Shown in pieces: positions 1 through 64,000 of a stretch of 64,000 nucleotides of DNA. This DNA comes from an uncultured Candidatus Saccharibacteria bacterium (GTDB lineage: Bacteria > Patescibacteriota > Saccharimonadia > CAILAD01 > BJGX01), in contig CAZSVP010000003.1 in NCBI GenBank assembly GCA_964610335.1, positions 77,531 through 141,530 on the forward strand, read 5' to 3'. Numbering within the stretch: the first letter of the stretch is position 1; each line of letters begins with the position of its first letter. The position numbers and the translations under genes are program-made. The notes below the pieces were generated by a model. The model worked only from the letters and a program-made list of their open reading frames with translations. It did not search any database and was not told the DNA's origin.

Positions 1-91
1 TGAGACAGTTACACTGACCGTAGTACGCCAGGGCAAGACCATTGAGCTGCGAGCTACGCTAGGCGAAGCACCACAAAATATTCAGCAGTAA
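1..91 (+). CDS. 3' end of upstream CDS (last 29 codons, '...ETVTLTVVRQGKTIELRATLGEAPQNIQQ*'); resembles the C-terminal PDZ region of an HtrA/Ctp-type protease
   Basis: In-frame translation of frame 2 ends at TAA 89-91; the start lies outside the window. Confidence 0.3.
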   Translation, partial: ETVTLTVVRQGKTIELRATLGEAPQNIQQ

Positions 92-96
92 AATAC

Positions 97-126
97 TTGC
101 AATTGATTAATATTGTTGTGTATAGT
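97..126 (+). promoter_or_regulatory. sigma70-like promoter TTGCAA-N18-TATAGT upstream of the first paralog
   Basis: TTGCAA at 97-102, TATAGT at 121-126, in an AT-rich intergenic region. Confidence 0.4.
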
Positions 127-164
127 AAGCACAACAACTATTTAAGTAGGATTAATAACAGAAT

Positions 165-785
165 ATGCCAAACAAAACAAATACTTCACGCGCCCGAGTT
201 GGGAAACAATCCAACAAGGGTGGTTTTAAATTCCGCTGGTGGATGGCCGCTGGCCTCGTAATAGTCGTCGCGTTGGTAGGTGTGCTGGTGTTAAGGTATA
301 GTAAAGCCGCTGGAGGCACTGTTGCTCAGTTTGGTGGCTCCAATTGTACCCGGGTCAACTTAACCCATGTTTATCCCAAGGGTGCCAATGTCACAAACAA
401 TGTTTGTATGGGAACAGTGGATTTTGAAGAGTCGTTTACTTATGATACCAGCATTTCGACTGGCCGGCCTGCTACATACTGTGTTTGGGGAAGAATTTAC
501 ACTAAGAACCCAAGTGACATCATGGGCTTAAGTCTTACTGCATGGGGTACAAATCTTAGGGGACGTTCTGATAGTCAGGTAGTTGATCATACGGGTAACT
601 CTGGTGTAACAGGTTACGGAACTAATTTTACGGCCAATCCAGGAGGCAATATTAAGTTAGCATGTGTTTATGCTACTACTCCAGGTGTAAGTAGATTACA
701 ACTAAATGCCATAGCACTAGGTTCCAACCATTCCACACATTCGAGTGGGTTGGTTTTTATGGACCAAATCACAGTAGAATATTAA
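165..785 (+). CDS. Paralog 1 of a tandem family: Lys-rich N-terminus, conserved 'GGFKFRWWMA' plus TM anchor, Cys-containing extracytoplasmic C-domain
   Basis: ORF with AGGA RBS; N-terminal 45 aa and the 26-nt DNA motif 'ggtttyaaattycgctggtggatgg' are shared with the ORFs at 832 and 1297; shares a C-terminal 'ATYCxWGR' motif with paralog 3. Confidence 0.7.
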   Translation: MPNKTNTSRARVGKQSNKGGFKFRWWMAAGLVIVVALVGVLVLRYSKAAGGTVAQFGGSNCTRVNLTHVYPKGANVTNNVCMGTVDFEESFTYDTSISTGRPATYCVWGRIYTKNPSDIMGLSLTAWGTNLRGRSDSQVVDHTGNSGVTGYGTNFTANPGGNIKLACVYATTPGVSRLQLNAIALGSNHSTHSSGLVFMDQITVEY

Positions 786-831
786 AGTCATAATTGTTGA
801 AGAGTAGAACTAATTGTAAGGAGCAACATAG

Positions 832-1269
832 ATGCCAACCAAATCATCAAAATCTAGAGTCAGTAACACAACTAAGAAATCAGGTTTCAAATTCCGCTGG
901 TGGATGGGGGCGCTACTGGTAGCAGTAGTAGCGGTAATTGGAATTTATGTGATCTACAGTAGCCGAGCCAGCGGTAAGCTTTATGTGGGAACGGTCACAT
1001 ATGTCAATCGCGGCCAAGGTGCTCTGACTGTGAATATCAATGGCATGGGGCCAGTGAGCTTTGTTCAATATCCAGGTAATGTACTTAATGGTAGCGTGCC
1101 CGGCTGGAGTCAAAACTATCTGGGTTGGTGCGCGGCCGTCAATCGCGGCAGTGCTAAGAATAGTGGATCAAGCATTTATGATGTCCAGACTGGTGACAAA
1201 GTATTTGTAAGTGTGTTTGATGGTAAAGATGCCAACAGCTGTTATGGTGAAGGTGCCACACTCAACTAG
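832..1269 (+). CDS. Paralog 2 of the tandem family (shorter C-domain)
   Basis: AAGGAG RBS; N-terminus 'MPTKSSKSRVSNTTKKSGFKFRWWMG' plus TM. Confidence 0.7.
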   Translation: MPTKSSKSRVSNTTKKSGFKFRWWMGALLVAVVAVIGIYVIYSSRASGKLYVGTVTYVNRGQGALTVNINGMGPVSFVQYPGNVLNGSVPGWSQNYLGWCAAVNRGSAKNSGSSIYDVQTGDKVFVSVFDGKDANSCYGEGATLN

Positions 1270-1296
1270 AAATAACAATAAAACGAAAGAAATAAT

Positions 1297-1899
1297 ATGC
1301 CAACCAAAACTACCAAGTCACGCACTAGTAAAACATCTACTAAAAAGTCTGGTTTCAAATTTCGCTGGTGGATGGGCTTAGGTTTGGTCGTATTGGTCGC
1401 ACTCATCGGTGTGCTAGTAGTGCGATTTAGCCACGCTGGTGCAGTAGTACTGGCCAATCCAGCAGGTTGCCCAAGAGTCACTCTTACGCAGGCACATAGC
1501 AAGGGTGCAGCTACATCGGGTCTTGCTTGTCTGCAGGTAAATCGTATTAATTACGTTCAAGATGTCAATATCAGTCCGGGTGGTGTTGCGACCTATTGTG
1601 CCTGGGGCAGATATTATGGCGATGCCTATGTCAAACTCGGGGTAGCTGGTCCGGGTGTTCCTTATACCAATGGGCCACATAGTGGATGGGAGCATCATGC
1701 AGCATCAGATGCCAAAGTGACCGGCTACGGAGCTCAGTGGAATAGTACTCCAAATAACGCAGCGCCAGGTGGCGGTAGCCAATTACTGGCCTGTGTGCGA
1801 GCAAACTCTACTAATGTTAGGCAGATTGACTATGAAGTAAACACTGCTACTAATAGTTTAGTCCTGTGGGATTACATCACAGTTAGTGATATTCAGTAG
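1297..1899 (+). CDS. Paralog 3 of the tandem family
   Basis: N-terminus 'MPTKTTKSRTSKTSTKKSGFKFRWWMG' plus TM; C-terminal motifs 'TYCAWGR' and 'WDYITVSDIQ' parallel paralog 1. Confidence 0.7.
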   Translation: MPTKTTKSRTSKTSTKKSGFKFRWWMGLGLVVLVALIGVLVVRFSHAGAVVLANPAGCPRVTLTQAHSKGAATSGLACLQVNRINYVQDVNISPGGVATYCAWGRYYGDAYVKLGVAGPGVPYTNGPHSGWEHHAASDAKVTGYGAQWNSTPNNAAPGGGSQLLACVRANSTNVRQIDYEVNTATNSLVLWDYITVSDIQ

Positions 1900-1901
1900 C
1901 C

Positions 1902-2762
1902 CTAACCAGAAAAACCCAGTATCAAATATTCTTCTAAGATAGGTTTGAGACCAGCGGCTCTTGCCAGCTTAGTAAGCATCTCATGTTGCCATGGGTCGGA
2001 TTCGTGGTAGACACGGCTACCTGGCTTGATATGCGTGGGTAAATCTCGATAAAAGCGTCGATAAAGATCGAGCCCATCACCAGGGCCACCAAATAGGGCA
2101 ATGGATGGTTCTTTCTGAACTTCTGGTTTCATACGCGGTTTGTAATCTTCGCTGACGTAGGGGAGATTGGTTACTACTGTTTCGAATTTGTCATCTATGC
2201 CTTCCCAGATATCGGCTTCAATAAAGTTGATCTTAGGATCTTTACCTAGTATGTCCTCGGCATTAAGCCTAGCTACATCAATGGCTTCAGGTGATACTTC
2301 AGTGGCTGTAATCTGCAGGTCAGGCCGGTGCTTGGCAATAGCTATAGCAATCGCCCCAGATCCAGTACCAATGTCTATTAGATTAGACCTTTGTGGTGCT
2401 TCCTTGATAGCCTGTTCAGCAACTAGCTCAGTTTCTACCCGGGGTGAAAGCACGCGGTTATCGACATAAAACTCAATTCCGTAAAACTCCAGTTTGTTGG
2501 TAATGTAGCAGACTGGCTCCCGATCCAATCTGCGCTGCAAATACCCCTCAAACTGCTTACGCTGCGCTGTGGTGAGCTTTTGATCGTCATGGGCCAATAA
2601 GTACGACTTATCCACACCCAACACATCACAGAGCAATAATTTGGCATCGAGTTGCCAGCTAGGTATATCGGCAGCCTTGAGCCGCTTTTGAGCAACTTCC
2701 AAAGTCGTTTTAATAGGTGCATCAACTATTGGCTTCGAGGGCTTTTTGGATGTCGGCTTCAT
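1902..2762 (-). CDS. prmC: Release-factor glutamine N5-methyltransferase (PrmC/HemK)
   Basis: SAM-binding '[13 protein letters not shown]' and 'NLPYV' (NPPY-like) motifs; overlaps and sits downstream of prfA, which is the classic arrangement. Confidence 0.8.
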
Positions 2763-3783
2763 GAAGTTTCTCTATTAGTTCAGATATATCACCATCCATC
2801 ACCTTAGGTAGGTTGTGGGTGGTGTAGCCAATGCGGTGGTCGGTAATCCGATCTTGAGGGTAGTTGTAGGTGCGGATCTTCTCACTGCGATCACCTGTAC
2901 CGATCTGACTTCGGCGAGCATCGCCTAGCTTCTTGGCTTCCTCTTCTTGCTGCTGAGCAAGCAAGCGGCTACGTAGCACACTCATGGCTTTGATCTTGTT
3001 TTTGAGCTGTGATTTCTCATCTTGGCAAGTGACGACTATGCCTGTGGGTATATGAGTAAGCCGCACAGCGCTATCAGTGGTATTAACACTCTGGCCACCA
3101 TTGCCGGAGCTACGATACACGTCGACCCGAAGATCATTGGGGCTTATTTCAATATCGTTTTCTTCGGCCTCAGGTAGTACTGCAACCGTGGCCGTACTGG
3201 TGTGAATTCGGCCGGCACTCTCGGTGGTAGGCACACGTTGTACACGGTGTACGCCGCTCTCATACTTGAGCGTGCCGTAGGCTTGATCGCCCGACACCTC
3301 AAATATTACCTCTTTGTAGCCACCTTCGGGGTTGGGGCTTTCGCTCAGCATTTGAGCCTTCAAATCGTGACGCTCACAGAAACGTACGTACATGCGCAAC
3401 AGATCACCGGCAAAGATTGAGCTTTCATCACCGCCAGCACCGGCTCGGATCTCAATAATGGCATTTTTGCGGTCATTGGGATCGGTTGGAATTAGTGCCA
3501 CTTGGATCTGTGATTCTAGCTTGGCCAATCTGGCTTCCAACTCGGGCACTTCCGCTTCGGCGAGCTCGCGCATCTCAGGGTCATTGAGCAAGGATTGGGC
3601 TTCTTTGAGCTGCTGCTGGCTTGATTGATAACGTTCAAACAGTTCCAGTTTGGATTGAAGCTCATGAGCTTGAGCACTCAAGCCCCCAGCTCGACCTGAT
3701 TTAAAGATTTCAGGATCTCTTAACTCAGCATTGATAGATTCAAGCTGTTGAGAGGTTTCCTTGATTTTGTCTGATATATCCAT
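2722..3783 (-). CDS. prfA: Peptide chain release factor 1
   Basis: GGQ motif '[23 protein letters not shown]' and PxT-type 'RVPTTES'; start refined to ATG at 3783 ('MDISDKIKE', the ORF-track start was TTG). Confidence 0.9.
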
Positions 3784-3857
3784 AAGTGTAAGATTTAATA
3801 GTAGTATACAACACAAAACGAGCCAGGATATGGCTCGCTTAAGATAGGTCTAATTAG

Positions 3858-4211
3858 TTAAGATTCGGCTTTGTCAGCAGAGTCTTTGGCGGGTTTGTCG
3901 ACAGTATTGCCAGCTAGTTCGGCTTTCACAGCCTTAAGATCGGCCTTAACATCTGTAGTTTCAGCTTTGGAGCGCTCTTTCTTGGCTTTGGTGGGCTTAC
4001 CAACAGCCTTAGCGGCTTCTTGCTTGGCTCGGAAGCGATCTACACGACCAGCGGTATCCACTAGTTTTTGCTTACCGGTGTAGAAGGGATGACAATTACT
4101 ACAAATTTCTACCTCGATCTTATCTACTGTAGAGCGCGTATCAAAAGCGTTGCCGCAGCCATTACAGATGACCTTGGTATCTTTGAGTTCTGGGTGAATG
4201 CCGGTTTTCAT
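3858..4211 (-). CDS. rpmE: 50S ribosomal protein L31 with a Lys/Ala-rich C-terminal extension
   Basis: 'MKTGIHPE...CNGCGN...[13 protein letters not shown]' zinc-ribbon L31 signature; the extension makes it 117 aa versus the usual ~70. Confidence 0.8.
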
Positions 4212-4303
4212 AATCGCTCTATAGTAGCATATCAGATCAGAAATGTCAAAACTGAAACAGCTAGTCTTCCCACAGCTTGTTACTACTATAGATTGCGAAA
4301 AGA

Positions 4304-4720
4304 TTAGGCAGTTTCTTTGCCGATTTTGGCCTTGAGAATTAACTGACGGGTAGTGCCGGCATCGTCTGTTATCTCGGTCTGTTTAGTCTCTTCGTAATAG
4401 CTTACCAAATAGTGGCTGAGTATCTCTTCAAGATCTTTGAGTTTCAGGCGGTAATCATCGACCTCGGCACTGAGCTTTTGGTAATCTTTGTCGCTTAAGA
4501 GTAATTTCTTGGCTTCTGTGCGTTTGGTGGAAAGCTCCTTGATCTCTTCTTGGACGCGCTGGTATTCTTCGTTCTGGGTTAGGGCGTCACGTAGCTGGTC
4601 GCGCATGGTTTTAAGTTTGTCACGAGTTTCGCCAATTTCTGGCAGTAGCCGCTGGATAGCTACTAATGGGCTAGTGTCTTCAGGGGTTTGGTTTTCTTGG
4701 GTTTGATTCATGATAAGCAT
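4304..4720 (-). CDS. Hypothetical coiled-coil protein
   Basis: ORF is charged and helical with no recognisable motif. Confidence 0.45.
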
Positions 4721-4789
4721 TATACAGTTATAATGTAGCTTACCAAAAGACTTGAAATTATATGTGTTTTCCGGTATAATTTGCCGTGT

Positions 4790-5195
4790 TCAAAGATCTT
4801 TTACAGAACTGGAGACGAAAGTGAGACGCTTCACAGCGCCATTCACCAGTGTGGATTTGCCTTGGCCGGGCCCCACTCTCTAGAAAGTCTGTTATCCCTT
4901 CTGCTCTCTGGTGGTACAACCTCCCATCACCGATTGCGGACGGCAGATAGCTTTCGTCTCCATACTCTGCTCATCACAGGTACAACCGTGGCAGCCTGAG
5001 AGCCTCTTCGGCTTTCGCTCCCGCCTACGTCCATGACCACGGACCCTGTGATGAGCACTCTTTCACACTGCCAGCCCACCCGCCAGGTCGGTCCCGAGAC
5101 CACCTCCATCCCGCCGGTCTTGGGACCGCCTGGTGGCGGCTAGCTAAGTGTGATCAGGCCAAACAGCCTCTCGTCTGCAATATGCGGACGGAGGC
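4790..5195. ncRNA. Large structured ncRNA candidate (about 400 nt); possibly RNase P RNA on the minus strand, assignment unresolved
   Basis: GC-rich non-coding block between protein genes; nested long-range helices (ggagacgaaag/ctttcgtctcc, ctcatcacagg/cctgtgatgag, ccgtgg/ccacgg); minus strand reads '...GUGAAAGAGUGC...ACAGGGUCCGUGG...CCACGG...', reminiscent of the RNase P P10-P12 region; only short overlapping ORFs on both strands. Confidence 0.35.
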
Positions 5196-5213
5196 TGTCT
5201 TTGATTGAGGTTA

Positions 5214-5909
5214 TTAAATACGAGCTTGAGCGTTGCGAGCGATCTCTACTACAGTATCTTCATCGTCAGTAATTGTATAAAGACTATGGTCTTCCGGACT
5301 AATCATTTGATGTTCGAGCTGCAAGCTCTTGTGTACGGCTGTATCAATTGTTTCCCAGAACCAAGCGCCAACACACACAATAGGCACTTGGTGAATCTTA
5401 CGTGTTTGTACTAGTGTTAGGATTTCATAAAACTCATCGAGGGTACCAAACCCGCCTGGAAAATATATGTACATGCGAGCCGCAAAAGTCATGGTAACTT
5501 TGCGTGTAAAAAAGTAGTGAAACGGTACTTCTTGGGTAAGGTAGGGATTGTCGGCTTGTTCGTTGGGCAACTCTATATTCAAGCCCACCGAGTGGCCACC
5601 TGCATCATGGGCGCCGCGGTTGGCGGCTTCCATGATACCACTGGCACCACCAGTTACTACCGTATAACCAAGCTCCTTCACCAAGCGGCTAGCTAGGTGA
5701 CGGGCTTTGATGTACTCTGGGTTGTCCTCAGTAACGCGGGTCGAGCCAAAAAATGTTACTTTCTTGGGATAGCGACTGATAATGTTGAGACCCTGCTTGA
5801 TCTCTTCGTTGATTATGCAGACTCGTTGTGAGTTAGGGTCATCAGTACGATCGTCGCAGCTTTCACGTACGTCTTTGACAGAGCTGGGGTTGAATTGGTC
5901 CATAAACAT
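5214..5909 (-). CDS. LOG-family (TIGR00730) Rossmann-fold nucleotide-binding protein
   Basis: 'TGGASGIMEAANRGA' and 'PGGFGTLDEFYE' motifs. Confidence 0.75.
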   Translation of the reverse strand: MFMDQFNPSSVKDVRESCDDRTDDPNSQRVCIINEEIKQGLNIISRYPKKVTFFGSTRVTEDNPEYIKARHLASRLVKELGYTVVTGGASGIMEAANRGAHDAGGHSVGLNIELPNEQADNPYLTQEVPFHYFFTRKVTMTFAARMYIYFPGGFGTLDEFYEILTLVQTRKIHQVPIVCVGAWFWETIDTAVHKSLQLEHQMISPEDHSLYTITDDEDTVVEIARNAQARI

Positions 5910-6111
5910 AAGTATAAAGTGATTATGCTCAAGTTGAAAGGCTGTAGGGCCAACTTTAGGCTGTACACCATATGTGGTGTATGGATAGTAGGGAGACTCT
6001 ACAGATAGTGTATTAATTTACAAAAATTGTCATGCTAAATACCTTTACAAGCATGAGCGGCAAGCGTACGATAGTACTTAAGCATTAACAAAACAAATAG
6101 GAGGGTGAGAT

Positions 6112-6219
6112 ATGCCAGAGAAAACACAGCACAATGCTATCTCAGATGATTCTTGGGATAAGCCAATGGTGTGCCCAATAGATCCGGAAGAACTGAAAGA
6201 GTGTGAAGTCTGCCAATAA
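6112..6219 (+). CDS. Small ORF (35 aa, acidic, 3 Cys: 'MPEKTQHNAISDDSWDKPMVCPIDPEELKECEVCQ')
   Basis: Strong SD 'AGGAGGGTGA' 6 nt upstream of the ATG; followed 20 nt later by a canonical intrinsic terminator; possible promoter TTTACA-N17-TACGAT upstream. Confidence 0.4.
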   Translation: MPEKTQHNAISDDSWDKPMVCPIDPEELKECEVCQ

Positions 6220-6237
6220 GCATTGATTATGACGACT

Positions 6238-6266
6238 AAAACCCCCGCGCAAGGCGGGGTTTTTTG
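6238..6266. terminator. Bidirectional rho-independent terminator (AAAA-stem-TTTTTT)
   Basis: 'aaaacccccgcgcaaggcggggttttttg': 6-bp GC stem, 5-nt loop, flanked by an A-run and a T-run. Confidence 0.7.
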
Positions 6267-6339
6267 ATAGGCTTTTACCGAGTGTAAACCGACCAAAGAG
6301 TTCAATATACAATTAAGCGCTTTGGTTGGGCCGGCGCCC

Positions 6340-6708
6340 TCACACAGTGGTGAGAGCGCTGGCGGAAGCGGATGGTGTGGGGGAACGGCGACGAAGCCTG
6401 GGAACGGCTTTGATCATCTCGATCTCTGCTGTTGGATCGAGCTTGTTCAGCTCGAGCTCATACCAGCCTCGCTGACGTTCGCCAGCGACTGCTGAGCTTC
6501 GGGTACGAAGGCGCAACTGCACTGTGTGTTCGTCTCCCAAGTAGCAGTTCATGACCTTGATAACCTCGAAATGGCTCAACGCCCACAAGTAGGCTGAGGG
6601 CAGCATTTCGATCCCCCAAGCGGTCAACTGACGGCCTTCGATAGCTACCATGTCGCCGCTGCGCAACTCGCCCACCGCAGTGGGACGAAGAAACGACTTT
6701 TTGTACAA
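6340..6708 (-). CDS. Hypothetical protein (GC-elevated), TTG start with AGGAGG RBS
   Basis: RC shows 'TAGGAGGATAAG-TTG'; no recognisable domain. Confidence 0.45.
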   Translation of the reverse strand: MYKKSFLRPTAVGELRSGDMVAIEGRQLTAWGIEMLPSAYLWALSHFEVIKVMNCYLGDEHTVQLRLRTRSSAVAGERQRGWYELELNKLDPTAEIEMIKAVPRLRRRSPTPSASASALTTV

Positions 6709-6888
6709 CTTATCCTCCTAGAAGCTCTTCGGGTGAATACAAAGTTATCAAACTTCCAGTGCTTTTGCAAGCACCCTGAGATCTTCTTAATATTTGCCTT
6801 GTGAACAGACGACCCGTCCCGGAGTTAACCAGAACGGGTGAGACTGTTCGCAAGCTAGTCAGACAAGCTGACTAGGTTTGCGAGGTGA

Positions 6889-7485
6889 TTACCACCAACG
6901 GTGTGAAATCCAGAAGGCGTAAGCACCAGCCCATGAGCCGTAACGACGGACAGCGTAACTGGTAAAGTACGCATCCTCACAGGCATAGTCAAGCGTAGGA
7001 CATACGGCCAAAAGCTTCGATCCGGGACAAGCTTGACCAAGTCCGAGACAACCTGCACTATTGGCACGGGTTGGGTTGTTACCCGACTCGTGTTGGTAAA
7101 TGTACAACTTATACTCAGCGTCACTACCAGTCAATGCCGGAGCGGGCGATGTACTGACACGGGCTTGCGCCTGGGCAGTAGCAGCCTGCTTGGCAGCAGT
7201 AGCGGCTTCGGCAGCCTTTTGGGCAGCTTCAGCATCAGCTTGCGCCTTGGCAGCCTGAGTGGCTCGTAGCTTGGTTAAAACTTCTTGGTCGAAGCTACCG
7301 CGCTTAGAGACAACATCAAGGGCGCTGTCGGCCTGCATGTTTATTTTGATGTCATAGTTTGATTGTGTGGCACCAGCTGCTTCAGCGGGCTGGGCAGTTA
7401 GTTTGGCGAGTTGGGGAGCCACAGGAGCGATCGCCTGGTTCACTAAGGCTATTACAGCCACAAGTGTCATATAGAGGTTACGCAT
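6889..7485 (-). CDS. Secreted transglycosylase-like protein (IsaA/SceD/Rpf-like 'ESGGN...SG..G..Q' fold) with an Ala-rich linker
   Basis: Signal peptide 'MRNLYMTLVAVIALVNQAIA'; C-terminal 'YIYQHESGNNPTRANSAGCLGLGQA' matches the (I)xxRESGGNxxAxNxSGAxGxxQ pattern. Confidence 0.5.
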   Translation of the reverse strand: MRNLYMTLVAVIALVNQAIAPVAPQLAKLTAQPAEAAGATQSNYDIKINMQADSALDVVSKRGSFDQEVLTKLRATQAAKAQADAEAAQKAAEAATAAKQAATAQAQARVSTSPAPALTGSDAEYKLYIYQHESGNNPTRANSAGCLGLGQACPGSKLLAVCPTLDYACEDAYFTSYAVRRYGSWAGAYAFWISHRWW

Positions 7486-7832
7486 GGAATGTGTTTTATA
7501 ATTCCGCCCGAACCTTTGTACTAGTTAAAGTTCTTTAGAAGAAGTAGCTCGACCTGAGCCGTACTTCTTGTGTTAATCGCTCTTACTAAATAAGGACCAT
7601 TACTTAGTAACGGTCCGAATTCGAAGAACGACGCATACTATACCAAACATAAGCGTATTTGTCAATAGTAATTATGCAAAAAATGCTATTCTACAGATGG
7701 TATCAGGTATACCTGTATTGCTTGACGAGGCTATGATAATGTCAAATTCTTACTAATACTTATGCTCGCATTACTGTTATCAGATATGGTATAGTTGGCG
7801 CCAGATCGTTGACAAGCCCTAGGGGGGGGACA

Positions 7833-8174
7833 ATGAGTGATCAAAACTGCTTGCCTGGGTGGGTGACCGAGCGGCGTCTTGAATCGCTGCAGGGACTGCG
7901 ACTCTGGTACACCATGCAAATGCTGGTGACAATTCCACTGTTGCTGGCAACCACGGCAATCCTGGTACGGATAGGTCAGACCAGTGACACCATGTTCTTG
8001 GTGGTGTTGTTGGCCAGTTCCATCTGGTTTGCGTACTGTCAACATCGGTTGTGGCTGTTCCGACCACTTGGGCCGGCAGCTCGTGAGTACAACAGGTGGC
8101 AGTGCTATTGCATCAAGAATCAATGCTACCTCACGCCAGATCAATGGCGCGAGAGCAGGAGGAGTTATGTCTGA
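7833..8174 (+). CDS. Small membrane protein (2 TM), N-terminus 'MSDQ...'
   Basis: GGGGGG RBS; translationally coupled to the next gene through ATGTCTGA. Confidence 0.5.
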   Translation: MSDQNCLPGWVTERRLESLQGLRLWYTMQMLVTIPLLLATTAILVRIGQTSDTMFLVVLLASSIWFAYCQHRLWLFRPLGPAAREYNRWQCYCIKNQCYLTPDQWRESRRSYV

Positions 8175-8454
8175 TTGGCGTACTGGAGAGTGGCTGTGGG
8201 CCGCCCTGGGACTCATCTGTTTGCTATCTGGAGTGGCGCTCTACATCTGGGAGTTTAGCCGCGGTTGGACTCCGATTCGAATCATTCGCGAGTATCGCTA
8301 CGAGTGGCGTTGCTCCAAGACTGAAGGACGAGCTCGTCACACCAGTTACGAATGGGGAGCGAGGCTGGGCCTGGCCAACGTTCTCTGGTTCGTTGCAGCA
8401 ATTGCAGTCTTCAACATTCTGCGGTGGGACATCGCGATTCCACCCTGGCAATAA
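8167..8454 (+). CDS. Small membrane protein (2 TM), N-terminus 'MSDW...'
   Basis: ATG overlaps the upstream TGA; hydrophobic helices. Confidence 0.5.
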   Translation: MSDWRTGEWLWAALGLICLLSGVALYIWEFSRGWTPIRIIREYRYEWRCSKTEGRARHTSYEWGARLGLANVLWFVAAIAVFNILRWDIAIPPWQ

Positions 8455-8462
8455 GGAGCGAC

Positions 8463-8723
8463 ATGACAGATCAGATGAGTTTTACCCAGGTGAGAGATGA
8501 GTTGCTCAATGTGGTAGCACAGGCCAGTGATCTGGTGGAGAAGCAGCTGGAAGCCGGTCGACTGAGTGGCGACACAGCCGAAGCGATCCGAGGAGAGCTC
8601 CAGGTGATTCGCAATCGCCTTAGCTGGGTTCAACCGAGCGACAACGAGCAGCTTGATCGGCTCAGCATGTCAGTGCTGATCGCCACCATTCACGCTTGCT
8701 TCCCGGGCGTCTTCGACGACTGA
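8463..8723 (+). CDS. Small cytoplasmic hypothetical protein (86 aa)
   Basis: AGGAG RBS 6 nt upstream; same operon as the two preceding genes. Confidence 0.5.
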   Translation: MTDQMSFTQVRDELLNVVAQASDLVEKQLEAGRLSGDTAEAIRGELQVIRNRLSWVQPSDNEQLDRLSMSVLIATIHACFPGVFDD

Positions 8724-8782
8724 CGAAGCCCTGACCTTTGGCAGCTGTTTCTGGATTATATCTGGAGACGCGGTAAAACTGC

Positions 8783-8826
8783 CTCAACCAAAGTGATCAA
8801 AAAAGAGTTTGATAGTTTTGGTTGAG
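8783..8826. terminator. Long hairpin (10-bp arms 'ctcaaccaaa'/'tttggttgag') between convergent genes; terminator candidate without a clear U-tract
   Basis: Inverted repeat seen in the sequence. Confidence 0.3.
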
Positions 8827-8830
8827 TAGA

Positions 8831-10657
8831 TTAGCGCTGATTGTTGTGGCGCTTGCGCTCGTGAGGGCTCAGGTAGCGCTTACGAATGCGCAAATTCTCA
8901 GGCGTTACCTCCAGTAGCTCGTCACTTTCAATAAAGTCCAAGGCCTGCTCCAAGCTTAGCTCAGTATAAGGAGTAAGTTTGATGGCGTCATCTGACCCAC
9001 TAGCGCGTACATTGGTCAATTTCTTCTCGCGAACAACATTGATCTCCATGTCATCAGATCGAGTGTTGAGACCAATTACCATACCAGCATACACCTGTGT
9101 GCCAGGGCCGATTAAGGCAGTGCCACGAGCCTCAACTGTTTGGAGACTATAAGGTGTAGCAGTACCGTTTTCGGCGGCTATCAGAGCACCATTGCGCAGT
9201 TGTTGCAAGCTAGGACCGGCTGGAGCGTAGCCAATCGAGAGAGAATTCATAATTACAGTGCCCTTGGTGGCGGTAAGCAGTACATTGCGCAAACCCAGTA
9301 GAGTACGGGTAGGTAGCTCATATACCAGCTCACTGGTACCCTTAGTGGTGGCTCGCTGACTGGTAGCACTGGCGCGGCGCTGGCCAAGCTCACTCTGGAC
9401 CGCACCGACATACTGATCTGGTACTTCAATGGTAAGCTCTTCGATTGGCTCTTCGATCTCGCCATCAACTTCGCGGGTTACTACCTGTGGACGGCCCACC
9501 TCAAGCTCAAAGCCTTCGCGGCGCATAGTCTCTATCAAGACTGATAGATGGAGCTCACCACGTCCAGATACGACAAACTGTGTATCGCGCTCATCTACCA
9601 GCAAACCAATATTTGTTTCCAGCTCCTTATGCAAGCGCTCGGCTATCTGTCGGCTTGTAGTGTATTTACCTTCCTTGCCAGCAAACGGTGAGGTATTGGG
9701 GCCAATTGCTATCTGAAGTGTAGGTGGAGCAATAGCCATACTAGGAAGTGCTTCGGGGTTACTTGGGTCGGCGATAGTAGTACCTATCACAGCATTGTCT
9801 ATACCAGTTGCAGCTATGATATCACCAGCATGTGCCTCGGCTACTTCCACACGATTAAGACCCTGATTGACGAACACCTTATCTACCTTGGCAGCAGCTG
9901 GTTTGCCGTCGGCAGTTACCACAACTATTGATTGACCTGCCTTCAGCTTGCCGCGACGAATACGACCGATACAGTACTTACCCTGATAACTATCCCAATC
10001 TAGAGCTGTCACCAACATTTGCAGCGGTGCCTCTATATCAGTGGCTGGTGCTGGTATGTGATTGAGTATTGCTTCAAAGATTGGTGTCAGATCAGCTGTG
10101 ATGGTCATATCGGCAGGGATCTCACTCCAAGCTACGCCATCGCGACCAATTGCGTAGTAGATTGGGAATTCTAGTTGGTCATCTTGAGTTGCTAGGTCTA
10201 AGAATAAGTTACCGATTTCCTCCTCGACCTCTGATATACGAGCATCACGCTTGTCGATCTTATTGATCACTACTACTGGTTTGAGGCCCAGCTCGAGGGC
10301 TTTTTGGAGTACAAACTTAGTTTGGGGCATCGGGCCCTCTTGGGCATCGACAATCAGTAGCACGCCATCAGCCATGTTGAGTGTGCGCTCCACTTCACCA
10401 CTGAAGTCAGCGTGGCCAGGTGTGTCGATGATGTTGATTTTGGTGTCACCGTATTGCACAGCCGTTTGTTTGGCAGATATGGTGATGCCTCGTTCTCGTT
10501 CTAGATCACCGGTGTCCAAAATAGTGGTTTGGCTCATCTCGGCTTGATGCTCCGAAAATGCATTGGATTGCTTAAGTAGCCCATCTACCAAGGTAGTTTT
10601 ACCGTGGTCGACATGGGCGATAATAGCAATATTGCGGATGTTTTGGGTGTTCGGCAT
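8831..10657 (-). CDS. typA: Translational GTPase TypA/BipA
   Basis: '[15 protein letters not shown]', 'DTPGHADF' and 'NKIDK' G-motifs; length 608 aa. Confidence 0.9.
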
Positions 10658-10779
10658 AGTAGTAAAAAATAAAGCCCCGAGATGTGAGACTTAGTTAGTT
10701 AGCCAACTATAGCATAAAAACAGCTATAAGTCTACATAATGACTTGTGACTGATATTTAGCAACAAGCCGGAACCCCAC

Positions 10780-11136
10780 TCAAGTGGGATCCCGAGCGGG
10801 GTTGGGTAGGGAGTCGGTGTTGGACTCGTTTGGCTTTGTCAGGTCAATAACTCGACCGATAGTATCGCTTAGCTTTCTCAGATCGATGATCTGGGGAAGC
10901 CGCCAGACGGGCTTGAGATCGCGAGTAGCCACGTCGTAGATGACCAGTCCGTGCTTGTGCAAGATCTCAAGTGCCTCAGCTCCTCGTTCTACCGCTAGGG
11001 CGATGTCGGTGGGGTTGGTGAACAGGCTGCCTTTCTCGGTAGCCAGCGACCACAACTCTTGGTAGAGTTCCAGTACGCTGTCGCGCAATTCCTCTGCAAT
11101 GTTCTGCGGATCAATGGGGAATGGATGTTCTGTCAT
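10780..11136 (-). CDS. Hypothetical protein (GC-elevated)
   Basis: Start refined to the ATG giving 'MTEHPFPID...' with a GGGAGAG RBS. Confidence 0.45.
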   Translation of the reverse strand: MTEHPFPIDPQNIAEELRDSVLELYQELWSLATEKGSLFTNPTDIALAVERGAEALEILHKHGLVIYDVATRDLKPVWRLPQIIDLRKLSDTIGRVIDLTKPNESNTDSLPNPARDPT

Positions 11137-11283
11137 GGCTCTGCTCTCCCTATGTCTAGAACCATGCCGCTTGCACTTAGTATTGTGCGCTTGTGTTCTC
11201 AGCATTACAAGTGAATTTATGTATAACTTCGAAACCCCCTCGGGGAGGGAGCTCCGAAGGGGCTTTGGTGATGGGCGTAGGCC

Positions 11284-11883
11284 CTAGTGAATTGCTGCTT
11301 GGAGGCGTGTTAGACCATAGGCAAGGCTCAAGCGCTTTGGGCTGAATGGCACCCAGAGTCGAACATCTACGGCCTCGGCTGATCCAAAGGCCGGTACGGC
11401 TACGATTGCGAAGACCATTGGAGCATGATTGAGAGCCATAATTGGTGCCAATTCATGCCAGGTTTGTTTGGCATAGATCTGGTTGTAGCTGGCATGAAGC
11501 ACCGGTGGCTTGAGAGCACTAATTCGAGCCAAGGATGCTTCTGCTTCCTCAAACGGTTGCTTGCTGCAGTCCATCACTCTCAATTGCGCTGTGTCTGGGT
11601 TGCTGGGATCGACGTACAACCCAATTGCTCGTACTACATCGAGTGCCTGCTCGCCACTATCTTGTAGTACTGCGCCATCGAGCGTGACATCGTGCTCGGC
11701 ATCCACAAATCCAACTCCGTGATGCACCGCATAGAACAGAATCGCTGCTTCGGTCTGAGCCTCGTCGATGAAATAGTGCTGCTCGGGTTGGCAGCGAAGC
11801 ACCTTTATCTCGTTGGTCACCGGCTTTGTTGGTCGAGCTGCTGGCAGGGTTGGAGCCGTCTGCTTTCTTCTGGATCGCGCCAC
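11284..11883 (-). CDS. Hypothetical protein (GC-elevated)
   Basis: 199-aa ORF with no recognisable motif. Confidence 0.45.
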   Translation of the reverse strand: MARSRRKQTAPTLPAARPTKPVTNEIKVLRCQPEQHYFIDEAQTEAAILFYAVHHGVGFVDAEHDVTLDGAVLQDSGEQALDVVRAIGLYVDPSNPDTAQLRVMDCSKQPFEEAEASLARISALKPPVLHASYNQIYAKQTWHELAPIMALNHAPMVFAIVAVPAFGSAEAVDVRLWVPFSPKRLSLAYGLTRLQAAIH

Positions 11884-12021
11884 GATTACCTCCCAATGTA
11901 TTGGATCGTGAGTCTGTCAAGGACTGTGAGCTGTTATAGCATAGTCGGATCTGATGACGCAATGGGTTGGCAAATAATGGTAGAATATTGGTACAAGATT
12001 TAGTAGCCAATGGAGGGCAGT

Positions 12022-12534
12022 ATGTCCAAGAAGAAATCCAAGAAAAAACGCGCTGCCCAAAAGAAGCAGCACAACAAGAAACAAATACAACAGCAAGCAG
12101 GGTTAATCGAGCCAGGGGAGGTTGTAGAATCGGAAAAGCAACAGATTGCTGAAGAGGACATCGATCAATCTAGCGAAACTCCCGAAGCTCTAGTTGCTGA
12201 TATTACTGAAGAATCTGAGGAGCCTATCCCCCGCCATCCCATTTCTCAGCGCAAGATTGCAGTCGCATTACTCGTAGTTATTGGTTTGCTGCTATTAGTA
12301 ATTGGCTATTTTGTAGTTAGCTACAATACCACTAACCATCAGGAACAACTCAAAAGCCAAGATTCACTATTACAGGTCAAGCCAAGTGATGAAAACAGTT
12401 TGCAACCAGCTACTGGTACTGATGGTACAAACCCACAGACTACCAATGATCCAGGTCAGAACAGTAGTAGTGCCCAGGAGCTTCAACCACAAAGTTCTCC
12501 TACACAACAAGAGCTCAACCAACAAGATCAATAG
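12022..12534 (+). CDS. Membrane-anchored low-complexity protein (poly-Lys N-terminus, one TM, Q/S/T-rich tail)
   Basis: ATG at 12022 preceded by 'tggaggg'. Confidence 0.5.
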   Translation: MSKKKSKKKRAAQKKQHNKKQIQQQAGLIEPGEVVESEKQQIAEEDIDQSSETPEALVADITEESEEPIPRHPISQRKIAVALLVVIGLLLLVIGYFVVSYNTTNHQEQLKSQDSLLQVKPSDENSLQPATGTDGTNPQTTNDPGQNSSSAQELQPQSSPTQQELNQQDQ

Positions 12535-12586
12535 TGGCGCTTAAGCTGTAAAAATTGCTGCTTTTCTGGTACTATAAGCTGCATTT

Positions 12587-14257
12587 ATGAAACAAGCTAT
12601 CAAAGACAAGTTGGGTGCAGGAGTAATCGCCTCAGTCAGAAAGTGGGGTGGTTTAGGTGTATTGAGCCTAGCCTTGGCAATAATCATCATAGATACTACC
12701 CTGCTCAATGTGAGTCTTGGCCCGATCATCAAGGATCTCAACACTGATCTTACGGGCGTGCAATGGGTGATTACACTTTATGCTCTGGTCTTAGCCTCAT
12801 TTACAATTGCCGGCGGACGCCTTGGTGATTTGTTTGGTCGACGCAAGATGTTTGTGCTTGGCGCACTTATATTTGCGGCCGGGAGTTTTCTGGCATCAAT
12901 CTCGCACTCACTCGGTTATATGATCGCTGGTGAAGCAATTATCGAAGGGTTTGGCGCTGCATTGATGCTACCTGCAACTTCAAGTTTGCTGCTTACTACT
13001 TTTAAGGGTCGTGAACGTGCCATAGCATTTGGAGTTTGGGGTGGTGTGGCTGGTGCGGCTAGTGCTGTTGGGCCAATATTGGGAGGCTGGCTTACCACTA
13101 CCTACAGTTGGCGTTGGGGATTTCGAATCAACGTATTTGTAGCTGCTTTGGTATTGGTGGGGGCAATTTTTTTCCTCAAGGAATCCCGTGACACAAAAGA
13201 GAAGAAGCAGCTTGATGGCATAGGTATAGCACTAAGCTCTGCCGGATTGTTAGCAGTAGTATTTGGCATTATTGAGTCAGCGACTTATGGCTGGTGGAAA
13301 GCCAAGGAGATATTTAGCATTGGTGGTCAACAGATAGCCATGCCATTTGGCCTGTCGGTAACACCAGTTGCTATAGTGATTGGATTATATCTGCTGGCGA
13401 TGTTTGTTGTTTACGAAAGAATTCGCGAAAGTCGTGGCAAGACGCCACTGGTTTCAATCGGTATATTTCGCAATTGGCAGTTTAGCTCTGGTTTGCTGAC
13501 ACTGGCAGTCATGTCGCTAAGTCTAACAGGGCTGATCTTTGCCTTGCCAGTGTACTTTCAGGCAGTGCGTGGACAAGATGCTTTCCATACTGGCATGAGT
13601 TTGTTACCGCTATCAATCAGTCTTTTCATCGCCAGCCCAGTAGCCATAGTGCTAACAAAGTTCATGACTCCCAAGCGGATTATCCAACTCGGATTGGCGC
13701 TTACGGTTGTAGGGGTAATACTTATCAACTCTGGTATTTCAGTCGAGGGTACTACCGCTGCCATGTTGTGGGGACTAATTGTTTTTGGCGTGGCGATGGG
13801 GTTTGTCCAAAGCCAAATCAACAACCTCACGCTCTCGGCTGTTTCTGTTAGCCAAGCAGGTGAAGCCAGCGGTATTAGTGGTACATCGCGTCAGCTGGGT
13901 AGTAGTTTTGGATCCGCCATAATCGGTGCTGTGGTGCTGGCAACTCTCACTGCCAGCTTGGCTACGGGCGTAGCAAACAGCAGTGTGATTCCCGATGCTT
14001 TTAAGGCCAAGGCTCAGGAGGCAATAACAGCACAAAGCTCAGCAGTAGAATTTGGTGCTACTCCACAGTTGGGGCCTATGATCCCAAAAGCAATTACCGA
14101 TGAAGTCAAGAACATTGCCAATCAAGCTGCTGTCGATGGTGTGAAGCGAGGTCTCGACTTTGCACTGGTGTTTGCAGTGGCCAGCTTTTTTGTGGCCCTC
14201 GGTTTGCCAAACAAACGCAATCTAGAAACTGCTGAGTCGCCAGTCGCCAAACATTAG
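12587..14257 (+). CDS. MFS transporter, DHA2 (14-TMS drug:H+ antiporter) family
   Basis: 'GGRLGDLFGRRK' motif A, many TM segments, 556 aa. Confidence 0.8.
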   Translation: MKQAIKDKLGAGVIASVRKWGGLGVLSLALAIIIIDTTLLNVSLGPIIKDLNTDLTGVQWVITLYALVLASFTIAGGRLGDLFGRRKMFVLGALIFAAGSFLASISHSLGYMIAGEAIIEGFGAALMLPATSSLLLTTFKGRERAIAFGVWGGVAGAASAVGPILGGWLTTTYSWRWGFRINVFVAALVLVGAIFFLKESRDTKEKKQLDGIGIALSSAGLLAVVFGIIESATYGWWKAKEIFSIGGQQIAMPFGLSVTPVAIVIGLYLLAMFVVYERIRESRGKTPLVSIGIFRNWQFSSGLLTLAVMSLSLTGLIFALPVYFQAVRGQDAFHTGMSLLPLSISLFIASPVAIVLTKFMTPKRIIQLGLALTVVGVILINSGISVEGTTAAMLWGLIVFGVAMGFVQSQINNLTLSAVSVSQAGEASGISGTSRQLGSSFGSAIIGAVVLATLTASLATGVANSSVIPDAFKAKAQEAITAQSSAVEFGATPQLGPMIPKAITDEVKNIANQAAVDGVKRGLDFALVFAVASFFVALGLPNKRNLETAESPVAKH

Positions 14258-14272
14258 CTTATACTAGTCATT

Positions 14273-16060
14273 ATGAAACAAATGTGGAAAATAATTCGAT
14301 ATTCCAGTAAGCTTTGGCCCTTCTACTTGTCGGCCACGGTTTTGGTGGTGATATTGGCTTTACTGAACTTAGTGACCCCATTCCTGACCAAAGGCTTGGT
14401 CGATGGGCTAACCACTCGATTTGGTGGCGGCAATGTCGACAATAGTTACTTCATAATACTTCTACTACTGATGCTAGGAGCCAATGTAGTAATTACACTG
14501 TTGGGTAATATCAACGGGTATATAGGTGACATTATGTCAGTTAAGCTAAACAACTTGCTTAGTGAGCGCTACTTTGCGCATCTGTTGAAACTGCCAATCA
14601 GCTACTATGACAACGAGATAACGGGTAAGATCACGGCGCGTCTTGATCGATCAATCGGTACTATCAGCACGCTTATGCAGACGCTTAGCAATAACTTCGT
14701 GCAGTTCTTTCTTACTACTTTTATCACTCTTGGTGTAATAGCGTTTTATTCTTGGCCAGTTGCTCTACTACTACTTATTATTTTCCCAGCATATATTTGG
14801 ATAACACACCTTAGCAGCAAGGCCTGGCAAGCCAAGCAGGAGGGGATCAACCAAGATCGTGATGTTGCCAATGGCCGGTTTGTAGAGAGCATTGGCCAGG
14901 TGCGGGTGGTTAAGTCCTACGTCACTGAGCTGCGTGAGCTGGGGTTCTTTAGCCGTCGTCGCCAGGCAATTGTTGGTCAGACCAAAGCTCAGTCCAGTCA
15001 GTGGCATCGCTATGATGTTATGCGCCAGCTTATTTTGAACCTGGTGTTTTTTGGTATATACGCAGTCATAATATTCCAAAGCCTCAACGGTGCCTACGGG
15101 CTGGGCACCGTGGTACTCTTGATCACTCTGGTCAACCAGGCTCAATGGCCATTGTTTGGTAGCAGCTTTATAGTCGATGCCTTGCAGCGAGCCACCGCTG
15201 ATAGCAAAGATTACTTTGCAGTTATGGATACCGAGCCAAATATCTCTGACCAAGCCAGCGCCAAGAAACTCAAGGTAAGCAAAGGGTTGGTAGAATATCA
15301 CAAGGTCGACTTTAGTTACGATGATAGTCATAAGGTCCTACGCGATGTAAGTTTTGCCATCAAACCCGGCTCCAAGCTAGCATTGGTAGGTGAATCTGGT
15401 GAAGGCAAGAGCACGCTGGCCAACCTGATGCTACGATTCTATGAAGTGACGGGTGGTAGTATCAAGATAGACGGTCAGGATATCAATCACATCACTCAAA
15501 CCAGCTTGCGCGAGTCTATTGGTGTGGTGTTCCAAGAAGCCCAACTTTTCTCAGGCACGGTGCGTGACAACATAGCCTATGCACGGCCCAAGGTCAGTGA
15601 GAAGGAGTTGGTTGCTGCCGCTAGAGCTGCCAATGCCTACGATTTTATACGCAAACTGCCCAAGGGCTTTGATACTCAGATTGGTGAGCGTGGGGTGAAA
15701 CTTAGCGGTGGCCAGAAGCAACGCATCGCCATAGCTCGTGCAATTCTCAAAGATGCGCCAATATTGATTCTAGATGAAGCCACCAGTAGCCTAGATAGCA
15801 AGGCTGAGCACGAGGTTCAAGAGGCCCTGGAGCGGCTTATGCAGAACCGTACTACCATGATCATCGCTCACCGCTTGAGCACTATCGCTGCAGTTGATAC
15901 TGTAGTCGGTATTCGTGGTGGTAAGGTGGCTGAGATAGGCTCTCCCGAGCAGCTAGCCAAACGCAAAGATGGTATTTACTCAGAGCTACTTCGTCTCCAG
16001 ACTATGCCAGTTACCGAGAAGCGCAAAGCCGAACTCAAGAAGTTCGATATGGCAATGTAG
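14273..16060 (+). CDS. ABC transporter fused permease/ATPase (MsbA/exporter type)
   Basis: Walker A 'GESGEGKST', signature 'LSGGQKQR', Walker B 'ILILDEAT'; 6-TM N-domain. Confidence 0.85.
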   Translation: MKQMWKIIRYSSKLWPFYLSATVLVVILALLNLVTPFLTKGLVDGLTTRFGGGNVDNSYFIILLLLMLGANVVITLLGNINGYIGDIMSVKLNNLLSERYFAHLLKLPISYYDNEITGKITARLDRSIGTISTLMQTLSNNFVQFFLTTFITLGVIAFYSWPVALLLLIIFPAYIWITHLSSKAWQAKQEGINQDRDVANGRFVESIGQVRVVKSYVTELRELGFFSRRRQAIVGQTKAQSSQWHRYDVMRQLILNLVFFGIYAVIIFQSLNGAYGLGTVVLLITLVNQAQWPLFGSSFIVDALQRATADSKDYFAVMDTEPNISDQASAKKLKVSKGLVEYHKVDFSYDDSHKVLRDVSFAIKPGSKLALVGESGEGKSTLANLMLRFYEVTGGSIKIDGQDINHITQTSLRESIGVVFQEAQLFSGTVRDNIAYARPKVSEKELVAAARAANAYDFIRKLPKGFDTQIGERGVKLSGGQKQRIAIARAILKDAPILILDEATSSLDSKAEHEVQEALERLMQNRTTMIIAHRLSTIAAVDTVVGIRGGKVAEIGSPEQLAKRKDGIYSELLRLQTMPVTEKRKAELKKFDMAM

Positions 16061-16640
16061 CTTGTGCTTGCCAGTGCACACTGTTTGTACTAGTATATCT
16101 TCCAGCAATCACGGGCCTTCGGGCCTGTGCTCGTCCTAGGAAGTGATTTGTGGTCTGCAAACCACGATAATCCTTTCTGGGGCCGCGATACGCAACTCGC
16201 GGCGTGAGTCGGGCTAGTCACCTGATTCGACTTCGACCTACGCGACGGTCGGTGTGAGTCCAGCCTTCACAAAGCTCCAAAAGGGCAAGCTGGCGTAAGG
16301 ACATGATGCTGTCCGGTGGGCTACGTTAAACCCCACGGGGGTTGCTCCCTACTGCTTTTCCCGCTTTTGCAGTAAAAAGAACACAAAGTGGTAGCTATTT
16401 GGCATTTTCTTGCTATGAAACGAAAAGCCGTAGTGGGTGGAATAGGTCTGTGACAAGACCGAAAAACCCCGGGAGTACGTGAACTCCAAGTTCGTAATTC
16501 GATTGCAGTGTGACTGCGAGTGAGAACGCATCGGTTCGTATTAGTGGGCGGTCAAGCTCCGGCCCCGTCTCGGTACGAATACTCATTCAAAAGACACTAA
16601 GCAGTTGAAATACGCGCGAGCCTTCACTTGGTTTCGATCA
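16061..16640. ncRNA. GC-rich structured non-coding locus with tmRNA-like signatures (candidate ssrA; architecture unresolved)
   Basis: + strand 16157-16207 encodes 'ANHDNPFWGRDTQLAA' followed by TGA (a tag-like frame that begins with a GCA resume-type codon and ends in LAA); 16211-16232 'GGGCUAG-UCACCUG-AUUCGAC' matches the tmRNA 5' acceptor/D-analog spacing; several UUCG/GNRA hairpins; no convincing protein ORF; no canonical T-arm/CCA end found. Confidence 0.35.
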
Positions 16641-16761
16641 GGTGTCGAAAGCCGGTTCGGGTCCTTCGGGATCCGGCCGGCGCTTTCGTTATAATCATAT
16701 TTTTGCTACAATCCAAGCCACCATTGGGCTTGATGCGGGCGGAACCACAACCGAGGTACCA

Positions 16762-17091
16762 ATGGAGCTTTACAATTTTCCCAAGCGTGGTGAACTGCGT
16801 ACCAAACTCAAGCAAGTTTGGCCAGCTCGTGAGTACGATGGCTTGATCGAACGAGTCGCCAGGCTGGCTGAAAAGCCAGTCACGCCAGATGGCCTGTTGG
16901 CTGCTCTCAGCTTGGCCATCGAAGACTTCGTGGCTGACACTGATCGCAGCGCTGATTTTCGTGCCGCGGCCTATGCCAATCTGCCAGCGGTGATTCGTGT
17001 GTTGCTGACCGATTCCCAGATGCGCAATCTGGCTCTCAACGAGTATGTCAGCATGCATCAGCGGCTGTTGCAGATCGAAACAAGCCAATAA
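16762..17091 (+). CDS. Hypothetical small protein (uncertain; could be part of the structured non-coding locus)
   Basis: ATG ORF 'MELYNFPKRGELRTKLKQVWPAREYDG...'; a competing antisense ORF is present. Confidence 0.3.
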   Translation: MELYNFPKRGELRTKLKQVWPAREYDGLIERVARLAEKPVTPDGLLAALSLAIEDFVADTDRSADFRAAAYANLPAVIRVLLTDSQMRNLALNEYVSMHQRLLQIETSQ

Positions 17092-17170
17092 CTTACCGGC
17101 CAACCAGGCTGTTCCCTGGTTGAAAGTACCTTGGCAGCTAGTGTCGGTCTAGTTGCCACAAAACGGGCAA

Positions 17171-17198
17171 CGTGGGGTGCCCCAAAAGGCACCCCACG
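17171..17198 (+). terminator. Perfect 11-bp GC hairpin with a CCAAAA loop (terminator-like, no U-tract)
   Basis: 'cgtggggtgcc-ccaaaa-ggcaccccacg'. Confidence 0.4.
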
Positions 17199-17214
17199 GG
17201 CCTGTGCCGAACCT

Positions 17215-17243
17215 TTGACTCTTATCTTATAATCTGGTATCAT
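17215..17243 (+). promoter_or_regulatory. Promoter for rpsB: TTGACT-N17-TATCAT with an upstream TG
   Basis: TTGACT at 17215-17220, TATCAT at 17238-17243, about 95 nt upstream of the rpsB ATG. Confidence 0.5.
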
Positions 17244-17340
17244 AGAGCTCACTTACATTATTTAACAAACCCATTTGCCGTTGAATCCTGTTCCGGTTAT
17301 TTTGCCGGAATCGAGGCAAGTGTGAAGAAAGAAGGAATCA

Positions 17341-18237
17341 ATGCCAACAAGTAAAAAAGCTGAAGGCGAAAGCCCAAAGCAAGAAGAAAAAACTACTGCA
17401 AAAACTGCAGCTAAGAAACCAACTGTAAAAAAAACTGTCGCTAAGAAACCTGCCGCTGAGACAGCTACTGAGGCTAAGACCGTCAAGCCGGCGGCTAAAG
17501 TCAAGATAGATCCTATCTTGCACAAACTACTCGAGGCCGGTGCTCACTTTGGCCACCAATCGAGTCGCTGGAATCCTAAGATGGCCAAGTATATCTATAC
17601 TACGCGTGGTGGGGTACATATCATTGATCTAACACAAACTGCCCAGCAACTGGCTGTCGCTAAGAAATTTGTCGAAGATATCACCAAGAATGGTGGCAAG
17701 ATTTTGTTTGTGTCCACCAAACGTCAAGCCAAGGCAGCTGTGCAAGAAGCTGCTAAGTCAGCCAACATGCCATACGTAACCTATCGCTGGCTAGGTGGTA
17801 TGCTTACCAACCTTGAGACTATCCAAAAACGAGTTTTGCGACTCAAGAAGCTTCGTACCCAACAAGAAGAGACAAGCTTCGCTGGTATGAGTAAGAAGGA
17901 TCGTGCAGGCCTTGAGCGTGAGCTGGAACTGCTAGAACGAACATTTTCCGGTATTGCTGACATGGAAGTAGTGCCAGCGGCGGTGTTTGTGGTCGATATG
18001 CCACGAGAGCATACTGCCATACTCGAAGCTCGCAAACTTGACATCCCAGTCTTGGCTATTTGTGATACCAACGCTGACCCTGATGATGTTGATTACCCTA
18101 TTCCGGCCAATGATGATGCTATTTCTGCAATAAGCCTAATTACCAGCGAAATAGGCGCGGCTGCAGCTAGTGGCGCTGCTATTCACGCTACCAAAGTAGC
18201 CAAGGAGACACCAGTTAATCAAGGAGAGGACAAATAG
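17341..18237 (+). CDS. rpsB: 30S ribosomal protein S2 with a ~60-aa Lys/Ala/Thr-rich N-terminal extension
   Basis: 'LLEAGAHFGHQSSRWNPKM' S2 signature begins near residue 62. Confidence 0.9.
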   Translation: MPTSKKAEGESPKQEEKTTAKTAAKKPTVKKTVAKKPAAETATEAKTVKPAAKVKIDPILHKLLEAGAHFGHQSSRWNPKMAKYIYTTRGGVHIIDLTQTAQQLAVAKKFVEDITKNGGKILFVSTKRQAKAAVQEAAKSANMPYVTYRWLGGMLTNLETIQKRVLRLKKLRTQQEETSFAGMSKKDRAGLERELELLERTFSGIADMEVVPAAVFVVDMPREHTAILEARKLDIPVLAICDTNADPDDVDYPIPANDDAISAISLITSEIGAAAASGAAIHATKVAKETPVNQGEDK

Positions 18238-18831
18238 ATGACATTATCTGTTGAAGACATCAAGAAACTACGTGACAGCACTGGTGCTGGCATGATGGAT
18301 GCCAAGGGTGCGCTCGAAGAGGCTGGTGGCGATATGGCCAAGGCCCAAGAAATCCTTCGAGTCAAAGGTATTGCCAAGGCGGAGAAGAAATCAGATCGAG
18401 AAGCAAGTGCTGGCGTGGTAGAAGCCTACGTTCATGGCGGTAAGATTGGCGTATTAGTTGAAATCAATTCAGAGACTGACTTTGTGGCTCGTACCGATGA
18501 CTTTAAGGGCTTTGCTCACGATGTGGCTATGCACATCGCAGCTGCCAACCCGCTCTACCTTGATCGTGAATCAGTCCCGGCTGAAGTAGTCGACAAAGAG
18601 AAACAACTGATTACAGATGAGCTGACCGAGTCTGGTAAGCCTGCCGAACACCTCGACAAGATTGTCGAGGGTAAGCTTAGCAAGTTTTACGGCGAGGTAT
18701 GTCTTTTGGATCAAACATTTGTCAAGGATCCAGACCTGACAATTGAACAGCTACGTACCAACTTGGTAGCCAAGATTGGTGAAAACATTGTAATTCGCCG
18801 TTTTAATCGTATGGAGTTGGCTGGCGAGTAA
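18238..18831 (+). CDS. tsf: Elongation factor Ts
   Basis: 'LRDSTGAGMMDAKGALEEAGGDMAKA' UBA-like EF-Ts N-terminus; rpsB-tsf synteny. Confidence 0.9.
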   Translation: MTLSVEDIKKLRDSTGAGMMDAKGALEEAGGDMAKAQEILRVKGIAKAEKKSDREASAGVVEAYVHGGKIGVLVEINSETDFVARTDDFKGFAHDVAMHIAAANPLYLDRESVPAEVVDKEKQLITDELTESGKPAEHLDKIVEGKLSKFYGEVCLLDQTFVKDPDLTIEQLRTNLVAKIGENIVIRRFNRMELAGE

Positions 18832-18860
18832 GCGCTGAGACGGGTATACTTGATTTAACA

Positions 18861-19415
18861 ATGGATAACACACAATTACTCAAATCAGCCCGCGACAAGT
18901 TTGATGGGGCTTTGGAATTTTTTGAAGGTGAATTGGTTGGCGTGCGCTCTGGGCGTGCACATCCTGGGCTAGTAGAGAATATCAAAGTTAATGTGTATGG
19001 ACAGACTATGCCACTCAAGGGTGTTGCTACTATTTCTGCCCCCGATCCCAAGACTATTCAAATCCAACCTTGGGATCATGGACAACTTGCACCTATCGAG
19101 AAGGCTCTACGCGAAGATCAAAACCTTGGGCTAAATCCCAGCAATGATGGACATGTAATTCGTATTGCCATACCATCGTTGTCCGAAGAGTCACGCTTGC
19201 AACTCAAGAAGTTGATTGGTCAAAAAGCTGAAGCCTGCAACATTAGTCTGCGCAATATCCGTCATGAGGTGCTTGCACAGGCCAAGAAATCTGATGGTTC
19301 TACTCCGGATCAGTTGAAAGGCCTGGAAAAAGAACTAAATAAGTTGATTGACGAATACCAGGCTAAGATTACTACACAGGTTCAGACTAAAGAATCCGAA
19401 CTAATGACAGTCTAA
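18861..19415 (+). CDS. frr: Ribosome recycling factor
   Basis: 184 aa, 'VRSGRAHPGLVENIKV' motif; tsf-frr-uppS synteny. Confidence 0.85.
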   Translation: MDNTQLLKSARDKFDGALEFFEGELVGVRSGRAHPGLVENIKVNVYGQTMPLKGVATISAPDPKTIQIQPWDHGQLAPIEKALREDQNLGLNPSNDGHVIRIAIPSLSEESRLQLKKLIGQKAEACNISLRNIRHEVLAQAKKSDGSTPDQLKGLEKELNKLIDEYQAKITTQVQTKESELMTV

Positions 19416-19424
19416 GTGAGGCTC

Positions 19425-20126
19425 ATGACGCAAACTGCCCAACTCCCCCAACATATCGGCTTCATCCTAGACGGTAATCGACGTTGGGCGGCTGAGCATG
19501 GTATGCCTAAATTGCAAGGGCATCGCAAAGGCTACGACAACCTCAAGAAGATCTCGGAACTATGTTTTGACCGTGGTATCGAGGTAGTATCGGCCTATAT
19601 ATTCTCAACTGAGAATTGGAAGCGAGAGTCGGAAGAGGTGGACTACTTGATGGATTTAGCCTTGAAGATTTTTACTCGTGACCTCAAGGAATTGTCTGAC
19701 AAGGGTATCAAAATAGTTTTCTCTGGTTTACGTGATCGGCTGAGCCCCAAACTTATTGAGGCGATTGATAACACCACCGAAAAGACCAAAGACAACACCA
19801 AGGGCACAATCAATCTTTGTTTCAACTATGGTGGTCAGCAAGAAGTTGCTGAAGCAGTAAAACGAATAATCAACTCCGGGCTAGATGCCGAGGCAATCTC
19901 GCCTGATGTAGTTCGCGATCACTTGTTTCATCCTGAGCTTCCGCCGGTTGACTATATAGTGCGTACATCTGGCGAGCAGCGACTTAGCAACTTCTTGCTT
20001 TGGGACAGTGCTTATGCGGAGTTTAGATTTGTGGATCAGCATTGGCCGGCATTTGATGAACAGTTACTAGATGATGTGTTAACTGACTTTCAAAGTCGTC
20101 AACGACGCTTTGGGGGCACTAAGTGA
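19425..20126 (+). CDS. uppS: Undecaprenyl diphosphate synthase (cis-prenyltransferase)
   Basis: 'IGFILDGNRRWA', 'YIFSTENWKR' and 'DYIVRTSGEQRLSNFLLWDSAYAE' motifs; start at ATG (an in-frame GTG at 19416 is also possible). Confidence 0.85.
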   Translation: MTQTAQLPQHIGFILDGNRRWAAEHGMPKLQGHRKGYDNLKKISELCFDRGIEVVSAYIFSTENWKRESEEVDYLMDLALKIFTRDLKELSDKGIKIVFSGLRDRLSPKLIEAIDNTTEKTKDNTKGTINLCFNYGGQQEVAEAVKRIINSGLDAEAISPDVVRDHLFHPELPPVDYIVRTSGEQRLSNFLLWDSAYAEFRFVDQHWPAFDEQLLDDVLTDFQSRQRRFGGTK

Positions 20127-21202
20127 TCATTAGTATCATTGTTGTAGTATTAGTATTTTTTGGCTTGGTGATGGTGCATGAGCTTGGACACTTTTTGGTA
20201 GCTCGTCGCAATGGAGTACGTGTGCTAGAATTTGGCATCGGTTTTCCGCCACGCTTGTTTTCAAAGACCCGTAACAAGACTCGCTATAGCTTCAATCTCT
20301 TGCCGATTGGTGGCTTTGTAAGACTGAAGGGTGAAGATGGTGAGAACAAAGATTCTGATAGTTTTGCCGCCCAAAGCTATAAGACGAAGTCAAAGATTGT
20401 AATGGCAGGAGTAAGTGTCAATCTGGCAGTGGCTTACATCATATTTACCTTCTTACTGGTAGTAGGTATGCCACAGATTTTGCCATTCTCACCGCCAAGC
20501 TTTGGACCAGTACAACCAACTATTAATACTTCCACAGGAATGTTGGTCTACGGTGTCACCAAAAACAGTGCGGCTGCGGTTGCTGGAGTCAAAGAGAACG
20601 ACCAAATTATATCGGTCAATGGTGAGACTTTTTCAAGTCAAGCAGAGTTTTCACAATATTTGCGTGACCGAGCTGGGCAGAATGTACAGTTGGTTATCAA
20701 GCGAGGTAGCTCAGAACAAGGTTTGGTGGCAACACTTGGCAATGATACTAAATCTGGCGTACTAGGAGTTGTTGCGGAGCGTGAGACATACGTGAGTTAT
20801 CCGTGGTGGCAAGCACCAATCGCGGCAGTTGTGGTGGTGATTCGTTTGCTCTGGCTGACACTGGCAGGATTTGGGGCACTGGTAGTTGGATTGTTTACGC
20901 GCGGTCAGGTAAGTGACCAAGTGGCTGGACCAATTGGTATTACTTCCATCTTTGCTCAACTATTGCGTTTTGACTGGCGGTATAGCCTTAGTTTGATAGC
21001 GGCTCTATCGCTTTCACTAGCTCTAATCAATAGTTTACCGATCCCAGCACTCGATGGTGGACGCGAGTTTGTGATGACACTGCAACGTATAGGGGTGCGT
21101 ATCAAACCACGTCATGAACAACTTATACATTTGGCTGGCTTTGTACTACTATTTGCCCTAATTATCATCGTTACCATTGTTGATATAACGCGGTTGCGCT
21201 AA
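20123..21202 (+). CDS. rseP: Site-2 protease RseP (zinc metalloprotease with PDZ)
   Basis: HExxH 'VHELGHFLVA' in TM1 and a PDZ segment 'GVKENDQIISVNGE'; GTG start overlapping the uppS stop. Confidence 0.8.
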   Translation: MIISIIVVVLVFFGLVMVHELGHFLVARRNGVRVLEFGIGFPPRLFSKTRNKTRYSFNLLPIGGFVRLKGEDGENKDSDSFAAQSYKTKSKIVMAGVSVNLAVAYIIFTFLLVVGMPQILPFSPPSFGPVQPTINTSTGMLVYGVTKNSAAAVAGVKENDQIISVNGETFSSQAEFSQYLRDRAGQNVQLVIKRGSSEQGLVATLGNDTKSGVLGVVAERETYVSYPWWQAPIAAVVVVIRLLWLTLAGFGALVVGLFTRGQVSDQVAGPIGITSIFAQLLRFDWRYSLSLIAALSLSLALINSLPIPALDGGREFVMTLQRIGVRIKPRHEQLIHLAGFVLLFALIIIVTIVDITRLR

Positions 21203-21279
21203 CAATCAATGCAATAATAATCGTGGTTTTAGCCGCTTGAGCCTGGTCGTGGCCGCAAAGGCTTGCTACACTAGATCAT

Positions 21280-22332
21280 ATGATTAGTGGAATGCTCGGA
21301 AAATTCTCCCATGATATTGGGATAGACCTTGGTACTGCCAACACGCTGGTATATGTCAAAGGCCAGGGTATAGTTGTGAATGAGCCCTCGGTGGTGGCTA
21401 TTAATACCAAGAACAAGCAAATACTGGCAATTGGCGAAGAAGCCAAACGTATGGTAGGTAAGACTCCTGCCAACATTGTAGCAACACGTCCACTAGTAGA
21501 TGGGGTGGTGAGTGACTTTGAGATCACTGAGCACATGCTAAGTTACTTTATAGAAAAAGTTCATAAGCAAAGTTTTGTGTTGTTTCCAAGACCAAGAGTT
21601 GTAGTGGGTATTCCTTCAGGCGTAACAGAGGTGGAAAAACGTGCCGTCGAAGATGCCACAGTCAATGCTGGTGCTCGGCAAGCGTTCTTAATTGAAGAGC
21701 CTATGGCCGCCGCCATAGGTAGTGGTTTGGAAGTTCATGATGCCGCTGGAAGCATGATTGTTGATATTGGTGGTGGTACCAGCGAAGTTGCGGTGATAAG
21801 TCTTGGTGGCATTGTGGCTAGTCGATCACTGCGAATTGCCGGGGATGAGCTTACCAACGATATCGTTCAATATGCCAAAAACGAGTTGAACTTACAGGTA
21901 GGAGAGCGCACCGCCGAAAACATCAAAATCGCAATTGGCTCGGCTGCCAAGCTAGAAAAGCAGCTAGAGGCTCCGATTCGCGGACGTGACATGGTGACCG
22001 GCCTGCCAAAAGAGATGATCATTGATTCAGATCAAGTGCGCAAGGCTTTGGCACGCAGTGTCCGCCAAATTGTTGATAGCGTCAAGATTACCCTCGAAGA
22101 AACACCACCAGAACTAATAGCCGATATTATGGACAAAGGAGTTTATCTGGCTGGTGGTGGGGCCTTGCTAAGAGGTCTTGATGTTTTGATTAGCCAGCAA
22201 ACTAAGATGCCAGTGCACATCTCTAGCGACCCACTTACTGCGGTAGTGCGCGGGACGGGAGTGGTACTAGAGGATATTGACCGTCTCAAGGACATACTGG
22301 TGCCAACTCAATACGAAAAGGCACCGCGGTAG
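21280..22332 (+). CDS. mreB: Rod-shape protein MreB
   Basis: Actin-fold motifs 'IGIDLGTANTLVY' and 'DIGGGTSEVAVIS'. Confidence 0.9.
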   Translation: MISGMLGKFSHDIGIDLGTANTLVYVKGQGIVVNEPSVVAINTKNKQILAIGEEAKRMVGKTPANIVATRPLVDGVVSDFEITEHMLSYFIEKVHKQSFVLFPRPRVVVGIPSGVTEVEKRAVEDATVNAGARQAFLIEEPMAAAIGSGLEVHDAAGSMIVDIGGGTSEVAVISLGGIVASRSLRIAGDELTNDIVQYAKNELNLQVGERTAENIKIAIGSAAKLEKQLEAPIRGRDMVTGLPKEMIIDSDQVRKALARSVRQIVDSVKITLEETPPELIADIMDKGVYLAGGGALLRGLDVLISQQTKMPVHISSDPLTAVVRGTGVVLEDIDRLKDILVPTQYEKAPR

Positions 22333-22344
22333 GGGCAGTAACTG

Positions 22345-23142
22345 ATGCGACGTCAATTACTACCAAGCATACTTGTTACCAGCGCCATAGCTTTGCTGAT
22401 ACTGATAATTTTTAGGTTTGGAGCTTGGTGGCCCTTTCGAATAGTGCACGATCAAGTATTTAACCCTATTGGGCGTGGTTTGCATGGCCTTAGTATCCAG
22501 ATAGGCGATAGTGTGGAGTTGTTCAAAAGTGCAAATACGCTGTCGCGAACAAACGCTCAGCAGGCAATTGAAATTATTGATCTCAAAAAGCAACTGGCAT
22601 CTCTAAAAGAAGTTGCCAAGGAGAACGATCAATTGCGAGCTCAGCTACAGTTCACGGATACTAAACAGTATGATTTAGTAGCCGCGCGGGTAGTTGGCTC
22701 AGACCCTGATGCAGTGCGTCGCTATCTTAGTATTGATCGTGGTAGTAGCAGTGGTATCAAAAAAGGCATGGCAGTACTTAGCAATGGGATCTTTATAGGT
22801 ACAATCGACGAGGTCAATGATTTTAGTAGCCGCATATTCATGGTTAGTGACCCTGAGTTTAGGATTCGGGCACTTGGTCAAGATGGGCGATCACAAGGTA
22901 TTATACGAGGCCAGTTGGGCAGTGGGTTGCTGTATGAGAAGGTAGCACAATCCGAAGTACTCGGGGTAGGTGAATTTGTAATCACCGCAGGATCTGAGCT
23001 GGTACCCAAGGGGTTACTGATTGGCCAGATCCAACAAGTCAACCGCGCCGACAATGCAGTCTTCCAGAGTGCTCAAGTTCATGGATTGGTCGATCCGAGC
23101 CGAGCCGAATTGGTATTTGTAATCCGTGGTTTACAGCAATGA
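22345..23142 (+). CDS. mreC: MreC
   Basis: N-terminal TM, coiled coil, beta-rich C-domain; position after mreB. Confidence 0.75.
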   Translation: MRRQLLPSILVTSAIALLILIIFRFGAWWPFRIVHDQVFNPIGRGLHGLSIQIGDSVELFKSANTLSRTNAQQAIEIIDLKKQLASLKEVAKENDQLRAQLQFTDTKQYDLVAARVVGSDPDAVRRYLSIDRGSSSGIKKGMAVLSNGIFIGTIDEVNDFSSRIFMVSDPEFRIRALGQDGRSQGIIRGQLGSGLLYEKVAQSEVLGVGEFVITAGSELVPKGLLIGQIQQVNRADNAVFQSAQVHGLVDPSRAELVFVIRGLQQ

Positions 23143-23663
23143 TGCTTGCGCTAGGAGCATTGGTTGGCTTAGTAGTAGCGACGCTTCAAGTCAGTGTGGC
23201 AGCCACCTTTGGTAGTTTTTGGGCTGGTTTTTGGATAGTCGCTTTGGTTTCAATTAGTGAATTACTTGATTTTGATAGCCAATTGATTATGGCAGTGCTA
23301 CTTGGCTTGCTACTAGATTACTATGCGGGGGGAGATTTCGGCCTACATATGGTATTTGCTATCACAATAGTATTGGTTGGTCGACTTGTACGAGACAGTT
23401 TTGATAGTGTAAATCGACGCTTGGTTGATATATGTTTGTGTTTGGTCTTTGTATTAATTTATGGATTGGTCAGGGTTCTGCCTAGCCTCAATGTAGTTGA
23501 AACGCAGAGCTGGATAGAACTTACACGCATTATAGGCCTGCAGTTGGTTGGTGCACTTGTAAGTTATGGGATAGTGATCACAGTGATTATGGGAGTTACG
23601 GCTCTTACAGATAAAATGAAAAGTGGTGTCCTGTGGAAGCCACGTCGCCGTATTGTTAAATAG
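23139..23663 (+). CDS. mreD: MreD (polytopic membrane protein)
   Basis: ATGA overlap with mreC; hydrophobic, 174 aa. Confidence 0.65.
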   Translation: MMLALGALVGLVVATLQVSVAATFGSFWAGFWIVALVSISELLDFDSQLIMAVLLGLLLDYYAGGDFGLHMVFAITIVLVGRLVRDSFDSVNRRLVDICLCLVFVLIYGLVRVLPSLNVVETQSWIELTRIIGLQLVGALVSYGIVITVIMGVTALTDKMKSGVLWKPRRRIVK

Positions 23664-25631
23664 ATGGATCGATATTTTCGTAACAAATCAGTCAAACAGG
23701 TTCGCCATGGTAAGAAGGAGCAAACTATTCGTAGTAGCGAAGACTGGGCCCATGTACTGTTGTCAGGTAGCTCCGAGCAACCAGCTCAAGAACCAAAACT
23801 AAGCCGTAGTTTTATAGCTATGACTGCTGTCTTACTAGTGGTGGTGGGCGGAGCTCTGTTAATCCGTTTAGGCCAGATGCAAATATCTCATGCTGAAGCT
23901 TACCGTAGTCAAGCTACTTCCAATCGCGTACGAGTAGAAACTCTGGTGGCGCCCAGGGGCGCAATTTATGACCGCAATGGAGCGCTTCTAGTACGCAATA
24001 CAGCGAACTTCGATGTAGTGGCTGCGATTCACTTACTGCCTCGTGATCGAAGGGAGCTGGAGGCTCAAACGGCTGTTTTGGCGTCAGTACTACAGCGCGA
24101 CGCTACGCAACTTACCAACACCATTGTTGAAGCCCAAAAAAAACCTAATCCTCAGTTGTTAATTGCCGACAATATTGATCGTGAAACAGCGCTCAAAATT
24201 GAAGAGAAACAAAGCCAGCTGGCTGGTGTTACAGTTGAGGCTAACCCCAGTCGCGAGTATCTAGATGGTGGTAGCCTATCTCATTTTCTTGGGTATATTG
24301 GCCGTATTAATGCCGAAGAGTGGCGTGATCATCAAAATTATCGTCCGATTGATATGATTGGTAAGTCTGGAGTTGAGCGTGGTTACGAGTCGGAGTTGCG
24401 TGGGGTTGCAGGCAAGACCCAAGCCGAGGTAGATGCTATGTCTCGACCGGTAAGGTATTTGCCATCAATAGATCCCAGCCCTGGCAACAATGTGGTGTTA
24501 AGTATAGATTTTGAGTTGCAGCGCTACGCAAGTGATGCTTTAAACCGAGGCTTGGAGCGAGCTGGAGCCAAAGCTGGTACAGTGGTAGCACTCGACCCAC
24601 GCAATGGCCAAGTGTTGGCCGCAGTAAACTCACCAACTTACGATAACAATATGTTTGCTCGCGGCATTTCACAATCAGACTTTGACAACTTACAGAACAA
24701 TCCCGACAAACCACTTTTCAACCGGGTTGCTGGTGGTAGCTATCCAATTGGCTCGACCATCAAACCACTGGTCTCAATTGCGGCATTGCAGGAGCAGGTT
24801 ATAAACGCTAGTACTGTCATACAGGATCGTGGCAAGATCGAAGTTCCCAATCAATACAATCCATCAATTGTTTATACATTTAAGGGTTGGAAACCAGAGG
24901 GCCTAGGAGCGGTCAATGTTGTTCGGGCGATTGCCTGGAGTTCAGATATATTTTTCTACACGGTAGGCGGTGGATACCTGCAAGAGTTTAAAGGGCTGGG
25001 CGTAGCCCGTCTGACTGATTGGTATAAACGATTCGGTTTTGGCCAAAAAACTGGTTTAGATATTGCCGAAGAATCAAACGGCTTTATACCAACCCCTGAG
25101 TCCAAGAAGAAGTACTCCAAGGATCCTTGGTCAATTGGTGATACTTACAATATTTCAATAGGTCAAGGCGACCTACGCGCTACTCCACTGCAGCTTGCCA
25201 CTGCCACAGCAGCGATTGCCAATGGTGGCAACGTATACAAACCACAGATTCTATATCAAGTTAAGACGCCTAGCGGGGAACTTAAGAAACAGGCAACGGC
25301 TGAGATTGTGCGCAATCTTAATCTTAACCCTGCGAATGTAGCCTTGGTGCGCTCAGGCATGGAGCAGACAGTCGAAAGCGGTACGGCTTGTTGTCAAATA
25401 AAAGCTGAGGTACCAGTGCGGGTGGCCGGAAAAACCGGTACAGCGGAGACAAGTTCGGAGGGTTTTGATGGCAAGAACCCCCGCACTAAGCCACACGCCT
25501 GGTTTGTGAGTTATGCTCCTGCTGACAACCCTAGGATTGTACTTGTAGTAATGGTTGAGAATTCGGGTGAAGGCGCTGATTTCGCGGTGCCTGTTGCTAG
25601 AGAAATACTGGCGTGGTATTTCAAAAGATAG
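23664..25631 (+). CDS. mrdA: Penicillin-binding protein 2 (elongation transpeptidase)
   Basis: SxxK 'STIKP', SxN 'SSD' and 'KTGT' motifs; follows mreBCD. Confidence 0.85.
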   Translation: MDRYFRNKSVKQVRHGKKEQTIRSSEDWAHVLLSGSSEQPAQEPKLSRSFIAMTAVLLVVVGGALLIRLGQMQISHAEAYRSQATSNRVRVETLVAPRGAIYDRNGALLVRNTANFDVVAAIHLLPRDRRELEAQTAVLASVLQRDATQLTNTIVEAQKKPNPQLLIADNIDRETALKIEEKQSQLAGVTVEANPSREYLDGGSLSHFLGYIGRINAEEWRDHQNYRPIDMIGKSGVERGYESELRGVAGKTQAEVDAMSRPVRYLPSIDPSPGNNVVLSIDFELQRYASDALNRGLERAGAKAGTVVALDPRNGQVLAAVNSPTYDNNMFARGISQSDFDNLQNNPDKPLFNRVAGGSYPIGSTIKPLVSIAALQEQVINASTVIQDRGKIEVPNQYNPSIVYTFKGWKPEGLGAVNVVRAIAWSSDIFFYTVGGGYLQEFKGLGVARLTDWYKRFGFGQKTGLDIAEESNGFIPTPESKKKYSKDPWSIGDTYNISIGQGDLRATPLQLATATAAIANGGNVYKPQILYQVKTPSGELKKQATAEIVRNLNLNPANVALVRSGMEQTVESGTACCQIKAEVPVRVAGKTGTAETSSEGFDGKNPRTKPHAWFVSYAPADNPRIVLVVMVENSGEGADFAVPVAREILAWYFKR

Positions 25632-25659
25632 ATTTTTTAGACAACTTGTTTACTTATGC

Positions 25660-25688
25660 TTGACACCAAAGCCAATGTTTGCGAGAAT
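25660..25688 (+). promoter_or_regulatory. Candidate promoter TTGACA-N17-GAGAAT upstream of greA
   Basis: TTGACA at 25660-25665; the -10 box is weak. Confidence 0.3.
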
Positions 25689-25816
25689 GAAAAACAAACT
25701 ACACGTGACAGCGTAGATTCGATAGAGGTGGGTGAGTTTTAACGAAGAAAGAGGCGATCGCATAAGAGTGTACCCCCGTGGTAACACTTCTTTATGTTGT
25801 TGTTAAAGGAGAAATA

Positions 25817-26281
25817 ATGACACAACCAAAAGACTATTATCTAACCAAAGAGGGCATCGATGAGCTCAGTACTGAGCTTGAAGACCTAACTCGCAATAAG
25901 CGCAAGGAAGTTGCTGTAGCCCTCAAGGAAGCCAAAGAGTTTGGTGATCTTAGTGAGAACTCAGATTGGGACGATGCCAAATCTCGACAAGCTTTCATAG
26001 AAGGTCGGATCGCTGAGATTGAGAATATTCTCAAACATGCCAAGCTTATTGAAAAGCACGCTGATGGAGCTGTAGCTATCGGCTCGACTGTAATGGTAGA
26101 GCTAGAAGACGGTGAACAAACATTCAAGATTGTTGGTTCTACCGAAGCCAATCCAGAAGAGGGCAAGATATCCGATTCCAGCCCAATTGGCAAAGCCTTG
26201 CTAGGTAAAACTGCCGGTGAAGAAGTAAGTGTTGATGTACCAGCAGGTAGCATAGTCTACAAGATCAAAAAAGTTCAATAA
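25817..26281 (+). CDS. greA: Transcription elongation factor GreA
   Basis: Start refined to the ATG after the AGGAG RBS ('MTQPKDYYLTKEG'); coiled-coil N-domain plus FKBP-like C-domain. Confidence 0.85.
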   Translation: MTQPKDYYLTKEGIDELSTELEDLTRNKRKEVAVALKEAKEFGDLSENSDWDDAKSRQAFIEGRIAEIENILKHAKLIEKHADGAVAIGSTVMVELEDGEQTFKIVGSTEANPEEGKISDSSPIGKALLGKTAGEEVSVDVPAGSIVYKIKKVQ

Positions 26282-26308
26282 CTCTGTTTAAAGCGTATAA
26301 TAAGACGT

Positions 26309-27874
26309 ATGACTGAGAACTCCTCAGAAAATCTTCGTTACTGGCTAGACCAAGTTTGCGAAGCTGTAATTTTGGCTCACCCCACTGGCGAGTTGCTGGT
26401 TTCTAGTGGGATAAGTCCTTCGGGGCCATATCATCTAGGACATTCAAGGGAAGTTCTAACGGCCGATGCAATCTACCGTGGGCTGCGTGAAAGGGGTCGT
26501 GATATTTCACATATTCACTTTGTGGACTGTTTTGATGCTCTTCGCAAAAGGTACCCGTACTTGCCAGAGAGTTATGAGACCGAGGCTGGTAAACCACTCT
26601 TTATGATCCCAGCGCCAGATGGTAAGTCCAAAAGCTATGCTGACCAGTATTTTAACGAGTATCAAGCAGCCACCAAGCAATTAGGTATCGAGATGAAAGT
26701 TATATGGGCACCAGATGAGTACAAAAATGGTACTTTCACTGAACTAATTGCAGAAAGTATTGAGAAAAGAGATCAACTAGCAGAAATTCTAGCACGGGTT
26801 AGTGGCTATAAGGTGTCAGATGATTGGCAACCAATTCAGATTCTTGACGAGTCAAATGATAGTCTGCGCAGCGCAAAATACATAGGTTTCGATAAACAAA
26901 CCAATCTAGTCCACTATCTAGGGTCAGACGACAAAGAGCACTCTGCTGATATCAGCAAAGGTCAGGTAAAGCTTGATTGGCGGTTTGATTGGCCGGCAAG
27001 ATGGAAAATATGGGGGAATCAGGTCGAGGGTTTTGGCCGCGAGCATGCCACCAAAGGTGGCAGTTATGATACTGGCAAGGTAGTGGCTGAAGAAGTATAT
27101 GGTGTTAAGGCACCATTTCCGGTGCCCTACGAGACGATTAATCTCAAGGGCGACACTAAGAAAATGAGCTCAAGCCTAGGCAACCTTGTAAGCATCAAGG
27201 ATGTCTTAGAGATTATCCCGCCGGAAATAGTTCGCTACTTTACATTCAAGAGTAGACCAGAAAAACAGATATTTTTTGATCCAGGTCAAGGACTTTACAA
27301 CTTGGTAGATGAGTATGCCAAAACCGAGTCAGTAACTTTGGCGGGTGAAGAGCCAGAGTTCAAGCGGGCTTGGCAAATAGCTAGCTTGAGTGGGAAAGAA
27401 CATGTTGTTAGTACTGTAGCGTTTTCGCACTTGGTTATGTCTTATCAGACTGCCCAGGGCGATTCTAACAAGATTATGGAGATACTAGAGCGTACTGGCC
27501 ATGCTGAAGCTGTCAAAACCCAGTCGGAATCAATTGGTCGTGAGTTGGAATACGTCGGCCGATGGCTTGAGCGCTATGCTCCAGACAATGTAAAGTTTTC
27601 TTTGCAAACTGATCTTCCTGATTTTGAACCCACGCAAGAGCAGAAGTCATTTCTGACAAGCTTGGCTAGCTCACTTGAAGAGTCAGATTTTACAGCCGAA
27701 ACTATCCATACCACGATTTACAACTTGGCGACTGAGCGCATGATGAAGCCCGGCGATACATTTAAACTACTGTATCAGCTATTTCTCAACCAAACTGCTG
27801 GCCCTCGTCTCGGTTTCTTCCTGGCTAGCTTAGAAAAAGACTTTGTTTTGAAACGGTTACGGCGTGAAGCATAG
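26309..27874 (+). CDS. lysS: Class I lysyl-tRNA synthetase
   Basis: HIGH-type 'SGISPSGPYHLGHSRE' and KMSKS-type 'KMSSS'; roughly 520 aa, as in archaeal-type LysRS. Confidence 0.7.
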   Translation: MTENSSENLRYWLDQVCEAVILAHPTGELLVSSGISPSGPYHLGHSREVLTADAIYRGLRERGRDISHIHFVDCFDALRKRYPYLPESYETEAGKPLFMIPAPDGKSKSYADQYFNEYQAATKQLGIEMKVIWAPDEYKNGTFTELIAESIEKRDQLAEILARVSGYKVSDDWQPIQILDESNDSLRSAKYIGFDKQTNLVHYLGSDDKEHSADISKGQVKLDWRFDWPARWKIWGNQVEGFGREHATKGGSYDTGKVVAEEVYGVKAPFPVPYETINLKGDTKKMSSSLGNLVSIKDVLEIIPPEIVRYFTFKSRPEKQIFFDPGQGLYNLVDEYAKTESVTLAGEEPEFKRAWQIASLSGKEHVVSTVAFSHLVMSYQTAQGDSNKIMEILERTGHAEAVKTQSESIGRELEYVGRWLERYAPDNVKFSLQTDLPDFEPTQEQKSFLTSLASSLEESDFTAETIHTTIYNLATERMMKPGDTFKLLYQLFLNQTAGPRLGFFLASLEKDFVLKRLRREA

Positions 27875-27891
27875 CGAGGTATAATGTAGCT

Positions 27892-29199
27892 ATGCTTGAT
27901 ATCCAATTTATTCGCGACAATGTAGAGCTGGTACGGACTACCATTGCAAATAAAAAGACCGATGTTGATCTCGATAAACTTCTGCAAGTAGATGCTGAGC
28001 GTCGTAAGTTGCTTACTCAAACTGAAGAACTAGCCCAAGCTCGCAACGAACTCGCTAAGGCTCAGCAAGGAGGCAAGCCGAGCGTAGAGGCTATCAACCA
28101 AGGCAAGCAGCTTAAGACTCAGTTTGAACAGTTAAGTGACCAGCTTGATAAACTTGAAACCGAGTACTTTGGTTTACTTCACAAAGTACCCAATATCCCA
28201 TCTCAGGATACTCCGGTAGGCGCTAGTGAAGCTGATAATCAGGTCGTATCAAGCTGGGGCGACAAACCAAAGTTTGATTTTGCACCACTTGACCATGTGA
28301 AGCTGGGCGAAACTCTTGGACTAATTGACCTTAAACGCGCTGCCAAGGTATCGGGCGCTAGATTTGCTTATCTCATGGGGGGACTGGTTGAGTTGCAGTT
28401 TGCACTAATGCGCTGGACACAGGAGTTGCTGAGTAGTGAGAAGGTGTTGGCCGAAATTATCGAGGTCAATCAGCTCGAGGTGCTGCCAACACCATTCGTA
28501 CCCATGCTGCCCCCCGTGATGTTACGAACCGATAGCTATGAGGCGACTGCTCGGCTGAAGGCCGAAGAAGTTACCTACAAACTAGCCGATGACGAGATGT
28601 GGCTGATAGGTAGCGCTGAACATAGCATGGTCGCGATGTACCAAGGTGAGATATTGGATCTTTCCAGTGGGCCAGTACGATATTTGGGTTATTCTACAAG
28701 TTTTCGGCGTGAGGCCGGCAGCTATGGCAAGGACTTGCATGGCATATTGCGCATGCATCACTTCGACAAACTAGAGATGGAGAGCTTTTGTGCACCAGCA
28801 GACGGTATGGCTGAGCATAAGTTCATGATTGCCGTACAAGAGTGCTTGATGCAGCAACTAAAACTACATTATCAGGTGGTTCTTAAGTGTACTGCTGATA
28901 TGGGCGATCCCAATGCCCGTGGTGTTGATATTGAAACTTGGATTCCATCACAGGGTGCTTATCGCGAGACACACTCGGCAGATTATATGGCTGACTACCA
29001 AGCTCGTCGACTTAAGCTCCGGTTACGCGACAGTACTGGTAAAACAGAGTATGTACATACCTGTGATGCTACCGCTTTTGCGATGGGGCGAACACTAATA
29101 GCCATTATGGAACAGTATCAGCAGGCCGATGGTAGTATAATGATTCCAGAGGTGCTGCAGTCGTATATGGGCCAGAAAAAAGCCATAACTAATCAATAG
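27892..29199 (+). CDS. serS: Seryl-tRNA synthetase
   Basis: N-terminal coiled-coil arm 'MLDIQFIRDNVELV', class II core, 435 aa. Confidence 0.8.
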   Translation: MLDIQFIRDNVELVRTTIANKKTDVDLDKLLQVDAERRKLLTQTEELAQARNELAKAQQGGKPSVEAINQGKQLKTQFEQLSDQLDKLETEYFGLLHKVPNIPSQDTPVGASEADNQVVSSWGDKPKFDFAPLDHVKLGETLGLIDLKRAAKVSGARFAYLMGGLVELQFALMRWTQELLSSEKVLAEIIEVNQLEVLPTPFVPMLPPVMLRTDSYEATARLKAEEVTYKLADDEMWLIGSAEHSMVAMYQGEILDLSSGPVRYLGYSTSFRREAGSYGKDLHGILRMHHFDKLEMESFCAPADGMAEHKFMIAVQECLMQQLKLHYQVVLKCTADMGDPNARGVDIETWIPSQGAYRETHSADYMADYQARRLKLRLRDSTGKTEYVHTCDATAFAMGRTLIAIMEQYQQADGSIMIPEVLQSYMGQKKAITNQ

Positions 29200-29208
29200 G
29201 AGGACCAC

Positions 29209-29571
29209 ATGATCCAACTACAACTGTCCGGGCGTAAGTACGAAATAAGTCCTGAGATTGCTAAGTATGTGCGGCAGAAATTAGGTAAGTTGGACAAGTA
29301 CATACCACATAGCCATCCGGCGCGTGGTATGACGGTGGAGATTTTTCGAGATCCTAGTGGGCGCGAAGACAATCGCTACAAGGTGACAGCAATTCTTGAT
29401 GTACCTGGCCAGGAGATCGTTGCCGAAACTGCTACTATCAATCCTCATGCAGCTATTGATATTGTTGAAGCCAAGCTCAAAGATCAAATAAGAAAGTACA
29501 AAGACAAGCACAAACCCAAACGCTTCAGGGTAAAGGAAATGTTTGGGCGCAGCCAAGATAGCCAGAATTAG
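29209..29571 (+). CDS. hpf: Ribosome hibernation-promoting factor (RaiA/YfiA family)
   Basis: 'MIQLQLSGRKYEISPEIAKYVRQKLGKLDKY'; AGGAGG RBS. Confidence 0.8.
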   Translation: MIQLQLSGRKYEISPEIAKYVRQKLGKLDKYIPHSHPARGMTVEIFRDPSGREDNRYKVTAILDVPGQEIVAETATINPHAAIDIVEAKLKDQIRKYKDKHKPKRFRVKEMFGRSQDSQN

Positions 29572-29600
29572 CTGACAGGTTATGTCAGATAAGATATAAT
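29572..29600 (+). promoter_or_regulatory. secA promoter CTGACA-N17-TATAAT overlapping a 6-bp inverted repeat (ctgaca-ggtta-tgtcag)
   Basis: Motifs at 29572-29577 and 29595-29600. Confidence 0.45.
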
Positions 29601-29626
29601 GGATACCTGATTTAATCTGTGAGCTT

Positions 29627-32218
29627 ATGAAACTATTACAAAAAATCTTTGGTGACCCGAACGTGCGTGAGATCAAAAAAACTGATGCACGTATTACTCG
29701 TATCAACGAATTTGAGCCAACCATCAAGAAGCTCACTGATAAGCAATTGCTCGGTAAAACTGCTGAATTTCGCAAAAAACTTGAAGGTAAGGCTAAACTA
29801 GACGATTTGCTCGAGGAGGCCTTTGCAGTTGTTCGCGAGGCAAGCCACCGCACACTAGGTATGCGACACTTCGATGTTCAGCTAGTTGGTGGCATTGTGT
29901 TGCATGAAGGCAAGATTGCCGAGATGCGCACTGGTGAGGGTAAAACTCTGGTAGCCACACTGCCTCTATATCTCAATGCGCTTGAGGGTAAGGGTGCTCA
30001 CTTGGTGACAGTCAACGAATTCTTAGCCCGTCTTGGTGCGGGTTGGAATGGCCCCCTTTATCATGCACTAGGTATGAGTGTGGGTGTGGTAGTCCCCCAG
30101 GGTGCATTTGTGTATGATCCCGAGCACAACGACGAAAGTCACTTTGACAAACGCTTACAACACTTGCGTGAAGTAGAAAAACGCGAAGCTTACGGATGTG
30201 ATATTACCTACGGCACTAACAACGAATATGGATTTGATTATTTGCGTGACAATATGGTGCAAGATATCTCGCAGTGTGTTCAGGGCGAGTTGCACTATGC
30301 CATAGTTGATGAGGTGGACTCTATCTTGATCGACGAGGCTCGTACACCGCTGATCATCTCTCAGCCTTCGGCTAAAAGCTCAGATCGGTATTACCAATTT
30401 GCAGATATCGCCCGCGCCCTTAAGATAGAAACTGACTACACAGTAGATGAAAAAGCTCGCTCAGTAGCCATCACGGACGATGGTATTAAGAAGGTGGAGC
30501 GCAAGATTGGTGTTGATAACCTCTACGATCCGCAGCACATCGAGTCAATACATTTAATTGAGCAGAGCTTGAAGGCTAAGGCCTTGTTCCAGAAAGACAA
30601 AGACTATGTGATCTCAGAAGATGGTGAGGTGATAATCGTCGACGAGTTTACTGGTCGTTTACTACAAGGTCGTCGCTATTCAGAAGGGCTGCATCAAGCC
30701 ATCGAGGCCAAAGAAGGCTTGCAGATCCAAGCAGAGAGTCAAACATTGGCGACTATCACCTTCCAAAATCTATTTCGTCTTTACGATAAGCTGGCTGGTA
30801 TGACTGGTACTGCTGCCACAGAAGCTGAAGAATTTGCCAAGATCTACAGCCTTGAGGTGACTAGTATTCCAACCCATAAGCCAATGATACGCAATGATCT
30901 CAAGGACCGCATTTACAAATCTGAGTCAGCCAAGTTTGCTGCTGTAGTGGAAGAAGTGCGTGAACGTAATCAAACCGGTCAGCCAATCTTGCTAGGTACA
31001 GCCAGTATAGAAAAAAACGAAGTTGTCAGCAAACTTCTAAGTAAGGCCGGCATTGCACATAATATGCTCAACGCCAAAAACAACGAGTCTGAGGCCGAGA
31101 CCATTTCTAAGGCTGGTCAGCGTGGCGCGGTGACACTTGCTACCAACATAGCTGGTCGTGGTACAGATATTGTCCTGGGTGAGGGAGTGGTAGATCTGGG
31201 TGGCTTGCACGTGCTTGGTACTGAGCGTCATGAGTCGCGCCGTATCGACAATCAGCTGCGAGGTCGTGCTGGTCGCCAGGGTGATCCAGGCTCGAGTCAA
31301 TTCTTTGTAAGCCTCGACGATGATCTGATGCGCATCTTTGGCGGTGAGCGTATAGGTACTCTGATGAGTAGTTTGCAATTGCCTGACGATATGCCGATTG
31401 AAAACAAGATGATTACCCGGGCGCTTGAAACAGCCCAAAAACGTGTTGAGGGACATAACTTTGATATCCGTAAACATCTGGTGGAATACGATGATGTTAT
31501 GAACTCGCACCGCGAGGTGATATATAAGCGTCGCAGGCAGTACTTGACTGGCCAAGACATCAAGAAGGGTATGTTGGCAAGTTTTGGGGCAATATTTGAA
31601 CGTATTGTAAGTGCACACACAGATACTCACAACGATTCTCTCGATCTAGAAAAGATTCAGACTGATGCTGGTCAGTTTATAGAACTGCCCAAAGATTGGG
31701 CTACTAAACTACCTAAGAAGTTGCCAGCAGATGTAATAGCCAACTTGTCTGATCTAGCTACCAAGCAGTATGTACGTAAGGAAAAAGAGCTTACAGCCGA
31801 TACTATGCGTATGGTAGAACGTTTTGTTTGTCTTCAAGTAGTGGACAGTGCATGGTTGCGACATTTGGAAACTATGGAACACCTTCGTGAGGGCATTGGC
31901 TTGCGCGGCTATGGCCAACGTGATCCTCTTGTGGAGTATAAGGCTGAAGGGTTCCGACTATTTAATGATTTATTGTCGTCAATCGATGCTGAGATAGCCA
32001 GCTTGATATTCAAGGTACAGCTTCAACCTCAAGAGGTTGAAACCCCACCTCAGACCGAACTTACTCAGGCAGCTGAGCGAGCCATAGAGATCGGTGCCAA
32101 CGAAGATGCTGGTAGTAAGGCAGAGGCCAAATCCAGTCGCAAGGCTAAATCACGTACAGACACTCCGGAGCTCAAACCAATTCGCAAAAAAGCTAAGAAG
32201 AAAAAGAAGAAACGCTAA
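29627..32218 (+). CDS. secA: Preprotein translocase ATPase SecA (poly-Lys C-terminus)
   Basis: 'MKLLQKIFGDPNVREIKK', DEAD-like motor motifs, 863 aa. Confidence 0.95.
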   Translation: MKLLQKIFGDPNVREIKKTDARITRINEFEPTIKKLTDKQLLGKTAEFRKKLEGKAKLDDLLEEAFAVVREASHRTLGMRHFDVQLVGGIVLHEGKIAEMRTGEGKTLVATLPLYLNALEGKGAHLVTVNEFLARLGAGWNGPLYHALGMSVGVVVPQGAFVYDPEHNDESHFDKRLQHLREVEKREAYGCDITYGTNNEYGFDYLRDNMVQDISQCVQGELHYAIVDEVDSILIDEARTPLIISQPSAKSSDRYYQFADIARALKIETDYTVDEKARSVAITDDGIKKVERKIGVDNLYDPQHIESIHLIEQSLKAKALFQKDKDYVISEDGEVIIVDEFTGRLLQGRRYSEGLHQAIEAKEGLQIQAESQTLATITFQNLFRLYDKLAGMTGTAATEAEEFAKIYSLEVTSIPTHKPMIRNDLKDRIYKSESAKFAAVVEEVRERNQTGQPILLGTASIEKNEVVSKLLSKAGIAHNMLNAKNNESEAETISKAGQRGAVTLATNIAGRGTDIVLGEGVVDLGGLHVLGTERHESRRIDNQLRGRAGRQGDPGSSQFFVSLDDDLMRIFGGERIGTLMSSLQLPDDMPIENKMITRALETAQKRVEGHNFDIRKHLVEYDDVMNSHREVIYKRRRQYLTGQDIKKGMLASFGAIFERIVSAHTDTHNDSLDLEKIQTDAGQFIELPKDWATKLPKKLPADVIANLSDLATKQYVRKEKELTADTMRMVERFVCLQVVDSAWLRHLETMEHLREGIGLRGYGQRDPLVEYKAEGFRLFNDLLSSIDAEIASLIFKVQLQPQEVETPPQTELTQAAERAIEIGANEDAGSKAEAKSSRKAKSRTDTPELKPIRKKAKKKKKKR

Positions 32219-32219
32219 T

Positions 32220-32900
32220 ATGGACTTTGGTCATACCGGTTCAAAACATCGCAAAAAACAAATACTGATTGGACTGGTCGGGGTAGTGATAGCGTGCGTA
32301 GCGGCTGCAGCTATTTATTTCTTCTATAAATATGATCAGGCTAGCCAACCCCAGGTGGAGGTAAGTAGCGGTGGTGATCAGAAGGACAATGGCAGTGGCA
32401 TAGCGTTGCCGGGCCTGGACGATTCCGGCCAAACCCCACTTGGTACTCCTACTGGTGATAGTAGCGGTAATAGCGTGGCCCTCAACGGTGGCACAAGTTC
32501 ACCACAACAACAGCAATCTAGCAATCAATCTTCACAGCAACAAAAGCCAGTTCGCTCACAGACATTAGACAATGGGCTTAAAATTGATGAATTCAGCTAT
32601 GGCACCGGCGATCGTGCGACCAAGGTGGGAGATACTCTTGCGATGCACTATATAGGCTATCTTGCAGACGGCAAGGTGTTTGATACTAGTCTCAAAGGTG
32701 AAAAAAAACCATTTGTATTCAAGCTCGGTGCTGGCCAGGTTATACCTGGTTGGGATATTGGTTTGCAAGACATGCATGTCGGAGCGGTGCGCCGGCTTGT
32801 AATACCGGCTAGCTTGGCCTACGGAGCTCGTGGTTATCCGCCAACAATCCCGCCAAACGCTACATTGACTTTTGATGTGCAACTTATGGGGATACAGTAA
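32220..32900 (+). CDS. FKBP-type peptidyl-prolyl cis-trans isomerase, membrane-anchored
   Basis: C-terminal 'GAGQVIPGWDIGLQDMHVGAVRRLVIPASLAYG' FKBP signature; start refined to the ATG right after the secA stop. Confidence 0.75.
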   Translation: MDFGHTGSKHRKKQILIGLVGVVIACVAAAAIYFFYKYDQASQPQVEVSSGGDQKDNGSGIALPGLDDSGQTPLGTPTGDSSGNSVALNGGTSSPQQQQSSNQSSQQQKPVRSQTLDNGLKIDEFSYGTGDRATKVGDTLAMHYIGYLADGKVFDTSLKGEKKPFVFKLGAGQVIPGWDIGLQDMHVGAVRRLVIPASLAYGARGYPPTIPPNATLTFDVQLMGIQ

Positions 32901-32989
32901 GATAAGTAATAAGGCAGATAGCAGAAGTAGTATGGAATTGTTGAACTGATAGCTTTCGTCTTCAGCCTTCAGCCTTTATACTTATTGCA

Positions 32990-34321
32990 ATGAAAGTTGC
33001 AATATTAGGCTATAGTCGTGAAGGACGAGCTGCACTCGAATACTTTTCAAATAAAGGTGATGTGTGTACTGTATTTTATTACTCAAACCCACAAGCTACT
33101 GCAGACTCGCCGATTAATCATATGCCTAGCAGTATAAATACCATAGAAGTGCCTCGTGAGACTGATTATCAGGGCTTATTGGATGATTACGATCTGGTAG
33201 TACGCACAGCTGATGTGCTGCCAACACGTATCAATACTACCTCGCCAATTTGCTCCAACACGATTGAATTCTTCAAGCAGTGCCCGGCACCGATTATTGG
33301 CGTAACAGGTACCAAAGGCAAGGGCACCACAAGCACACTGATAGCCAAATTTCTGGGGGCGGCTGGGCATAGAGTACATCTGGCTGGCAATATTGGCCAG
33401 GCACCACTAGAAATTTTGCCAGATATACAGCCCGACGATCTGGTAGTACTTGAGCTGAGTAGTTATCAATTGATGGACTTAACACAAAGTCCTCATGTGG
33501 CTGTTCATCTGATGATCAGCCCAGATCACTTGGATGTACATACAGATATGGCCGAATACGTGCATGCTAAACGCAACCTATTCGCACACCAGGGTGTTGA
33601 TGATATTGCCGTCTATACTCCTCTCAACGCTTTTTCGTCTCAAAACGTTCAGGTGAGTCCGGCAAGTACCAAAATACCATATGGAGCTGAGCTGAAAGAT
33701 GTCGATGGAGTGCGTGTGGTCGGTGAGGAAATTTTGTATGGAGATGCTGTAGTGGCGAGGTTGAGTGATGTTGCGCTGGTAGGTCGGCATATGCTCGACA
33801 ATGTCTGTGCAGCTATTGCTGCTAGTTGGGATTATGTACCTGATAAATCCATTTACCCCAAAGTTCTGCGTAAGTTCACAGGCCTACCACATCGCCTGCA
33901 AGTAGTAGCTGAGGTAAATGGTGTGCGCTACATCGATGATTCTATCTCGACTGTTCCAGATACAGCTATGGCGGCAATCAGATCTTTTGCGGAGCCAAAG
34001 CAGCTCATACTAGGTGGTTCAGATAAAGGCAACGACTACTCTGATCTGGCAAAGCTGATCGCACAAGATGGCACTATCAAACAGGTCTATCTGTTGGGCC
34101 AAACTGCATCCAAGATTGCCAAGAGCCTCCAAGACGCGGATTTTGATCGTTATAGTGATACACACACAGAACTTACGGAGATAGTACAGCAGGCCTCAAA
34201 AGCTGCTAAGCAAGGCGATATTGTGTTACTTAGCCCAGCTTGTGCTAGTTTTGACATGTTTGGTAGCTACGCCGAACGCGGTGACATTTTTTCAAAAGCA
34301 GCAACAGATCTGAACGAGTAG
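32990..34321 (+). CDS. murD: UDP-N-acetylmuramoylalanine--D-glutamate ligase
   Basis: Mur ligase P-loop 'GVTGTKGKGTTS'; MurD-like N-terminal Rossmann 'MKVAILGYSREG'. Confidence 0.75.
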   Translation: MKVAILGYSREGRAALEYFSNKGDVCTVFYYSNPQATADSPINHMPSSINTIEVPRETDYQGLLDDYDLVVRTADVLPTRINTTSPICSNTIEFFKQCPAPIIGVTGTKGKGTTSTLIAKFLGAAGHRVHLAGNIGQAPLEILPDIQPDDLVVLELSSYQLMDLTQSPHVAVHLMISPDHLDVHTDMAEYVHAKRNLFAHQGVDDIAVYTPLNAFSSQNVQVSPASTKIPYGAELKDVDGVRVVGEEILYGDAVVARLSDVALVGRHMLDNVCAAIAASWDYVPDKSIYPKVLRKFTGLPHRLQVVAEVNGVRYIDDSISTVPDTAMAAIRSFAEPKQLILGGSDKGNDYSDLAKLIAQDGTIKQVYLLGQTASKIAKSLQDADFDRYSDTHTELTEIVQQASKAAKQGDIVLLSPACASFDMFGSYAERGDIFSKAATDLNE

Positions 34322-34368
34322 TTTTATATCTCAAGCATTAGAGGTATAATGGTTTGCAATGAGGACAT

Positions 34369-35955
34369 ATGGCAGATTCATCTGAAACAGGACAACCACA
34401 AACACCTGATAAAGCGTCTACCTATGAGGATATTTTAGGTAAGATTCAACGCGGTGAATCATCTGGTGATGATTTGGCTGCGGCTATTCTAAGTGATTTA
34501 AGTGGTGAGTCCAATATGGATGAGCCTAACAATCCATATGTCGATGAGTTGATTGGTGTGCTAGAAGGTCAAACTGGCGATAACCCACTTCGAGATACTT
34601 TGCTGGATGTACTTCAAAAACTAGCTCAGGGCGGTGAAAAAAACCCATTAAAACCAACAGCCAAGGAGTCAGCTGCTAAAGCAGCAGCCGAGTTAGCAGA
34701 CGAGGACCATGGTAAGAAGTTAATACCAACCTTGGGTGAGATAAGGGCTGACTTTGAAGAGCAGACCGGTTTGCGATTACCGCCTGGCGAAAGGCCGTTG
34801 GACCAAAAACTCGAAGAAGCACGACTTGAAGTAGCACTTATGAGATCAAAACGCGAGGGGCGTCATGTGCTACTGCGCGGGAGTGAGGCTCGAGTAGCCA
34901 AGGCAGAACGCGCATATTGGTTGGTATCGAATGCTCGTGTACAGTGGATATTAACGGAGCGACTAATGGCCGAAGGTGTAGCAGATCAGGATGGTAACAT
35001 AGACGCAGCTAAGGCCTCAGAAATACTTAATTCAGCTGAGTTTCAGACTCAACTGATCCAAGCACAATTAGATGAAGAAGTTAAACTATCGCAGTCAATT
35101 CTAGATGTTCGCACTGGCAAAGCTGGCGGTAATATTGTTAGCCGCTGGGGGCGACGCATGGCTGAACGCTATGCCAAACATCCTAAGGCTAGATCTGGCA
35201 TTGCAGCTGGATTGCTTGGCGTGGGTGCTACAGCTGTTGCCACTGGTGGTGTTTCGTTAGTTGCGGCTGGTGCACTCTATGCTGGGCAGCGAATGCTGCG
35301 TAAGGTGGTAGGCGAACAATATGAATCGAAGGTAAAAGCCCCCAAGTTGGCCAAGAAAACTGAGCAAAAACGATCTGAGTTCCTAACTGGCGACAAAGCG
35401 CGGGCTTTTGGAGATGTGTTATTTAAGGCTTTTACAAAAAAGCTTGATAGTGAGCAAAAGAAAGCCGCCAGGTCTAAACCAGGTAGTATGGCAGAGTTAG
35501 CAAACCAAGTTACCCTTAGGGGCGCTGATCTACCAGAGCTCAAGATACTATTAGCATCTACGTATGAGATGATCAAGAACATTCATGAAAGCGATCCTGG
35601 TAACGAACAAATCCCCGAAAACTTGCCTCAAGCAGAACGGCGTCGGATTGAACTAATCCAAAGGCTGCGAGATACAGGTGTGACCTCCTTAGAAGAGGCT
35701 TTTAGTCAGTTAAGACCCGAGATGATAGCTGATGTTCTGACACTTTCGCTTGATCGTCGGTTGACAGAGACCCGCACACTAGCTCAACAAAGAGCACCTT
35801 GGTTTGCCAAAGGGTCAGATTGGCTAAGGCGTAGTACACGGGCTACCACTGCACGAGTTTGGCGCTCGTTGACTACACTTGATAACGAGGGTGAGGTTGA
35901 AGAGGAATCAGGCTTACCTGGAGGTTTGCCAGCTACACCTCCACCTACTATATAA
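34369..35955 (+). CDS. Hypothetical protein (acidic N-terminal region, central TM, basic/coiled C-region)
   Basis: 528-aa ORF with no recognisable motif. Confidence 0.5.
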   Translation: MADSSETGQPQTPDKASTYEDILGKIQRGESSGDDLAAAILSDLSGESNMDEPNNPYVDELIGVLEGQTGDNPLRDTLLDVLQKLAQGGEKNPLKPTAKESAAKAAAELADEDHGKKLIPTLGEIRADFEEQTGLRLPPGERPLDQKLEEARLEVALMRSKREGRHVLLRGSEARVAKAERAYWLVSNARVQWILTERLMAEGVADQDGNIDAAKASEILNSAEFQTQLIQAQLDEEVKLSQSILDVRTGKAGGNIVSRWGRRMAERYAKHPKARSGIAAGLLGVGATAVATGGVSLVAAGALYAGQRMLRKVVGEQYESKVKAPKLAKKTEQKRSEFLTGDKARAFGDVLFKAFTKKLDSEQKKAARSKPGSMAELANQVTLRGADLPELKILLASTYEMIKNIHESDPGNEQIPENLPQAERRRIELIQRLRDTGVTSLEEAFSQLRPEMIADVLTLSLDRRLTETRTLAQQRAPWFAKGSDWLRRSTRATTARVWRSLTTLDNEGEVEEESGLPGGLPATPPPTI

Positions 35956-35978
35956 CTAACAAAACATAGGAGTTTACC

Positions 35979-36323
35979 ATGAATGACACCCAGATAATCA
36001 TATTAAAAGAACTAGGTATAACTGATGCTAGTCCTGAGAAGCAAGCCGATATACTAGTCAAGATGGCTGAAGTTATTCAAAACCGCGTGGCAGTTAGGCT
36101 TACTGATATACTTACTGATCAGGAGCTGCAGCGCCTGGATGAACTGTCAGACAAAGACCCCGCTGAAATGTTTGCTTGGCTACAGCAAAATGTGCCTACC
36201 TATAATCTACTAGTTCAGGAAGAGACTATTCGGCTTCGCAACGAGCTAAGTCGAGGTTCTGTTGATATTAAGCAAGCTATATCTGAATATATTGATTCAA
36301 AGGCGCAAGCTCAGAGTACTTGA
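35979..36323 (+). CDS. Hypothetical small protein
   Basis: RBS 'ataggag'; 114 aa. Confidence 0.5.
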   Translation: MNDTQIIILKELGITDASPEKQADILVKMAEVIQNRVAVRLTDILTDQELQRLDELSDKDPAEMFAWLQQNVPTYNLLVQEETIRLRNELSRGSVDIKQAISEYIDSKAQAQST

Positions 36324-36348
36324 CAAAATAGTAATTATGTAGTATACT
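36320..36348 (+). promoter_or_regulatory. Strong sigma70-like promoter TTGACA-N17-TATACT reading into the GC-rich island
   Basis: TTGACA at 36320-36325 overlaps the stop of the upstream gene; TATACT at 36343-36348. Confidence 0.5.
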
Positions 36349-36580
36349 GGCCGCGATGATTTGCTATAGAGTAAATCAGTCCTTTTAAAACCGTTTCTGT
36401 AGCAATATGTTCTGGAGGGTCGCTTTTTGTGATACCTCTTTTTTGTTTGGTATTTGCCGATCTAAGGCAGAACCCTGCGTGCTATTGTGTCATCTGCCGC
36501 CCAGTTGATGCATGGCCGCAGGACTCTGCCTTAGTAAATCGTCTGCTCCCGCTCGGGAGCCAAAACCCGAGGAGGGAGCA

Positions 36581-37819
36581 ATGTCCATATTCGGTAATCG
36601 CGATGTGCCAGTGCCTGAAGTTGATGGCATTGGTATGCCTCTAGGTGACAGCAACCGTCACGCCCCACCACGGGACGAGGACGAGCTTGCGGCTCATCTG
36701 GCAGCAGCATTGCGAGCCAAGCAGACCAGCCGACCGTCAGCCCCGCCCGGGGATCCAAAGAACCCCGAGGAGGGAGACATGACGAACCTGGGAGAGATGC
36801 TCGACGACAAGAGTCGAGCCGCCCTCGATCAAGCACGTGCCAGTGCCGAGGCAGCCGTGGACTTCTCGCTCAGCTATGAAGAGTGGGTGCCATGGCTGAA
36901 CGAGCACGGCATTCCGGTACCGAGTTCGGGAGACCCCAACCCGGACGAAGACTGGAAGCAGGTCCGAGCCTTGGTGGGACTCTTCCCGAGCGCGACGCGC
37001 AAGGCGAAGGCTCACTACCGCGAAGTACAGGCTAGTATCGAGAAGCTTCACAGCTACCTTGAGCAGGCCTGGTTGTCAGCCTGCGAACTCTTGGCGCAAG
37101 CCGGAGCGCAGTACGCCAACACCCAACCACCAGAACCAACCAACCCGACAGCCCCTCCGGGGGGCACACCAACCCCTGAGGAGGGCGTCATGAAGACCAG
37201 CGAGCAGATCAAAGTCGAGGCAGCCGAGCTGATGAAGGACTGGGCCAAACCCGAGCTGACCAGCGGTCTCTACCGCTGGGATGCCACGGTCTGGGACACC
37301 AGCCGGATCGGCGATGGCAAGATCGGCTACATTGGCCTCCTCTCGGGGAAGCTGATGTTCAGCCAGATCACGTACCTCGAGGAGTGCGTCGAGCGCGGAC
37401 GGGACCATCCCTTCGACAGCAACGACGTGCTCGACCAGCTCCACGTGCTGGTCCGCGAGTGGCTGAGCCTCGACCCGGCCTTCGTGGCCTTGGACGAGGC
37501 AGATGCCAAGCGCGAGGTGAGTCGGGCGGTCTATCGCGTGTTGCGCGGTGAGATCGCCTTCGACCAGGTGGCTTACGTGCCACCGCTCACCCCTGAGGAC
37601 CGGGCGGCAGCTCTGGCGGCGTCCATCCAGGCCGCAACCAAGCCCGAGGCCAAGAAGGTCAAGGGTCGTCGGCGCGGACGCGACAAGGGTGACAAGCCCA
37701 AGTCCGCCTCGGCGTTGCCCTCACCTCCGGTCACCCCTGTGGTGGTCGGCAGCCCGACCCTCGGTCGGTACGGCATCGCCGCCGCCACCGCCCTCGGTGA
37801 GGTCTGGCAGTCGCGCTAG
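36581..37819 (+). CDS. Island gene A: Pro/Ala-rich hypothetical protein (~412 aa) with a basic C-terminus
   Basis: Very high GC; GGAGGGAG SD 5 nt upstream of the ATG at 36581; two further in-frame SD+ATG units inside. Confidence 0.6.
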   Translation: MSIFGNRDVPVPEVDGIGMPLGDSNRHAPPRDEDELAAHLAAALRAKQTSRPSAPPGDPKNPEEGDMTNLGEMLDDKSRAALDQARASAEAAVDFSLSYEEWVPWLNEHGIPVPSSGDPNPDEDWKQVRALVGLFPSATRKAKAHYREVQASIEKLHSYLEQAWLSACELLAQAGAQYANTQPPEPTNPTAPPGGTPTPEEGVMKTSEQIKVEAAELMKDWAKPELTSGLYRWDATVWDTSRIGDGKIGYIGLLSGKLMFSQITYLEECVERGRDHPFDSNDVLDQLHVLVREWLSLDPAFVALDEADAKREVSRAVYRVLRGEIAFDQVAYVPPLTPEDRAAALAASIQAATKPEAKKVKGRRRGRDKGDKPKSASALPSPPVTPVVVGSPTLGRYGIAAATALGEVWQSR

Positions 37820-37867
37820 TTCGTGGCTGTCAGTGGTTGGTCTCGTTTGCTACAGGAGCGCGAGAGT

Positions 37868-37895
37868 GGTGTGGGGGTCTTCGGACCCCCACACC
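37868..37895 (+). terminator. Perfect 12-bp GC hairpin with a UUCG loop after gene A (no U-tract)
   Basis: 'ggtgtgggggtc-ttcg-gacccccacacc'. Confidence 0.45.
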
Positions 37896-37988
37896 TCAAC
37901 CACACTACTAGGATTAGTATTCCGATTGTGTCGAGTAGACAATTCAACATGCTTGAGACAGTCGGAAACCTGCTCCTGTAGCAACTTC

Positions 37989-38021
37989 AAACCCGTACCT
38001 CGGTGCAAACCGGGGGAATAC
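37989..38021 (+). repeat. Copy 1 of a 33-nt conserved leader element 'aaacccgtacctcggtgcaaaccgggggaatac' (plus upstream 'gctcctgta') preceding gene B
   Basis: Identical to 38519-38551. Confidence 0.8.
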
Positions 38022-38034
38022 CAAGGAGGCCCAC

Positions 38035-38361
38035 ATGGGACTCGCAGATGACCTGGCCGCACGCAAAGCAGCGAAGCAGGCTCCGCCGCCGCCCGCCAAG
38101 ACCACCATCGATGAGGTGGACAAGGCGATCGATGTGGCGCTCGCGCCCATCGTCGACGACTTCACCAAGGTCGTCACGGAGGCCCTCGCGCTCTTCGACA
38201 AGGAGACCGCGAGCGATGACTTCCTGGAGCGACTTCTGGTCGCGTTGGGAGACACCGATCTGCCCACCGGTGACGGCGTGCTCGAGGCCAAGGTGGCCGC
38301 TGCGGTCAACCGCGGCGTCGCCAACGCCATCGCCGCCGTGGTCGCCAACGCGACCAAGTGA
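38035..38361 (+). CDS. Island gene B: small acidic helical protein (108 aa)
   Basis: AGGAGG RBS; ATG at 38035. Confidence 0.6.
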   Translation: MGLADDLAARKAAKQAPPPPAKTTIDEVDKAIDVALAPIVDDFTKVVTEALALFDKETASDDFLERLLVALGDTDLPTGDGVLEAKVAAAVNRGVANAIAAVVANATK

Positions 38362-38373
38362 GCAGTTGCTCGG

Positions 38374-38404
38374 CCACCGGCGTACTCTCGTAGTACGTCG
38401 GTGG
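38374..38404 (+). terminator. 13-bp stem hairpin (one G.U) with a CUCG loop after gene B
   Basis: 'ccaccggcgtact-ctcg-agtacgtcggtgg'. Confidence 0.4.
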
Positions 38405-38518
38405 CATGAGCCACCACACATTCACATTAGATGTATAGAATCGTCTTGCTGATATTTATCTTCATGGCAATGGAGCATTACTTCGGTAGTGATCAGCAAC
38501 CGCGCTCCTGTACAAACC

Positions 38519-38551
38519 AAACCCGTACCTCGGTGCAAACCGGGGGAATAC
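38519..38551 (+). repeat. Copy 2 of the 33-nt leader element preceding gene C
   Basis: Identical to 37989-38021. Confidence 0.8.
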
Positions 38552-38566
38552 TAGTTGGAGACTGTT

Positions 38567-39067
38567 ATGGCAGCACCAATGGCCGCGGCCGCAGCTCAAG
38601 GGTTGTTGGCTGCATTTGGCGGCGCTAACCCGCCGCCGCCCGGGGGCAATCCACCCGGCGGTGGAATGCAACCACGAAATGCTGGCATCGTCGCTGGCAT
38701 CGTCGCTTCGGTACTCGCGATCCTGACCTACATCGGGTTGGGACTGTGGGACGCTGTCGGCTGGGGCAAGGGTCTGATCGGTTTCGTGCTCGTTGGTGTT
38801 CTCGCCTTCGGGGTCACGTTTCTCATCTGCATCCGTCCACCTCAGCCGCGACAGCCCGCCGCTCCGGCACCAGCACCAGCGGCCACCAACCACACCTTCA
38901 TCGCCATCATGGTGGGGTGTGGTACGACGATCGTTGCTTCGATCGTTGCGGTGGTGGCTGTCAGCCGGTTCAGCGATGACGGTGCCTTCAGGATGTTGGC
39001 CTTCCTGGCCCCATACCTGATAGCCGGAGTCATCGCCACTCGGGCACTGTTCAAGCGCGGCAGCTAG
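38567..39067 (+). CDS. Island gene C: 4-TM membrane protein with a Pro/Gly-rich N-terminus
   Basis: ATG at 38567 (the ORF-track start was TTG); four hydrophobic helices. Confidence 0.55.
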   Translation: MAAPMAAAAAQGLLAAFGGANPPPPGGNPPGGGMQPRNAGIVAGIVASVLAILTYIGLGLWDAVGWGKGLIGFVLVGVLAFGVTFLICIRPPQPRQPAAPAPAPAATNHTFIAIMVGCGTTIVASIVAVVAVSRFSDDGAFRMLAFLAPYLIAGVIATRALFKRGS

Positions 39068-39100
39068 GCCGACCATGAAGGGGAACCTCCATGGTCGGCC
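39067..39100 (+). terminator. 11-bp perfect hairpin after gene C
   Basis: 'ggccgaccatg-aaggggaacctc-catggtcggcc'. Confidence 0.4.
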
Positions 39101-39298
39101 GCGAGGCCCTGGGCTGAGTTTCTCGATTTGCGTCGAGAGACCACCCAGGTGCCCTCGCACCTCAACCTACATATTAGGCTTATGCTTTATAAGAGACCGT
39201 AACAAGTGTAATCTTAATATGTGGGCTGAATCTTGGAGAGAAAACCAAGCTTAAGCACACAACCGCACCCATACATCAACCATAGAGGAGGTGGTCCT

Positions 39299-40726
39299 AT
39301 GACACGTAGTCACAGGATCTTCGCCGCCTGTGCGATTGTCTTCACCATGCTCATTGCATTGGTGGGGGCGGTTGCCATCGGCACATCGAGTGGTCAGACC
39401 GCCTCAAGCGGCAGCACGACCACGACATCACTCGAGCCAGTCCCTGGCTCGGTCACCACCACGCCAGCGCCAACCGACAACGTGCCGGCGGCCACGCCCG
39501 AGGAGCGCAAACCCACGGTCACGGCTGAGCAGTGTCACGATCGGATCGGTGCCTCGGAAGAGAAGGACCGCGAGCTCCAGGAGCAAGGCATCACCGCCGA
39601 ACAGTGTGGTCTGCTGCTGGTGGAGCTCTGTCAGAAGGTCGACTTCGATGGCGTTCGCGCCCTCGGAGAGTCCGACCCATCAGGCAAGTGCGCCGCCGTG
39701 ATGGCCGGTGTGAGTACGACGCAGAACACCGCGCCGACCAGCACCGCGCCTGGAGCAACAGCTCCATCTGGCACAACGCCGGGCTCAACGGCACCGCCAA
39801 CCACGGCTACCCCAACGCCTCGTCAACCCGATGTGGTGGATCTCATGATCTATCTGCAGAAGGTCAGCATGGCCGAAGGGCACGTCCAAGGAGTCGGTGT
39901 CACCTGTGAGGCCAATTGCGTTCTGCGCGACGGTATCACGGCTGATACCCCCGAGGGCATGTTCGCCCAGCTCATGAGCAAGGGTCTCGTCTCGCCAGTC
40001 TTTCTCGATGATGCAGCCCGCACCATCGCGTTCCAGACCGGGCAGGAGTACACCGACACTCGAGAGGTGGGCGACGCCGCCAAGGCCGGCAGTGACACAC
40101 TGATCGTGCTGAACTGGATCAAGGACCCGAGCACCCCAACCATGTTGGAGCGCGGGATCTTGCCAGCCGGCACGACGCTGTACAACACCGTCGTACAAGA
40201 CGGCAAGGTGGTGCAGTTCAGCTACACCACCAACCGGGATCGGGTCTACCTCAAGATCTGGAAGGGCGACACCTTCCTGATGTGGTTCGACAGCTGCGGG
40301 AACAGGACGAGCGATCGTCCGACGCCTGGAGTGCCCGAGACCCCAACGCCGCCACCGCACGACGACGAGCCACCGACCACGACGACACCACCACCGACCG
40401 GTGGGCCGACCCCGACCACGACACCACCAGCGTGTCCGCCAGGCACGATCTGGAACCCGGTCACGAAGAAGTGTGGGAAGTTGGATACCCATCCAGTGGG
40501 ACCCAACAGCCCTGTTCCTACCCAGGTGCAGGGCCCAGGGCCAACCCATCCGGCAGGGCCACCCAACACGGCGATCGAGCATCCGAACCCCACGACTGGT
40601 TGCAATCCAACCTGTCCGGGGGCAACGACGCCCACCACAAGGGCGGTGACACCCACGGTGCCGCCGATCGTCACCAGCACCACGTACCAGCCGCCTCCGA
40701 CGCCCACCACCATGGGCGGGCCGTAG
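39299..40726 (+). CDS. Island gene D: secreted or anchored Thr/Pro-rich protein (signal-anchor 'MTRSHRIFAACAIVFTMLIALVGAVAIG', PT-rich C-terminus)
   Basis: GGAGGTGG RBS; ATG at 39299. Confidence 0.6.
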   Translation: MTRSHRIFAACAIVFTMLIALVGAVAIGTSSGQTASSGSTTTTSLEPVPGSVTTTPAPTDNVPAATPEERKPTVTAEQCHDRIGASEEKDRELQEQGITAEQCGLLLVELCQKVDFDGVRALGESDPSGKCAAVMAGVSTTQNTAPTSTAPGATAPSGTTPGSTAPPTTATPTPRQPDVVDLMIYLQKVSMAEGHVQGVGVTCEANCVLRDGITADTPEGMFAQLMSKGLVSPVFLDDAARTIAFQTGQEYTDTREVGDAAKAGSDTLIVLNWIKDPSTPTMLERGILPAGTTLYNTVVQDGKVVQFSYTTNRDRVYLKIWKGDTFLMWFDSCGNRTSDRPTPGVPETPTPPPHDDEPPTTTTPPPTGGPTPTTTPPACPPGTIWNPVTKKCGKLDTHPVGPNSPVPTQVQGPGPTHPAGPPNTAIEHPNPTTGCNPTCPGATTPTTRAVTPTVPPIVTSTTYQPPPTPTTMGGP

Positions 40727-40811
40727 TCGGCACTGACAACTCTGGCCTCGAGTGAGGACCGTCGCCAGAGTGAGAAGTCCCAGTCCTCCATGATGTATGG
40801 GTGCAATTGCT

Positions 40812-40839
40812 GCCCTGGGGAGCCAAAACTCCCCAGGGC
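40812..40839 (+). terminator. 11-bp GC hairpin with a CCAAAA loop after gene D, near the island's right boundary
   Basis: 'gccctggggag-ccaaaa-ctccccagggc'. Confidence 0.4.
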
Positions 40840-40890
40840 TAGCACCCACACCCTAAGCTGAAGACAGTGCAGCTACTAGCTACCTTGTCT

Positions 40891-40908
40891 TCAGGATAGG
40901 TATCCTGA
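40891..40908. promoter_or_regulatory. Palindrome 'tcaggata-gg-tatcctga' (8-bp arms), a putative regulator binding site
   Basis: Located 21 bp upstream of the -35 box of the LPXTG-gene promoter. Confidence 0.35.
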
Positions 40909-40928
40909 AAAGAAAACCATAACAAATA

Positions 40929-40957
40929 TTGACACCAATACTAAATTATGATATTAT
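40929..40957 (+). promoter_or_regulatory. Near-consensus promoter TTGACA-N17-TATTAT for the LPXTG gene
   Basis: Motifs at 40929-40934 and 40952-40957. Confidence 0.55.
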
Positions 40958-41055
40958 AACCGCTAATTGAGAGGCGGAGCTCATTTACAGCCAAATACGA
41001 TGCATTTACTAATTGAGACTTGTCAAACATTAAACCTGACAAGGAAGGAAACTAT

Positions 41056-42351
41056 ATGAAAAAGAAATCAACTTTTCGTAAAGTTCTCGGCATTGTATTG
41101 GCAACAGTAGCTTTAGTGGTAATGCCACTGGCTGCAGCTGCTGATTGGAGCCCTGAACGACCGATCAAAGAATATTATCCAGGAGTACCTGGTTTTGATC
41201 ATGTGACATTTAACTCGTTTGTTAAAACCGCCAATTATGGCGACGAACGACTTTTCTATACTGCCAAGGATGCGGCTAATACCAATTCTGGCGGTTTCGA
41301 TGACAGCATGCAGGTGCATGCTGGTCAAGAGATACTTATGCGCACCTATATACATAACGGTGCCGACTCAAGTCTCAATGCAGGTGGCACGGGCATAGCT
41401 CGTAACACCAAGGTAAAGGTAATGCTGCCAAGTGGCTATGACAAAGCCTTGCGCTCTGTTAGCTACATAAGTGCTAGCAATGCACAGCCAGGTACTGTAG
41501 CGGCTTCTGTTGATCTAAAGGGTGACAACCCATTTGGTCTGCAGTATGTTGCAGGATCTGCTATGGCTTATAGTAACCAAGCTCCCAATGGCTTCAAACT
41601 CAACGATAGTATCGTGGGTGATGGCGCCTTGGTCGGTAATGTTGCTCCAGATGGTAATGTACCAGGCTGCTTCGAGTATGGTGTGGTTGTAACCATGAAA
41701 GTGAAAGTTACAGCTGCCAACTTGAGCATTCAAAAGCAAGTTGGTATCCCAGGCTCTGGTCAATGGAAAGAACAAGTACAAGTCGGCAAAGGTGATACTG
41801 TAAGCTGGGGAATCCACTACGAAAACACCGGTGACCGCGTCATGCACAAAGAAGTAGTAACTGACAAACTACCCCCTTACCACGAAGTGGTACCAGGTAG
41901 TGTCAAGCTCTACGTGCCCAATGCTCCAGAAGGCGCTCAACTCAATGACACTTCGTTGTTTAACGAAGGTGTAATGGTTGGTGACTACGCTCCAGGAGCT
42001 GGTGGTAACATACGTTACCAAACTCGGGTCAAACAAGATGTACCTGCAAACTTGCTAATGCGTAATGTGGCTTGTATCGGATCAGATGAGACTCAGACTG
42101 ACATCTGTGATGATGCTACTACTATTACCCCTCCAACACCTCCACCTACACCGGAGTGTTTGCCAGGCATACCAGTAGGTGATAGCCGCTGTAACCCTGT
42201 AACGCCTCCCCCTACAGGTGGTCCGTTGCCAGCAACTGGTGTGGAAAGTGGCTTGGCTGCAAGTCTAGGCATGACTGCCCTTACAACCGGTGGTTATATG
42301 CTACGACGTAGCCGTAAGGACCTCAAAAAGGCCCTCACCAAAGTAAAATAA
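41056..42351 (+). CDS. LPXTG-anchored cell-surface protein (sortase substrate)
   Basis: Signal peptide 'MKKKSTFRKVLGIVLATVALVVMPLAAAADW'; C-terminal 'LPATG' plus hydrophobic stretch plus 'RRSRKD' sorting signal. Confidence 0.8.
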   Translation: MKKKSTFRKVLGIVLATVALVVMPLAAAADWSPERPIKEYYPGVPGFDHVTFNSFVKTANYGDERLFYTAKDAANTNSGGFDDSMQVHAGQEILMRTYIHNGADSSLNAGGTGIARNTKVKVMLPSGYDKALRSVSYISASNAQPGTVAASVDLKGDNPFGLQYVAGSAMAYSNQAPNGFKLNDSIVGDGALVGNVAPDGNVPGCFEYGVVVTMKVKVTAANLSIQKQVGIPGSGQWKEQVQVGKGDTVSWGIHYENTGDRVMHKEVVTDKLPPYHEVVPGSVKLYVPNAPEGAQLNDTSLFNEGVMVGDYAPGAGGNIRYQTRVKQDVPANLLMRNVACIGSDETQTDICDDATTITPPTPPPTPECLPGIPVGDSRCNPVTPPPTGGPLPATGVESGLAASLGMTALTTGGYMLRRSRKDLKKALTKVK

Positions 42352-42371
42352 ACAGACCAGACTAATTCAAG

Positions 42372-42408
42372 AAGACCCAAATCTCACCTCGAGAGGCGGG
42401 TCTTTTTG
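42372..42408 (+). terminator. Intrinsic terminator (agaccc...gggtct plus TTTTT)
   Basis: Hairpin followed by a T-run directly after the LPXTG gene. Confidence 0.55.
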
Positions 42409-42429
42409 ATTTATTGGTATAATAAAGTC

Positions 42430-43533
42430 ATGAAAGATATTGTGAAACAACTGACTGGGTTATTAAACCAGGTTGATAATGCCATAGATGCACTTAGTCT
42501 CGAAGCTGATGAGGCAAAGTTGGCTGGTATGGAAGAACAAATGATAGCAAGTGATTTCTGGCAAGACACCATGCAAGCCGAGCAGGTTAGCCGCGAGGCC
42601 GCTGAGCTTAAACGCTACATTGGGTCCTGGCGCGATTTACGCGAGGAGCTTGCTACGACCCTCGAATTGGCCGAATTGTCGAGTGATTCACAGTCAAGTG
42701 AGTTCAGTGATTTACTAGCTGATTATAATAGGCGCGTTGGGGAGCAAATGCTGGCACTCAAGCTTGGTGGAGAACACGACAAAGCAGCTGCAATTATCCA
42801 ACTAAGTGCTGGGGTTGGTGGTACAGATGCTGCTGATTGGGCTCAGATGCTCGAAACAATGTACATCAAGTATGCCAACACACACGGATTTAGCGTGGAA
42901 GTACTGGAAGAATCGCCCAGTGAAGAGGCTGGCATCAAGAGTGCAACCTTGCGAGTAAGTGGCCCATTTGCTTTTGGCAAACTAAAGGGTGAGTCAGGAG
43001 TACATCGGCTGGTGCGTTTGAGCCCATTCAATTCCGACAATCTTCGTCAAACTAGTTTTGCCTTGGTAGAGGTGTTGCCAGAAATAGTGGCAACCGAGTC
43101 GGTTTTGGATCCCAAAGATCTGCGAGTCGATGTCTACCGCAGTTCTGGCCACGGTGGCCAAAGTGTGAATACTACTGATAGTGCAGTTCGGTTGACACAT
43201 ATTCCAACTGGTATGACTGTGGCAGTCCAAAACGAGCGTTCTCAGCTCAAGAACAAACAAATGGCCATGTCGATATTGGCAGCTAAACTCAATAAACTTG
43301 CAGAAGAACAACACTTGGCAAATGTATCAGACCTCAAAACTAGCAGTAAGTCAGCCGATTGGGGAGCGCAGATACGCAACTATGTGTTGCACCCATATCA
43401 AAAAGTCAAAGATGTACGCACTGGCTACGAAACTAGTGATACCACAGGGGTCTTGGCTGGTGAACTAGAACCATTTATAGAGGCTTACCTTAATAAACAA
43501 GTAGGAAATCCCGAAAGCAAAAGGCAAAAATAA
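42430..43533 (+). CDS. prfB: Peptide chain release factor 2 (no programmed frameshift)
   Basis: 'SPF' tripeptide in 'RLSPFNS' and the GGQ motif '[23 protein letters not shown]'; ATG at 42430, with TATAAT ending 6 nt upstream. Confidence 0.85.
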   Translation: MKDIVKQLTGLLNQVDNAIDALSLEADEAKLAGMEEQMIASDFWQDTMQAEQVSREAAELKRYIGSWRDLREELATTLELAELSSDSQSSEFSDLLADYNRRVGEQMLALKLGGEHDKAAAIIQLSAGVGGTDAADWAQMLETMYIKYANTHGFSVEVLEESPSEEAGIKSATLRVSGPFAFGKLKGESGVHRLVRLSPFNSDNLRQTSFALVEVLPEIVATESVLDPKDLRVDVYRSSGHGGQSVNTTDSAVRLTHIPTGMTVAVQNERSQLKNKQMAMSILAAKLNKLAEEQHLANVSDLKTSSKSADWGAQIRNYVLHPYQKVKDVRTGYETSDTTGVLAGELEPFIEAYLNKQVGNPESKRQK

Positions 43534-43554
43534 TATCTCAGTCTTGTTATTCGA

Positions 43555-44469
43555 CTATAGTTTGAGGTGACGTGAGATTGCGAGCCAACTCGATATTGCA
43601 CCGATAGCGATACCGCCAGCATAAATACAGGCTATTACTAGTAGTATGTGACCATTGAAGTAGTTGAGCGTGGCAGCCGCATTGAGACGCTCAATCAAAA
43701 ACGAGCTAACAGCGCGTTCAAGAGGGATCAAGGCAATAATTGCAATGGTGGCGCCAAATGCACCATAGAGAGAACCTTCTACTATGAATGGACCACGAAT
43801 AAACCATTTGGTGGCACCTACCAGCTTCATGATGTCGATTTCTTCACGACGCGTAAATATTGCCATACGGATGGTATTGAAGATTATTAGAAGTGCAATT
43901 ATCAAAAAGACCACACTTAGTATCAAGCCGATGCGAGCAACACTGTTGCTGATACGAATAATGTTTTCGACTACACCCTGACGGTTTTCATCACGATTAT
44001 CAAAGCTTGTTTCGGATATGATTACAGCACCCGAGACACCTTTTATACTACTATTGGTTTCGCTAATCTTATCAAGATTCTTTAGCTTAACTTCAAAGCT
44101 AGCTGGTAGCGGGTTGCCAATCTCTTGGGCGGATTGGGCAAGTTTCTTACCCTCGCTGCTGGATTGTTCTAGCCGCTTGAGCGCATCGGCCTTGGAAATA
44201 TATTCCACGCTAGCAACATTGTCTAGACTCGTAATATTAGCCTGCAAGGCTTTGATCTCTTCACCCTTGGCTTCATCACTCAAGAAAATACTTAAGTCAA
44301 TCTTGTCTTTAACATCGGCCAGCTGAGCCCGTACAAACATAGTCGAAAAAGCAAAAAAAGTCATTACTAGTAAAGTAACCACCATAATGGCTGTAGCTGC
44401 AGTACTTAGCCAGGCATTGCGAAAAGTATTACGAAAACCACTCTTAAATATGCGCCAGAAGGTGATCAC
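43555..44469 (-). CDS. ftsX: Cell-division ABC transporter permease FtsX
   Basis: 4-TM with a large periplasmic loop; adjacent to ftsE. Confidence 0.8.
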   Translation of the reverse strand: MITFWRIFKSGFRNTFRNAWLSTAATAIMVVTLLVMTFFAFSTMFVRAQLADVKDKIDLSIFLSDEAKGEEIKALQANITSLDNVASVEYISKADALKRLEQSSSEGKKLAQSAQEIGNPLPASFEVKLKNLDKISETNSSIKGVSGAVIISETSFDNRDENRQGVVENIIRISNSVARIGLILSVVFLIIALLIIFNTIRMAIFTRREEIDIMKLVGATKWFIRGPFIVEGSLYGAFGATIAIIALIPLERAVSSFLIERLNAAATLNYFNGHILLVIACIYAGGIAIGAISSWLAISRHLKL

Positions 44470-44563
44470 TGCAAACCTCCGGTTTGCAAGGCTGAAGCAA
44501 AAAGACCCAAGGCTAAAGTGTTTAACCCTGCCTTCTGCCTTCTTCCCTTAAACCTTACTTCCT

Positions 44564-45244
44564 TCATAGTGAGTACTTTCCGATCTTTTCATCTTTGACT
44601 ATTCGACCGCGGTTGAGTGTGATCACACGTTTTTTAAGGGCATCGACAATGTCCTTATTGTGGGTAGTGAGCACTACTGTAGTACCAAAACGATTGATCT
44701 TGAGCAGTAGCTCAATAATATCCCAAGAGTTTTTGGGGTCTAGGTTGCCAGTCGGCTCGTCAGCGATCAGTATTTTTGGGTTACGGATCAAAGCTCTAGC
44801 GATCGCCGTACGTTGTTTTTCGCCACCAGATATTTCGCCTGGGTAGTGATGAGATTTTTCACTTAAGCCAACTAGTTGTAGTATCTTGGGAACCGCGCGT
44901 TTAATCTCACGTGTGCGAACGCCGGATACCTCAAGTGCAAAAGCGACATTTTCATAGACAGTGAGATTGGGTAGTAGTTTGAAATCCTGGAATACCACAC
45001 CGATTCTTCGGCGCAAGTAAGGAATGTTAGCCTTGTCGATGGTGTCGTAGTCAACTGATCCGACAATAATCTTTCCAGAAGTTGGCATTTCTTCTTTTAT
45101 CAAGAGACGGATCAAGGTACTTTTGCCAGCTCCGGAGCTACCAACCACAGTTACGAACTCCTTTGGGTTGATATGCAAAGACACGCCACTTAAGGCGACG
45201 GTTTTGTTTGGGTAAATTACCGACACTCGATCTAGTAAAATCAT
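44564..45244 (-). CDS. ftsE: Cell-division ABC transporter ATPase FtsE
   Basis: 'GSSGAGKSTL', 'ISGGEKQR' and 'ILIADEPTGNLD' motifs. Confidence 0.85.
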   Translation of the reverse strand: MILLDRVSVIYPNKTVALSGVSLHINPKEFVTVVGSSGAGKSTLIRLLIKEEMPTSGKIIVGSVDYDTIDKANIPYLRRRIGVVFQDFKLLPNLTVYENVAFALEVSGVRTREIKRAVPKILQLVGLSEKSHHYPGEISGGEKQRTAIARALIRNPKILIADEPTGNLDPKNSWDIIELLLKINRFGTTVVLTTHNKDIVDALKKRVITLNRGRIVKDEKIGKYSL

Positions 45245-45381
45245 ATTTTGTACAAGTATTGTAACATACTGCCATGCTGAACAAGCATAACAAATATCAC
45301 CTAAATGTCTTCCATCGGCATTATCTTGTTGTTATAATGATAATTATCATCTGAAGTATAAAAGGAGGGTGATAACACATC

Positions 45382-46464
45382 GTGAATCAATTAAAATCAA
45401 AAGTCCTCATATCCGCTTTGATATTAGCGGTATTTTTGGCTTTCTTACCTCAAGTAACACAAGCCGATCAATATGATGACCAGATAAACGCACTCAAGAA
45501 AAAAGTACAAGAGACCCAGGCTGCAGCAGACGCTAAAAATGCCGAAGCCGATACTCTTAAGGGTAAGATTTCTGGTATTGATAGCCAGATAGCAGCCGCT
45601 CAACAGGCATTAAATCTTACTAATGCTCAGGTGGCACAGACTCAAACTCAGATAACCAAAGCCAATCAAGATCTCGAGCGACAGCAAACTATACTCAAGG
45701 ACAATCTCAAGATGATTTATCGTGAGGGCAAGGTTAGCCCGCTAGAGGTGATTGCTAGTTCCAAGAATCTTAGTGACTTTGTTGCTAAACAGCAATATCT
45801 AGGTGCAATAAAGAAGAAAGTTGATGATAACTTACGCAAGATTGAGCAACTCAAAAAAGAGTTAGCGACCAAGAAGGATCAGCTTGCAGCTCAGTCAAAT
45901 CAGCAAAAAGAAATAGTAAATCAGATTGCCACTCAACGCGCCGAACAAGCTAGCTTGCTCGCGCGTACCCAGGGCGAAGAGTCCAACTACCGCAAAATTG
46001 CTGCTGAAGACAATAGTCGAATTGGCGAACTTCGTCGTGCTCAAGCTGCTGCCATTGCAGCTGTGTCGAGCAATGTTCACTACGGTGGCACTGGTGGTTA
46101 TCCGTGGGCAAATGCTCCGTTTCCCAATAGTATTCCTGACTCATGGGGCATGTATCAACGCCAATGTGTGAGTTATGCTGCATGGAAGGTAGCTACTGTT
46201 CATGGCAATATGCCTTACTGGGGTGGTCGAGGTAATGCCAACCAGTGGCCAAGCAATGCTCGTGCTGCGGGCATTCCAGTCGATGGCAATCCTAGGGTCG
46301 GTGATATCGCTATATTGATGGCTGGTCCGTATGGTCACGCTGCTTATGTCGAGGCAGTCTTAGGGGGTGGTAAAGTGAAAGTTAGTCAGTACAATGCCAA
46401 CTGGGATGGAGCTTACTCAGTTGCTGACATCGGTACTGCTGGTGTACAATTTATTCACTTTTAG
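45382..46464 (+). CDS. Secreted coiled-coil plus CHAP-domain peptidoglycan hydrolase (PcsB-like)
   Basis: GTG start after an AAGGAGG RBS; signal peptide; long coiled coil; C-terminal Cys ('QCVSYAAW') and His ('GHAAYVE') of a CHAP fold. Confidence 0.7.
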   Translation: MNQLKSKVLISALILAVFLAFLPQVTQADQYDDQINALKKKVQETQAAADAKNAEADTLKGKISGIDSQIAAAQQALNLTNAQVAQTQTQITKANQDLERQQTILKDNLKMIYREGKVSPLEVIASSKNLSDFVAKQQYLGAIKKKVDDNLRKIEQLKKELATKKDQLAAQSNQQKEIVNQIATQRAEQASLLARTQGEESNYRKIAAEDNSRIGELRRAQAAAIAAVSSNVHYGGTGGYPWANAPFPNSIPDSWGMYQRQCVSYAAWKVATVHGNMPYWGGRGNANQWPSNARAAGIPVDGNPRVGDIAILMAGPYGHAAYVEAVLGGGKVKVSQYNANWDGAYSVADIGTAGVQFIHF

Positions 46465-46486
46465 AAATTTGTAACCACATACCAAT

Positions 46487-47749
46487 TTGGAACCACCAAA
46501 CAGAAACACCATAAATCAGGCTGCCCAAACTCAGCCGTCAAAACCTCCTAGTCAGAAAGCAAAGGGTGGTTTTTGGCGTTTTGCACTTGTAGGTGGGCTG
46601 TTTTTTGTTCTAGGTGTAGCGGTGAGTTACCTTGGTGTCCGTGCCGGTGTGCTTTCTCCGGCCGCAAGTAATAAGATCAATCTAGACTCATTTTGGCAAG
46701 CCAACAGTATTCTGCAACAAAAATTTGATGGTGACATAGATCCAACCAAACAGTCAGAAGGTGCTACGGCTGGTATGGTGGCTAGTTTAGGCGACCCTTA
46801 CACAGTATTTTTGGACAAGAAAGCCAATCAAGAGCTTGCCAACGATCTCAAGGGTGAACTGAGCGGCGTGGGGATTGAGATAGGCATTAAAAACAACAAG
46901 CTGGTAGTAATAGCTCCAATCGATGGTGGCCCTGCTCAGAAAGCCGGTATCAAGGCTGGTGACTACATAGTGGGTATCGATGGCAAAGATGCGGGTGGCT
47001 TCACATTAGATGAAGCTGTTAAAACAATCCGTGGTGAAGCTGGTACGCAAGTAAAACTGACTGTGATACGCGGCACAAATAGCCCAAAAGAGATTACGAT
47101 CACTAGAGAGAAGATTCAGATCCCATCTGTCACAAGTGAGATTAAAGATGGCAATATTGGCTATATTAAAATACGACGATTTGGTGATGATACTGTGGCT
47201 GCAGTTAGTCAGGCAGTCAGCAGCCTAAAATCCCAAGGTGTCAAGGCAGTAGTAATAGACGTACGTGATAATCCTGGCGGATATTTAGATGGTGCTATTA
47301 AGATTAGTTCACAATTCATGAGTCAGGGTGTAGTCGTGCAAGAAAAGTCACGCCACACGGCCGACAAGAGTTTTTCAGCTATAAGTGGAGGCATGATGAC
47401 CGACATCCCAGTAATAATGCTCATCAATGGTGGTAGTGCCAGTGCTTCCGAGATTATGGCTGGTGCGCTGCACGACAACAATCGAGCAACCCTAGTAGGA
47501 GAAAAGACCTTCGGCAAGGGCAGCGTACAGGAAGTAGTTTGCCTCAATGGGATAGGCTTGAGCCTTGGTAACGATGAATGCAAAGGTGATGCGCTCAAGG
47601 TCACCGTAGCTCACTGGTACACTCCAAATGGTATCAACATATCCAAAGAAGGCATCAAGCCAGATGTCGAGGTTAAGCCTGCTGCTGAAAACGATACTAG
47701 TGACCCACAACTCCAAAAAGCACTAGAGGTCGCCAAATCTAAATTGTAG
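46487..47749 (+). CDS. C-terminal processing (S41, tail-specific) protease with a PDZ domain
   Basis: PDZ 'GDYIVGIDGKD', 'VRDNPGG' and 'NGGSASASEI' motifs; TTG/GTG start is uncertain. Confidence 0.75.
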   Translation: MEPPNRNTINQAAQTQPSKPPSQKAKGGFWRFALVGGLFFVLGVAVSYLGVRAGVLSPAASNKINLDSFWQANSILQQKFDGDIDPTKQSEGATAGMVASLGDPYTVFLDKKANQELANDLKGELSGVGIEIGIKNNKLVVIAPIDGGPAQKAGIKAGDYIVGIDGKDAGGFTLDEAVKTIRGEAGTQVKLTVIRGTNSPKEITITREKIQIPSVTSEIKDGNIGYIKIRRFGDDTVAAVSQAVSSLKSQGVKAVVIDVRDNPGGYLDGAIKISSQFMSQGVVVQEKSRHTADKSFSAISGGMMTDIPVIMLINGGSASASEIMAGALHDNNRATLVGEKTFGKGSVQEVVCLNGIGLSLGNDECKGDALKVTVAHWYTPNGINISKEGIKPDVEVKPAAENDTSDPQLQKALEVAKSKL

Positions 47750-47910
47750 ATTGTAATAGTTCAGGGTCTAATAAACAATTATAGTAGCGGACTAGTTCAA
47801 AGTAGCTTGTACATAAGTATTTCGATCAAAAAAAATGATAAACCCCTTGTGGCTATAACACGCTAAGCGCTATAGTAAATAGCATAAGTTGTTAAGTGGA
47901 GGGATGGGGG

Positions 47911-49554
47911 ATGAAAACACAAACCAAGTATATTTTTATTACAGGCGGCGTTCTAAGTGGCGTCGGTAAAGGGATCACTACAGCATCCTTGGGCAAAATA
48001 CTAGAAGCTCGAGGATTCTCTGTAAATATTCAAAAACTCGACCAATATCTCAACACCGATGCTGGCACACTCAATCCAGCAGAGCACGGTGAGGTATTTG
48101 TGACTGCCGATGGTGGAGAAACCGATTTAGACCTTGGCCATTACGAGCGCTTCATTGATCGTGAGTTGACGCGTGGTAGCTCGGTGATGAGTGGTCAGAT
48201 TTATGCTAAGGTAATAGCCGATGAACGCGATGGAGTGTATTTGGGCAAGACAGTGCAGATTATCCCTCACGTTACTGGCGAGATCCAGCGTCGCATAACT
48301 GAGGCTAGTCGTGGCTTTGATATCCAGATTACTGAGATTGGCGGTACAGTAGGTGATATGGAGGGCAATGCATTGATTGAAGCGATTCGCCAACTCCGAC
48401 AAAAACTTGGCCCAGTTCGTGTTATGTTTGGGCATGTGGTATATGTGCCTTTCCTAGGGCCAAGTCGAGAGTTCAAATCGAAACCAGCCCAAAACAGTGT
48501 ACGCGATTTGCGCGAGGCCGGTATTACTCCTGATATGCTTTTTGTGCGGTCTGAAGATAAGATCCATGGTGATATTTTTGAAAAACTTAGTTTGTTTTGC
48601 GATGTCGACGAGCATGCCATAGTGCCGCTGCCCAATGTCGAGACTGTTTATGAGGTTCCACTGGTGATGGAGAAGTCCGGTATAGTGGATGTGATCTGCA
48701 AAAGATTTGGATATGAAAACTGTAGTGCTGATCTTAGCCAGTGGGAAGACTTTGTTGCTCATGTGAAGGCGGCTAAGGCAACAGTTCGGATTGGTGTGGT
48801 TGCCAAATATCTGAGTAATGTCGATACATACCTAAGCGTGTTTGAAGCCATCAAGGCTGCGGCCTGGCAACACGATCTGGATGCCGACATTGTATGGATA
48901 GATGCAGAAAAGGTGGAGCACAATACTGACCTGCTGGAGGGCTTTGACGGGATTGTGGTGCCGGGAGGGTTTGGAGCGCGCGGCATTGAAGGCAAGATCA
49001 AAGCGGCTCAGTTTGCCCGGACGCACAAAGTGCCATATCTTGGACTATGCCTCGGTATGCAAGTCGCTGTGATCGAGTATGCGCGCCATGTGGCTGAGCT
49101 TAAAAACGCTAATTCAACAGAATTTGATAAGGAAACAATTCACCCGGTAATTGATATTTTGCCTAACCAAGATGGTATGAAGATGGGGGGTACCATGAGG
49201 TTGGGTAATTATCAAGCCAAGATTATAGGTGGTACCAAGACAGCCAAATTGTATAATTCTACCGAAATTGTTGAGCGCCATCGACACCGCTATGAATTCA
49301 ATGATACCTATCGCAAACAACTCGAAGACGCTGGTTTAGTTATTGCTGCCACAAACCCAGAGACTGGGCTGGTGGAGGTGATCGAAATCAGCGAACATCC
49401 ATTTTTTGTAGCTAGTCAGTATCATCCTGAGTTTCAGTCACGACCGGATCGTGCACACCCCTTGTTCGCTGGGTTTGTGGGAGCTTGTAAATCAGTAGAC
49501 AAATCTAAGTCGATTAAGTCCGCCAAAAAACTATCGGTTGAACAGCCAAGCTAA
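47911..49554 (+). CDS. pyrG: CTP synthase
   Basis: 'YIFITGGVLSGVGKG' P-loop-like N-terminus and a GATase C-domain 'GLCLGMQ'. Confidence 0.95.
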   Translation: MKTQTKYIFITGGVLSGVGKGITTASLGKILEARGFSVNIQKLDQYLNTDAGTLNPAEHGEVFVTADGGETDLDLGHYERFIDRELTRGSSVMSGQIYAKVIADERDGVYLGKTVQIIPHVTGEIQRRITEASRGFDIQITEIGGTVGDMEGNALIEAIRQLRQKLGPVRVMFGHVVYVPFLGPSREFKSKPAQNSVRDLREAGITPDMLFVRSEDKIHGDIFEKLSLFCDVDEHAIVPLPNVETVYEVPLVMEKSGIVDVICKRFGYENCSADLSQWEDFVAHVKAAKATVRIGVVAKYLSNVDTYLSVFEAIKAAAWQHDLDADIVWIDAEKVEHNTDLLEGFDGIVVPGGFGARGIEGKIKAAQFARTHKVPYLGLCLGMQVAVIEYARHVAELKNANSTEFDKETIHPVIDILPNQDGMKMGGTMRLGNYQAKIIGGTKTAKLYNSTEIVERHRHRYEFNDTYRKQLEDAGLVIAATNPETGLVEVIEISEHPFFVASQYHPEFQSRPDRAHPLFAGFVGACKSVDKSKSIKSAKKLSVEQPS

Positions 49555-49609
49555 GTTTTCCTTTAATCAAAAAACGTGCACTAACTGCACGTTTTTTGAT
49601 AATTGGAAT

Positions 49610-49882
49610 CTAAACTACAGATACTTCGGTCTTGTAACTACTAAGGCCAGTGAAAGCCTTCTTGCGTGTCTTTTTGAACTGCACCACACCTGCCTTAGCA
49701 GCATGAAAAGTAAAATCTACACCGACAACAACATTGTTGCCAGCTACCATTTTGGTACCACGTTGGCGAACTATGATTTCACCTTCCTTGACTGTTTGGC
49801 CACCAAAACGTTTCACGCCAAGTCGCTTACTGACAGAGTCGCGTCCATTGTTTGTAGAACCACCTGCTTTTTTATGTGACAT
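49610..49882 (-). CDS. rpmA: 50S ribosomal protein L27
   Basis: '[16 protein letters not shown]' followed by 'GVKRFGGQ'. Confidence 0.9.
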
Positions 49883-49891
49883 ATAATGCTC

Positions 49892-51028
49892 CTAATTAGT
49901 GAGAGAGTAAATGCGCCGTGCTACTAATTGATCAGCTCTGCGATACAGAAGTGATGTTTCCCCAGTCGGTGCAAATCGATCTATAGTATAGCTCATTTTC
50001 CTGATTTGGTCAATAATTGGTAGGGTAACAATCTTAGATGTGAAATGCCATTCAGGCGCACAAATTACTATTCGTTTAGGCTTGTTATTAATCTGTTGGA
50101 GTTTGGCTAAGAAGCTTAAGTAAAGTGCAGTGATATTGGTCAATGACTTATCAAACTCATTGGAGTTGACGTGAGCTACTGAAGTTGGCCCAAGATAACC
50201 CTCAGTAACAATTACGTATGAGCCCGATGGCGGTTCGAACGACTTGGCATCGGCTAGGGATACGCGATACTTCTTGGAAAGCTGAAGTTCTTCTGTAAGC
50301 CACTCAAGATTTACTTTGGCCGCCTCAACTGCACGAGGGTCATTGTCTAAGCCTATTGTTTGATAGCCCATAACTGTAGCTTCAGCTAGAATCGTACCGG
50401 GCCCACAAAATGGGTCAATTACTATGTCTGTTGAGGCAGGCTGTGCCAGATTTACCAGCATTTGAGCAAGCTTTGGCGGCACCATGCCAATATCCATATT
50501 TCGAGCTGGGCGTCCACTGTCACGTTTGGTATATGCCTCGATGTCTTGAACCCACTCCACTTCACTTAAGTACCAGTGTCCCTTGGCGGCTACGCAAAGT
50601 AATTCTATTCCCTTATCAAGTAAGCGGTTGTGAATACTAGCAGCTGCGTTCAATGCAACGCCTGACTTTGGTATTACAATACGCGTTGAACGCCCTTGGC
50701 GCTGTAGTTGCTTTTTTACCTCAAGTGTTGCTGCAAGATAATCTTTACGGCCAAGCGTAATATCTTCAAAACTAAGACCTAGCGACTTTCTCTTGATGTT
50801 TTCTGGTTTGGCCAAGTACTCCACAATCTGAGCAATCGGTAATTGTTTGGTTATAGGCAACTCTTGCACAACGCGTGCAACTTTTGTGATTCCACCTAAA
50901 TGGAAAAATGGCTTTGAACAAGACTCAAACAAAGCCGTTGTTTTGGTAAGTGGTTTTAGCCCCACGGACGTCGTGGCGAGCTCAGCTAATACCAATTCGG
51001 TTTCGCGGCCTAATAGTGCAATATACAT
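49892..51028 (-). CDS. Putative THUMP-domain class-I SAM-dependent RNA methyltransferase
   Basis: 'DPFCGPGTILAEA' motif I in the C-half; about 160 aa of N-terminal domain. Confidence 0.5.
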   Translation of the reverse strand: MYIALLGRETELVLAELATTSVGLKPLTKTTALFESCSKPFFHLGGITKVARVVQELPITKQLPIAQIVEYLAKPENIKRKSLGLSFEDITLGRKDYLAATLEVKKQLQRQGRSTRIVIPKSGVALNAAASIHNRLLDKGIELLCVAAKGHWYLSEVEWVQDIEAYTKRDSGRPARNMDIGMVPPKLAQMLVNLAQPASTDIVIDPFCGPGTILAEATVMGYQTIGLDNDPRAVEAAKVNLEWLTEELQLSKKYRVSLADAKSFEPPSGSYVIVTEGYLGPTSVAHVNSNEFDKSLTNITALYLSFLAKLQQINNKPKRIVICAPEWHFTSKIVTLPIIDQIRKMSYTIDRFAPTGETSLLYRRADQLVARRIYSLTN

Positions 51029-51124
51029 GACGCTATTATAGTAGTTTCAGATAGAAAGTGCTATGAATATGGATATCTTAAGCATTAGGTCGCATCTTAA
51101 CCTCTACCACGCTACAATATAGCT

Positions 51125-52129
51125 ATGAAGCTACGTTTGCGGCCACTACTATTCTTTATAGCTATCATTGCGCTTGGAGTGTTGATAATTACTCGCCTTG
51201 GCCAGTTGGAAAGCCTGATTAATACAATCAAAGGTGTTAATTTGTGGCTCTTATTGCTTGTTATCCCACTGCGATATATCTACTATTGGGCTAACACGCT
51301 GTACTTTCGTAAATTTTTTGAGATGTTTGATAATAATATAGAGCACAAGCACTTGTTCCGCACAGTGGTAGCCACCAACTTTATCAATATCATCATACCT
51401 TCGGCCGGCGTATCTGGGTTGAGCTATATGCGTGAGACTATTGGTAAAAAAGTTAAATCATCGATTTTGACATTATCGCATCTGGGTTACTACATGTTGG
51501 GGCTAGTGGCAGGTTTGATACTATTTGTGAGCTCATTTGCAATGCTATTGCTTTCAAACCAAGTGGTTAGGGTAAGTTCCAGGCTAATACTGCTTACTAT
51601 GTTTGTTTTCTTGGTATTTGTAGTAATTGCATTGGTGATGTTGGTGAATCGCCGACTAAGTGTCGACACTATCTTACTACTAAGCCGCCCTGTGAACTGG
51701 ATGTTGCACAAGTTACATCGGAGGCCTATCACTCGTCCGCGAGTAGAGGACTTTTTGAATGATGCGGGCGATAACCTTAACTATATTAGGCAAAATTGGC
51801 GCTTGCTAATAAAGCCATTTTTGGCGCTTTTTCTTATGTTGTTGATAGATATTTTGTCTCTGTATATAGTAGCGGTAAGTTTTGGACAAGTATTGAACCC
51901 AGCCGTAGTAATAAGTAGTTATTGTCTTGCCCAGATAGGCTCACTGGCGTCAGTATTGACTGCTGGCGTGGGCGCCTTTGAGGCTGTGTTGGCAGCAAGT
52001 TTGGTTGGCTTTGGAGTTCCATTTGACGTGGCGTTCTCAATTACTATCGTTTATCGTGGCATAGCGTTCTGGGCATTCTTGCCGGTTGGCTTGTGGTACT
52101 ACAAACGGGGAGTAATTGATGGAAAATGA
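51125..52129 (+). CDS. Polytopic membrane protein (flippase-like / UPF0104-type)
   Basis: 8-9 predicted TM segments; no catalytic motif recognised. Confidence 0.4.
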   Translation: MKLRLRPLLFFIAIIALGVLIITRLGQLESLINTIKGVNLWLLLLVIPLRYIYYWANTLYFRKFFEMFDNNIEHKHLFRTVVATNFINIIIPSAGVSGLSYMRETIGKKVKSSILTLSHLGYYMLGLVAGLILFVSSFAMLLLSNQVVRVSSRLILLTMFVFLVFVVIALVMLVNRRLSVDTILLLSRPVNWMLHKLHRRPITRPRVEDFLNDAGDNLNYIRQNWRLLIKPFLALFLMLLIDILSLYIVAVSFGQVLNPAVVISSYCLAQIGSLASVLTAGVGAFEAVLAASLVGFGVPFDVAFSITIVYRGIAFWAFLPVGLWYYKRGVIDGK

Positions 52130-53339
52130 GATTCTTACAGTTAGCCAATTTCATAGCTTCCTAAACCAGACACTAGAATTTGCTTATCCAGAAGTTGTTG
52201 TAGAAGGCGAGGTGGCAAGCTTTAAGGTCAATCAAGGCAAATGGGTGTTCTTTGATCTAAAGGATGACACTACTTCATTGGCATGTTTTATGCCAATATT
52301 TCAGCTCAAGACGGCAATTGAAGATGGTATGTTAGTAAGAGTTCATTGCAGCCCCAAGCTAACAGCCTGGGGAAAGTTCTCTTTGACAATTAAATCTCTT
52401 GAACTAGCTGGCGAGGGCAGTGTAAAAAAGGCTTTCGAACTACTAAAGGCACAGTTTGAAAAAGAAGGTTTGTTCGCTCCGGAACGTAAGCGACTTTTAC
52501 CAAAATATCCAAAGCGAGTAGCCCTAATCACATCTGCACAGGCTGCAGCATACAATGACTTTATTACCGTTTTAAGCCAGCGATATCACGCCATGCAGAT
52601 AGACCACTTACAGGTACAAGTACAAGGTGAGTCAGCTCCTGAGCAAGTTGTGCGAGCAATTGAGTTTTGTGCTTCGCGTGATGAATATGATGTAGTGGTA
52701 TTGATTCGTGGTGGCGGAAGCGCAGATGATTTGCAGGCATTCAATACTGAACCAGTAGTAAGGGCAGTGTACGGATGCAAAGTGCCTATATTAGTTGGCA
52801 TAGGGCATGAAGATGACATTAGCCTGGCGGAGCTAGCGGCAGATTTACGTGCTGCAACACCTACTGACGCAGCACGGCGACTTTCGCCTGAGCTTGAGAC
52901 CATAATCGGTGGTATCGATAAACAAGTATCATATAGTTTTGAACGGTTGAAACAACTGCTGCTCAAAAATAATCATATACTTTCTCGTAGCCAGCAAGTA
53001 ATGTCACATAAGTTAGATGATCTCAATCGAATTATTGTAGACTCTATCAGTCGATCTACCAGAGCGATTACTAAGCATATTGAGTCCACTAACATAAAGG
53101 TAGCTAGTCTGCAAAGGTCGCTGCGCAGTTTGGACCCTAGGGCAATATTACGGCGTGGTTATAGTATCGCTACAATAAATAACAGTATAGTAACCAGTAG
53201 TTCTCAGGTTACTGATACGTCTGTTGTCATGTTACAATTACACCAAGGCAAGGTACAGCTCCAAAAAATCTGTAATCGTTCAATAATAAGAAAGCCAAAA
53301 TATCATAATGTCCAAGACCAATCCCAAATCAAACTCTGA
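52119..53339 (+). CDS. xseA: Exodeoxyribonuclease VII large subunit
   Basis: OB-fold N-terminus 'LTVSQFHSFLNQTLEFAYPEVVVEGEVASFK'; start refined to ATG 52119. Confidence 0.85.
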   Translation: MENEILTVSQFHSFLNQTLEFAYPEVVVEGEVASFKVNQGKWVFFDLKDDTTSLACFMPIFQLKTAIEDGMLVRVHCSPKLTAWGKFSLTIKSLELAGEGSVKKAFELLKAQFEKEGLFAPERKRLLPKYPKRVALITSAQAAAYNDFITVLSQRYHAMQIDHLQVQVQGESAPEQVVRAIEFCASRDEYDVVVLIRGGGSADDLQAFNTEPVVRAVYGCKVPILVGIGHEDDISLAELAADLRAATPTDAARRLSPELETIIGGIDKQVSYSFERLKQLLLKNNHILSRSQQVMSHKLDDLNRIIVDSISRSTRAITKHIESTNIKVASLQRSLRSLDPRAILRRGYSIATINNSIVTSSSQVTDTSVVMLQLHQGKVQLQKICNRSIIRKPKYHNVQDQSQIKL

Positions 53340-53526
53340 TCTAGATTTTGCAGCTGAGCTTCAATCATTAGAACAAATTACTGAATATTTGGAGAGTGAT
53401 GAAGTAAATCTCGAAGAGGCAATTGCACAATTTGAGCTGGCAACCAAGAAAGCGGCTAGCCTAAAAAAATATCTTGACGAAGCTGAACTAAAGGTTGATA
53501 CCCTCAAACAAAAGTTCGATAGTTAG
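53308..53526 (+). CDS. xseB: Exodeoxyribonuclease VII small subunit
   Basis: 72 aa, 'FAAELQSLEQITEYLESDEVNLEEAIAQFE'; overlaps the xseA end. Confidence 0.85.
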   Translation: MSKTNPKSNSDLDFAAELQSLEQITEYLESDEVNLEEAIAQFELATKKAASLKKYLDEAELKVDTLKQKFDS

Positions 53527-53586
53527 TATTTAGTTCGTAGTAGGATTCTTGAACTTAATCCAAATCTAAGGTATAGTCACTGCATT

Positions 53587-53991
53587 ATGACAAAAGTGGA
53601 TATGCCAGACTATTTTTTGGCTCTAGTACGGGAAAAAACCAATGCGCTTACGCTTGAGCAAACTGCTGAGCAAACCCAGGCTGTATTGCGTGGTCTTTGG
53701 CTTAGTTTACCAGCAAACCAGCGCGAGCAAGTATTTGCACAGTTACCAAACTATTGTCAGCAGCCTAGTAGACAGGTCTTTTATTTGTCCAAGCCAGTAT
53801 ATCCAACCGAGTTTGACATAGCCATTTATGCTAAGACAGTGTCCGCATACTACCGCCAGGCTACCACATCTCAGGTTAAGTCTTATGTAGCGGGTGTGTT
53901 GTATGCCTGTAAGACAGTTATGCCATCTAGCCAATATCAACAGTTGCTCGATAGCCTACCTCCAAGCCTTCGCGATAGAGTATTATTGTAA
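53587..53991 (+). CDS. Hypothetical protein
   Basis: 134-aa ORF. Confidence 0.45.
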   Translation: MTKVDMPDYFLALVREKTNALTLEQTAEQTQAVLRGLWLSLPANQREQVFAQLPNYCQQPSRQVFYLSKPVYPTEFDIAIYAKTVSAYYRQATTSQVKSYVAGVLYACKTVMPSSQYQQLLDSLPPSLRDRVLL

Positions 53992-53993
53992 GT

Positions 53994-54845
53994 ATGCAGA
54001 CGTTTGAAGGCTTCGAGATACATGCGAACTCAGATGTAAATATAGAGGATTACTTATTTAGTTTGCCGCAAAACATGCGTCATTTGCGTAGTGTGGCTGT
54101 GTTAACTGATAAGACATTCCCCCTCAAAGTACTTGCTGACATGGCTGAGATTGTGCAGTACTTTAGGCTTGATACTAGGTATATTGCAGATCAGTCGCCA
54201 TCAGATGAACTACGATTTGATTTTTTGGAGCTAAACAAGAAGCGGACCAAGCGAACATCGGCAATAACATTTGAACAAACCGATGAAGCCACCGAGTTAC
54301 TATGTAACACACATGTGGTAGTCGCAGGATGTTTTGACCACATATCCAGTAAATACCAGCTGTTCTTGGAAAAAACTATTCAAGATTTACCGCAGCCAAT
54401 ACTATTAAGCAAAGATATAGTGTCATTATTCCAGTTCAATGTACGGTTGACCGAGCAGGCCAATCACTATTTGATCCTAACACCAGACAGTATAGTTAGA
54501 CTTTGTAGTTTGTTGGGTATTCTTACTAGACCATTGGGGCTACCAGCCAACAATTGGCACAATCTAATTCAGCTTTCAAATACTCTTGACAAGCCTACAG
54601 TCTGTGTTGCGCCAGAACACGTTCTGATTGCGATTCCGAAAGCTAGGGTACTAAAAATTGTTCGAGTTGAAGCTGCCAGCACCAAATACTATTTGTATGT
54701 CGGTCTACTAGCTTCACTGCTGGCAGCAAATACCGGTAATACTAAAGAAGTAGACTTGCACATAGATGCAGCAGCACGAATACTACAGTTAGCCAGCAGT
54801 AATGGCAGCCGATCAGTTACTCTATTCCTAAAAAACAACAGCTAA
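53994..54845 (+). CDS. Hypothetical protein
   Basis: 283-aa ORF. Confidence 0.45.
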   Translation: MQTFEGFEIHANSDVNIEDYLFSLPQNMRHLRSVAVLTDKTFPLKVLADMAEIVQYFRLDTRYIADQSPSDELRFDFLELNKKRTKRTSAITFEQTDEATELLCNTHVVVAGCFDHISSKYQLFLEKTIQDLPQPILLSKDIVSLFQFNVRLTEQANHYLILTPDSIVRLCSLLGILTRPLGLPANNWHNLIQLSNTLDKPTVCVAPEHVLIAIPKARVLKIVRVEAASTKYYLYVGLLASLLAANTGNTKEVDLHIDAAARILQLASSNGSRSVTLFLKNNS

Positions 54846-54852
54846 TAATTAC

Positions 54853-54941
54853 TGGTGCCAGAGGTGGGAGTCGAACCCACACGAGCGATAAAGCTCACAC
54901 GATTTTGAGTCGTGCGTGTCTGCCAATTCCACCACTCTGGC
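54853..54941 (-). tRNA. tRNA-Leu (anticodon CAA), class II with a long variable arm and encoded CCA
   Basis: Minus strand: acceptor GCCAGAG/CUCUGGC, anticodon loop CUCAAAA, variable stem GAGC/GCUC, T-arm GUGGG-UUCGACU-CCCAC, 3' ACCA. Confidence 0.9.
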
Positions 54942-54993
54942 AAGTTTACTGTGGTGACCGTATCGAAAGCATATTATAATAGAAAACACAGTT

Positions 54994-55938
54994 ATGGCCA
55001 AGTCAACTACAGGTAATCAAAAACCTTCAACAAAAACTTCTGAGCAAAACAGTGCAGAAAACATACCTCGCACGAAGATGAATTTGTTGTACAATCGTGC
55101 ATTACAGCCAGATACTCGCAAGCAAGAAAAGGCTCGTCAAAAGCTTAACAAATTAAAACACCGTTCTAAGTGGGCCAATGTAAGATTCGCGCTCATCTCA
55201 TTTGTGGTATTTGCCCTAGTATTTAACTATCAAGTTATTCTGGCACAAGCTCAGTTTTATTGGGCTGGTCGTAACGTTGCAAAACAAGACACTACCCAGA
55301 CTCAACAACCGGTAGAGACCACAGTTGTTAACCATGTAGTAGAACCAGAGTCAGTACCCCCTGAAGATCTAATAATCATACCTAAAATCAACGTTCGAGC
55401 ACCAATTGTTTTTGCCGATAGTGTTGTTGAGTCAGCAGTATTAAAAGCGCTGGAGAATGGAGTAGTGCACTACTACGGGACAGCTAACCCAGGCGAGGTT
55501 GGTAACGCGGTATTCTTCGGTCATTCCAGCAATGATGCTTGGGTACCTGGTAACTATAAGTTTGTGTTTGTATTGCTAGAAAAACTAGTGCCTGGTGACA
55601 CATATGAGATTCATTACAACAGCAAAAAATACGTTTACCAAGTTACTTCTACCAAAACTGTGCAGCCAACTGATTTGAGCGTATTGCGACAGACCAATGA
55701 CAAAACCTCAACTCTTATTACTTGTACACCGCCCGGGACAAGTTGGCGTCGATTTATTGTAACGGCTTCACAGATACAACCTCCTCAACAGCCAGTTCAA
55801 GAGATCGTCGAGAAGCCTGCTGCACAACCTACTTCCAAGGCTGCAGTGCTGCCAAGCAATTCACCATCATTGTTAGATAGAGTAGTTCAGTTTTTTAACA
55901 GTATTTGGATCAGCTTGACTGGTAGTAGCCCTAGGTGA
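54994..55938 (+). CDS. Sortase (membrane-anchored transpeptidase)
   Basis: N-terminal TM; catalytic 'TLITC' Cys motif; His-containing 'FFGHSS'; Arg in 'SWRRF'. Confidence 0.75.
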   Translation: MAKSTTGNQKPSTKTSEQNSAENIPRTKMNLLYNRALQPDTRKQEKARQKLNKLKHRSKWANVRFALISFVVFALVFNYQVILAQAQFYWAGRNVAKQDTTQTQQPVETTVVNHVVEPESVPPEDLIIIPKINVRAPIVFADSVVESAVLKALENGVVHYYGTANPGEVGNAVFFGHSSNDAWVPGNYKFVFVLLEKLVPGDTYEIHYNSKKYVYQVTSTKTVQPTDLSVLRQTNDKTSTLITCTPPGTSWRRFIVTASQIQPPQQPVQEIVEKPAAQPTSKAAVLPSNSPSLLDRVVQFFNSIWISLTGSSPR

Positions 55939-55942
55939 AAAA

Positions 55943-57331
55943 CTACTGTTTTGCTTGCAAACTGCCCAGTAGTAGCTGGCCATTTGGCGTGATTGCATAA
56001 AACCCTTTTTCAGATAAGTATGGATAGACTTGGTTGGCCGATGAGTTATTCTGTGATAATTCATGCAGGTTTTGGCCATCATAATCAACAATATAGGCTT
56101 TATTGTCACGTACAAACATTATCTGGTACTCGCCATACCAAGACCAAGTGTGGTAGTTAGGGAGCTGAACATCGCTGCGTGTCTGGCTAACGAACTCAAG
56201 ATCATAACTACGCATACCGCGCTTATCACTAACAATTAGGAAGCGGCCGTTTGTACTGGCTGAATAGCCATTTATTCCCGTCAATGTCTTGGTTGTTGGA
56301 TTCGTGCTATATGGTGCGCGTGTAACTAGTAGGGACCGATCTGATTCAGAATATACATACAAAAATTCTTCAAATTGGCCTTTGCTAAATGTAATGTCAT
56401 AACTTGGTGCAGTTCCAGCGAGAGTACTGATGTGTTTGCGGTTTGTGCCGTCTAGATCATAACGATAAATACTGTCACGTGTTGTGCCGTCAGAGCTTAC
56501 TTCACGTTCTGCGGTTAGAATGTTTGATTTCGATAAGGCATAACTCACGACGTTTTGAGCAAGTGGGCTTGTAGCTGTTTGACTACTTACTGTTATACGT
56601 CGTAGGTCTCCGGCGCTATACCAGTAGAGTTGGTCATTGGATGCCAAAGAGAACCTAACATCCACTAGTGTAGGTCCGAACTGACTTGTTAGGTTGATAG
56701 CCTTTTTGTTATTAGTATCCAAGTAAAAGATACTTGGAGTAGGTGATTCAGTAGTAGTCTGGCTAAAAAGCAATCTATCACCACTGGTGTTACTAGCCAA
56801 GTTCGTAAGCTTAGCGGAAGTCAAATTGTCTGTAGGGGGTACGTATACTTGATCTATAAAGTTATTTCTTACTCGCCAAATTGCAGGCAACAGGTTGTTC
56901 ACCCCAAATAGTGTTTTCTTATCGGAAGCTTGCGTAGTTGCCCCAAAGTTTATTGCCGGGTTTAGTCGAACGTATGGAATCTGAGTGGGCACCATCACGG
57001 CGTAGTCAGCATACACAACTTCATATGCTCGTACTTGCTTGGTTGATTGCCAATCCTGATAACTGGAGCGAGTTAGCTTAATACTCAACGGACCTGGCTC
57101 AACACTTTCAAAACGGGTTGGTGTCAACACCTTGGTATCAGTGCCGTTTAGAAATACTTTAGCCCCAGAAGGTTGTGAGTTTACTATAACTAATCCGGTT
57201 GTATATATAGCCCATGTTTTGGGATTTATGCGATAACCCTGGGCAAGGTATACAGTTACAATTGTACCCAAAATTATTAGTACAGTAGCTACCGCAACCA
57301 TCAAACTTTGTCGGGTTTTTTGTGATATCAT
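55943..57331 (-). CDS. Membrane-anchored PEGA-domain protein with a beta-rich extracellular region
   Basis: N-terminal TM then 'PSGAKVFLNGTDTKVLTP' PEGA-like segment. Confidence 0.5.
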   Translation of the reverse strand: MISQKTRQSLMVAVATVLIILGTIVTVYLAQGYRINPKTWAIYTTGLVIVNSQPSGAKVFLNGTDTKVLTPTRFESVEPGPLSIKLTRSSYQDWQSTKQVRAYEVVYADYAVMVPTQIPYVRLNPAINFGATTQASDKKTLFGVNNLLPAIWRVRNNFIDQVYVPPTDNLTSAKLTNLASNTSGDRLLFSQTTTESPTPSIFYLDTNNKKAINLTSQFGPTLVDVRFSLASNDQLYWYSAGDLRRITVSSQTATSPLAQNVVSYALSKSNILTAEREVSSDGTTRDSIYRYDLDGTNRKHISTLAGTAPSYDITFSKGQFEEFLYVYSESDRSLLVTRAPYSTNPTTKTLTGINGYSASTNGRFLIVSDKRGMRSYDLEFVSQTRSDVQLPNYHTWSWYGEYQIMFVRDNKAYIVDYDGQNLHELSQNNSSANQVYPYLSEKGFYAITPNGQLLLGSLQAKQ

Positions 57332-57389
57332 GGGGTTTATCAGTTTCGGATTGATTATACTCCAGAATGAATTCTAACTCTAGATACCA

Positions 57390-58646
57390 ATGCAAAAACT
57401 AATTATCAACGGGCCTGCACAGCTAAACGGCACAGTTAAGATTTCAGGTAGCAAAAATCATGTTCTACCCATGATGGCTGCTAGCTTGCTTTGCGATGAA
57501 CCAATCACGCTCCACAACGTACCACTAATCTCTGATGTGGATGTAATGTTACAAATTCTATCAGAATTTGGCGTAACCCATACTCGCAACCAACATAGTC
57601 TTACGCTTGATGCCAGTCTAGCGAAACCAGCCACAATCGGCAAAGAGCTTGCTGATCGCATGCGGGCTTCTATATTGGTTCTCGGACCTGCAATTGCAAG
57701 GTTTGGCGAAGTATCAGCTTACGAACCGGGTGGAGATATTATTGGCGCACGACCGCTAACTGGTCATATCAGAGTTTTTGAGAAGCTTGGAATTGCTGTT
57801 AGCCACAAAGACGATTTATTAGGGTTAAAAGGTAAGCCCAAGGCTACAAGTTTTATAATGGATGAACTGTCTGTTACGCCAGCGGAGAATGCTGTTTTGG
57901 CTGCTGTATTATCAGATGGGGTTACAAATATTCGTAGAGTAGCATTGGAGCCACATGTGACTGAACTTTGTAGGTTTTTAAACTCTCTCGGCGCAAAGAT
58001 TGAGGGTATTGATACTCATAACTTACAAATAACAGGCGTGTCGAAACTGCATGGTGGAGAGGGAACAATTATTCCCGATCAGCTTGAGGCTGGCACATTT
58101 GCTATTGCGGCGGCGGCAACTGGCGGCGATGTTGTTATTGAACATTTTGTTGCAAGTGATCACGATGCATTGCTGACTGTTTTTGAAAAAATGCAGGTAA
58201 ACGCTGAGATTATAGACCCAACAAGTATACATATTAGACCAAGTGAGCGGCTGATCGGTACAAGAGTAGTAACACACCCTTATCCCAATTTCCCAACTGA
58301 TTTGCAAGCTCCGATGGCTGTTCTAATGACTCAAGCACATGGCAAGTCTGAAATATTTGAAACCATGTATGAGGGACGTATGAGTTACCTATACGAGTTA
58401 CAAAGAATGGGTGCGCAAGTAAGCATTCAAGATAGTCACGTGGGGCTAATTACTGGTCCAGGTAAACTAAAGGGTGCGGAGTTGATTTCTTTTGATATTC
58501 GTGCAGGAGCTACGCTTTTGCTGGCAGCACTTGTAGCAGATGGCAAAACAGTTATAGAGCGGATTGAGCACATTGATCGTGGCTACGAACATTTTGATGA
58601 GAAACTACGAAGCCTTGGTGCTGATATTAAGCGCGTCGATGCCTAA
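57390..58646 (+). CDS. murA: UDP-N-acetylglucosamine 1-carboxyvinyltransferase
   Basis: 'INGPAQLNGTVKISGSKN', 418 aa. Confidence 0.9.
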   Translation: MQKLIINGPAQLNGTVKISGSKNHVLPMMAASLLCDEPITLHNVPLISDVDVMLQILSEFGVTHTRNQHSLTLDASLAKPATIGKELADRMRASILVLGPAIARFGEVSAYEPGGDIIGARPLTGHIRVFEKLGIAVSHKDDLLGLKGKPKATSFIMDELSVTPAENAVLAAVLSDGVTNIRRVALEPHVTELCRFLNSLGAKIEGIDTHNLQITGVSKLHGGEGTIIPDQLEAGTFAIAAAATGGDVVIEHFVASDHDALLTVFEKMQVNAEIIDPTSIHIRPSERLIGTRVVTHPYPNFPTDLQAPMAVLMTQAHGKSEIFETMYEGRMSYLYELQRMGAQVSIQDSHVGLITGPGKLKGAELISFDIRAGATLLLAALVADGKTVIERIEHIDRGYEHFDEKLRSLGADIKRVDA

Positions 58647-58689
58647 CCCCAGATTGGTCTTGAGTAAGCTAGCCTGATACAATAACAGC

Positions 58690-59697
58690 ATGATTTTTCC
58701 AAGAATAGCTATAGATCTAGGTACTTCTACCGTGCGAGTATATGTGCCAAAGAAGGGTATTGTTGCCCAAGAGCCTTCAGTGGTGGCAGTAAGTGTCGAC
58801 GATAATCGGATTCTAGCGGTAGGTAGTGAAGCTCGCGAGATGCTTGGTCGTACCCCAGACGTGATTACCGCTTCTAGACCGCTGGTGGACGGTGTGATTG
58901 CTGATTATAGAGTAACTGAGGCGCTACTTAGATACCTACTCAACAAGATTATGGGGCGTTTGCGAGTCTTTAGGCCAGAAGTAATGATAAGTGTGCCAGC
59001 TAGCATTACTTCCACAGAGCGACGAGCTGTGATTGATGCTGCAGTTAGCGCTGGCGCCAGACGAGTATATATTATTCGCACGCCCGTCGCAGCTGCCATT
59101 GGAGCCCAAGTACCAATTGCAGCGCCAGCCGGCAATCTAGTGGTTGATATCGGTGAGGGAACTACCGAAGTTGCTATTCTCAGCCTAGGTGGGATTGTGG
59201 CCCAAAAAAGTGAGCGGCTAGGCGGCGGCAAGCTTGATGCAGCCATTATGGAATATGTCCGGAAAAAACACGGTTTAATTATTGGTAGCCAATCAGCCGA
59301 AGAGATAAAAATAGATATTGGCTCAGCACTGCCGTTGACGAAAAAACTAAAGAAGCAAGTTCGTGGACGCGACGCTGTAGCTGGATTACCTCGGACTATT
59401 GAGCTCAGTTCAGATGAGATTACGGAAGCCATTAACGAGCACCTTAACGATATCTTACTAGTAGTCAAATCAGTATTAGAACAAACACCACCTGAGCTGT
59501 CCAGCGACATAATTGATCGCGGTATGATCATGACTGGTGGTGGTAGTTTGCTGCGCAACATCGACAAACTAATGACCAAGGTTACGGGTGTACCGAGTTA
59601 TGTAACAGATGATGCCCAACTTAGCGTAATCAAAGGAGCTGGCATTGCGACTGAAAATCTTTCCGAATACTTACGGAGCGTTATGAGTAATCGATGA
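58690..59697 (+). CDS. MreB paralog (Mbl-like second actin homolog)
   Basis: 'IAIDLGTSTVRVYV' and 'DIGEGTTEVAILS' actin-fold motifs. Confidence 0.85.
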   Translation: MIFPRIAIDLGTSTVRVYVPKKGIVAQEPSVVAVSVDDNRILAVGSEAREMLGRTPDVITASRPLVDGVIADYRVTEALLRYLLNKIMGRLRVFRPEVMISVPASITSTERRAVIDAAVSAGARRVYIIRTPVAAAIGAQVPIAAPAGNLVVDIGEGTTEVAILSLGGIVAQKSERLGGGKLDAAIMEYVRKKHGLIIGSQSAEEIKIDIGSALPLTKKLKKQVRGRDAVAGLPRTIELSSDEITEAINEHLNDILLVVKSVLEQTPPELSSDIIDRGMIMTGGGSLLRNIDKLMTKVTGVPSYVTDDAQLSVIKGAGIATENLSEYLRSVMSNR

Positions 59698-60995
59698 ACA
59701 AGGCTGCCTCATCCTCCAAACAATCTTGGCAACAATGGCTAAAATGGGGAGTAGTAGGCTTGTTAATATATTTGCCGTTTCATGCAATGGTTTCAATTGC
59801 GTTAGGTCATTTTGTTGGTTTTCAAACATTTTTCTCATTAGCCAAAGATGGTTTTGTGGTGTTATTAATAGTTGGATTGATTTGGCTAGGGGCTAAGGAA
59901 AAAGATTGGCGTAGTTGGATTATGCGACCTGTCAACTTGGTCGCAACTGGTATTGTTGTGCTTACACTTATTGTTACATTACTGATTAGCGCTCCACTGT
60001 CTCAACTAGTGTATGGTGTAAAAGCCAATATACTACCACTGATTTTGTTTGTAGTGATTCAACCAGCTATTAAGTTGATCCCCAAAAACCAGCTAGCCAA
60101 AATTATCTGTATACCTGCGCTTGTGATTGCTGTATTTGCTGTTTTTCAAACACTTTGGTTACCAGCGCAGTTTTTTGCTGCGGTAGGATATAGCGACTCT
60201 ACTATAGCCCCTCTACAGTTTATAGATAGCGCATCGAATATTAAGCGCGCTTTTGCCACCCTTGGCGGCCCGAACCAGCTTGGGGCGTATCTAATAATCC
60301 CAATTAGTTTTGCAACCATCTTACTTATTCGCTATCGACGTTGGCGCTATGGGGTGGTGTTGGCAGTATTACTAGCTGGCTTACTTGTGAGTTTCTCCAG
60401 AAGCGCCTGGCTTGGTGGAATAGCCGTACTAGGGCTTAGCTTGCTTAGTATTCTGACTCTCTGGCTCCAAATAGGCCTACCAGTAAGTTTGGTTACCATG
60501 GTGTTAATATTTTGGAATAACATATTGAGTAGTCTGCAAAACAGTACCAATAAGTATTTGCAGTATATTGTTCTACACGGACGATTCTTCTCAGAGAAAA
60601 ACATTGGTTCACCAGATAGCTTTCGACAAATGCACTTATTCGAACAACTTAAACTAATTGGTAGGGAGCCATTTGGCCACGGTCTTGGGTCGGCAGGCCC
60701 TGCAAGTAAACTAGGTAGCAATCCAGTGATTGCTGAAAGTTGGTATGTACAGATAGCCCATGAGATAGGCGTACTTGGTTTGGCTGGCTACCTAGCATTA
60801 TTAATACTAGGTCTATGGAGGCTGTTTTCTTCCCCAAGCTCAATGCTTCGTGATAGTGTATTAGTAATGATGGCTGGACTTATTGTTGTGAACTTGTTTA
60901 TACATGGCCTAGCCGATAGTACACTTAGCTATATGGCAGCTGTACTTGTTGGTTTAGCAATAGGAGAGTCATATGCGTATCGCGCTCGTTCATGA
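59694..60995 (+). CDS. Polytopic membrane protein, O-antigen ligase/polymerase-like (Wzy_C-type)
   Basis: About 11 TM segments; 'FSRSAWLGGIAVLGL' and 'ESWYVQIAHEIGVLG' segments; an SEDS/RodA identity cannot be excluded. Confidence 0.4.
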   Translation: MNKAASSSKQSWQQWLKWGVVGLLIYLPFHAMVSIALGHFVGFQTFFSLAKDGFVVLLIVGLIWLGAKEKDWRSWIMRPVNLVATGIVVLTLIVTLLISAPLSQLVYGVKANILPLILFVVIQPAIKLIPKNQLAKIICIPALVIAVFAVFQTLWLPAQFFAAVGYSDSTIAPLQFIDSASNIKRAFATLGGPNQLGAYLIIPISFATILLIRYRRWRYGVVLAVLLAGLLVSFSRSAWLGGIAVLGLSLLSILTLWLQIGLPVSLVTMVLIFWNNILSSLQNSTNKYLQYIVLHGRFFSEKNIGSPDSFRQMHLFEQLKLIGREPFGHGLGSAGPASKLGSNPVIAESWYVQIAHEIGVLGLAGYLALLILGLWRLFSSPSSMLRDSVLVMMAGLIVVNLFIHGLADSTLSYMAAVLVGLAIGESYAYRARS

Positions 60996-62085
60996 TTGGT
61001 TAAACCACAAGCGGGGTGGAGCTGAAGCTGTTTTGTTTGAGCTAGCTAAGCTTTATCCAGAAGCTGACATCTATACGCTAGTATATCGAGCCGAGTATTT
61101 CCCTGAACTTGTGAGTAGGAATGTAATAACTTCGAGTTTACAAAGCTACCCGAAGAAATTGCGCAACAACCCAAAGTATCTTTTACCGGCAATTGCAAAA
61201 GCAGTTGGAAAGTGGCGATTTGACAAGTATGATCTAGTAATCAGTAGTTCGAATGCTTGGGTGAAAAACATCAAAATACCTAAAAATACTAAACATATTT
61301 GTTATTGTCACACTCCAGCTCGTATGTTGTGGGACCAATGGCCAAGCTATCTAGATAAACATTTTCCGCCCAAGAGTCGACTCCAACCGACTCGTTTGGC
61401 ATTACTTAAGGTTTGTTCCGGATTAAGGGTATGGGATTACTATGGTAGCACTGGAGTAACAGAGTTTGTGGCCAATAGTATGTATGTCTCCACTCGCATC
61501 AGAAAGTTTTACAAACGTGATTCCGTTGTGATATACCCACCAGTTGCAGTCAATCAATTTAAGCCCACCAAACGGGTAGTGAAGCAAGGTTTCTACCTAG
61601 TACTATCTACACTGGCAGACTACAAACAAATCGACATTATCATTGAAGCTTTCAAAGAATCTGGTAGGGAACTAATTGTGGCCGGAGATGGTGCTGATCG
61701 AAGTAGACTCGAGGACATTGCGCAAGGTGCAGCAAATATAAGCTTCGTAGGGTATGTAGACGAGGCTCAAAAGATTAAACTATTACAGGAAGCTAAGGGG
61801 TTTGTTTTTGCAAACATTGAAGACTTTGGCATAGCGCCAGTAGAGGCGATGGCGGCCGGTACTGGCGTGATTGCATTGCGTGGTGGCGGGCTCAATGAGA
61901 CTGTCGTTGAGCCAAAAACTGGCATTTTTTTTGATAATCCTAACGCCCAAAGCCTAAACACAGCCCTAAGTAGATATGAAAAAACAAGTTTCAAAACTTC
62001 TGAATTGATTGATCAAGCCAAGAAATTCTCTGATAAAAGTTTTTTGCGAAATATTGATAAATTTGTACAAGACCATGCCAAATAA
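60973..62085 (+). CDS. Glycosyltransferase family 4 (GT-B, Glycos_transf_1)
   Basis: 'EDFGIAPVEAMAAGTGVIALRGGG' EX7E-type motif. Confidence 0.75.
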   Translation: MRIALVHDWLNHKRGGAEAVLFELAKLYPEADIYTLVYRAEYFPELVSRNVITSSLQSYPKKLRNNPKYLLPAIAKAVGKWRFDKYDLVISSSNAWVKNIKIPKNTKHICYCHTPARMLWDQWPSYLDKHFPPKSRLQPTRLALLKVCSGLRVWDYYGSTGVTEFVANSMYVSTRIRKFYKRDSVVIYPPVAVNQFKPTKRVVKQGFYLVLSTLADYKQIDIIIEAFKESGRELIVAGDGADRSRLEDIAQGAANISFVGYVDEAQKIKLLQEAKGFVFANIEDFGIAPVEAMAAGTGVIALRGGGLNETVVEPKTGIFFDNPNAQSLNTALSRYEKTSFKTSELIDQAKKFSDKSFLRNIDKFVQDHAK

Positions 62086-62824
62086 ACCACTTCTCAATAT
62101 TGCAGGGGTACCAATAGATGAACTTAATGCCGAACAGGCTATTGACCAGACAGAAGACTGGCTTCTACAAGACAAATCGGCATTAATAGTTACTCCCAAT
62201 AGCGAGATGATCATGCTTGCGCAACGTGACAACAAGCTTCGGCAAGCTTTGAGTGATGCCCAGTTGCGCTTGGCTGACTCTGTGGGCGTTACCTGGGCAG
62301 TCAGCAAATTATACAGCAAGAGAATTGATAGAATTAGTGGCTCCGATTTTGCATATTCGTTAGTAGAGCTAGCTGATAGACAGAATTTATCCGTACTGTT
62401 GGTAAGTCGCAGCGATGGCCTAGACCCAACCTCTTCCGAAACAGCCAAGTCGGTGTTGTCACAGCGCTATAAAGGTGCCAAACTCCATGCGTATGTGTTT
62501 GACAATACAAATTTGGATGTCAATCCCAAACATATGCAGTCCTATAAAGCAGATATCATATTGCTAGGTTTGGGAACACCACTTGCTGAAGTATGGGCTG
62601 CCCAACACCTTAGTAGTTTTAAAAAGCCTACAATAATGCTTTGTTGCGGCGGTGGCATAGACTTTATTGCCGGCATCCAAAAACGCGCTCCAAAGCTTAT
62701 GCGAAAACTCGGATTTGAATGGTTGTGGCGACTTATTAGACAACCGAAGCGTATATTTAGGCAGTTTGCACTGGTAAAGTTTGTAAGGCTAATTTTGAAA
62801 CAAAAACATAGTCGCACAGGCTAA
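62075..62824 (+). CDS. WecB/TagA/CpsF-family glycosyltransferase
   Basis: Family-typical 'GxDF' segment 'LCCGGGIDFIAGIQKRAPKLMRKLGFEWLWRLIRQPKR'; start refined to ATG 62075. Confidence 0.75.
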   Translation: MPNKPLLNIAGVPIDELNAEQAIDQTEDWLLQDKSALIVTPNSEMIMLAQRDNKLRQALSDAQLRLADSVGVTWAVSKLYSKRIDRISGSDFAYSLVELADRQNLSVLLVSRSDGLDPTSSETAKSVLSQRYKGAKLHAYVFDNTNLDVNPKHMQSYKADIILLGLGTPLAEVWAAQHLSSFKKPTIMLCCGGGIDFIAGIQKRAPKLMRKLGFEWLWRLIRQPKRIFRQFALVKFVRLILKQKHSRTG

Positions 62825-62884
62825 TTTTCTTATGGTATAATAAGCTCTACATTGGAGGGTGTAATAGACGCTAATTCAAACATA

Positions 62885-64000
62885 CCATGTCCCAATTGCG
62901 GCGCTACCCAGCGAATTCAAATTGCTGGAAGGATTTTTTGTGCTAATTGTGGTACCAGGCTAGATAGCGGGGCTAGCGCAAGCCAGGATACTTCGCAACC
63001 CGCAATAATTCCTACTTCTCAAACCACACATGAGCCAGCTGGCGCTATAGCTCCAGATCTAAATCAGCCCTCAGCTCAAACCGTGGCAGCTGACCCGTAC
63101 CGACCGCTTGATCACAACACCCAAACACCAACTCAGCCCGTTGCTCCATTGACAGAACAGAATACACCAGCTTCGCAGCAAACTACAGCACCAACAGCTC
63201 AGCAGTTTGTTGTTAATAAGCAGCCCCAACCAGAGTGGCTACGAGCAGCCGCTAATGATGCCGTGCAGCTTAACCAGCCGCAAGCTCAGTCTACAGCAGC
63301 TCCTACTTCAGCGCCTGCCAGTACAGCAGTATCAACAGATCCTCAAGCTGTTCAAACACCACAAATAAACCCTGCTGCCGTAGCTCAACTACAACAAGTT
63401 TACGCCGATCGAGACAACCAAGTTGCGGCCGTTACGCAAGCATCTGCTCAAGTAGCTGCGCAACAGCCGCAACAACCAATGACTGACATTTCTCTGCCAC
63501 AGCAACCAGCTCAACCAACTGAGAATATTGGTAATGAACTAGGCGGTCTGGAGGACGCTCGTAATCCTGTCATCTCAGATGCACAATTTAGTGTACTTGC
63601 TAAATCTGCCCAACAGCCAGTATCATTACCTCAACAGGCGCCGACTATGACTAATCCAACAACCCCCACACCCATTCACGACATTCGACCAGCCAAAGCA
63701 AATCTTAGTGACATTACTAAGGTTGGTGTGACGCCAACTACTATAACTAGCAATATTGAAGAATTGCCAACTCCTGCCAATACCTCTAACAAAGGAACGG
63801 GTATGAAAGTTGCCAGCGCTGTTGCCACAATAGCGGCTATTGCTATTGTTAGCATCTATGTTTGGCAGATTAATTATCCAAACCTGGCAGTGAAGGTAGC
63901 TGGTGCTAAATCTGGCTTGGCAGTGAGTATGCCGACTTATATGCCAGCTGGTTGGCGATTAAGTGGCGATATCAGTGCCAGCCCAGGGCTTGTACAATAC
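62885..64000 (+). CDS. Zinc-ribbon (CPNCG...CANCG) plus Q/P/A/T-rich low-complexity plus TM protein; truncated at the window end, start unclear
   Basis: Long open frame with a GGAGGGTG RBS at 62854 but no in-frame ATG/GTG/TTG; the ATG at 62887 is in another frame. Confidence 0.4.

Follow-up and report, generated by a model that had tools for sequence, protein, structure and literature searches.

Internal in-frame translation initiation, yielding nested, N-terminally truncated isoforms, is known for infB (IF2 alpha, beta and gamma), clpB and cheA. Polymorphic toxin/immunity-like loci combine a conserved N-terminal region with C-terminal modules that can be exchanged, and small variable genes lie after these, while hairpins which sequester the Shine-Dalgarno (SD) sequence of a leader are found in RNA thermometers and translational riboregulators. 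Internal starts are reported to have been mapped genome-wide in bacteria by retapamulin ribosome profiling (bioRxiv 10.1101/520783), and the Cas11b protein of an archaeal type I-B CRISPR-Cas system is reported to be produced by internal in-frame translation of cas8b (PMC11899642). A gene of the Saccharibacteria (gene A), located in a window of 64 kb which represents the whole stretch of DNA analysed, is here compared with these systems. As in genes with nested isoforms, its reading frame incorporates in-frame start codons, at 36779 and 37190, and an SD is situated at a functional distance 5' of each. As in the polymorphic loci, a conserved N-terminal part is combined with C-terminal modules that vary between close strains.

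A repeated SD and start codon unit in gene A

Gene A and its repeated units comprise the following features:
36545..36583, + strand: unit 1, ribosome-binding region and start codon of gene A (GCTCCCGCTCGGGAGCC-AAAA-CCC-GAGGAGGG-AGCA-ATG)
36581..37819, + strand: gene A, ORF of 412 aa with three modules and Pro-rich linkers (homologues P0001-P0003 and P0006-P0008)
36581..36778, + strand: module 1, residues 1-66, N-terminal region and linker, conserved in locus L006
36740..36781, + strand: unit 2, candidate internal initiation site for a 346 aa product (GCCCCGCCCGGGG-ATCCAAAGAA-CCCC-GAGGAGGG-AGAC-ATG), encoding APPGDPKNPEEGDM
36779..37189, + strand: module 2, residues 67-203, core LSYEEWVPWL...SATRKAKA and linker, shared with P0006 and P0007
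37151..37192, + strand: unit 3, candidate internal initiation site for a 209 aa product (GCCCCTCCGGGGGG-CACACCAA-CCCCT-GAGGAGGG-CGTC-ATG), encoding APPGGTPTPEEGVM
37190..37819, + strand: module 3, residues 204-412, with a folded alpha/beta domain, a tail that is basic and Pro-rich, and a helix at the C-terminus

The original prediction described three in-frame SD and ATG units with offsets of 0, +198 and +609 nt. Pattern searching and the ORF frame bear this out, with the three ATGs located at 36581, 36779 and 37190 in the frame of the ORF 36512..37819, and the product lengths of 412, 346 and 209 aa predicted from them agree with the ORF. Exact matches to GAGGAGGGNNNNATG occur three times on the + strand of the window (36569-36583, 36767-36781 and 37178-37192), compared to 0.06 expected, and none of 100 dinucleotide-preserving shuffles reached this number. 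The translated-style pattern CCNGARGARGGNNNNATG recovers the same three sites only (0.00 expected). When both strands are searched, GAGGAGGG is present in just three copies, those of the gene A units, and its combination with a further 4 nt and an ATG is likewise found three times in the 64 kb, always in gene A and always in frame. On the basis of three matches versus 0.06 expected, all in frame, chance can be excluded, as had been surmised.

Other parts of the earlier description require amendment. The proposed 5-nt spacing holds when counted from the GGAGG core (AGGAGG and ATG are 5 nt apart in the units), but from GAGGAGGG the spacer is 4 nt. While the units are present as described, the actual repeat is longer, with a length of ~40 nt; its C-run and G-run are followed by an A/C-rich spacer, CCC-GAGGAGGGA, 2-7 nt and ATG or GTG. 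The C-run/G-run and the A/C-rich spacer 5' of the SD are common to all three units, and units 2 and 3 form a 52-nt direct repeat with 73% identity. All three units had been placed inside gene A; this is correct for units 2 and 3, the only protein-internal ones, but unit 1 lies 5' of the start codon. Every homologue gene call uses the unit 1 ATG (MSIFGN...), and the 'PEEGAM' of this unit is thus probably never translated.

The predicted SD:anti-SD duplexes of units 1, 2 and 3 (-12.3, -12.3 and -12.6 kcal/mol, respectively; canonical anti-SD assumed, with the host 16S 3' end outside the window) are all stronger than the best duplex among 28 host-gene starts (-10.2 kcal/mol under the same assumption). 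In the island genes, 4/4 copies of AGGAGG have an in-frame ATG 5-7 nt further on, compared to 0/6 in host genes. An assembly artefact could be ruled out, as the island and its units recur in independent assemblies. A frameshift site was also discarded, with no slippery sequence 3' of the units when the sequence was read by eye.

Modular structure of gene A

Gene A, with a GC content of 0.68/0.49/0.76 at the three codon positions, has no match in Pfam, PHROGs or NCBIfam, and a scan for consensus promoters inside the gene found none. The differences in module 1 between the window and L006 are mostly synonymous. In P0006 and P0007 another N-terminal domain precedes module 2, while unrelated sequence occupies the position of this module in L006. 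AF2 prediction gave low confidence for module 1 at residues 1-32 and 46-74, and units 2 and 3 each end a low-confidence linker (residues 46-74 and 182-203) which is predicted to be disordered. Module 3 modelled alone from its internal Met has pLDDT values of 75-93 over residues 1-130, and its first helix begins at residue 4; no solved structure matches this fold, and no fold match had an E value below 1. The alignments of P0004 and P0005 to module 3 begin at the internal Met. The interpretation of P0004, P0005 and P0008 as separate module 3 genes was nevertheless rejected; these gene calls lie at the start of truncated contigs, where the reading frame remains open in the 5' direction, and so provide no proof of separate genes.

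The surrounding island

Upstream and downstream of gene A the following features are found:
36320..36348, + strand: promoter-like site TTGACA-17-TATACT 5' of gene A, matching 11/12 consensus positions
36355..36580, + strand: putative 5' leader of ~225 nt, placed on the basis of the promoter-like site and ending in unit 1
37988..38021, + strand: 34-nt leader repeat CAAACCCGTACCTCGGTGCAAACCGGGGGAATAC before gene B, with an identical copy at 38518-38551 before gene C
38035..38361, + strand: gene B, ORF of 108 aa with a strong SD (AAGGAGG)
38567..39067, + strand: gene C, ORF of 166 aa, hydrophobic, probably a membrane protein
39299..40726, + strand: gene D, 475 aa, with an N-terminal hydrophobic segment, Thr/Pro-rich stretches and a strong SD (AGAGGAGGTGG)

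The four-gene island has a chromosomal location and is found in synteny in several Saccharibacteria, with a GC3 of 0.7-0.85, compared to ~0.4-0.5 in the flanking genes. Strong SDs are found in the island, while the SD is weak or absent in most of the host genes in the window. No variation is seen in the promoter-like hexamers and the sequence around them across five homologous loci, two of which are the distant L041 and L042. The 5' leader is predicted to fold with -101.6 kcal/mol (z = -7.4), and the pairing of a long hairpin within it (36462-36534) is kept in the five loci, with compensatory changes in 10/29 pairs. A small CCUCGGU/ACCGGGG hairpin is predicted in the 34-nt leader repeat. Another repeated leader occurs in L040, and leader-plus-ORF cassettes of a stereotyped kind are therefore typical of the island.

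The island is hypervariable. While identity between strains amounts to 94-95% for MurD, it is 92% or 39% for gene A, and homology between the window and L006 stops at the unit 2 ATG, to resume only after gene C. Gene B shows 45% identity in L001 and is absent from L006, and gene C, with a homologue in L040, varies between strains, while the identity of gene D is 95% in both L001 and L006. Genes A to D have no match in Pfam, PHROGs or NCBIfam, and no toxin domain or immunity gene is recognisable among them. The original prediction had drawn an analogy with phage scaffold or assembly genes, for which nothing phage-like was found. A phage or mobile origin is not supported; PHROGs gave no matches, viral contigs yielded neither gene D nor the unit pattern, and phage records show no DNA match to the locus.

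Conservation of the units among homologous loci

A word-indexed protein search with gene A identified 3-4 relatives and an exhaustive representative search five, while none was found among the GTDB representative genomes and no module 3 relative in JGI metagenomes. A MurD-anchored scan returned distant Saccharibacteria only, all without the island. The comparison covers ~8 alleles of one rare gene family. The element precedes the authentic start codon in four diverged homologues (the window, L006, L041 and L042). In L006 and L042 the start-site element is not in the frame of the ATG (reading PRRE or PRREA) and has no in-frame start upstream, and is therefore non-coding; the unit 1 spacer of L006 is 2 nt shorter, so that the 'PEEG' frame is broken. 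Internal copies are found at module joints in L001, L007, L006 (twice), L039, L040, L041, L042 and L164/L165, a count which took in every family member with sequence at the joints, and the modules flanking them are 32-49% identical or unrelated. The AGG(A/G)GG core with ATG or GTG is kept in 10/10 internal copies, and the codon at the start position is ATG in eight lineages and GTG in three, with no other codon observed.

The free synonymous variation expected of a peptide motif is not seen in the units. Glu is encoded by GAG in 17/17 cases (~71% across the family), Gly by GGA in 8/9 (~20%) and the first Pro of PPG by CCT in 5/7 (~15%), codon statistics which are not independent because the family members are related by descent. 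Among deep alleles, identical residues have the same codon in 41-60% of cases. Replacement of E by G has occurred twice, converting AGGAGG to AGGGGG, with which CCUCC pairing is still possible via G.U. G to E is also among the changes in the unit peptide, while E to Q alters only the base preceding the SD core, and E to D was not seen in the units of the available homologues. Such replacements are radical for the peptide but, as far as pairing can be predicted, harmless for the SD. In unit 2 of L007 the spacer peptide is changed from DPKN to DQTT by compensating indels, with the RNA still A/C-rich, while in unit 3 of L006 the C-run nucleotides are the same but read in a different frame (DPPSGD). 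Same-frame translation does not hold for every copy, with L006 and L042 unit 1 and the L006 unit 3 C-run as exceptions. Unit 2 is conserved in L006 (cccGAGGAGGGagatATG) and reads GAGGGGGG in L001. Unit 1 lies within an 86-nt run and unit 3 within a 65-nt run (37148-37212) that are invariant among three alleles, between which 13% of the gene columns vary, and identity of unit 3 to L039 is 35/40 nt before the ATG and 15/40 after it. Conservation of the SD and start codon exceeds the requirement of the protein sequence across these few, non-independent homologues, and the constraint on the units looks to be at the nucleotide level, and not at the level of the 'PEEG.M' peptide. Homologues which keep PEEG.M with the SD destroyed by synonymous changes were sought, and none occur among the few available. 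GAGGAGG without a start codon is found at positions 10547 and 10623 in the acidic linker of L006, and E-rich linkers thus readily make SD-like strings.

Predicted RNA folding of the units

In each unit, an anti-SD-like arm (CCCCUCC) in the upstream C-run is predicted to pair with the SD, at ~-25 kcal/mol for the region -45..+15 and with local z scores of -4.0, -3.4 and -1.8 for the three units. The minimum free energy folds bury the SD, and initiation would therefore be inhibited unless the hairpin is opened, as elongating ribosomes would do. Across thirteen units, 82-94% of cells retain the potential to pair, but hairpin covariation does not exceed that of shuffled or slid controls, and the SD-sequestering hairpin was dropped as a conserved structure. 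A search with the covariance models of Rfam 15 over 35800-41200, which takes in the units and the 5' leader, gave nothing meaningful at E <= 1, and at gathering thresholds the whole window yielded one tRNA only. In a null set of 120 unrelated high-GC matches to the pattern 'hairpin + GAGGAGGG', 24% were followed by ATG or GTG.

Internal initiation and alternative explanations

The three units may be copies of a single translation-initiation region of ~40 nt which is characteristic of the Saccharibacteria gene A family. Unit 1 is the ordinary ribosome-binding site of gene A, while units 2 and 3 would represent the same element, kept within the reading frame where a Pro-rich linker, predicted to be disordered, ends and immediately before the next module. 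One mRNA would then give rise, through internal starts, to the 412-aa protein, a 346-aa protein (modules 2 and 3) and a 209-aa protein (module 3), and gene A would in effect be an operon which has lost the stop codons of its cistrons. That the internal copies are working initiation sites for these nested products is the reading we favour, at about even odds. Since each module starts with this element, the units could in addition serve as joints for module exchange between strains. The combined proposal of an 'operon inside an ORF', where the element is both ribosome entry site and module-swap joint and generates nested isoforms as well as strain-level combinatorial diversity, appears rather unlikely. 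Its setting may be an old syntenic high-GC3 island with strong SDs and an undescribed structured 5' leader.

According to the main alternative, the units could, although this is doubtful, be fusion relics or recombination joints, i.e. the start regions of once-separate cistrons which became fused in frame and are kept as homology blocks for swapping or gene conversion, without ribosome starts. The family is indeed mosaic, with module 2a found after N-terminal domains of different kinds and module 3a alternating with 3b, and both the break in homology with L006 at the unit 2 ATG, bridged only past gene C, and the identical leaders of genes B and C, with their counterpart in L040, are in keeping with such a history. 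Recombination or gene conversion could keep the units alike without a role in translation, and the predicted burial of the SD points in the same direction. Relics in fast-evolving disordered linkers should decay, however, while the AGG(A/G)GG core, the spacing and the ATG/GTG persist between lineages whose core genes are ~67-70% DNA-identical, the substitutions seen are those which an SD tolerates, and a homology block of 20-40 nt is short for efficient homologous recombination. Relic or joint origin and internal initiation are compatible and not mutually exclusive.

Internal initiation may further be weighed against two readings in which the units are not start sites. The original prediction preferred SD and start units over a repeated PEEG peptide whose codons mimic an SD, a preference which is favoured by the non-coding homologue starts, the fixed synonymous positions and the replacements that keep the SD core. 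It is improbable that the repeat functions as a linker peptide, (A)PPG..(K/T).PEEG.(M/V), which might for instance serve for processing or docking where domains meet, with codons that merely resemble an SD and a start codon. Units 2 and 3 are translated and situated at linker-domain boundaries, the motif is recognisable in P0003, P0006 and P0007, M to V is a conservative change, and Pro and Gly codons are naturally complementary, so that the hairpin comes free. Such a peptide is difficult to reconcile with an element that is untranslated and out of frame at the authentic starts of L006 and L042, with the frame change in the L006 unit 3 C-run, with the invariance of GAG and near-invariance of GGA, and with radical changes (E to G twice, G to E, PKN to QTT) where E to D never occurs. 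A role as an RNA pause or structure signal, or regulated switch, which slows ribosomes at linker ends for co-translational folding or targeting of the module before, is very improbable. It would accommodate the stable predicted folds, the retained pairing potential and the location at module boundaries, but covariation is no higher than in the controls, and neither the ATG/GTG always present at 2-7 nt, compared to 24% of the unrelated hairpin-plus-GAGGAGGG sites, nor the identity with the authentic start region is explained by it. SD-induced pausing is itself disputed in vivo.

If the internal sites work, gene A would provide a clean example from nature in which a single bacterial gene is programmed to produce three nested proteins via copies of its own ribosome-binding region, in a group where, to our knowledge, gene expression is almost unstudied. 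Real internal sites would also affect gene annotation; gene finders already place gene starts at the internal sites in P0004, P0005 and P0008, on truncated contigs. If they do not work, the locus would still be a well-documented instance in which initiation regions have become fossilised where the modules of a fused, mosaic gene meet. The units mark points at which nearly identical strains exchange protein modules, which makes the locus a candidate for strain-specific functions, possibly in host interaction.

Comparison with described systems

Like leaders that sequester an SD, the units incorporate a C-rich CCCCUCC arm predicted to pair with the SD; unlike these, they lack covariation support and an Rfam match, and two of the three copies are located inside an ORF. 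Gene A resembles polymorphic toxin loci in that its leader and N-terminal module are conserved while the downstream modules are replaced between ~94% identical strains, and in that the small genes B and C vary along with the gene A modules. It differs from them in that no toxin, immunity or trafficking domain was found in the island (Pfam, NCBIfam, PHROGs and fold search), and in that its joints consist of initiation-region sequence and not of a conserved peptide such as VENN. As reported for Cas11b and cas8b, a small protein corresponding to a C-terminal domain is predicted to arise from an internal in-frame start. The organism and family differ and there is no sequence relation, and Cas11b is reported to have experimental support, while the gene A product is predicted from sequence. 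A parallel in gene organisation exists with infB, clpB and cheA, where an in-frame ATG or GTG with an SD lies inside a longer ORF and shorter products share a common C-terminus, as is predicted for gene A. As in IF2, there would be two internal sites and hence three products. Unlike in those genes, the candidate internal sites of gene A are ~40-nt copies of its own start region, and they coincide with the linker-module joints of a mosaic, strain-variable gene.

Repeated candidate start-site units in island gene A

Gene A, the first of four genes in the island, carries a repeated unit in which GAGGAGGG is followed after 4 nt by ATG. Three matches to this string occur in the 64-kb window, all on the + strand, where chance would give 0.06; a count of three was not reached in any of 100 dinucleotide-preserving shuffles. 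On both strands of the window, GAGGAGGG alone is found only in these same three copies.

Island genes and Shine-Dalgarno (SD)-to-ATG strings of the three units
36581-37819, + strand: island gene A
38035-38361: island gene B
38567-39067: island gene C
39299-40726: island gene D
36569-36583, + strand: unit 1, exact match, ATG at 36581
36767-36781, + strand: unit 2, exact match, ATG at 36779
37178-37192, + strand: unit 3, exact match, ATG at 37190

In agreement with the original prediction, the three ATGs share one frame, all being located within the ORF 36512..37819, and nested products of 412, 346 and 209 aa would result. The 5-nt spacing it reported applies when counting begins at the GGAGG core, while the spacer after GAGGAGGG is 4 nt. 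Three units had been placed inside the gene; units 2 and 3 do lie within the protein, but unit 1 is upstream, since it precedes the start codon used in all homologue gene calls (MSIFGN...). The SD-bearing repeat is present but longer than was reported, with 52 nt common to units 2 and 3 (73 % identity), and a C-run, a G-run and an A/C-rich spacer shared by all three units upstream of CCC-GAGGAGGG.

Conservation of the start-region element

Exhaustive and indexed protein searches recovered only a handful of relatives. In four diverged homologues, the start-region element is found ahead of the authentic start codon.

Sequence preceding the authentic start codon in the window and three homologous loci
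Window: GCTCCCGCTCGGGAGCCAAAACCCGAGGAGGGAGCAATG
L006: GTTCCCGCTCGGGAACCAAACCCGAGGAGGGAAATG
L042: GCCCCTCCCGGGGCACTACCCGAGGAGGGAAGCAATG
L041: GCCCCTTCGGGGACCCAAACCCCCCAGGAGGGAAAGATG

In L006 and L042 the spacing is such that this element and the ATG are in different frames, and no in-frame start occurs from the element back to the nearest stop. It is thus non-coding in these two loci, where a hypothetical reading would give PRRE or PRREA. The core AGG(A/G)GG is kept in ten internal copies (eight alleles), with a start codon 4 or 7 nt past the octamer, which is ATG in eight lineages, GTG in three (L041, L006 and L164/L165) and never another codon. Public gene calls for the homologous proteins P0004, P0005 and P0008 begin at the ATG or GTG of an internal unit (L039 86, L040 27, L164 111, L165 333), with the frame open upstream until the contig ends. 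L165 also has an upstream gene call in another frame, probably spurious, which ends in a GTGA overlap. These stand-alone module 3 proteins are apparent only, the calls being made on truncated contigs; all they reveal is that the internal sites are scored as starts by gene finders.

Several independent observations appear to point to constraint on the nucleotides rather than the peptide, with statistics which come from few, phylogenetically related sequences and are consistent and suggestive, not independent tests. Within the units, Glu is encoded by GAG in 17/17 cases (~71 % in the family background), Gly by GGA in 8/9 (~20 %) and the first Pro of PPG by CCT in 5/7 (~15 %); residues identical between deep alleles also share the codon in only 41-60 % of cases. 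The check on synonymous sites proposed with the original prediction accordingly finds them fixed in the unit copies, in a sample that is small and related. An E to G change, seen twice, converts AGGAGG to AGGGGG, which can still pair with CCUCC via a G.U pair, an E to Q change alters only the base preceding the core, and the conservative, SD-breaking E to D change was not found in any unit copy compared. The observed replacements are radical for the peptide and neutral for the SD. Furthermore, the spacer peptide DPKN in unit 2 has become DQTT in L007 by compensating indels with the RNA still A/C-rich, while the C-run of unit 3 in L006 is read in another frame (DPPSGD) with its nucleotides unchanged. 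Among three close alleles, 13 % of the gene A columns are variable, yet no change occurs over the 65 nt that contain unit 3 (37148-37212) or over a run of 86 nt that contains unit 1. At unit 3, the window and L039 are identical at 35/40 nt before the ATG and 15/40 after it, and their module 3 proteins are ~45 % identical.

Strength of the units as candidate start sites and RNA folding

Using an assumed canonical anti-SD, the 16S gene being outside the window, duplex energies of -12.3, -12.3 and -12.6 kcal/mol were obtained for units 1 to 3, respectively, while the best among 28 host-gene starts (-10.2) is weaker than all three. Many host genes are without any SD and leaderless in appearance. 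In the upstream regions of + strand genes (e.g. 26309, 27892, 34369, 53994, 54994), the SD is weak or absent for most host genes, and several of these have a TATAAT-like box directly before the ATG, which suggests leaderless mRNAs. The SDs of island genes A, B and D are very strong. Ten AGGAGG motifs occur inside ORFs of the window, and an in-frame ATG follows at 5-7 nt in 4/4 of those in island ORFs versus 0/6 in host genes. In a null set of unrelated metagenome sites matching 'CCCCTCCNGGGG...GAGGAGGG', ATG or GTG is found at 2-7 nt in 26/109.

Arguing against working internal starts, the C-run of each unit is predicted to pair with the SD (~-25 kcal/mol over -45..+15), and GAGGAGG also occurs in an acidic linker of L006 without a start codon. 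The unit folds have z scores of -4.0, -3.4 and -1.8, with a pairing potential of 82-94 % over 13 units. Covariation in the hairpins of these 13 units did not exceed that in shuffled or slid controls, and the unit hairpin is thus not established.

Mosaic architecture of gene A

Gene A is built of modules, with the units at their joints, and the relatives form a mosaic. The order in the window is N1 (module 1), unit, module 2a, unit and module 3a. L006 shares N1 and the unit after it but continues with an unrelated middle module, then a unit-like site and module 3b, and in P0006 and P0007 (encoded in L041 and L042) a different N-terminal domain is fused to module 2a, unit and module 3b. Aligned with L006, the window shows DNA homology of 94 % until MurD ends and none directly after it; homology returns at 83 % over 36433-36781, stops at the unit 2 ATG and reappears only beyond gene C. 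The AF2 model of the full protein is weak (pLDDT 55), with units 2 and 3 ending low-confidence linkers (residues 46-74 and 182-203), while a separate model of module 3, begun at the internal Met, reaches pLDDT 75-93 over residues 1-130, with a helix from residue 4; this model had no match among solved structures. A C-terminal helix motif, A(A/F)..(I/A)(I/L).(E/D)(V/T)(F/W), is kept in gene A (37760-37816), P0003, P0006, P0007 and P0008 although their third modules are otherwise unrelated, and may represent a common interaction or export signal.

Setting and composition of the island

The window belongs to a member of Saccharibacteria. On one side of the island lie MurD, a 528-aa ORF and a DUF5663 gene, and on the other prfA and a gene for a putative surface protein. 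The island occupies the equivalent position in close relatives that were assembled independently (L001-L003, L006, L007) and in a distant Saccharibacteria MAG (L042/L043; GCA_016191105.1), whose core genes share only ~67-70 % DNA identity, which rules out an assembly artefact or a recent insertion. All MurD-anchored loci in GTDB representative genomes belong to Saccharibacteria or other CPR bacteria (best 48 % identical). Genes A-D had no match in Pfam, PHROGs or NCBIfam, and no phage connection of the island was found. The GC content is ~0.62 in the island versus ~0.46 in its surroundings, and GC3 is 0.68-0.86 in the island genes (36500-40800) versus 0.36-0.45 in flanking genes, with 0.69-0.85 versus 0.44-0.53 in L042 (8000-12060); a region of raised island GC3 was also noted in L006 (10000-14300). 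As the anomaly recurs in a distant lineage that shares the synteny, it is old and maintained rather than the result of recent transfer; one suggested cause is biased gene conversion at a recombination hotspot.

The island is hypervariable compared with MurD, which is 94-95 % identical among the window, L001 and L006. Gene A shares 92 % identity with L001 and 39 % with L006, gene B has 45 % identity to its L001 counterpart and is missing from L006, gene C is not recognisable in either, and gene D is 95 % identical in both. Compared with L006/L001, the region 34350-39098 is a strain-level mosaic between flanks of ~94 % DNA identity, in which the 528-aa ORF, the DUF5663 gene, gene A modules 2 and 3 and genes B and C are replaced or ~38 % identical between strains, while identity is 95-100 % in gene D and in the surface-protein gene that lies downstream. 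An unannotated ORF of ~440-528 aa stands directly after MurD in the window (34322-35955), L001, L006 and L007, whereas the gene following MurD in L041 (1840-3150) and L042 (4632-5936) is a MurL-type epimerase gene (PF26299/PF26298).

Leaders and repeats

Features upstream of gene A
36320-36348: promoter-like site of the gene A leader
36355-36580: predicted 5' leader of gene A, ~225 nt
36462-36534: long leader hairpin

The leader is strongly structured (-101.6 kcal/mol, z = -7.4) and conserved in blocks in five loci, down to the distant Saccharibacteria L041 and L042, and its hairpin has compensatory changes in 10/29 pairs and an invariant loop, TGCCGCCCA. With this structure and conservation, and no match in Rfam, it is a candidate undescribed cis-regulatory RNA. 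Within 36413-36644, a second SD-like GGAGGG (~36415) is followed after 9 nt by GTG 36429, which opens a 71-codon ORF (MIPLFCLVF...) overlapping the gene A start out of frame and may encode a leader peptide; the equivalent GTG in L006 opens a uORF of only nine codons (MILPAFLFV*).

Genes B and C are preceded by an identical 34-nt leader, CAAACCCGTACCTCGGTGCAAACCGGGGGAATAC (37988-38021, 38518-38551), carrying a small CCUCGGU/ACCGGGG hairpin, while a different repeated leader (..GCTGCAGAAGCTGCCGGCGCACCCCACAGGAGGA..) precedes small genes in L040 and L039. Stereotyped leader-plus-ORF cassettes thus seem to be the rule of the island. A perfect 13-nt inverted repeat, TTGCTACAGGAGC ... GCTCCTGTAGCAA (37847-37859 / 37972-37984), brackets the A-B intergenic region, with CTGTAGCAA-like copies in the gene A leader (36392-36405) and before gene C (38504-38517). 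The repeat CACCTCAACC.ACA.TA.TAGG.TTA follows hairpins downstream of genes A and C (37886-37916, 39152-39182).

Interpretation and comparison with known systems

Units 2 and 3 very probably represent the translation-initiation region of the family itself, copied in frame, rather than the SD-mimicking peptide motif offered as the alternative in the original prediction. The persistence of intact units in fast-changing linkers across deep lineages argues for a function, and from their sequence there is an about even chance that units 2 and 3 initiate translation in vivo. The main rival, that the units persist because they are relics of fusion and provide joints of homology at which modules are exchanged, is rather unlikely as the explanation, and is compatible with internal initiation rather than exclusive of it. 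Both of these readings fit the data better than a purely peptide motif or a pause or structure signal, which are both improbable, the latter slightly more so.

Internal in-frame initiation giving rise to nested isoforms is an established phenomenon, for example in IF2, ClpB and CheA. Genome-wide mapping of internal starts with retapamulin is described in a preprint (bioRxiv 10.1101/520783), and Cas11b is described as a case of internal in-frame initiation (PMC11899642). Gene A resembles such genes at the level of sequence, with an in-frame start, a strong SD at a workable distance from it and more conservation than coding requires, and probably belongs among them. Particular to gene A is that the 40-nt region at its own start is copied at both internal sites, and that these fall at the joints where the mosaic gene exchanges modules.

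Follow-up and report, generated by a model that had tools for sequence, protein, structure and literature searches.

A duplicated hairpin-bearing leader element and covarying complementary motifs in a GC-rich gene cluster of Saccharibacteria

Introduction

Why do two neighbouring small genes of a Saccharibacterium, called B and C here, carry an exactly repeated piece of non-coding DNA just ahead of their start codons, and is this repeat connected with the inverted repeat that surrounds the end of the preceding gene A? The window, i.e. the whole stretch of DNA that was analysed, comprises 64,000 nucleotides. An earlier note on it had proposed for the repeat an RNA thermometer, a translational operator or a shared protein-binding site, and for the inverted repeat an attenuator-like long-range pairing. 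How ultra-small episymbiotic bacteria such as Saccharibacteria regulate their genes is, to our knowledge, almost entirely unexplored. The locus offers a compact and testable case, in which a conserved multi-hairpin leader is combined with a covarying, putative contact from a 3' end to 5' leaders.

Results

The genes belong to a cluster with the order murD, DUF5663, A-like gene, small genes, a membrane protein with four transmembrane segments (4-TM), D, an LPXTG protein and prfB. Synteny of this cluster was found in L015, L016/L017 (named Candidatus Saccharibacteria), L018, L019 and L020, i.e. in at least five divergent lineages. Its GC content is high in every lineage, with GC3 of 0.64–0.91 vs 0.35–0.51 in the flanks. 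A recent foreign insertion was rejected as an explanation, since in distant Saccharibacteria the cluster keeps its synteny and has diverged in step with its flanks; a comparison of the window with L017 gives protein identities of 46% for D, 57% for E and 39% for DUF5663. The "island" genes of the earlier note are thus not unique to one lineage, and we read the region as an old syntenic cluster with GC3 30–40 points above its genome instead of a recent foreign island. BLAST of the region against phage records gave no match, and our literature search on a GC-rich island in Saccharibacteria found nothing relevant. Sequence searches of A–D in Pfam, PHROGs, NCBIfam, PADLOC and PDB returned nothing usable. 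Homologues of gene B form only one near-identical cluster, and protein-pattern scans derived from the D alignment detected no relatives in genome, metagenome and viral collections. The core of D has a predicted structure with pLDDT 70–87, for which comparison with the PDB gave no fold match; the model of gene A (pLDDT 39) is too poor for use. It is plausible that the fast-evolving membrane and secreted proteins beside the LPXTG surface protein are host-interaction genes.

The repeat CAAACCCGTACCTCGGTGCAAACCGGGGGAATAC is exact over 34 nt, one base more than had been noticed before, and both copies lie, as the earlier note had placed them, in the non-coding leader just upstream of the SD sequences of B and C (Table 1). 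The distance from its end to the ATG is 13 nt for gene B and 15 nt for gene C, and the gene C start is the one chosen by gene callers in L003–L009. Allowing up to three mismatches, the element has two matches in the 64-kb window, and 100 shuffles gave none. Both copies are preceded by GCTCCTGTA, which occurs three times in the window (at 37972 and 38504 on the forward and 37851 on the reverse strand), all within the region described here; 0.51 occurrences are expected, and 3 of 100 shuffles reached three. We see no dispersed REP/MITE-like family in the 64 kb, with only two copies of the element at up to three mismatches and with the motif described below as the block confined to this cluster. 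Homology between the two leaders extends over about 50 nt (92% identity, one 2-nt indel), fades farther upstream and ends directly 3' of the 34-nt element; outside the element the spacers are about 55% alike or less. The extended identity expected from a recent tandem duplication, which the earlier note had named as refuting its own reading, was thus not found.

The 34-nt repeat is present in independent samples. Specifically, both copies occur in L001 (JGI, 98.3% identical), and the element is unchanged in L001, L002 and seven Logan samples. The seven Logan contigs with identical gene C all start 30 nt inside the element, the point at which a k=31 assembly graph is broken by a repeat. L002 has a rearranged junction at the element. 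Exact-pattern scans of viral, genome and metagenome collections gave no matches for the element, and since the exact carrier L001 was likewise missed these scans do not prove absence. The data support the view that the element is a common feature, one implying that B and C are handled alike.

The core of the 34-mer is a hairpin, P2, with the sequence CCUCGGU-GCAA-ACCGGGG. A fold of CCC/GGG and CGG/CCG stems around a UGCAAA loop had been suggested before; a stable hairpin does exist here, but its minimum free energy fold is a continuous 7-bp stem (CCUCGGU/ACCGGGG) with a GCAA loop of the GNRA type, at −12.3 kcal/mol and z −1.8. In nine of the twelve small-gene leaders a P2 hairpin of 6–9 bp stands 9–12 nt upstream of the SD. 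The stems are unrelated across lineages (CCUCGGU/ACCGGGG, CCUACCC/GGGUGGG, CCCGCC/GGCGGG, CCGGUAGCU/AGCUGCCGG) and pairing is kept. In an alignment anchored by hand on the hairpins, which inflates the paired percentage, 98.4% of cells pair and 7 of 7 pairs have changed on both sides. Compensations that are independent of the anchoring are seen within lineages: G-C to A-U in L018 and C-G to U-A in L019. The z-scores of the hairpins range from −1.25 to −3.4, and the G/C-rich stems have energies of −12 to −18 kcal/mol. Even within one genome, that of L019, the two P2 copies differ in stem and in loop (UACC vs CAAG). Both leaders of L017 lack P2, as does one of the three leaders of L018/L020, and the hairpin is hence dispensable.

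Small-gene leaders have a common order across lineages: hairpin P1, a block of 9–13 nt, a spacer, P2 and the SD. P1 is a consensus helix in an alignment of eight leaders, with compensatory change in 3 of 7 pairs. The longer helix H of the A–B intergenic region has equivalents in every lineage (AUCCUGG:CCAGGAU, with the compensatory CCUGA:UCAGG in L019). Since helix H begins at most 25 nt past the post-gene hairpins, the whole spacer seems to be transcribed. In the B–C spacer the block has a local partner (UGUAUAG:CUGUACA). A DNA palindrome, AGGAT-N4-ATCCT, is found in the same spacers in relatives and at 40893–40906 of the window. An upstream ORF was also considered for the leader and rejected; the B leader has one, with its stop inside the block, and it is not conserved in the C leader.

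Table 1. Positions of leader features in the window
Feature	Position	Strand	Remarks
Sigma-70-type promoter, cluster head	36320..36348	+	TTGACA-17-TATACT, 11/12
Block copy, gene A 5' leader	36393..36405	+	GUUUCUGUAGCAA; pairs with all 13 anti-block nt
Hairpin and U run, gene A leader	36414..36448	+	directly past block
Anti-block, gene A 3' untranslated	37847..37862	+	UUGCUACAGGAGCGCG; 28 nt past stop, 5 nt before hairpin
Hairpin past gene A	37868–37895	+	GGTGTGGGGGTC-TTCG-GACCCCCACACC; 12 bp, UUCG loop, no U tract
Helix H, A–B intergenic	37920..37968	+	UUCCGAUUGU (37920–29) with ACAGUCGGAA (37959–68); encloses inner hairpin
Block, gene B leader	37972..37984	+	GCUCCUGUAGCAA; 13 nt complementary to anti-block; P(pair) 0.93
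34-nt element copy 1, gene B leader	37988..38021	+	spacer end CAAACCCGUA, hairpin P2, tail GAAUAC
P2 in copy 1	37998–38015		5' arm 37998–38004, GCAA loop 38005–38008, 3' arm 38009–38015
Gene B SD and start	38025–29; 38035		GGAGG; ATG
Helix H, B–C intergenic	38446..38499	+	UUGCUGAU (38446–53) with AUCAGCAA (38492–99); encloses P1
Hairpin P1, gene C leader	38476..38491	+	CAUUAC-UUCG-GUAGUG
Block, gene C leader	38501..38512	+	CGCGCUCCUGUA; 12 nt complementary to anti-block, shifted register
34-nt element copy 2, gene C leader	38518..38551	+	P2 arms 38528–34 / 38539–45, loop 38535–38
Gene C SD and start	about 38557–62; 38567		GGAGA; ATG

The promoter at the cluster head is the only canonical one upstream of genes A–D, none being present in the intergenic regions, and it is conserved in L015, L017, L020 and L023. 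Readings of the 34-nt element as a sigma-54, ECF or sigma-28 promoter were dropped, the spacings being unsuited as judged by eye. A true hairpin followed by a U run is found only in the gene A leader; this intrinsic terminator-like structure is a candidate attenuator or sRNA 3' end. The 5' parts of this leader have z-scores of −1.7 to −4.5 in four lineages, and the comparison brings out two more candidate RNA elements in the same leader. The hairpin past gene A is followed by UCAACC and was not called by the terminator scan; it is predicted to be a 3' stabiliser or a weak terminator. The same scan gave no terminator-like site in the spacers, and no U tracts occur at the hairpins past A, B, C and D. 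With no U run after P2 (GAAUAC follows) or after the post-A hairpin, the attenuator-like arrangement suggested earlier was not borne out. Rfam searches, both with the gathering threshold and more loosely with E up to 10, yielded no leader family, and for the whole window only a tRNA. The Rfam check that the earlier note had advised is therefore negative, the best scores in 35500–41500 being 14–18 bits vs thresholds of 34–100.

The 13-bp inverted repeat TTGCTACAGGAGC/GCTCCTGTAGCAA (37847–59 / 37972–84) is perfect, with 112 nt between its arms, and brackets the post-A hairpin just as had been described. In a second register, TACAGGAGCGCG (37851–62) and CGCGCTCCTGTA (38501–12) form 12 bp with the gene C leader. 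By our estimate chance would produce a 13-bp inverted repeat within 300 nt about 0.3 times in 64 kb; its significance therefore comes from comparative data and not from the window by itself. In every lineage the 45 nt past the gene A stop hold an exact 8–13-nt complement (the anti-block) to leaders of the same genome, and the same count for the 3' regions of B, C and D gives only a background of 4–8 nt. The block/anti-block sequences are GCTCCTGTAGCAA/TTGCTACAGGAGC in the window, CCGCTCCCTT/AAGGGAGCGG in L015, L017 and L019 and ACCCCGTCAG/CTGACGGGGT in L018 and L020, so the covariation is that of five lineages in only three independent sequence classes. In folds of the whole A–B intergenic region the probability of anti-block:block pairing is 0.93, 0.95, 0.85, 0.99 and 0.82, and 0.37 in L017. 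With covariation in five lineages and probabilities of 0.82–0.99 in five of six folds, the inverted repeat is meaningful, as the earlier note had supposed. Wherever a leader carries P2, its block ends 50–57 nt ahead of the ATG.

The same block is also present in the 5' leader of gene A, which means that one anti-block has three alternative partners (the B, C and A leaders). More specifically, the gene A copy forms 11 Watson-Crick and 2 G.U pairs with the anti-block, and the corresponding alignment column holds the lineage's own block in L015, L017 and L020. The register varies by leader: 13 vs 12 nt in the window and 12, 9+4 and 10+5 nt with bulges in L015, much like RNA seeds that serve several targets. 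The duplexes are short (9–13 bp); they continue past G.U in three of five cases and past A.C in none of seven. No wobble bias was seen at the first mismatch of duplex ends (5 G.U, 7 A.C, 20 other). Note that the evidence for block pairing consists of exact-complement counts with internal controls; RNAduplex energies are modestly significant against shuffled controls (z −1 to −4.5), and with long inputs this program over-extends and discriminates weakly. The partners probably lie in transcribed, untranslated RNA, judging from their positions past a stop or before an SD and downstream of the only canonical promoter. The 5'UTR–3'UTR complementarity is kept by covariation in the five lineages, and only past gene A. 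Masking of the block in silico left SD accessibility nearly unchanged and raised start-codon accessibility in about 5 of 12 leaders. A simple "anti-anti-SD" activation by the anti-block is thus unsupported on thermodynamic grounds; that the block acts as an anti-SD released by the anti-block is no more than a possibility.

Discussion

The repeat is exact, the architecture of the leaders is conserved, and P2 as well as block and anti-block covary between lineages; that the latter pair as RNA, and that this controls translation or stability, we infer. In our proposal the small genes of a Saccharibacteria-specific cluster (A, B, C, D) are preceded by a modular, highly structured 5' leader, of which the 34-nt repeat is the best-conserved part. 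Such a leader would consist of helix H enclosing P1, the single-stranded block of 9–13 nt, a short A/U-rich spacer, P2, a further 9–12 nt, the SD and the start codon. P2 would be a structural hairpin, conserved in position and pairing and not in sequence, that marks the 5' edge of the ribosome-binding site; most likely it insulates this site and shields the B and C messages at their 5' ends. The block may serve as a lineage-specific address that base-pairs as RNA with the anti-block between the gene A stop and the post-A hairpin, and the choice of partner would couple or apportion the expression of A, B and C. This could happen in cis, on a read-through or polycistronic A–D transcript, where anti-block and B block would close a multi-hairpin domain of about 125 nt, or in trans via the stable 3' end of the A message. 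As a whole explanation, we favour a structured leader with block:anti-block pairing in RNA tentatively, at slightly less than an even chance.

Could the structures be nothing but processing and stability determinants of one polycistronic A–D mRNA, with no switching of partners? An endonuclease would then cut in the A/U-rich spacer that separates the block from P2, and of the two products the upstream one would have its 3' end guarded by the closed anti-block:block domain together with the GC hairpin, the downstream one its 5' end by P2; blocks of the C and A leaders would be paralogous leftovers with local partners. The sole promoter upstream of A, the hairpins without U tracts, the early start of helix H past them that makes the whole spacer look transcribed, the constant distance of P2 from the SD and the local partner of the block in the B–C spacer all agree with this. 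It leaves unexplained why the gene A leader, which is no paralogue of the B and C leaders, has a block with 10–15 nt of extended complementarity to the anti-block, and why 12 nt of the C leader have stayed complementary in a register of their own. We consider processing as the only role unlikely. Somewhat less probable still is that a protein, whether a regulator or a site-specific recombinase, recognises the block as double-stranded DNA, with the anti-block as the inverted copy of that site, giving an invertible 112-bp segment or sites for looping or roadblocking. It is important to note that an inverted, protein-bound DNA site would yield by its symmetry the same covariation as RNA pairing. 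The perfect inverted repeat does flank a segment richer in A/T, one inverted and three direct copies exist, the palindrome AGGAT-N4-ATCCT points to DNA-binding regulation nearby, and the L002 junction is rearranged at the element. That junction, though, falls in the 34-mer and not in the block, the site is non-palindromic, and the leaders match differing registers of a longer anti-block, some across bulges or G.U, which a protein site does not require. Orientation was checked in assemblies, where an inverted junction would read CTCGTTTGCTACAGGAGC joined to AGGTT; all lineages, and all six assemblies that reach across the left junction, share one orientation. No sigma-70-like promoter was found inside the 112-bp segment, A–D have no recombinase or regulator match in Pfam, NCBIfam, PHROGs and PADLOC, and no recombinase match occurs among A–D and their neighbours. 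An inverton is unlikely.

Another view takes P2 with its flanks as an RNA thermometer, or as the operator at which a sequence-specific RNA-binding protein represses or activates translation. Thermometers of the ROSE and fourU types have the SD and/or the start codon paired inside a temperature-labile hairpin. In our leaders the SD starts 9–11 nt past the hairpin, and because P2 excludes the SD a classical thermometer, as suggested earlier, is unsupported; the continuous, G/C-rich and stable stem is also unlike those that melt. For an operator speak the complete identity of the two copies over 34 nt between diverged flanks, their invariance in L001, L002 and the seven Logan samples, and the GNRA loop adjoining the SD. 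Against it, loop and stem sequences vary between lineages, L017 does without P2, and the two differing copies of L019 make the shared sequence-specific protein site of the earlier note unlikely. We regard an operator or thermometer as improbable. Finally, the repeat could be functionless: two paralogous spacers would have undergone a recent duplication or gene conversion, of which it is the residue, and the inverted repeat would have arisen by chance. The spacers are indeed paralogous modules, the L018/L020 duplication even reaches the first eight codons, and by the estimate given above such inverted repeats are not rare in 64 kb. But the identity is limited to 34 nt in otherwise diverged spacers, five lineages show one and the same architecture built from different sequences, and complementarity was retained as the sequences became unalignable. 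Repeats of 10–13 nt fall below the minimal substrates of recombination, too short for gene conversion to keep them alike. A functionless residue is largely refuted and very improbable.

A bolder form of the structured-leader proposal is an RNA "address code", by which one sequence at the 3' end of the gene A message would pair alternatively with identical, lineage-specific motifs in the A, B and C leaders and so set the expression of this hypervariable, persistently GC-rich cluster of membrane and secreted proteins. To this the leader of gene A would contribute a transcript of the sRNA or attenuator type and one more covarying structured domain. This full version we think rather unlikely. If true, it would give the Candidate Phyla Radiation its first described RNA-based regulatory circuit.

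The locus resembles several known systems in part. Like the cis-regulatory families of Rfam it has a structured leader upstream of coding sequence, and no such family matches it at E up to 10. In fimS and the Bacteroides invertons promoters are inverted; here, too, a stretch of about 110 bp lying between two genes has short, perfect inverted repeats at its ends, but no recombinase was found in the cluster, all assemblies have a single orientation, and there are extra direct copies and covariation of the RNA type. The 3'UTR-derived small RNAs CpxQ, SroC and DapZ have their seed just upstream of a terminator hairpin. In a similar way the anti-block is single-stranded between the stop and a strong terminal hairpin and has several targets in different registers; unlike in those RNAs, the targets would be neighbouring genes of the same cluster, and the hairpin has no U tail. 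We know of no processing or chaperone in Saccharibacteria.

Base pairing between 5'UTR and 3'UTR within one mRNA has been described for icaR of Staphylococcus aureus (PMC3868564) and hbs of Bacillus subtilis (PMC5737220). As in both, a short 3'UTR motif upstream of the terminal hairpin complements the 5' leader of the same gene. The likeness to icaR goes further in the window, L015, L017 and L019, where the 3' motif is SD-like (AGGAG or GGGAG) and the leader motif anti-SD-like (CUCC); the L018/L020 class is without this character. The present case differs from both in that the 3' motif has three partners, its own leader and those of the next two genes, and in that the leader motif is distinct from the SD, being placed about 50 nt ahead of the start codon.

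In pap, puf, malEFG with its REP sequences, and iscRSUA with RyhB, intercistronic stem-loops give discoordinate expression of an operon. The present cluster has the same GC-rich hairpins right past stop codons, A/U-rich spacers and a hairpin before the next ribosome-binding site. In contrast to those operons, there is here a long-range closing helix that covaries from lineage to lineage, and copies of its 3' strand recur in other leaders.

Results

The duplicated leader element

An exact direct repeat of 34 nt, CAAACCCGTACCTCGGTGCAAACCGGGGGAATAC, stands in front of genes B and C of the GC-rich cluster A–D (window positions 37988-38021 and 38518-38551) and ends 13 nt before the start codon of B (38035) and 15 nt before that of C (38567). 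GCTCCTGTA lies 5' of both copies; this 9-mer occurs three times in the 64 kb, always in this region, the third time on the opposite strand. No further copy of the 34-mer with up to 3 mismatches was found in the window, and none in shuffled sequences. The opposite-strand 9-mer belongs to an inverted repeat of 13 bp without mismatches (37847-59 / 37972-84, 112 nt apart) and, in another register, to a 12-bp repeat with the gene C leader (37851-62 / 38501-12). The duplicated element, the 9-mer preceding it and the inverted repeat framing one copy, which an earlier note had described from the sequence, are thus all borne out, the element at 34 nt. Its fold differs from the one given there: in the best structure CCUCGGU and ACCGGGG pair without interruption over 7 bp around a GCAA loop (-12.3 kcal/mol), and the SD lies 9-11 nt 3' of the hairpin end. 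Membership of an Rfam family, a check proposed in the same note, is rejected since no family matches the element.

The repeat is real in nature. Both copies are present in a JGI contig that is 98.3% identical to the window (Ga0493733_0004733, L001). The C protein is identical in seven Logan contigs of separate runs, each of which begins with exactly 30 nt of the element followed by the first unique base, just as a k=31 graph breaks at a repeat. ENA contig L002, with a B that is 97% identical, has the 34-mer and SD unchanged and 5 differences in the ~100 nt upstream of the 34-mer; this upstream part is of the B–C type, not of the A–B type. The two copies are exactly identical over 34 nt only and recognisably homologous over ~50 nt, so recent duplication of a larger segment, the origin that would speak against the note's reading, is not indicated. 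The L002 sequence (ENA ERZ27258567 k141_459910, positions 1-510, compared with window 38424-38520 and 37988-38404) runs from a B–C-type upstream spacer through the 34-mer into gene B, and corresponds to 510 of the 530 nt that a circularly permuted repeat unit would have. It fits a tandem duplication of B, a circle excised by recombination between the 34-mers or an assembly chimera. It is important to note that the metagenome pattern scan was empty although L001 has the exact pattern, and that genome scans missed GCA_016191105.1, which holds a homologue of D; negative scans of these collections are therefore not evidence of absence.

The gene cluster

Genes A–D have a GC content of 0.61-0.63 as compared to 0.42-0.49 in the genome, and match nothing in Pfam, PHROG, NCBIfam, PADLOC or PDB. 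Contigs from other Candidatus Saccharibacteria, reached through homologues of A and D, keep the gene order: murD, (murL), a ~460-540-aa protein, DUF5663, an A-like gene, 1-3 small genes, a 4-TM protein, D, an LPXTG/DUF11 protein, prfB and ftsE/X (L015, L016/L017, L018, L019 and L020; reduced in L023). The cluster has diverged about as far (D 46%) as its flanks (LPXTG gene E 57%, DUF5663 39%). Recent insertion is rejected on account of this shared order and similar divergence. GC3 is 0.64-0.91 in the cluster and 0.35-0.51 in neighbouring genes in every lineage. Judged from sequence, the cluster is old and syntenic, its GC3 being high even across lineages with 46% identity of protein D.

The window and L019 are close in the right half (E 94.5% at the DNA level, D–E spacer 92%, C–D spacer 83%), whereas A, B, C and their spacers are at ~55%, the level of unalignable sequence; the left half is thus hypervariable or mosaic. 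Housekeeping gene prfB, adjacent to E, is only 77% identical, a contrast that points to recombination or mosaicism at the right cluster border. The C–D spacer, leader of gene D, is a different conserved non-coding module without a block (the leader motif described below), and it outdoes the adjoining proteins in conservation (D 68.5%, C ~55%). A CACCTCAACC motif lies 3' of the hairpins at 37892 and 39158. All cluster differences from L001, several of them in-frame indels, fall in patches of A and D, and 37505-39495, which spans the end of A, B, C and both leaders, is free of them; this suggests diversifying patches in A and D. Gene A also contains three in-frame SD-plus-ATG-like motifs, AAACCCGAGGAGGGAGCAATG and variants (peptide P-EEG-x-M), each with a small GC hairpin on its 5' side, that split it into three modules. 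Some related proteins match module 3 only (P0003, P0004) or module 2 only (P0005, P0006), and gene callers place the start differently (412 vs 346-347 aa). These motifs may be internal initiation sites or mark fused genes.

Coordinates of features in the window and in related contigs
Feature	Window	L015	L017	L019	L020	L023
GC-rich cluster	36450-40900		10001-14059		4551-9401	7081-9395
~75-nt domain, gene A leader	36462-36534	~3371-3447	~9877-9955		~4412-4485	
Gene A	36581-37819					
SD-plus-ATG-like motifs in gene A	36563-36583, 36761-36781, 37172-37192					
Patches differing from L001	36892-37504, 39496-40582					
Gene D leader (C–D spacer)	39068-39298			2287-2509	7755-8000	
Gene D	39299-40726					
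Gene E, prfB (compared)	41056-42351, 42406-43533			4297-5595, 5665-6765		

Leader architecture

Reading and folding the spacers of all lineages gave a common plan. Right after the upstream stop codon stands a strong GC hairpin that lacks a U run; then come a helix (H) around one or two hairpins, of which P1 often has a UNCG loop, a block of 9-13 nt, an A/U-rich spacer, the hairpin P2 (core of the 34-mer) and, after 9-12 nt, SD and ATG. P1 is the consensus helix of an unsupervised alignment of 8 leaders, with three of seven pairs compensated, and in H the pairing CCUGG:CCAGG changes to CCUGA:UCAGG (L019) and to UUCCGAUUGU:ACAGUCGGAA (window). P2, whose stems are entirely unlike one another, occurs in 9 of 12 small-gene leaders and is absent in L017. 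When P2 is aligned, 98.4% of cells pair and all seven pairs have double changes (slid controls 29-52%), a percentage biased by anchoring the alignment on hairpins by hand. Unbiased support comes from its constant position, from within-lineage compensations (G-C to A-U in L018, C-G to U-A in L019, wobble shifts in L015; L020 has one A.C mismatch) and from z-scores down to -3.4. The two P2 copies in the L019 genome share neither stem nor loop, which speaks for a structural role and against an operator read by its sequence.

The block reads GCTCCTGTAGCAA in the window, CCGCTCCCT(T) in L015, L017 and L019, and ACCCCGTCAG in L018 and L020; that of L002 reads GATCCTGTA. In every lineage its reverse complement, the anti-block, lies 5-28 nt 3' of the gene A stop codon, just 5' of the hairpin. 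As an internal control, complementarity to the leaders is 4-8 nt in the 45 nt after B, C or D and 8-13 nt after A. In leaders that have P2, the distance from the end of the block to the ATG is always 50-57 nt. An additional copy is found in the 5' leader of gene A, at +37 to +52 if transcription starts where the cluster's one canonical promoter (36320-48) would place it, and in the A-leader alignment the block column holds each lineage's own block. In the window this copy (GUUUCUGUAGCAA, 36393-36405) pairs with 13 of 13 nt of the anti-block, including two G.U; in L015 and L017 the complementarity is 13-15 nt across a bulge. The anti-block extends over 16-24 nt, and different leaders use different registers. 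When the whole A–B spacer is folded, the long-range helix has a predicted P of 0.82-0.99 in five of six cases.

The cluster head (36320-36448) has an sRNA-like or attenuator-like anatomy: promoter TTGACA-17-TATACT, 5' hairpin, single-stranded block and hairpin with U run. This is kept in L015, L017, L020 and L023 (z -1.7 to -4.5), and in the window the block is a possible alternative partner of the 5' hairpin arm UUGCUAUAG. Between this region and the gene A SD there is a conserved structured domain of ~75 nt, for which RNAalifold gives 32 pairs, 11 with compensatory changes, from only 5 sequences. It has a co-varying 10-bp outer stem, a conserved CCUGCG/CGCAGG stem and an invariant UGCCGCCCA apex, matches nothing in Rfam and is, as modelled, a candidate new cis-regulatory RNA.

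Discussion

The leader and the inverted repeat are, in our view, very probably functional and conserved. Covariation is expected of an RNA duplex and of an inverted protein-binding DNA site alike and cannot by itself separate them. Pairing of block and anti-block at the RNA level is nonetheless likely. Both partners are sense-strand sequences outside the translated regions, the anti-block has a typical seed position between stop codon and terminal hairpin, and helices go on past G.U in three of five cases and past A.C in none of seven. Moreover, the leaders differ in register, with bulges, no DNA-binding protein or recombinase is recognisable among the cluster genes, and a single orientation is seen in all assemblies, all of which speak for RNA. 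The absence of an overall wobble bias and the modest z-scores of the duplex energies, on the other hand, speak against it. An inverton is unlikely given the single orientation in all assemblies and the lack of a recognisable recombinase in the cluster.

The hairpins 3' of A–D have no U runs, unlike those of the A leader and the flanking genes. With one sigma-70-type promoter, upstream of A, and H starting at most 25 nt after these hairpins, a read-through or polycistronic A–D RNA is plausible. On such an RNA the anti-block and the B block would close a multi-hairpin domain of ~125 nt, with P2 standing free as a hairpin that borders the ribosome-binding site on the 5' side; the A or C leader could pair with the same anti-block instead. 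Choice of partner would then apportion expression or stability among A, B and C, and P2 may act as an insulator and 5' protector. The closed domain and its alternative pairings favour this mechanism, which we put forward tentatively, at somewhat under even chances. A simple switch, with the SD masked by the block and freed by the anti-block, agrees with the MFE folds of the window's B leader and the L019 leaders, but the accessibility test lends it no general support. Internal promoters regulated by a protein are possible, in which case the anti-block would act in trans: the DNA palindrome (T/A)AGGAT-N4-ATCCTG occurs in small-gene spacers of L015, L017 and L019, and a perfect copy, AGGATAGGTATCCT (40893-40906; extended form TCAGGATAGGTATCCTGA), stands alone 22 nt upstream of the canonical promoter of gene E (40929-40957). 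In the relatives' spacers the right half of the motif is also the 5' arm of H.

What the earlier note had observed holds, and its interpretation does so in part: besides the fold, the thermometer is rejected, the SD being outside the hairpin, and so is an attenuator for the element, as neither P2 nor the hairpin after gene A leads into a U run. We file the locus as a variant of known RNA-level control, among whose precedents are 3'UTR-derived sRNAs and intercistronic stabiliser hairpins. The nearest are the 5'-3'UTR pairings of icaR (PMC3868564) and hbs (PMC5737220). The present locus differs from all four in that one 3' sequence would have three leader partners, and in the lineage-specific co-evolution of the code, here in a CPR bacterium.
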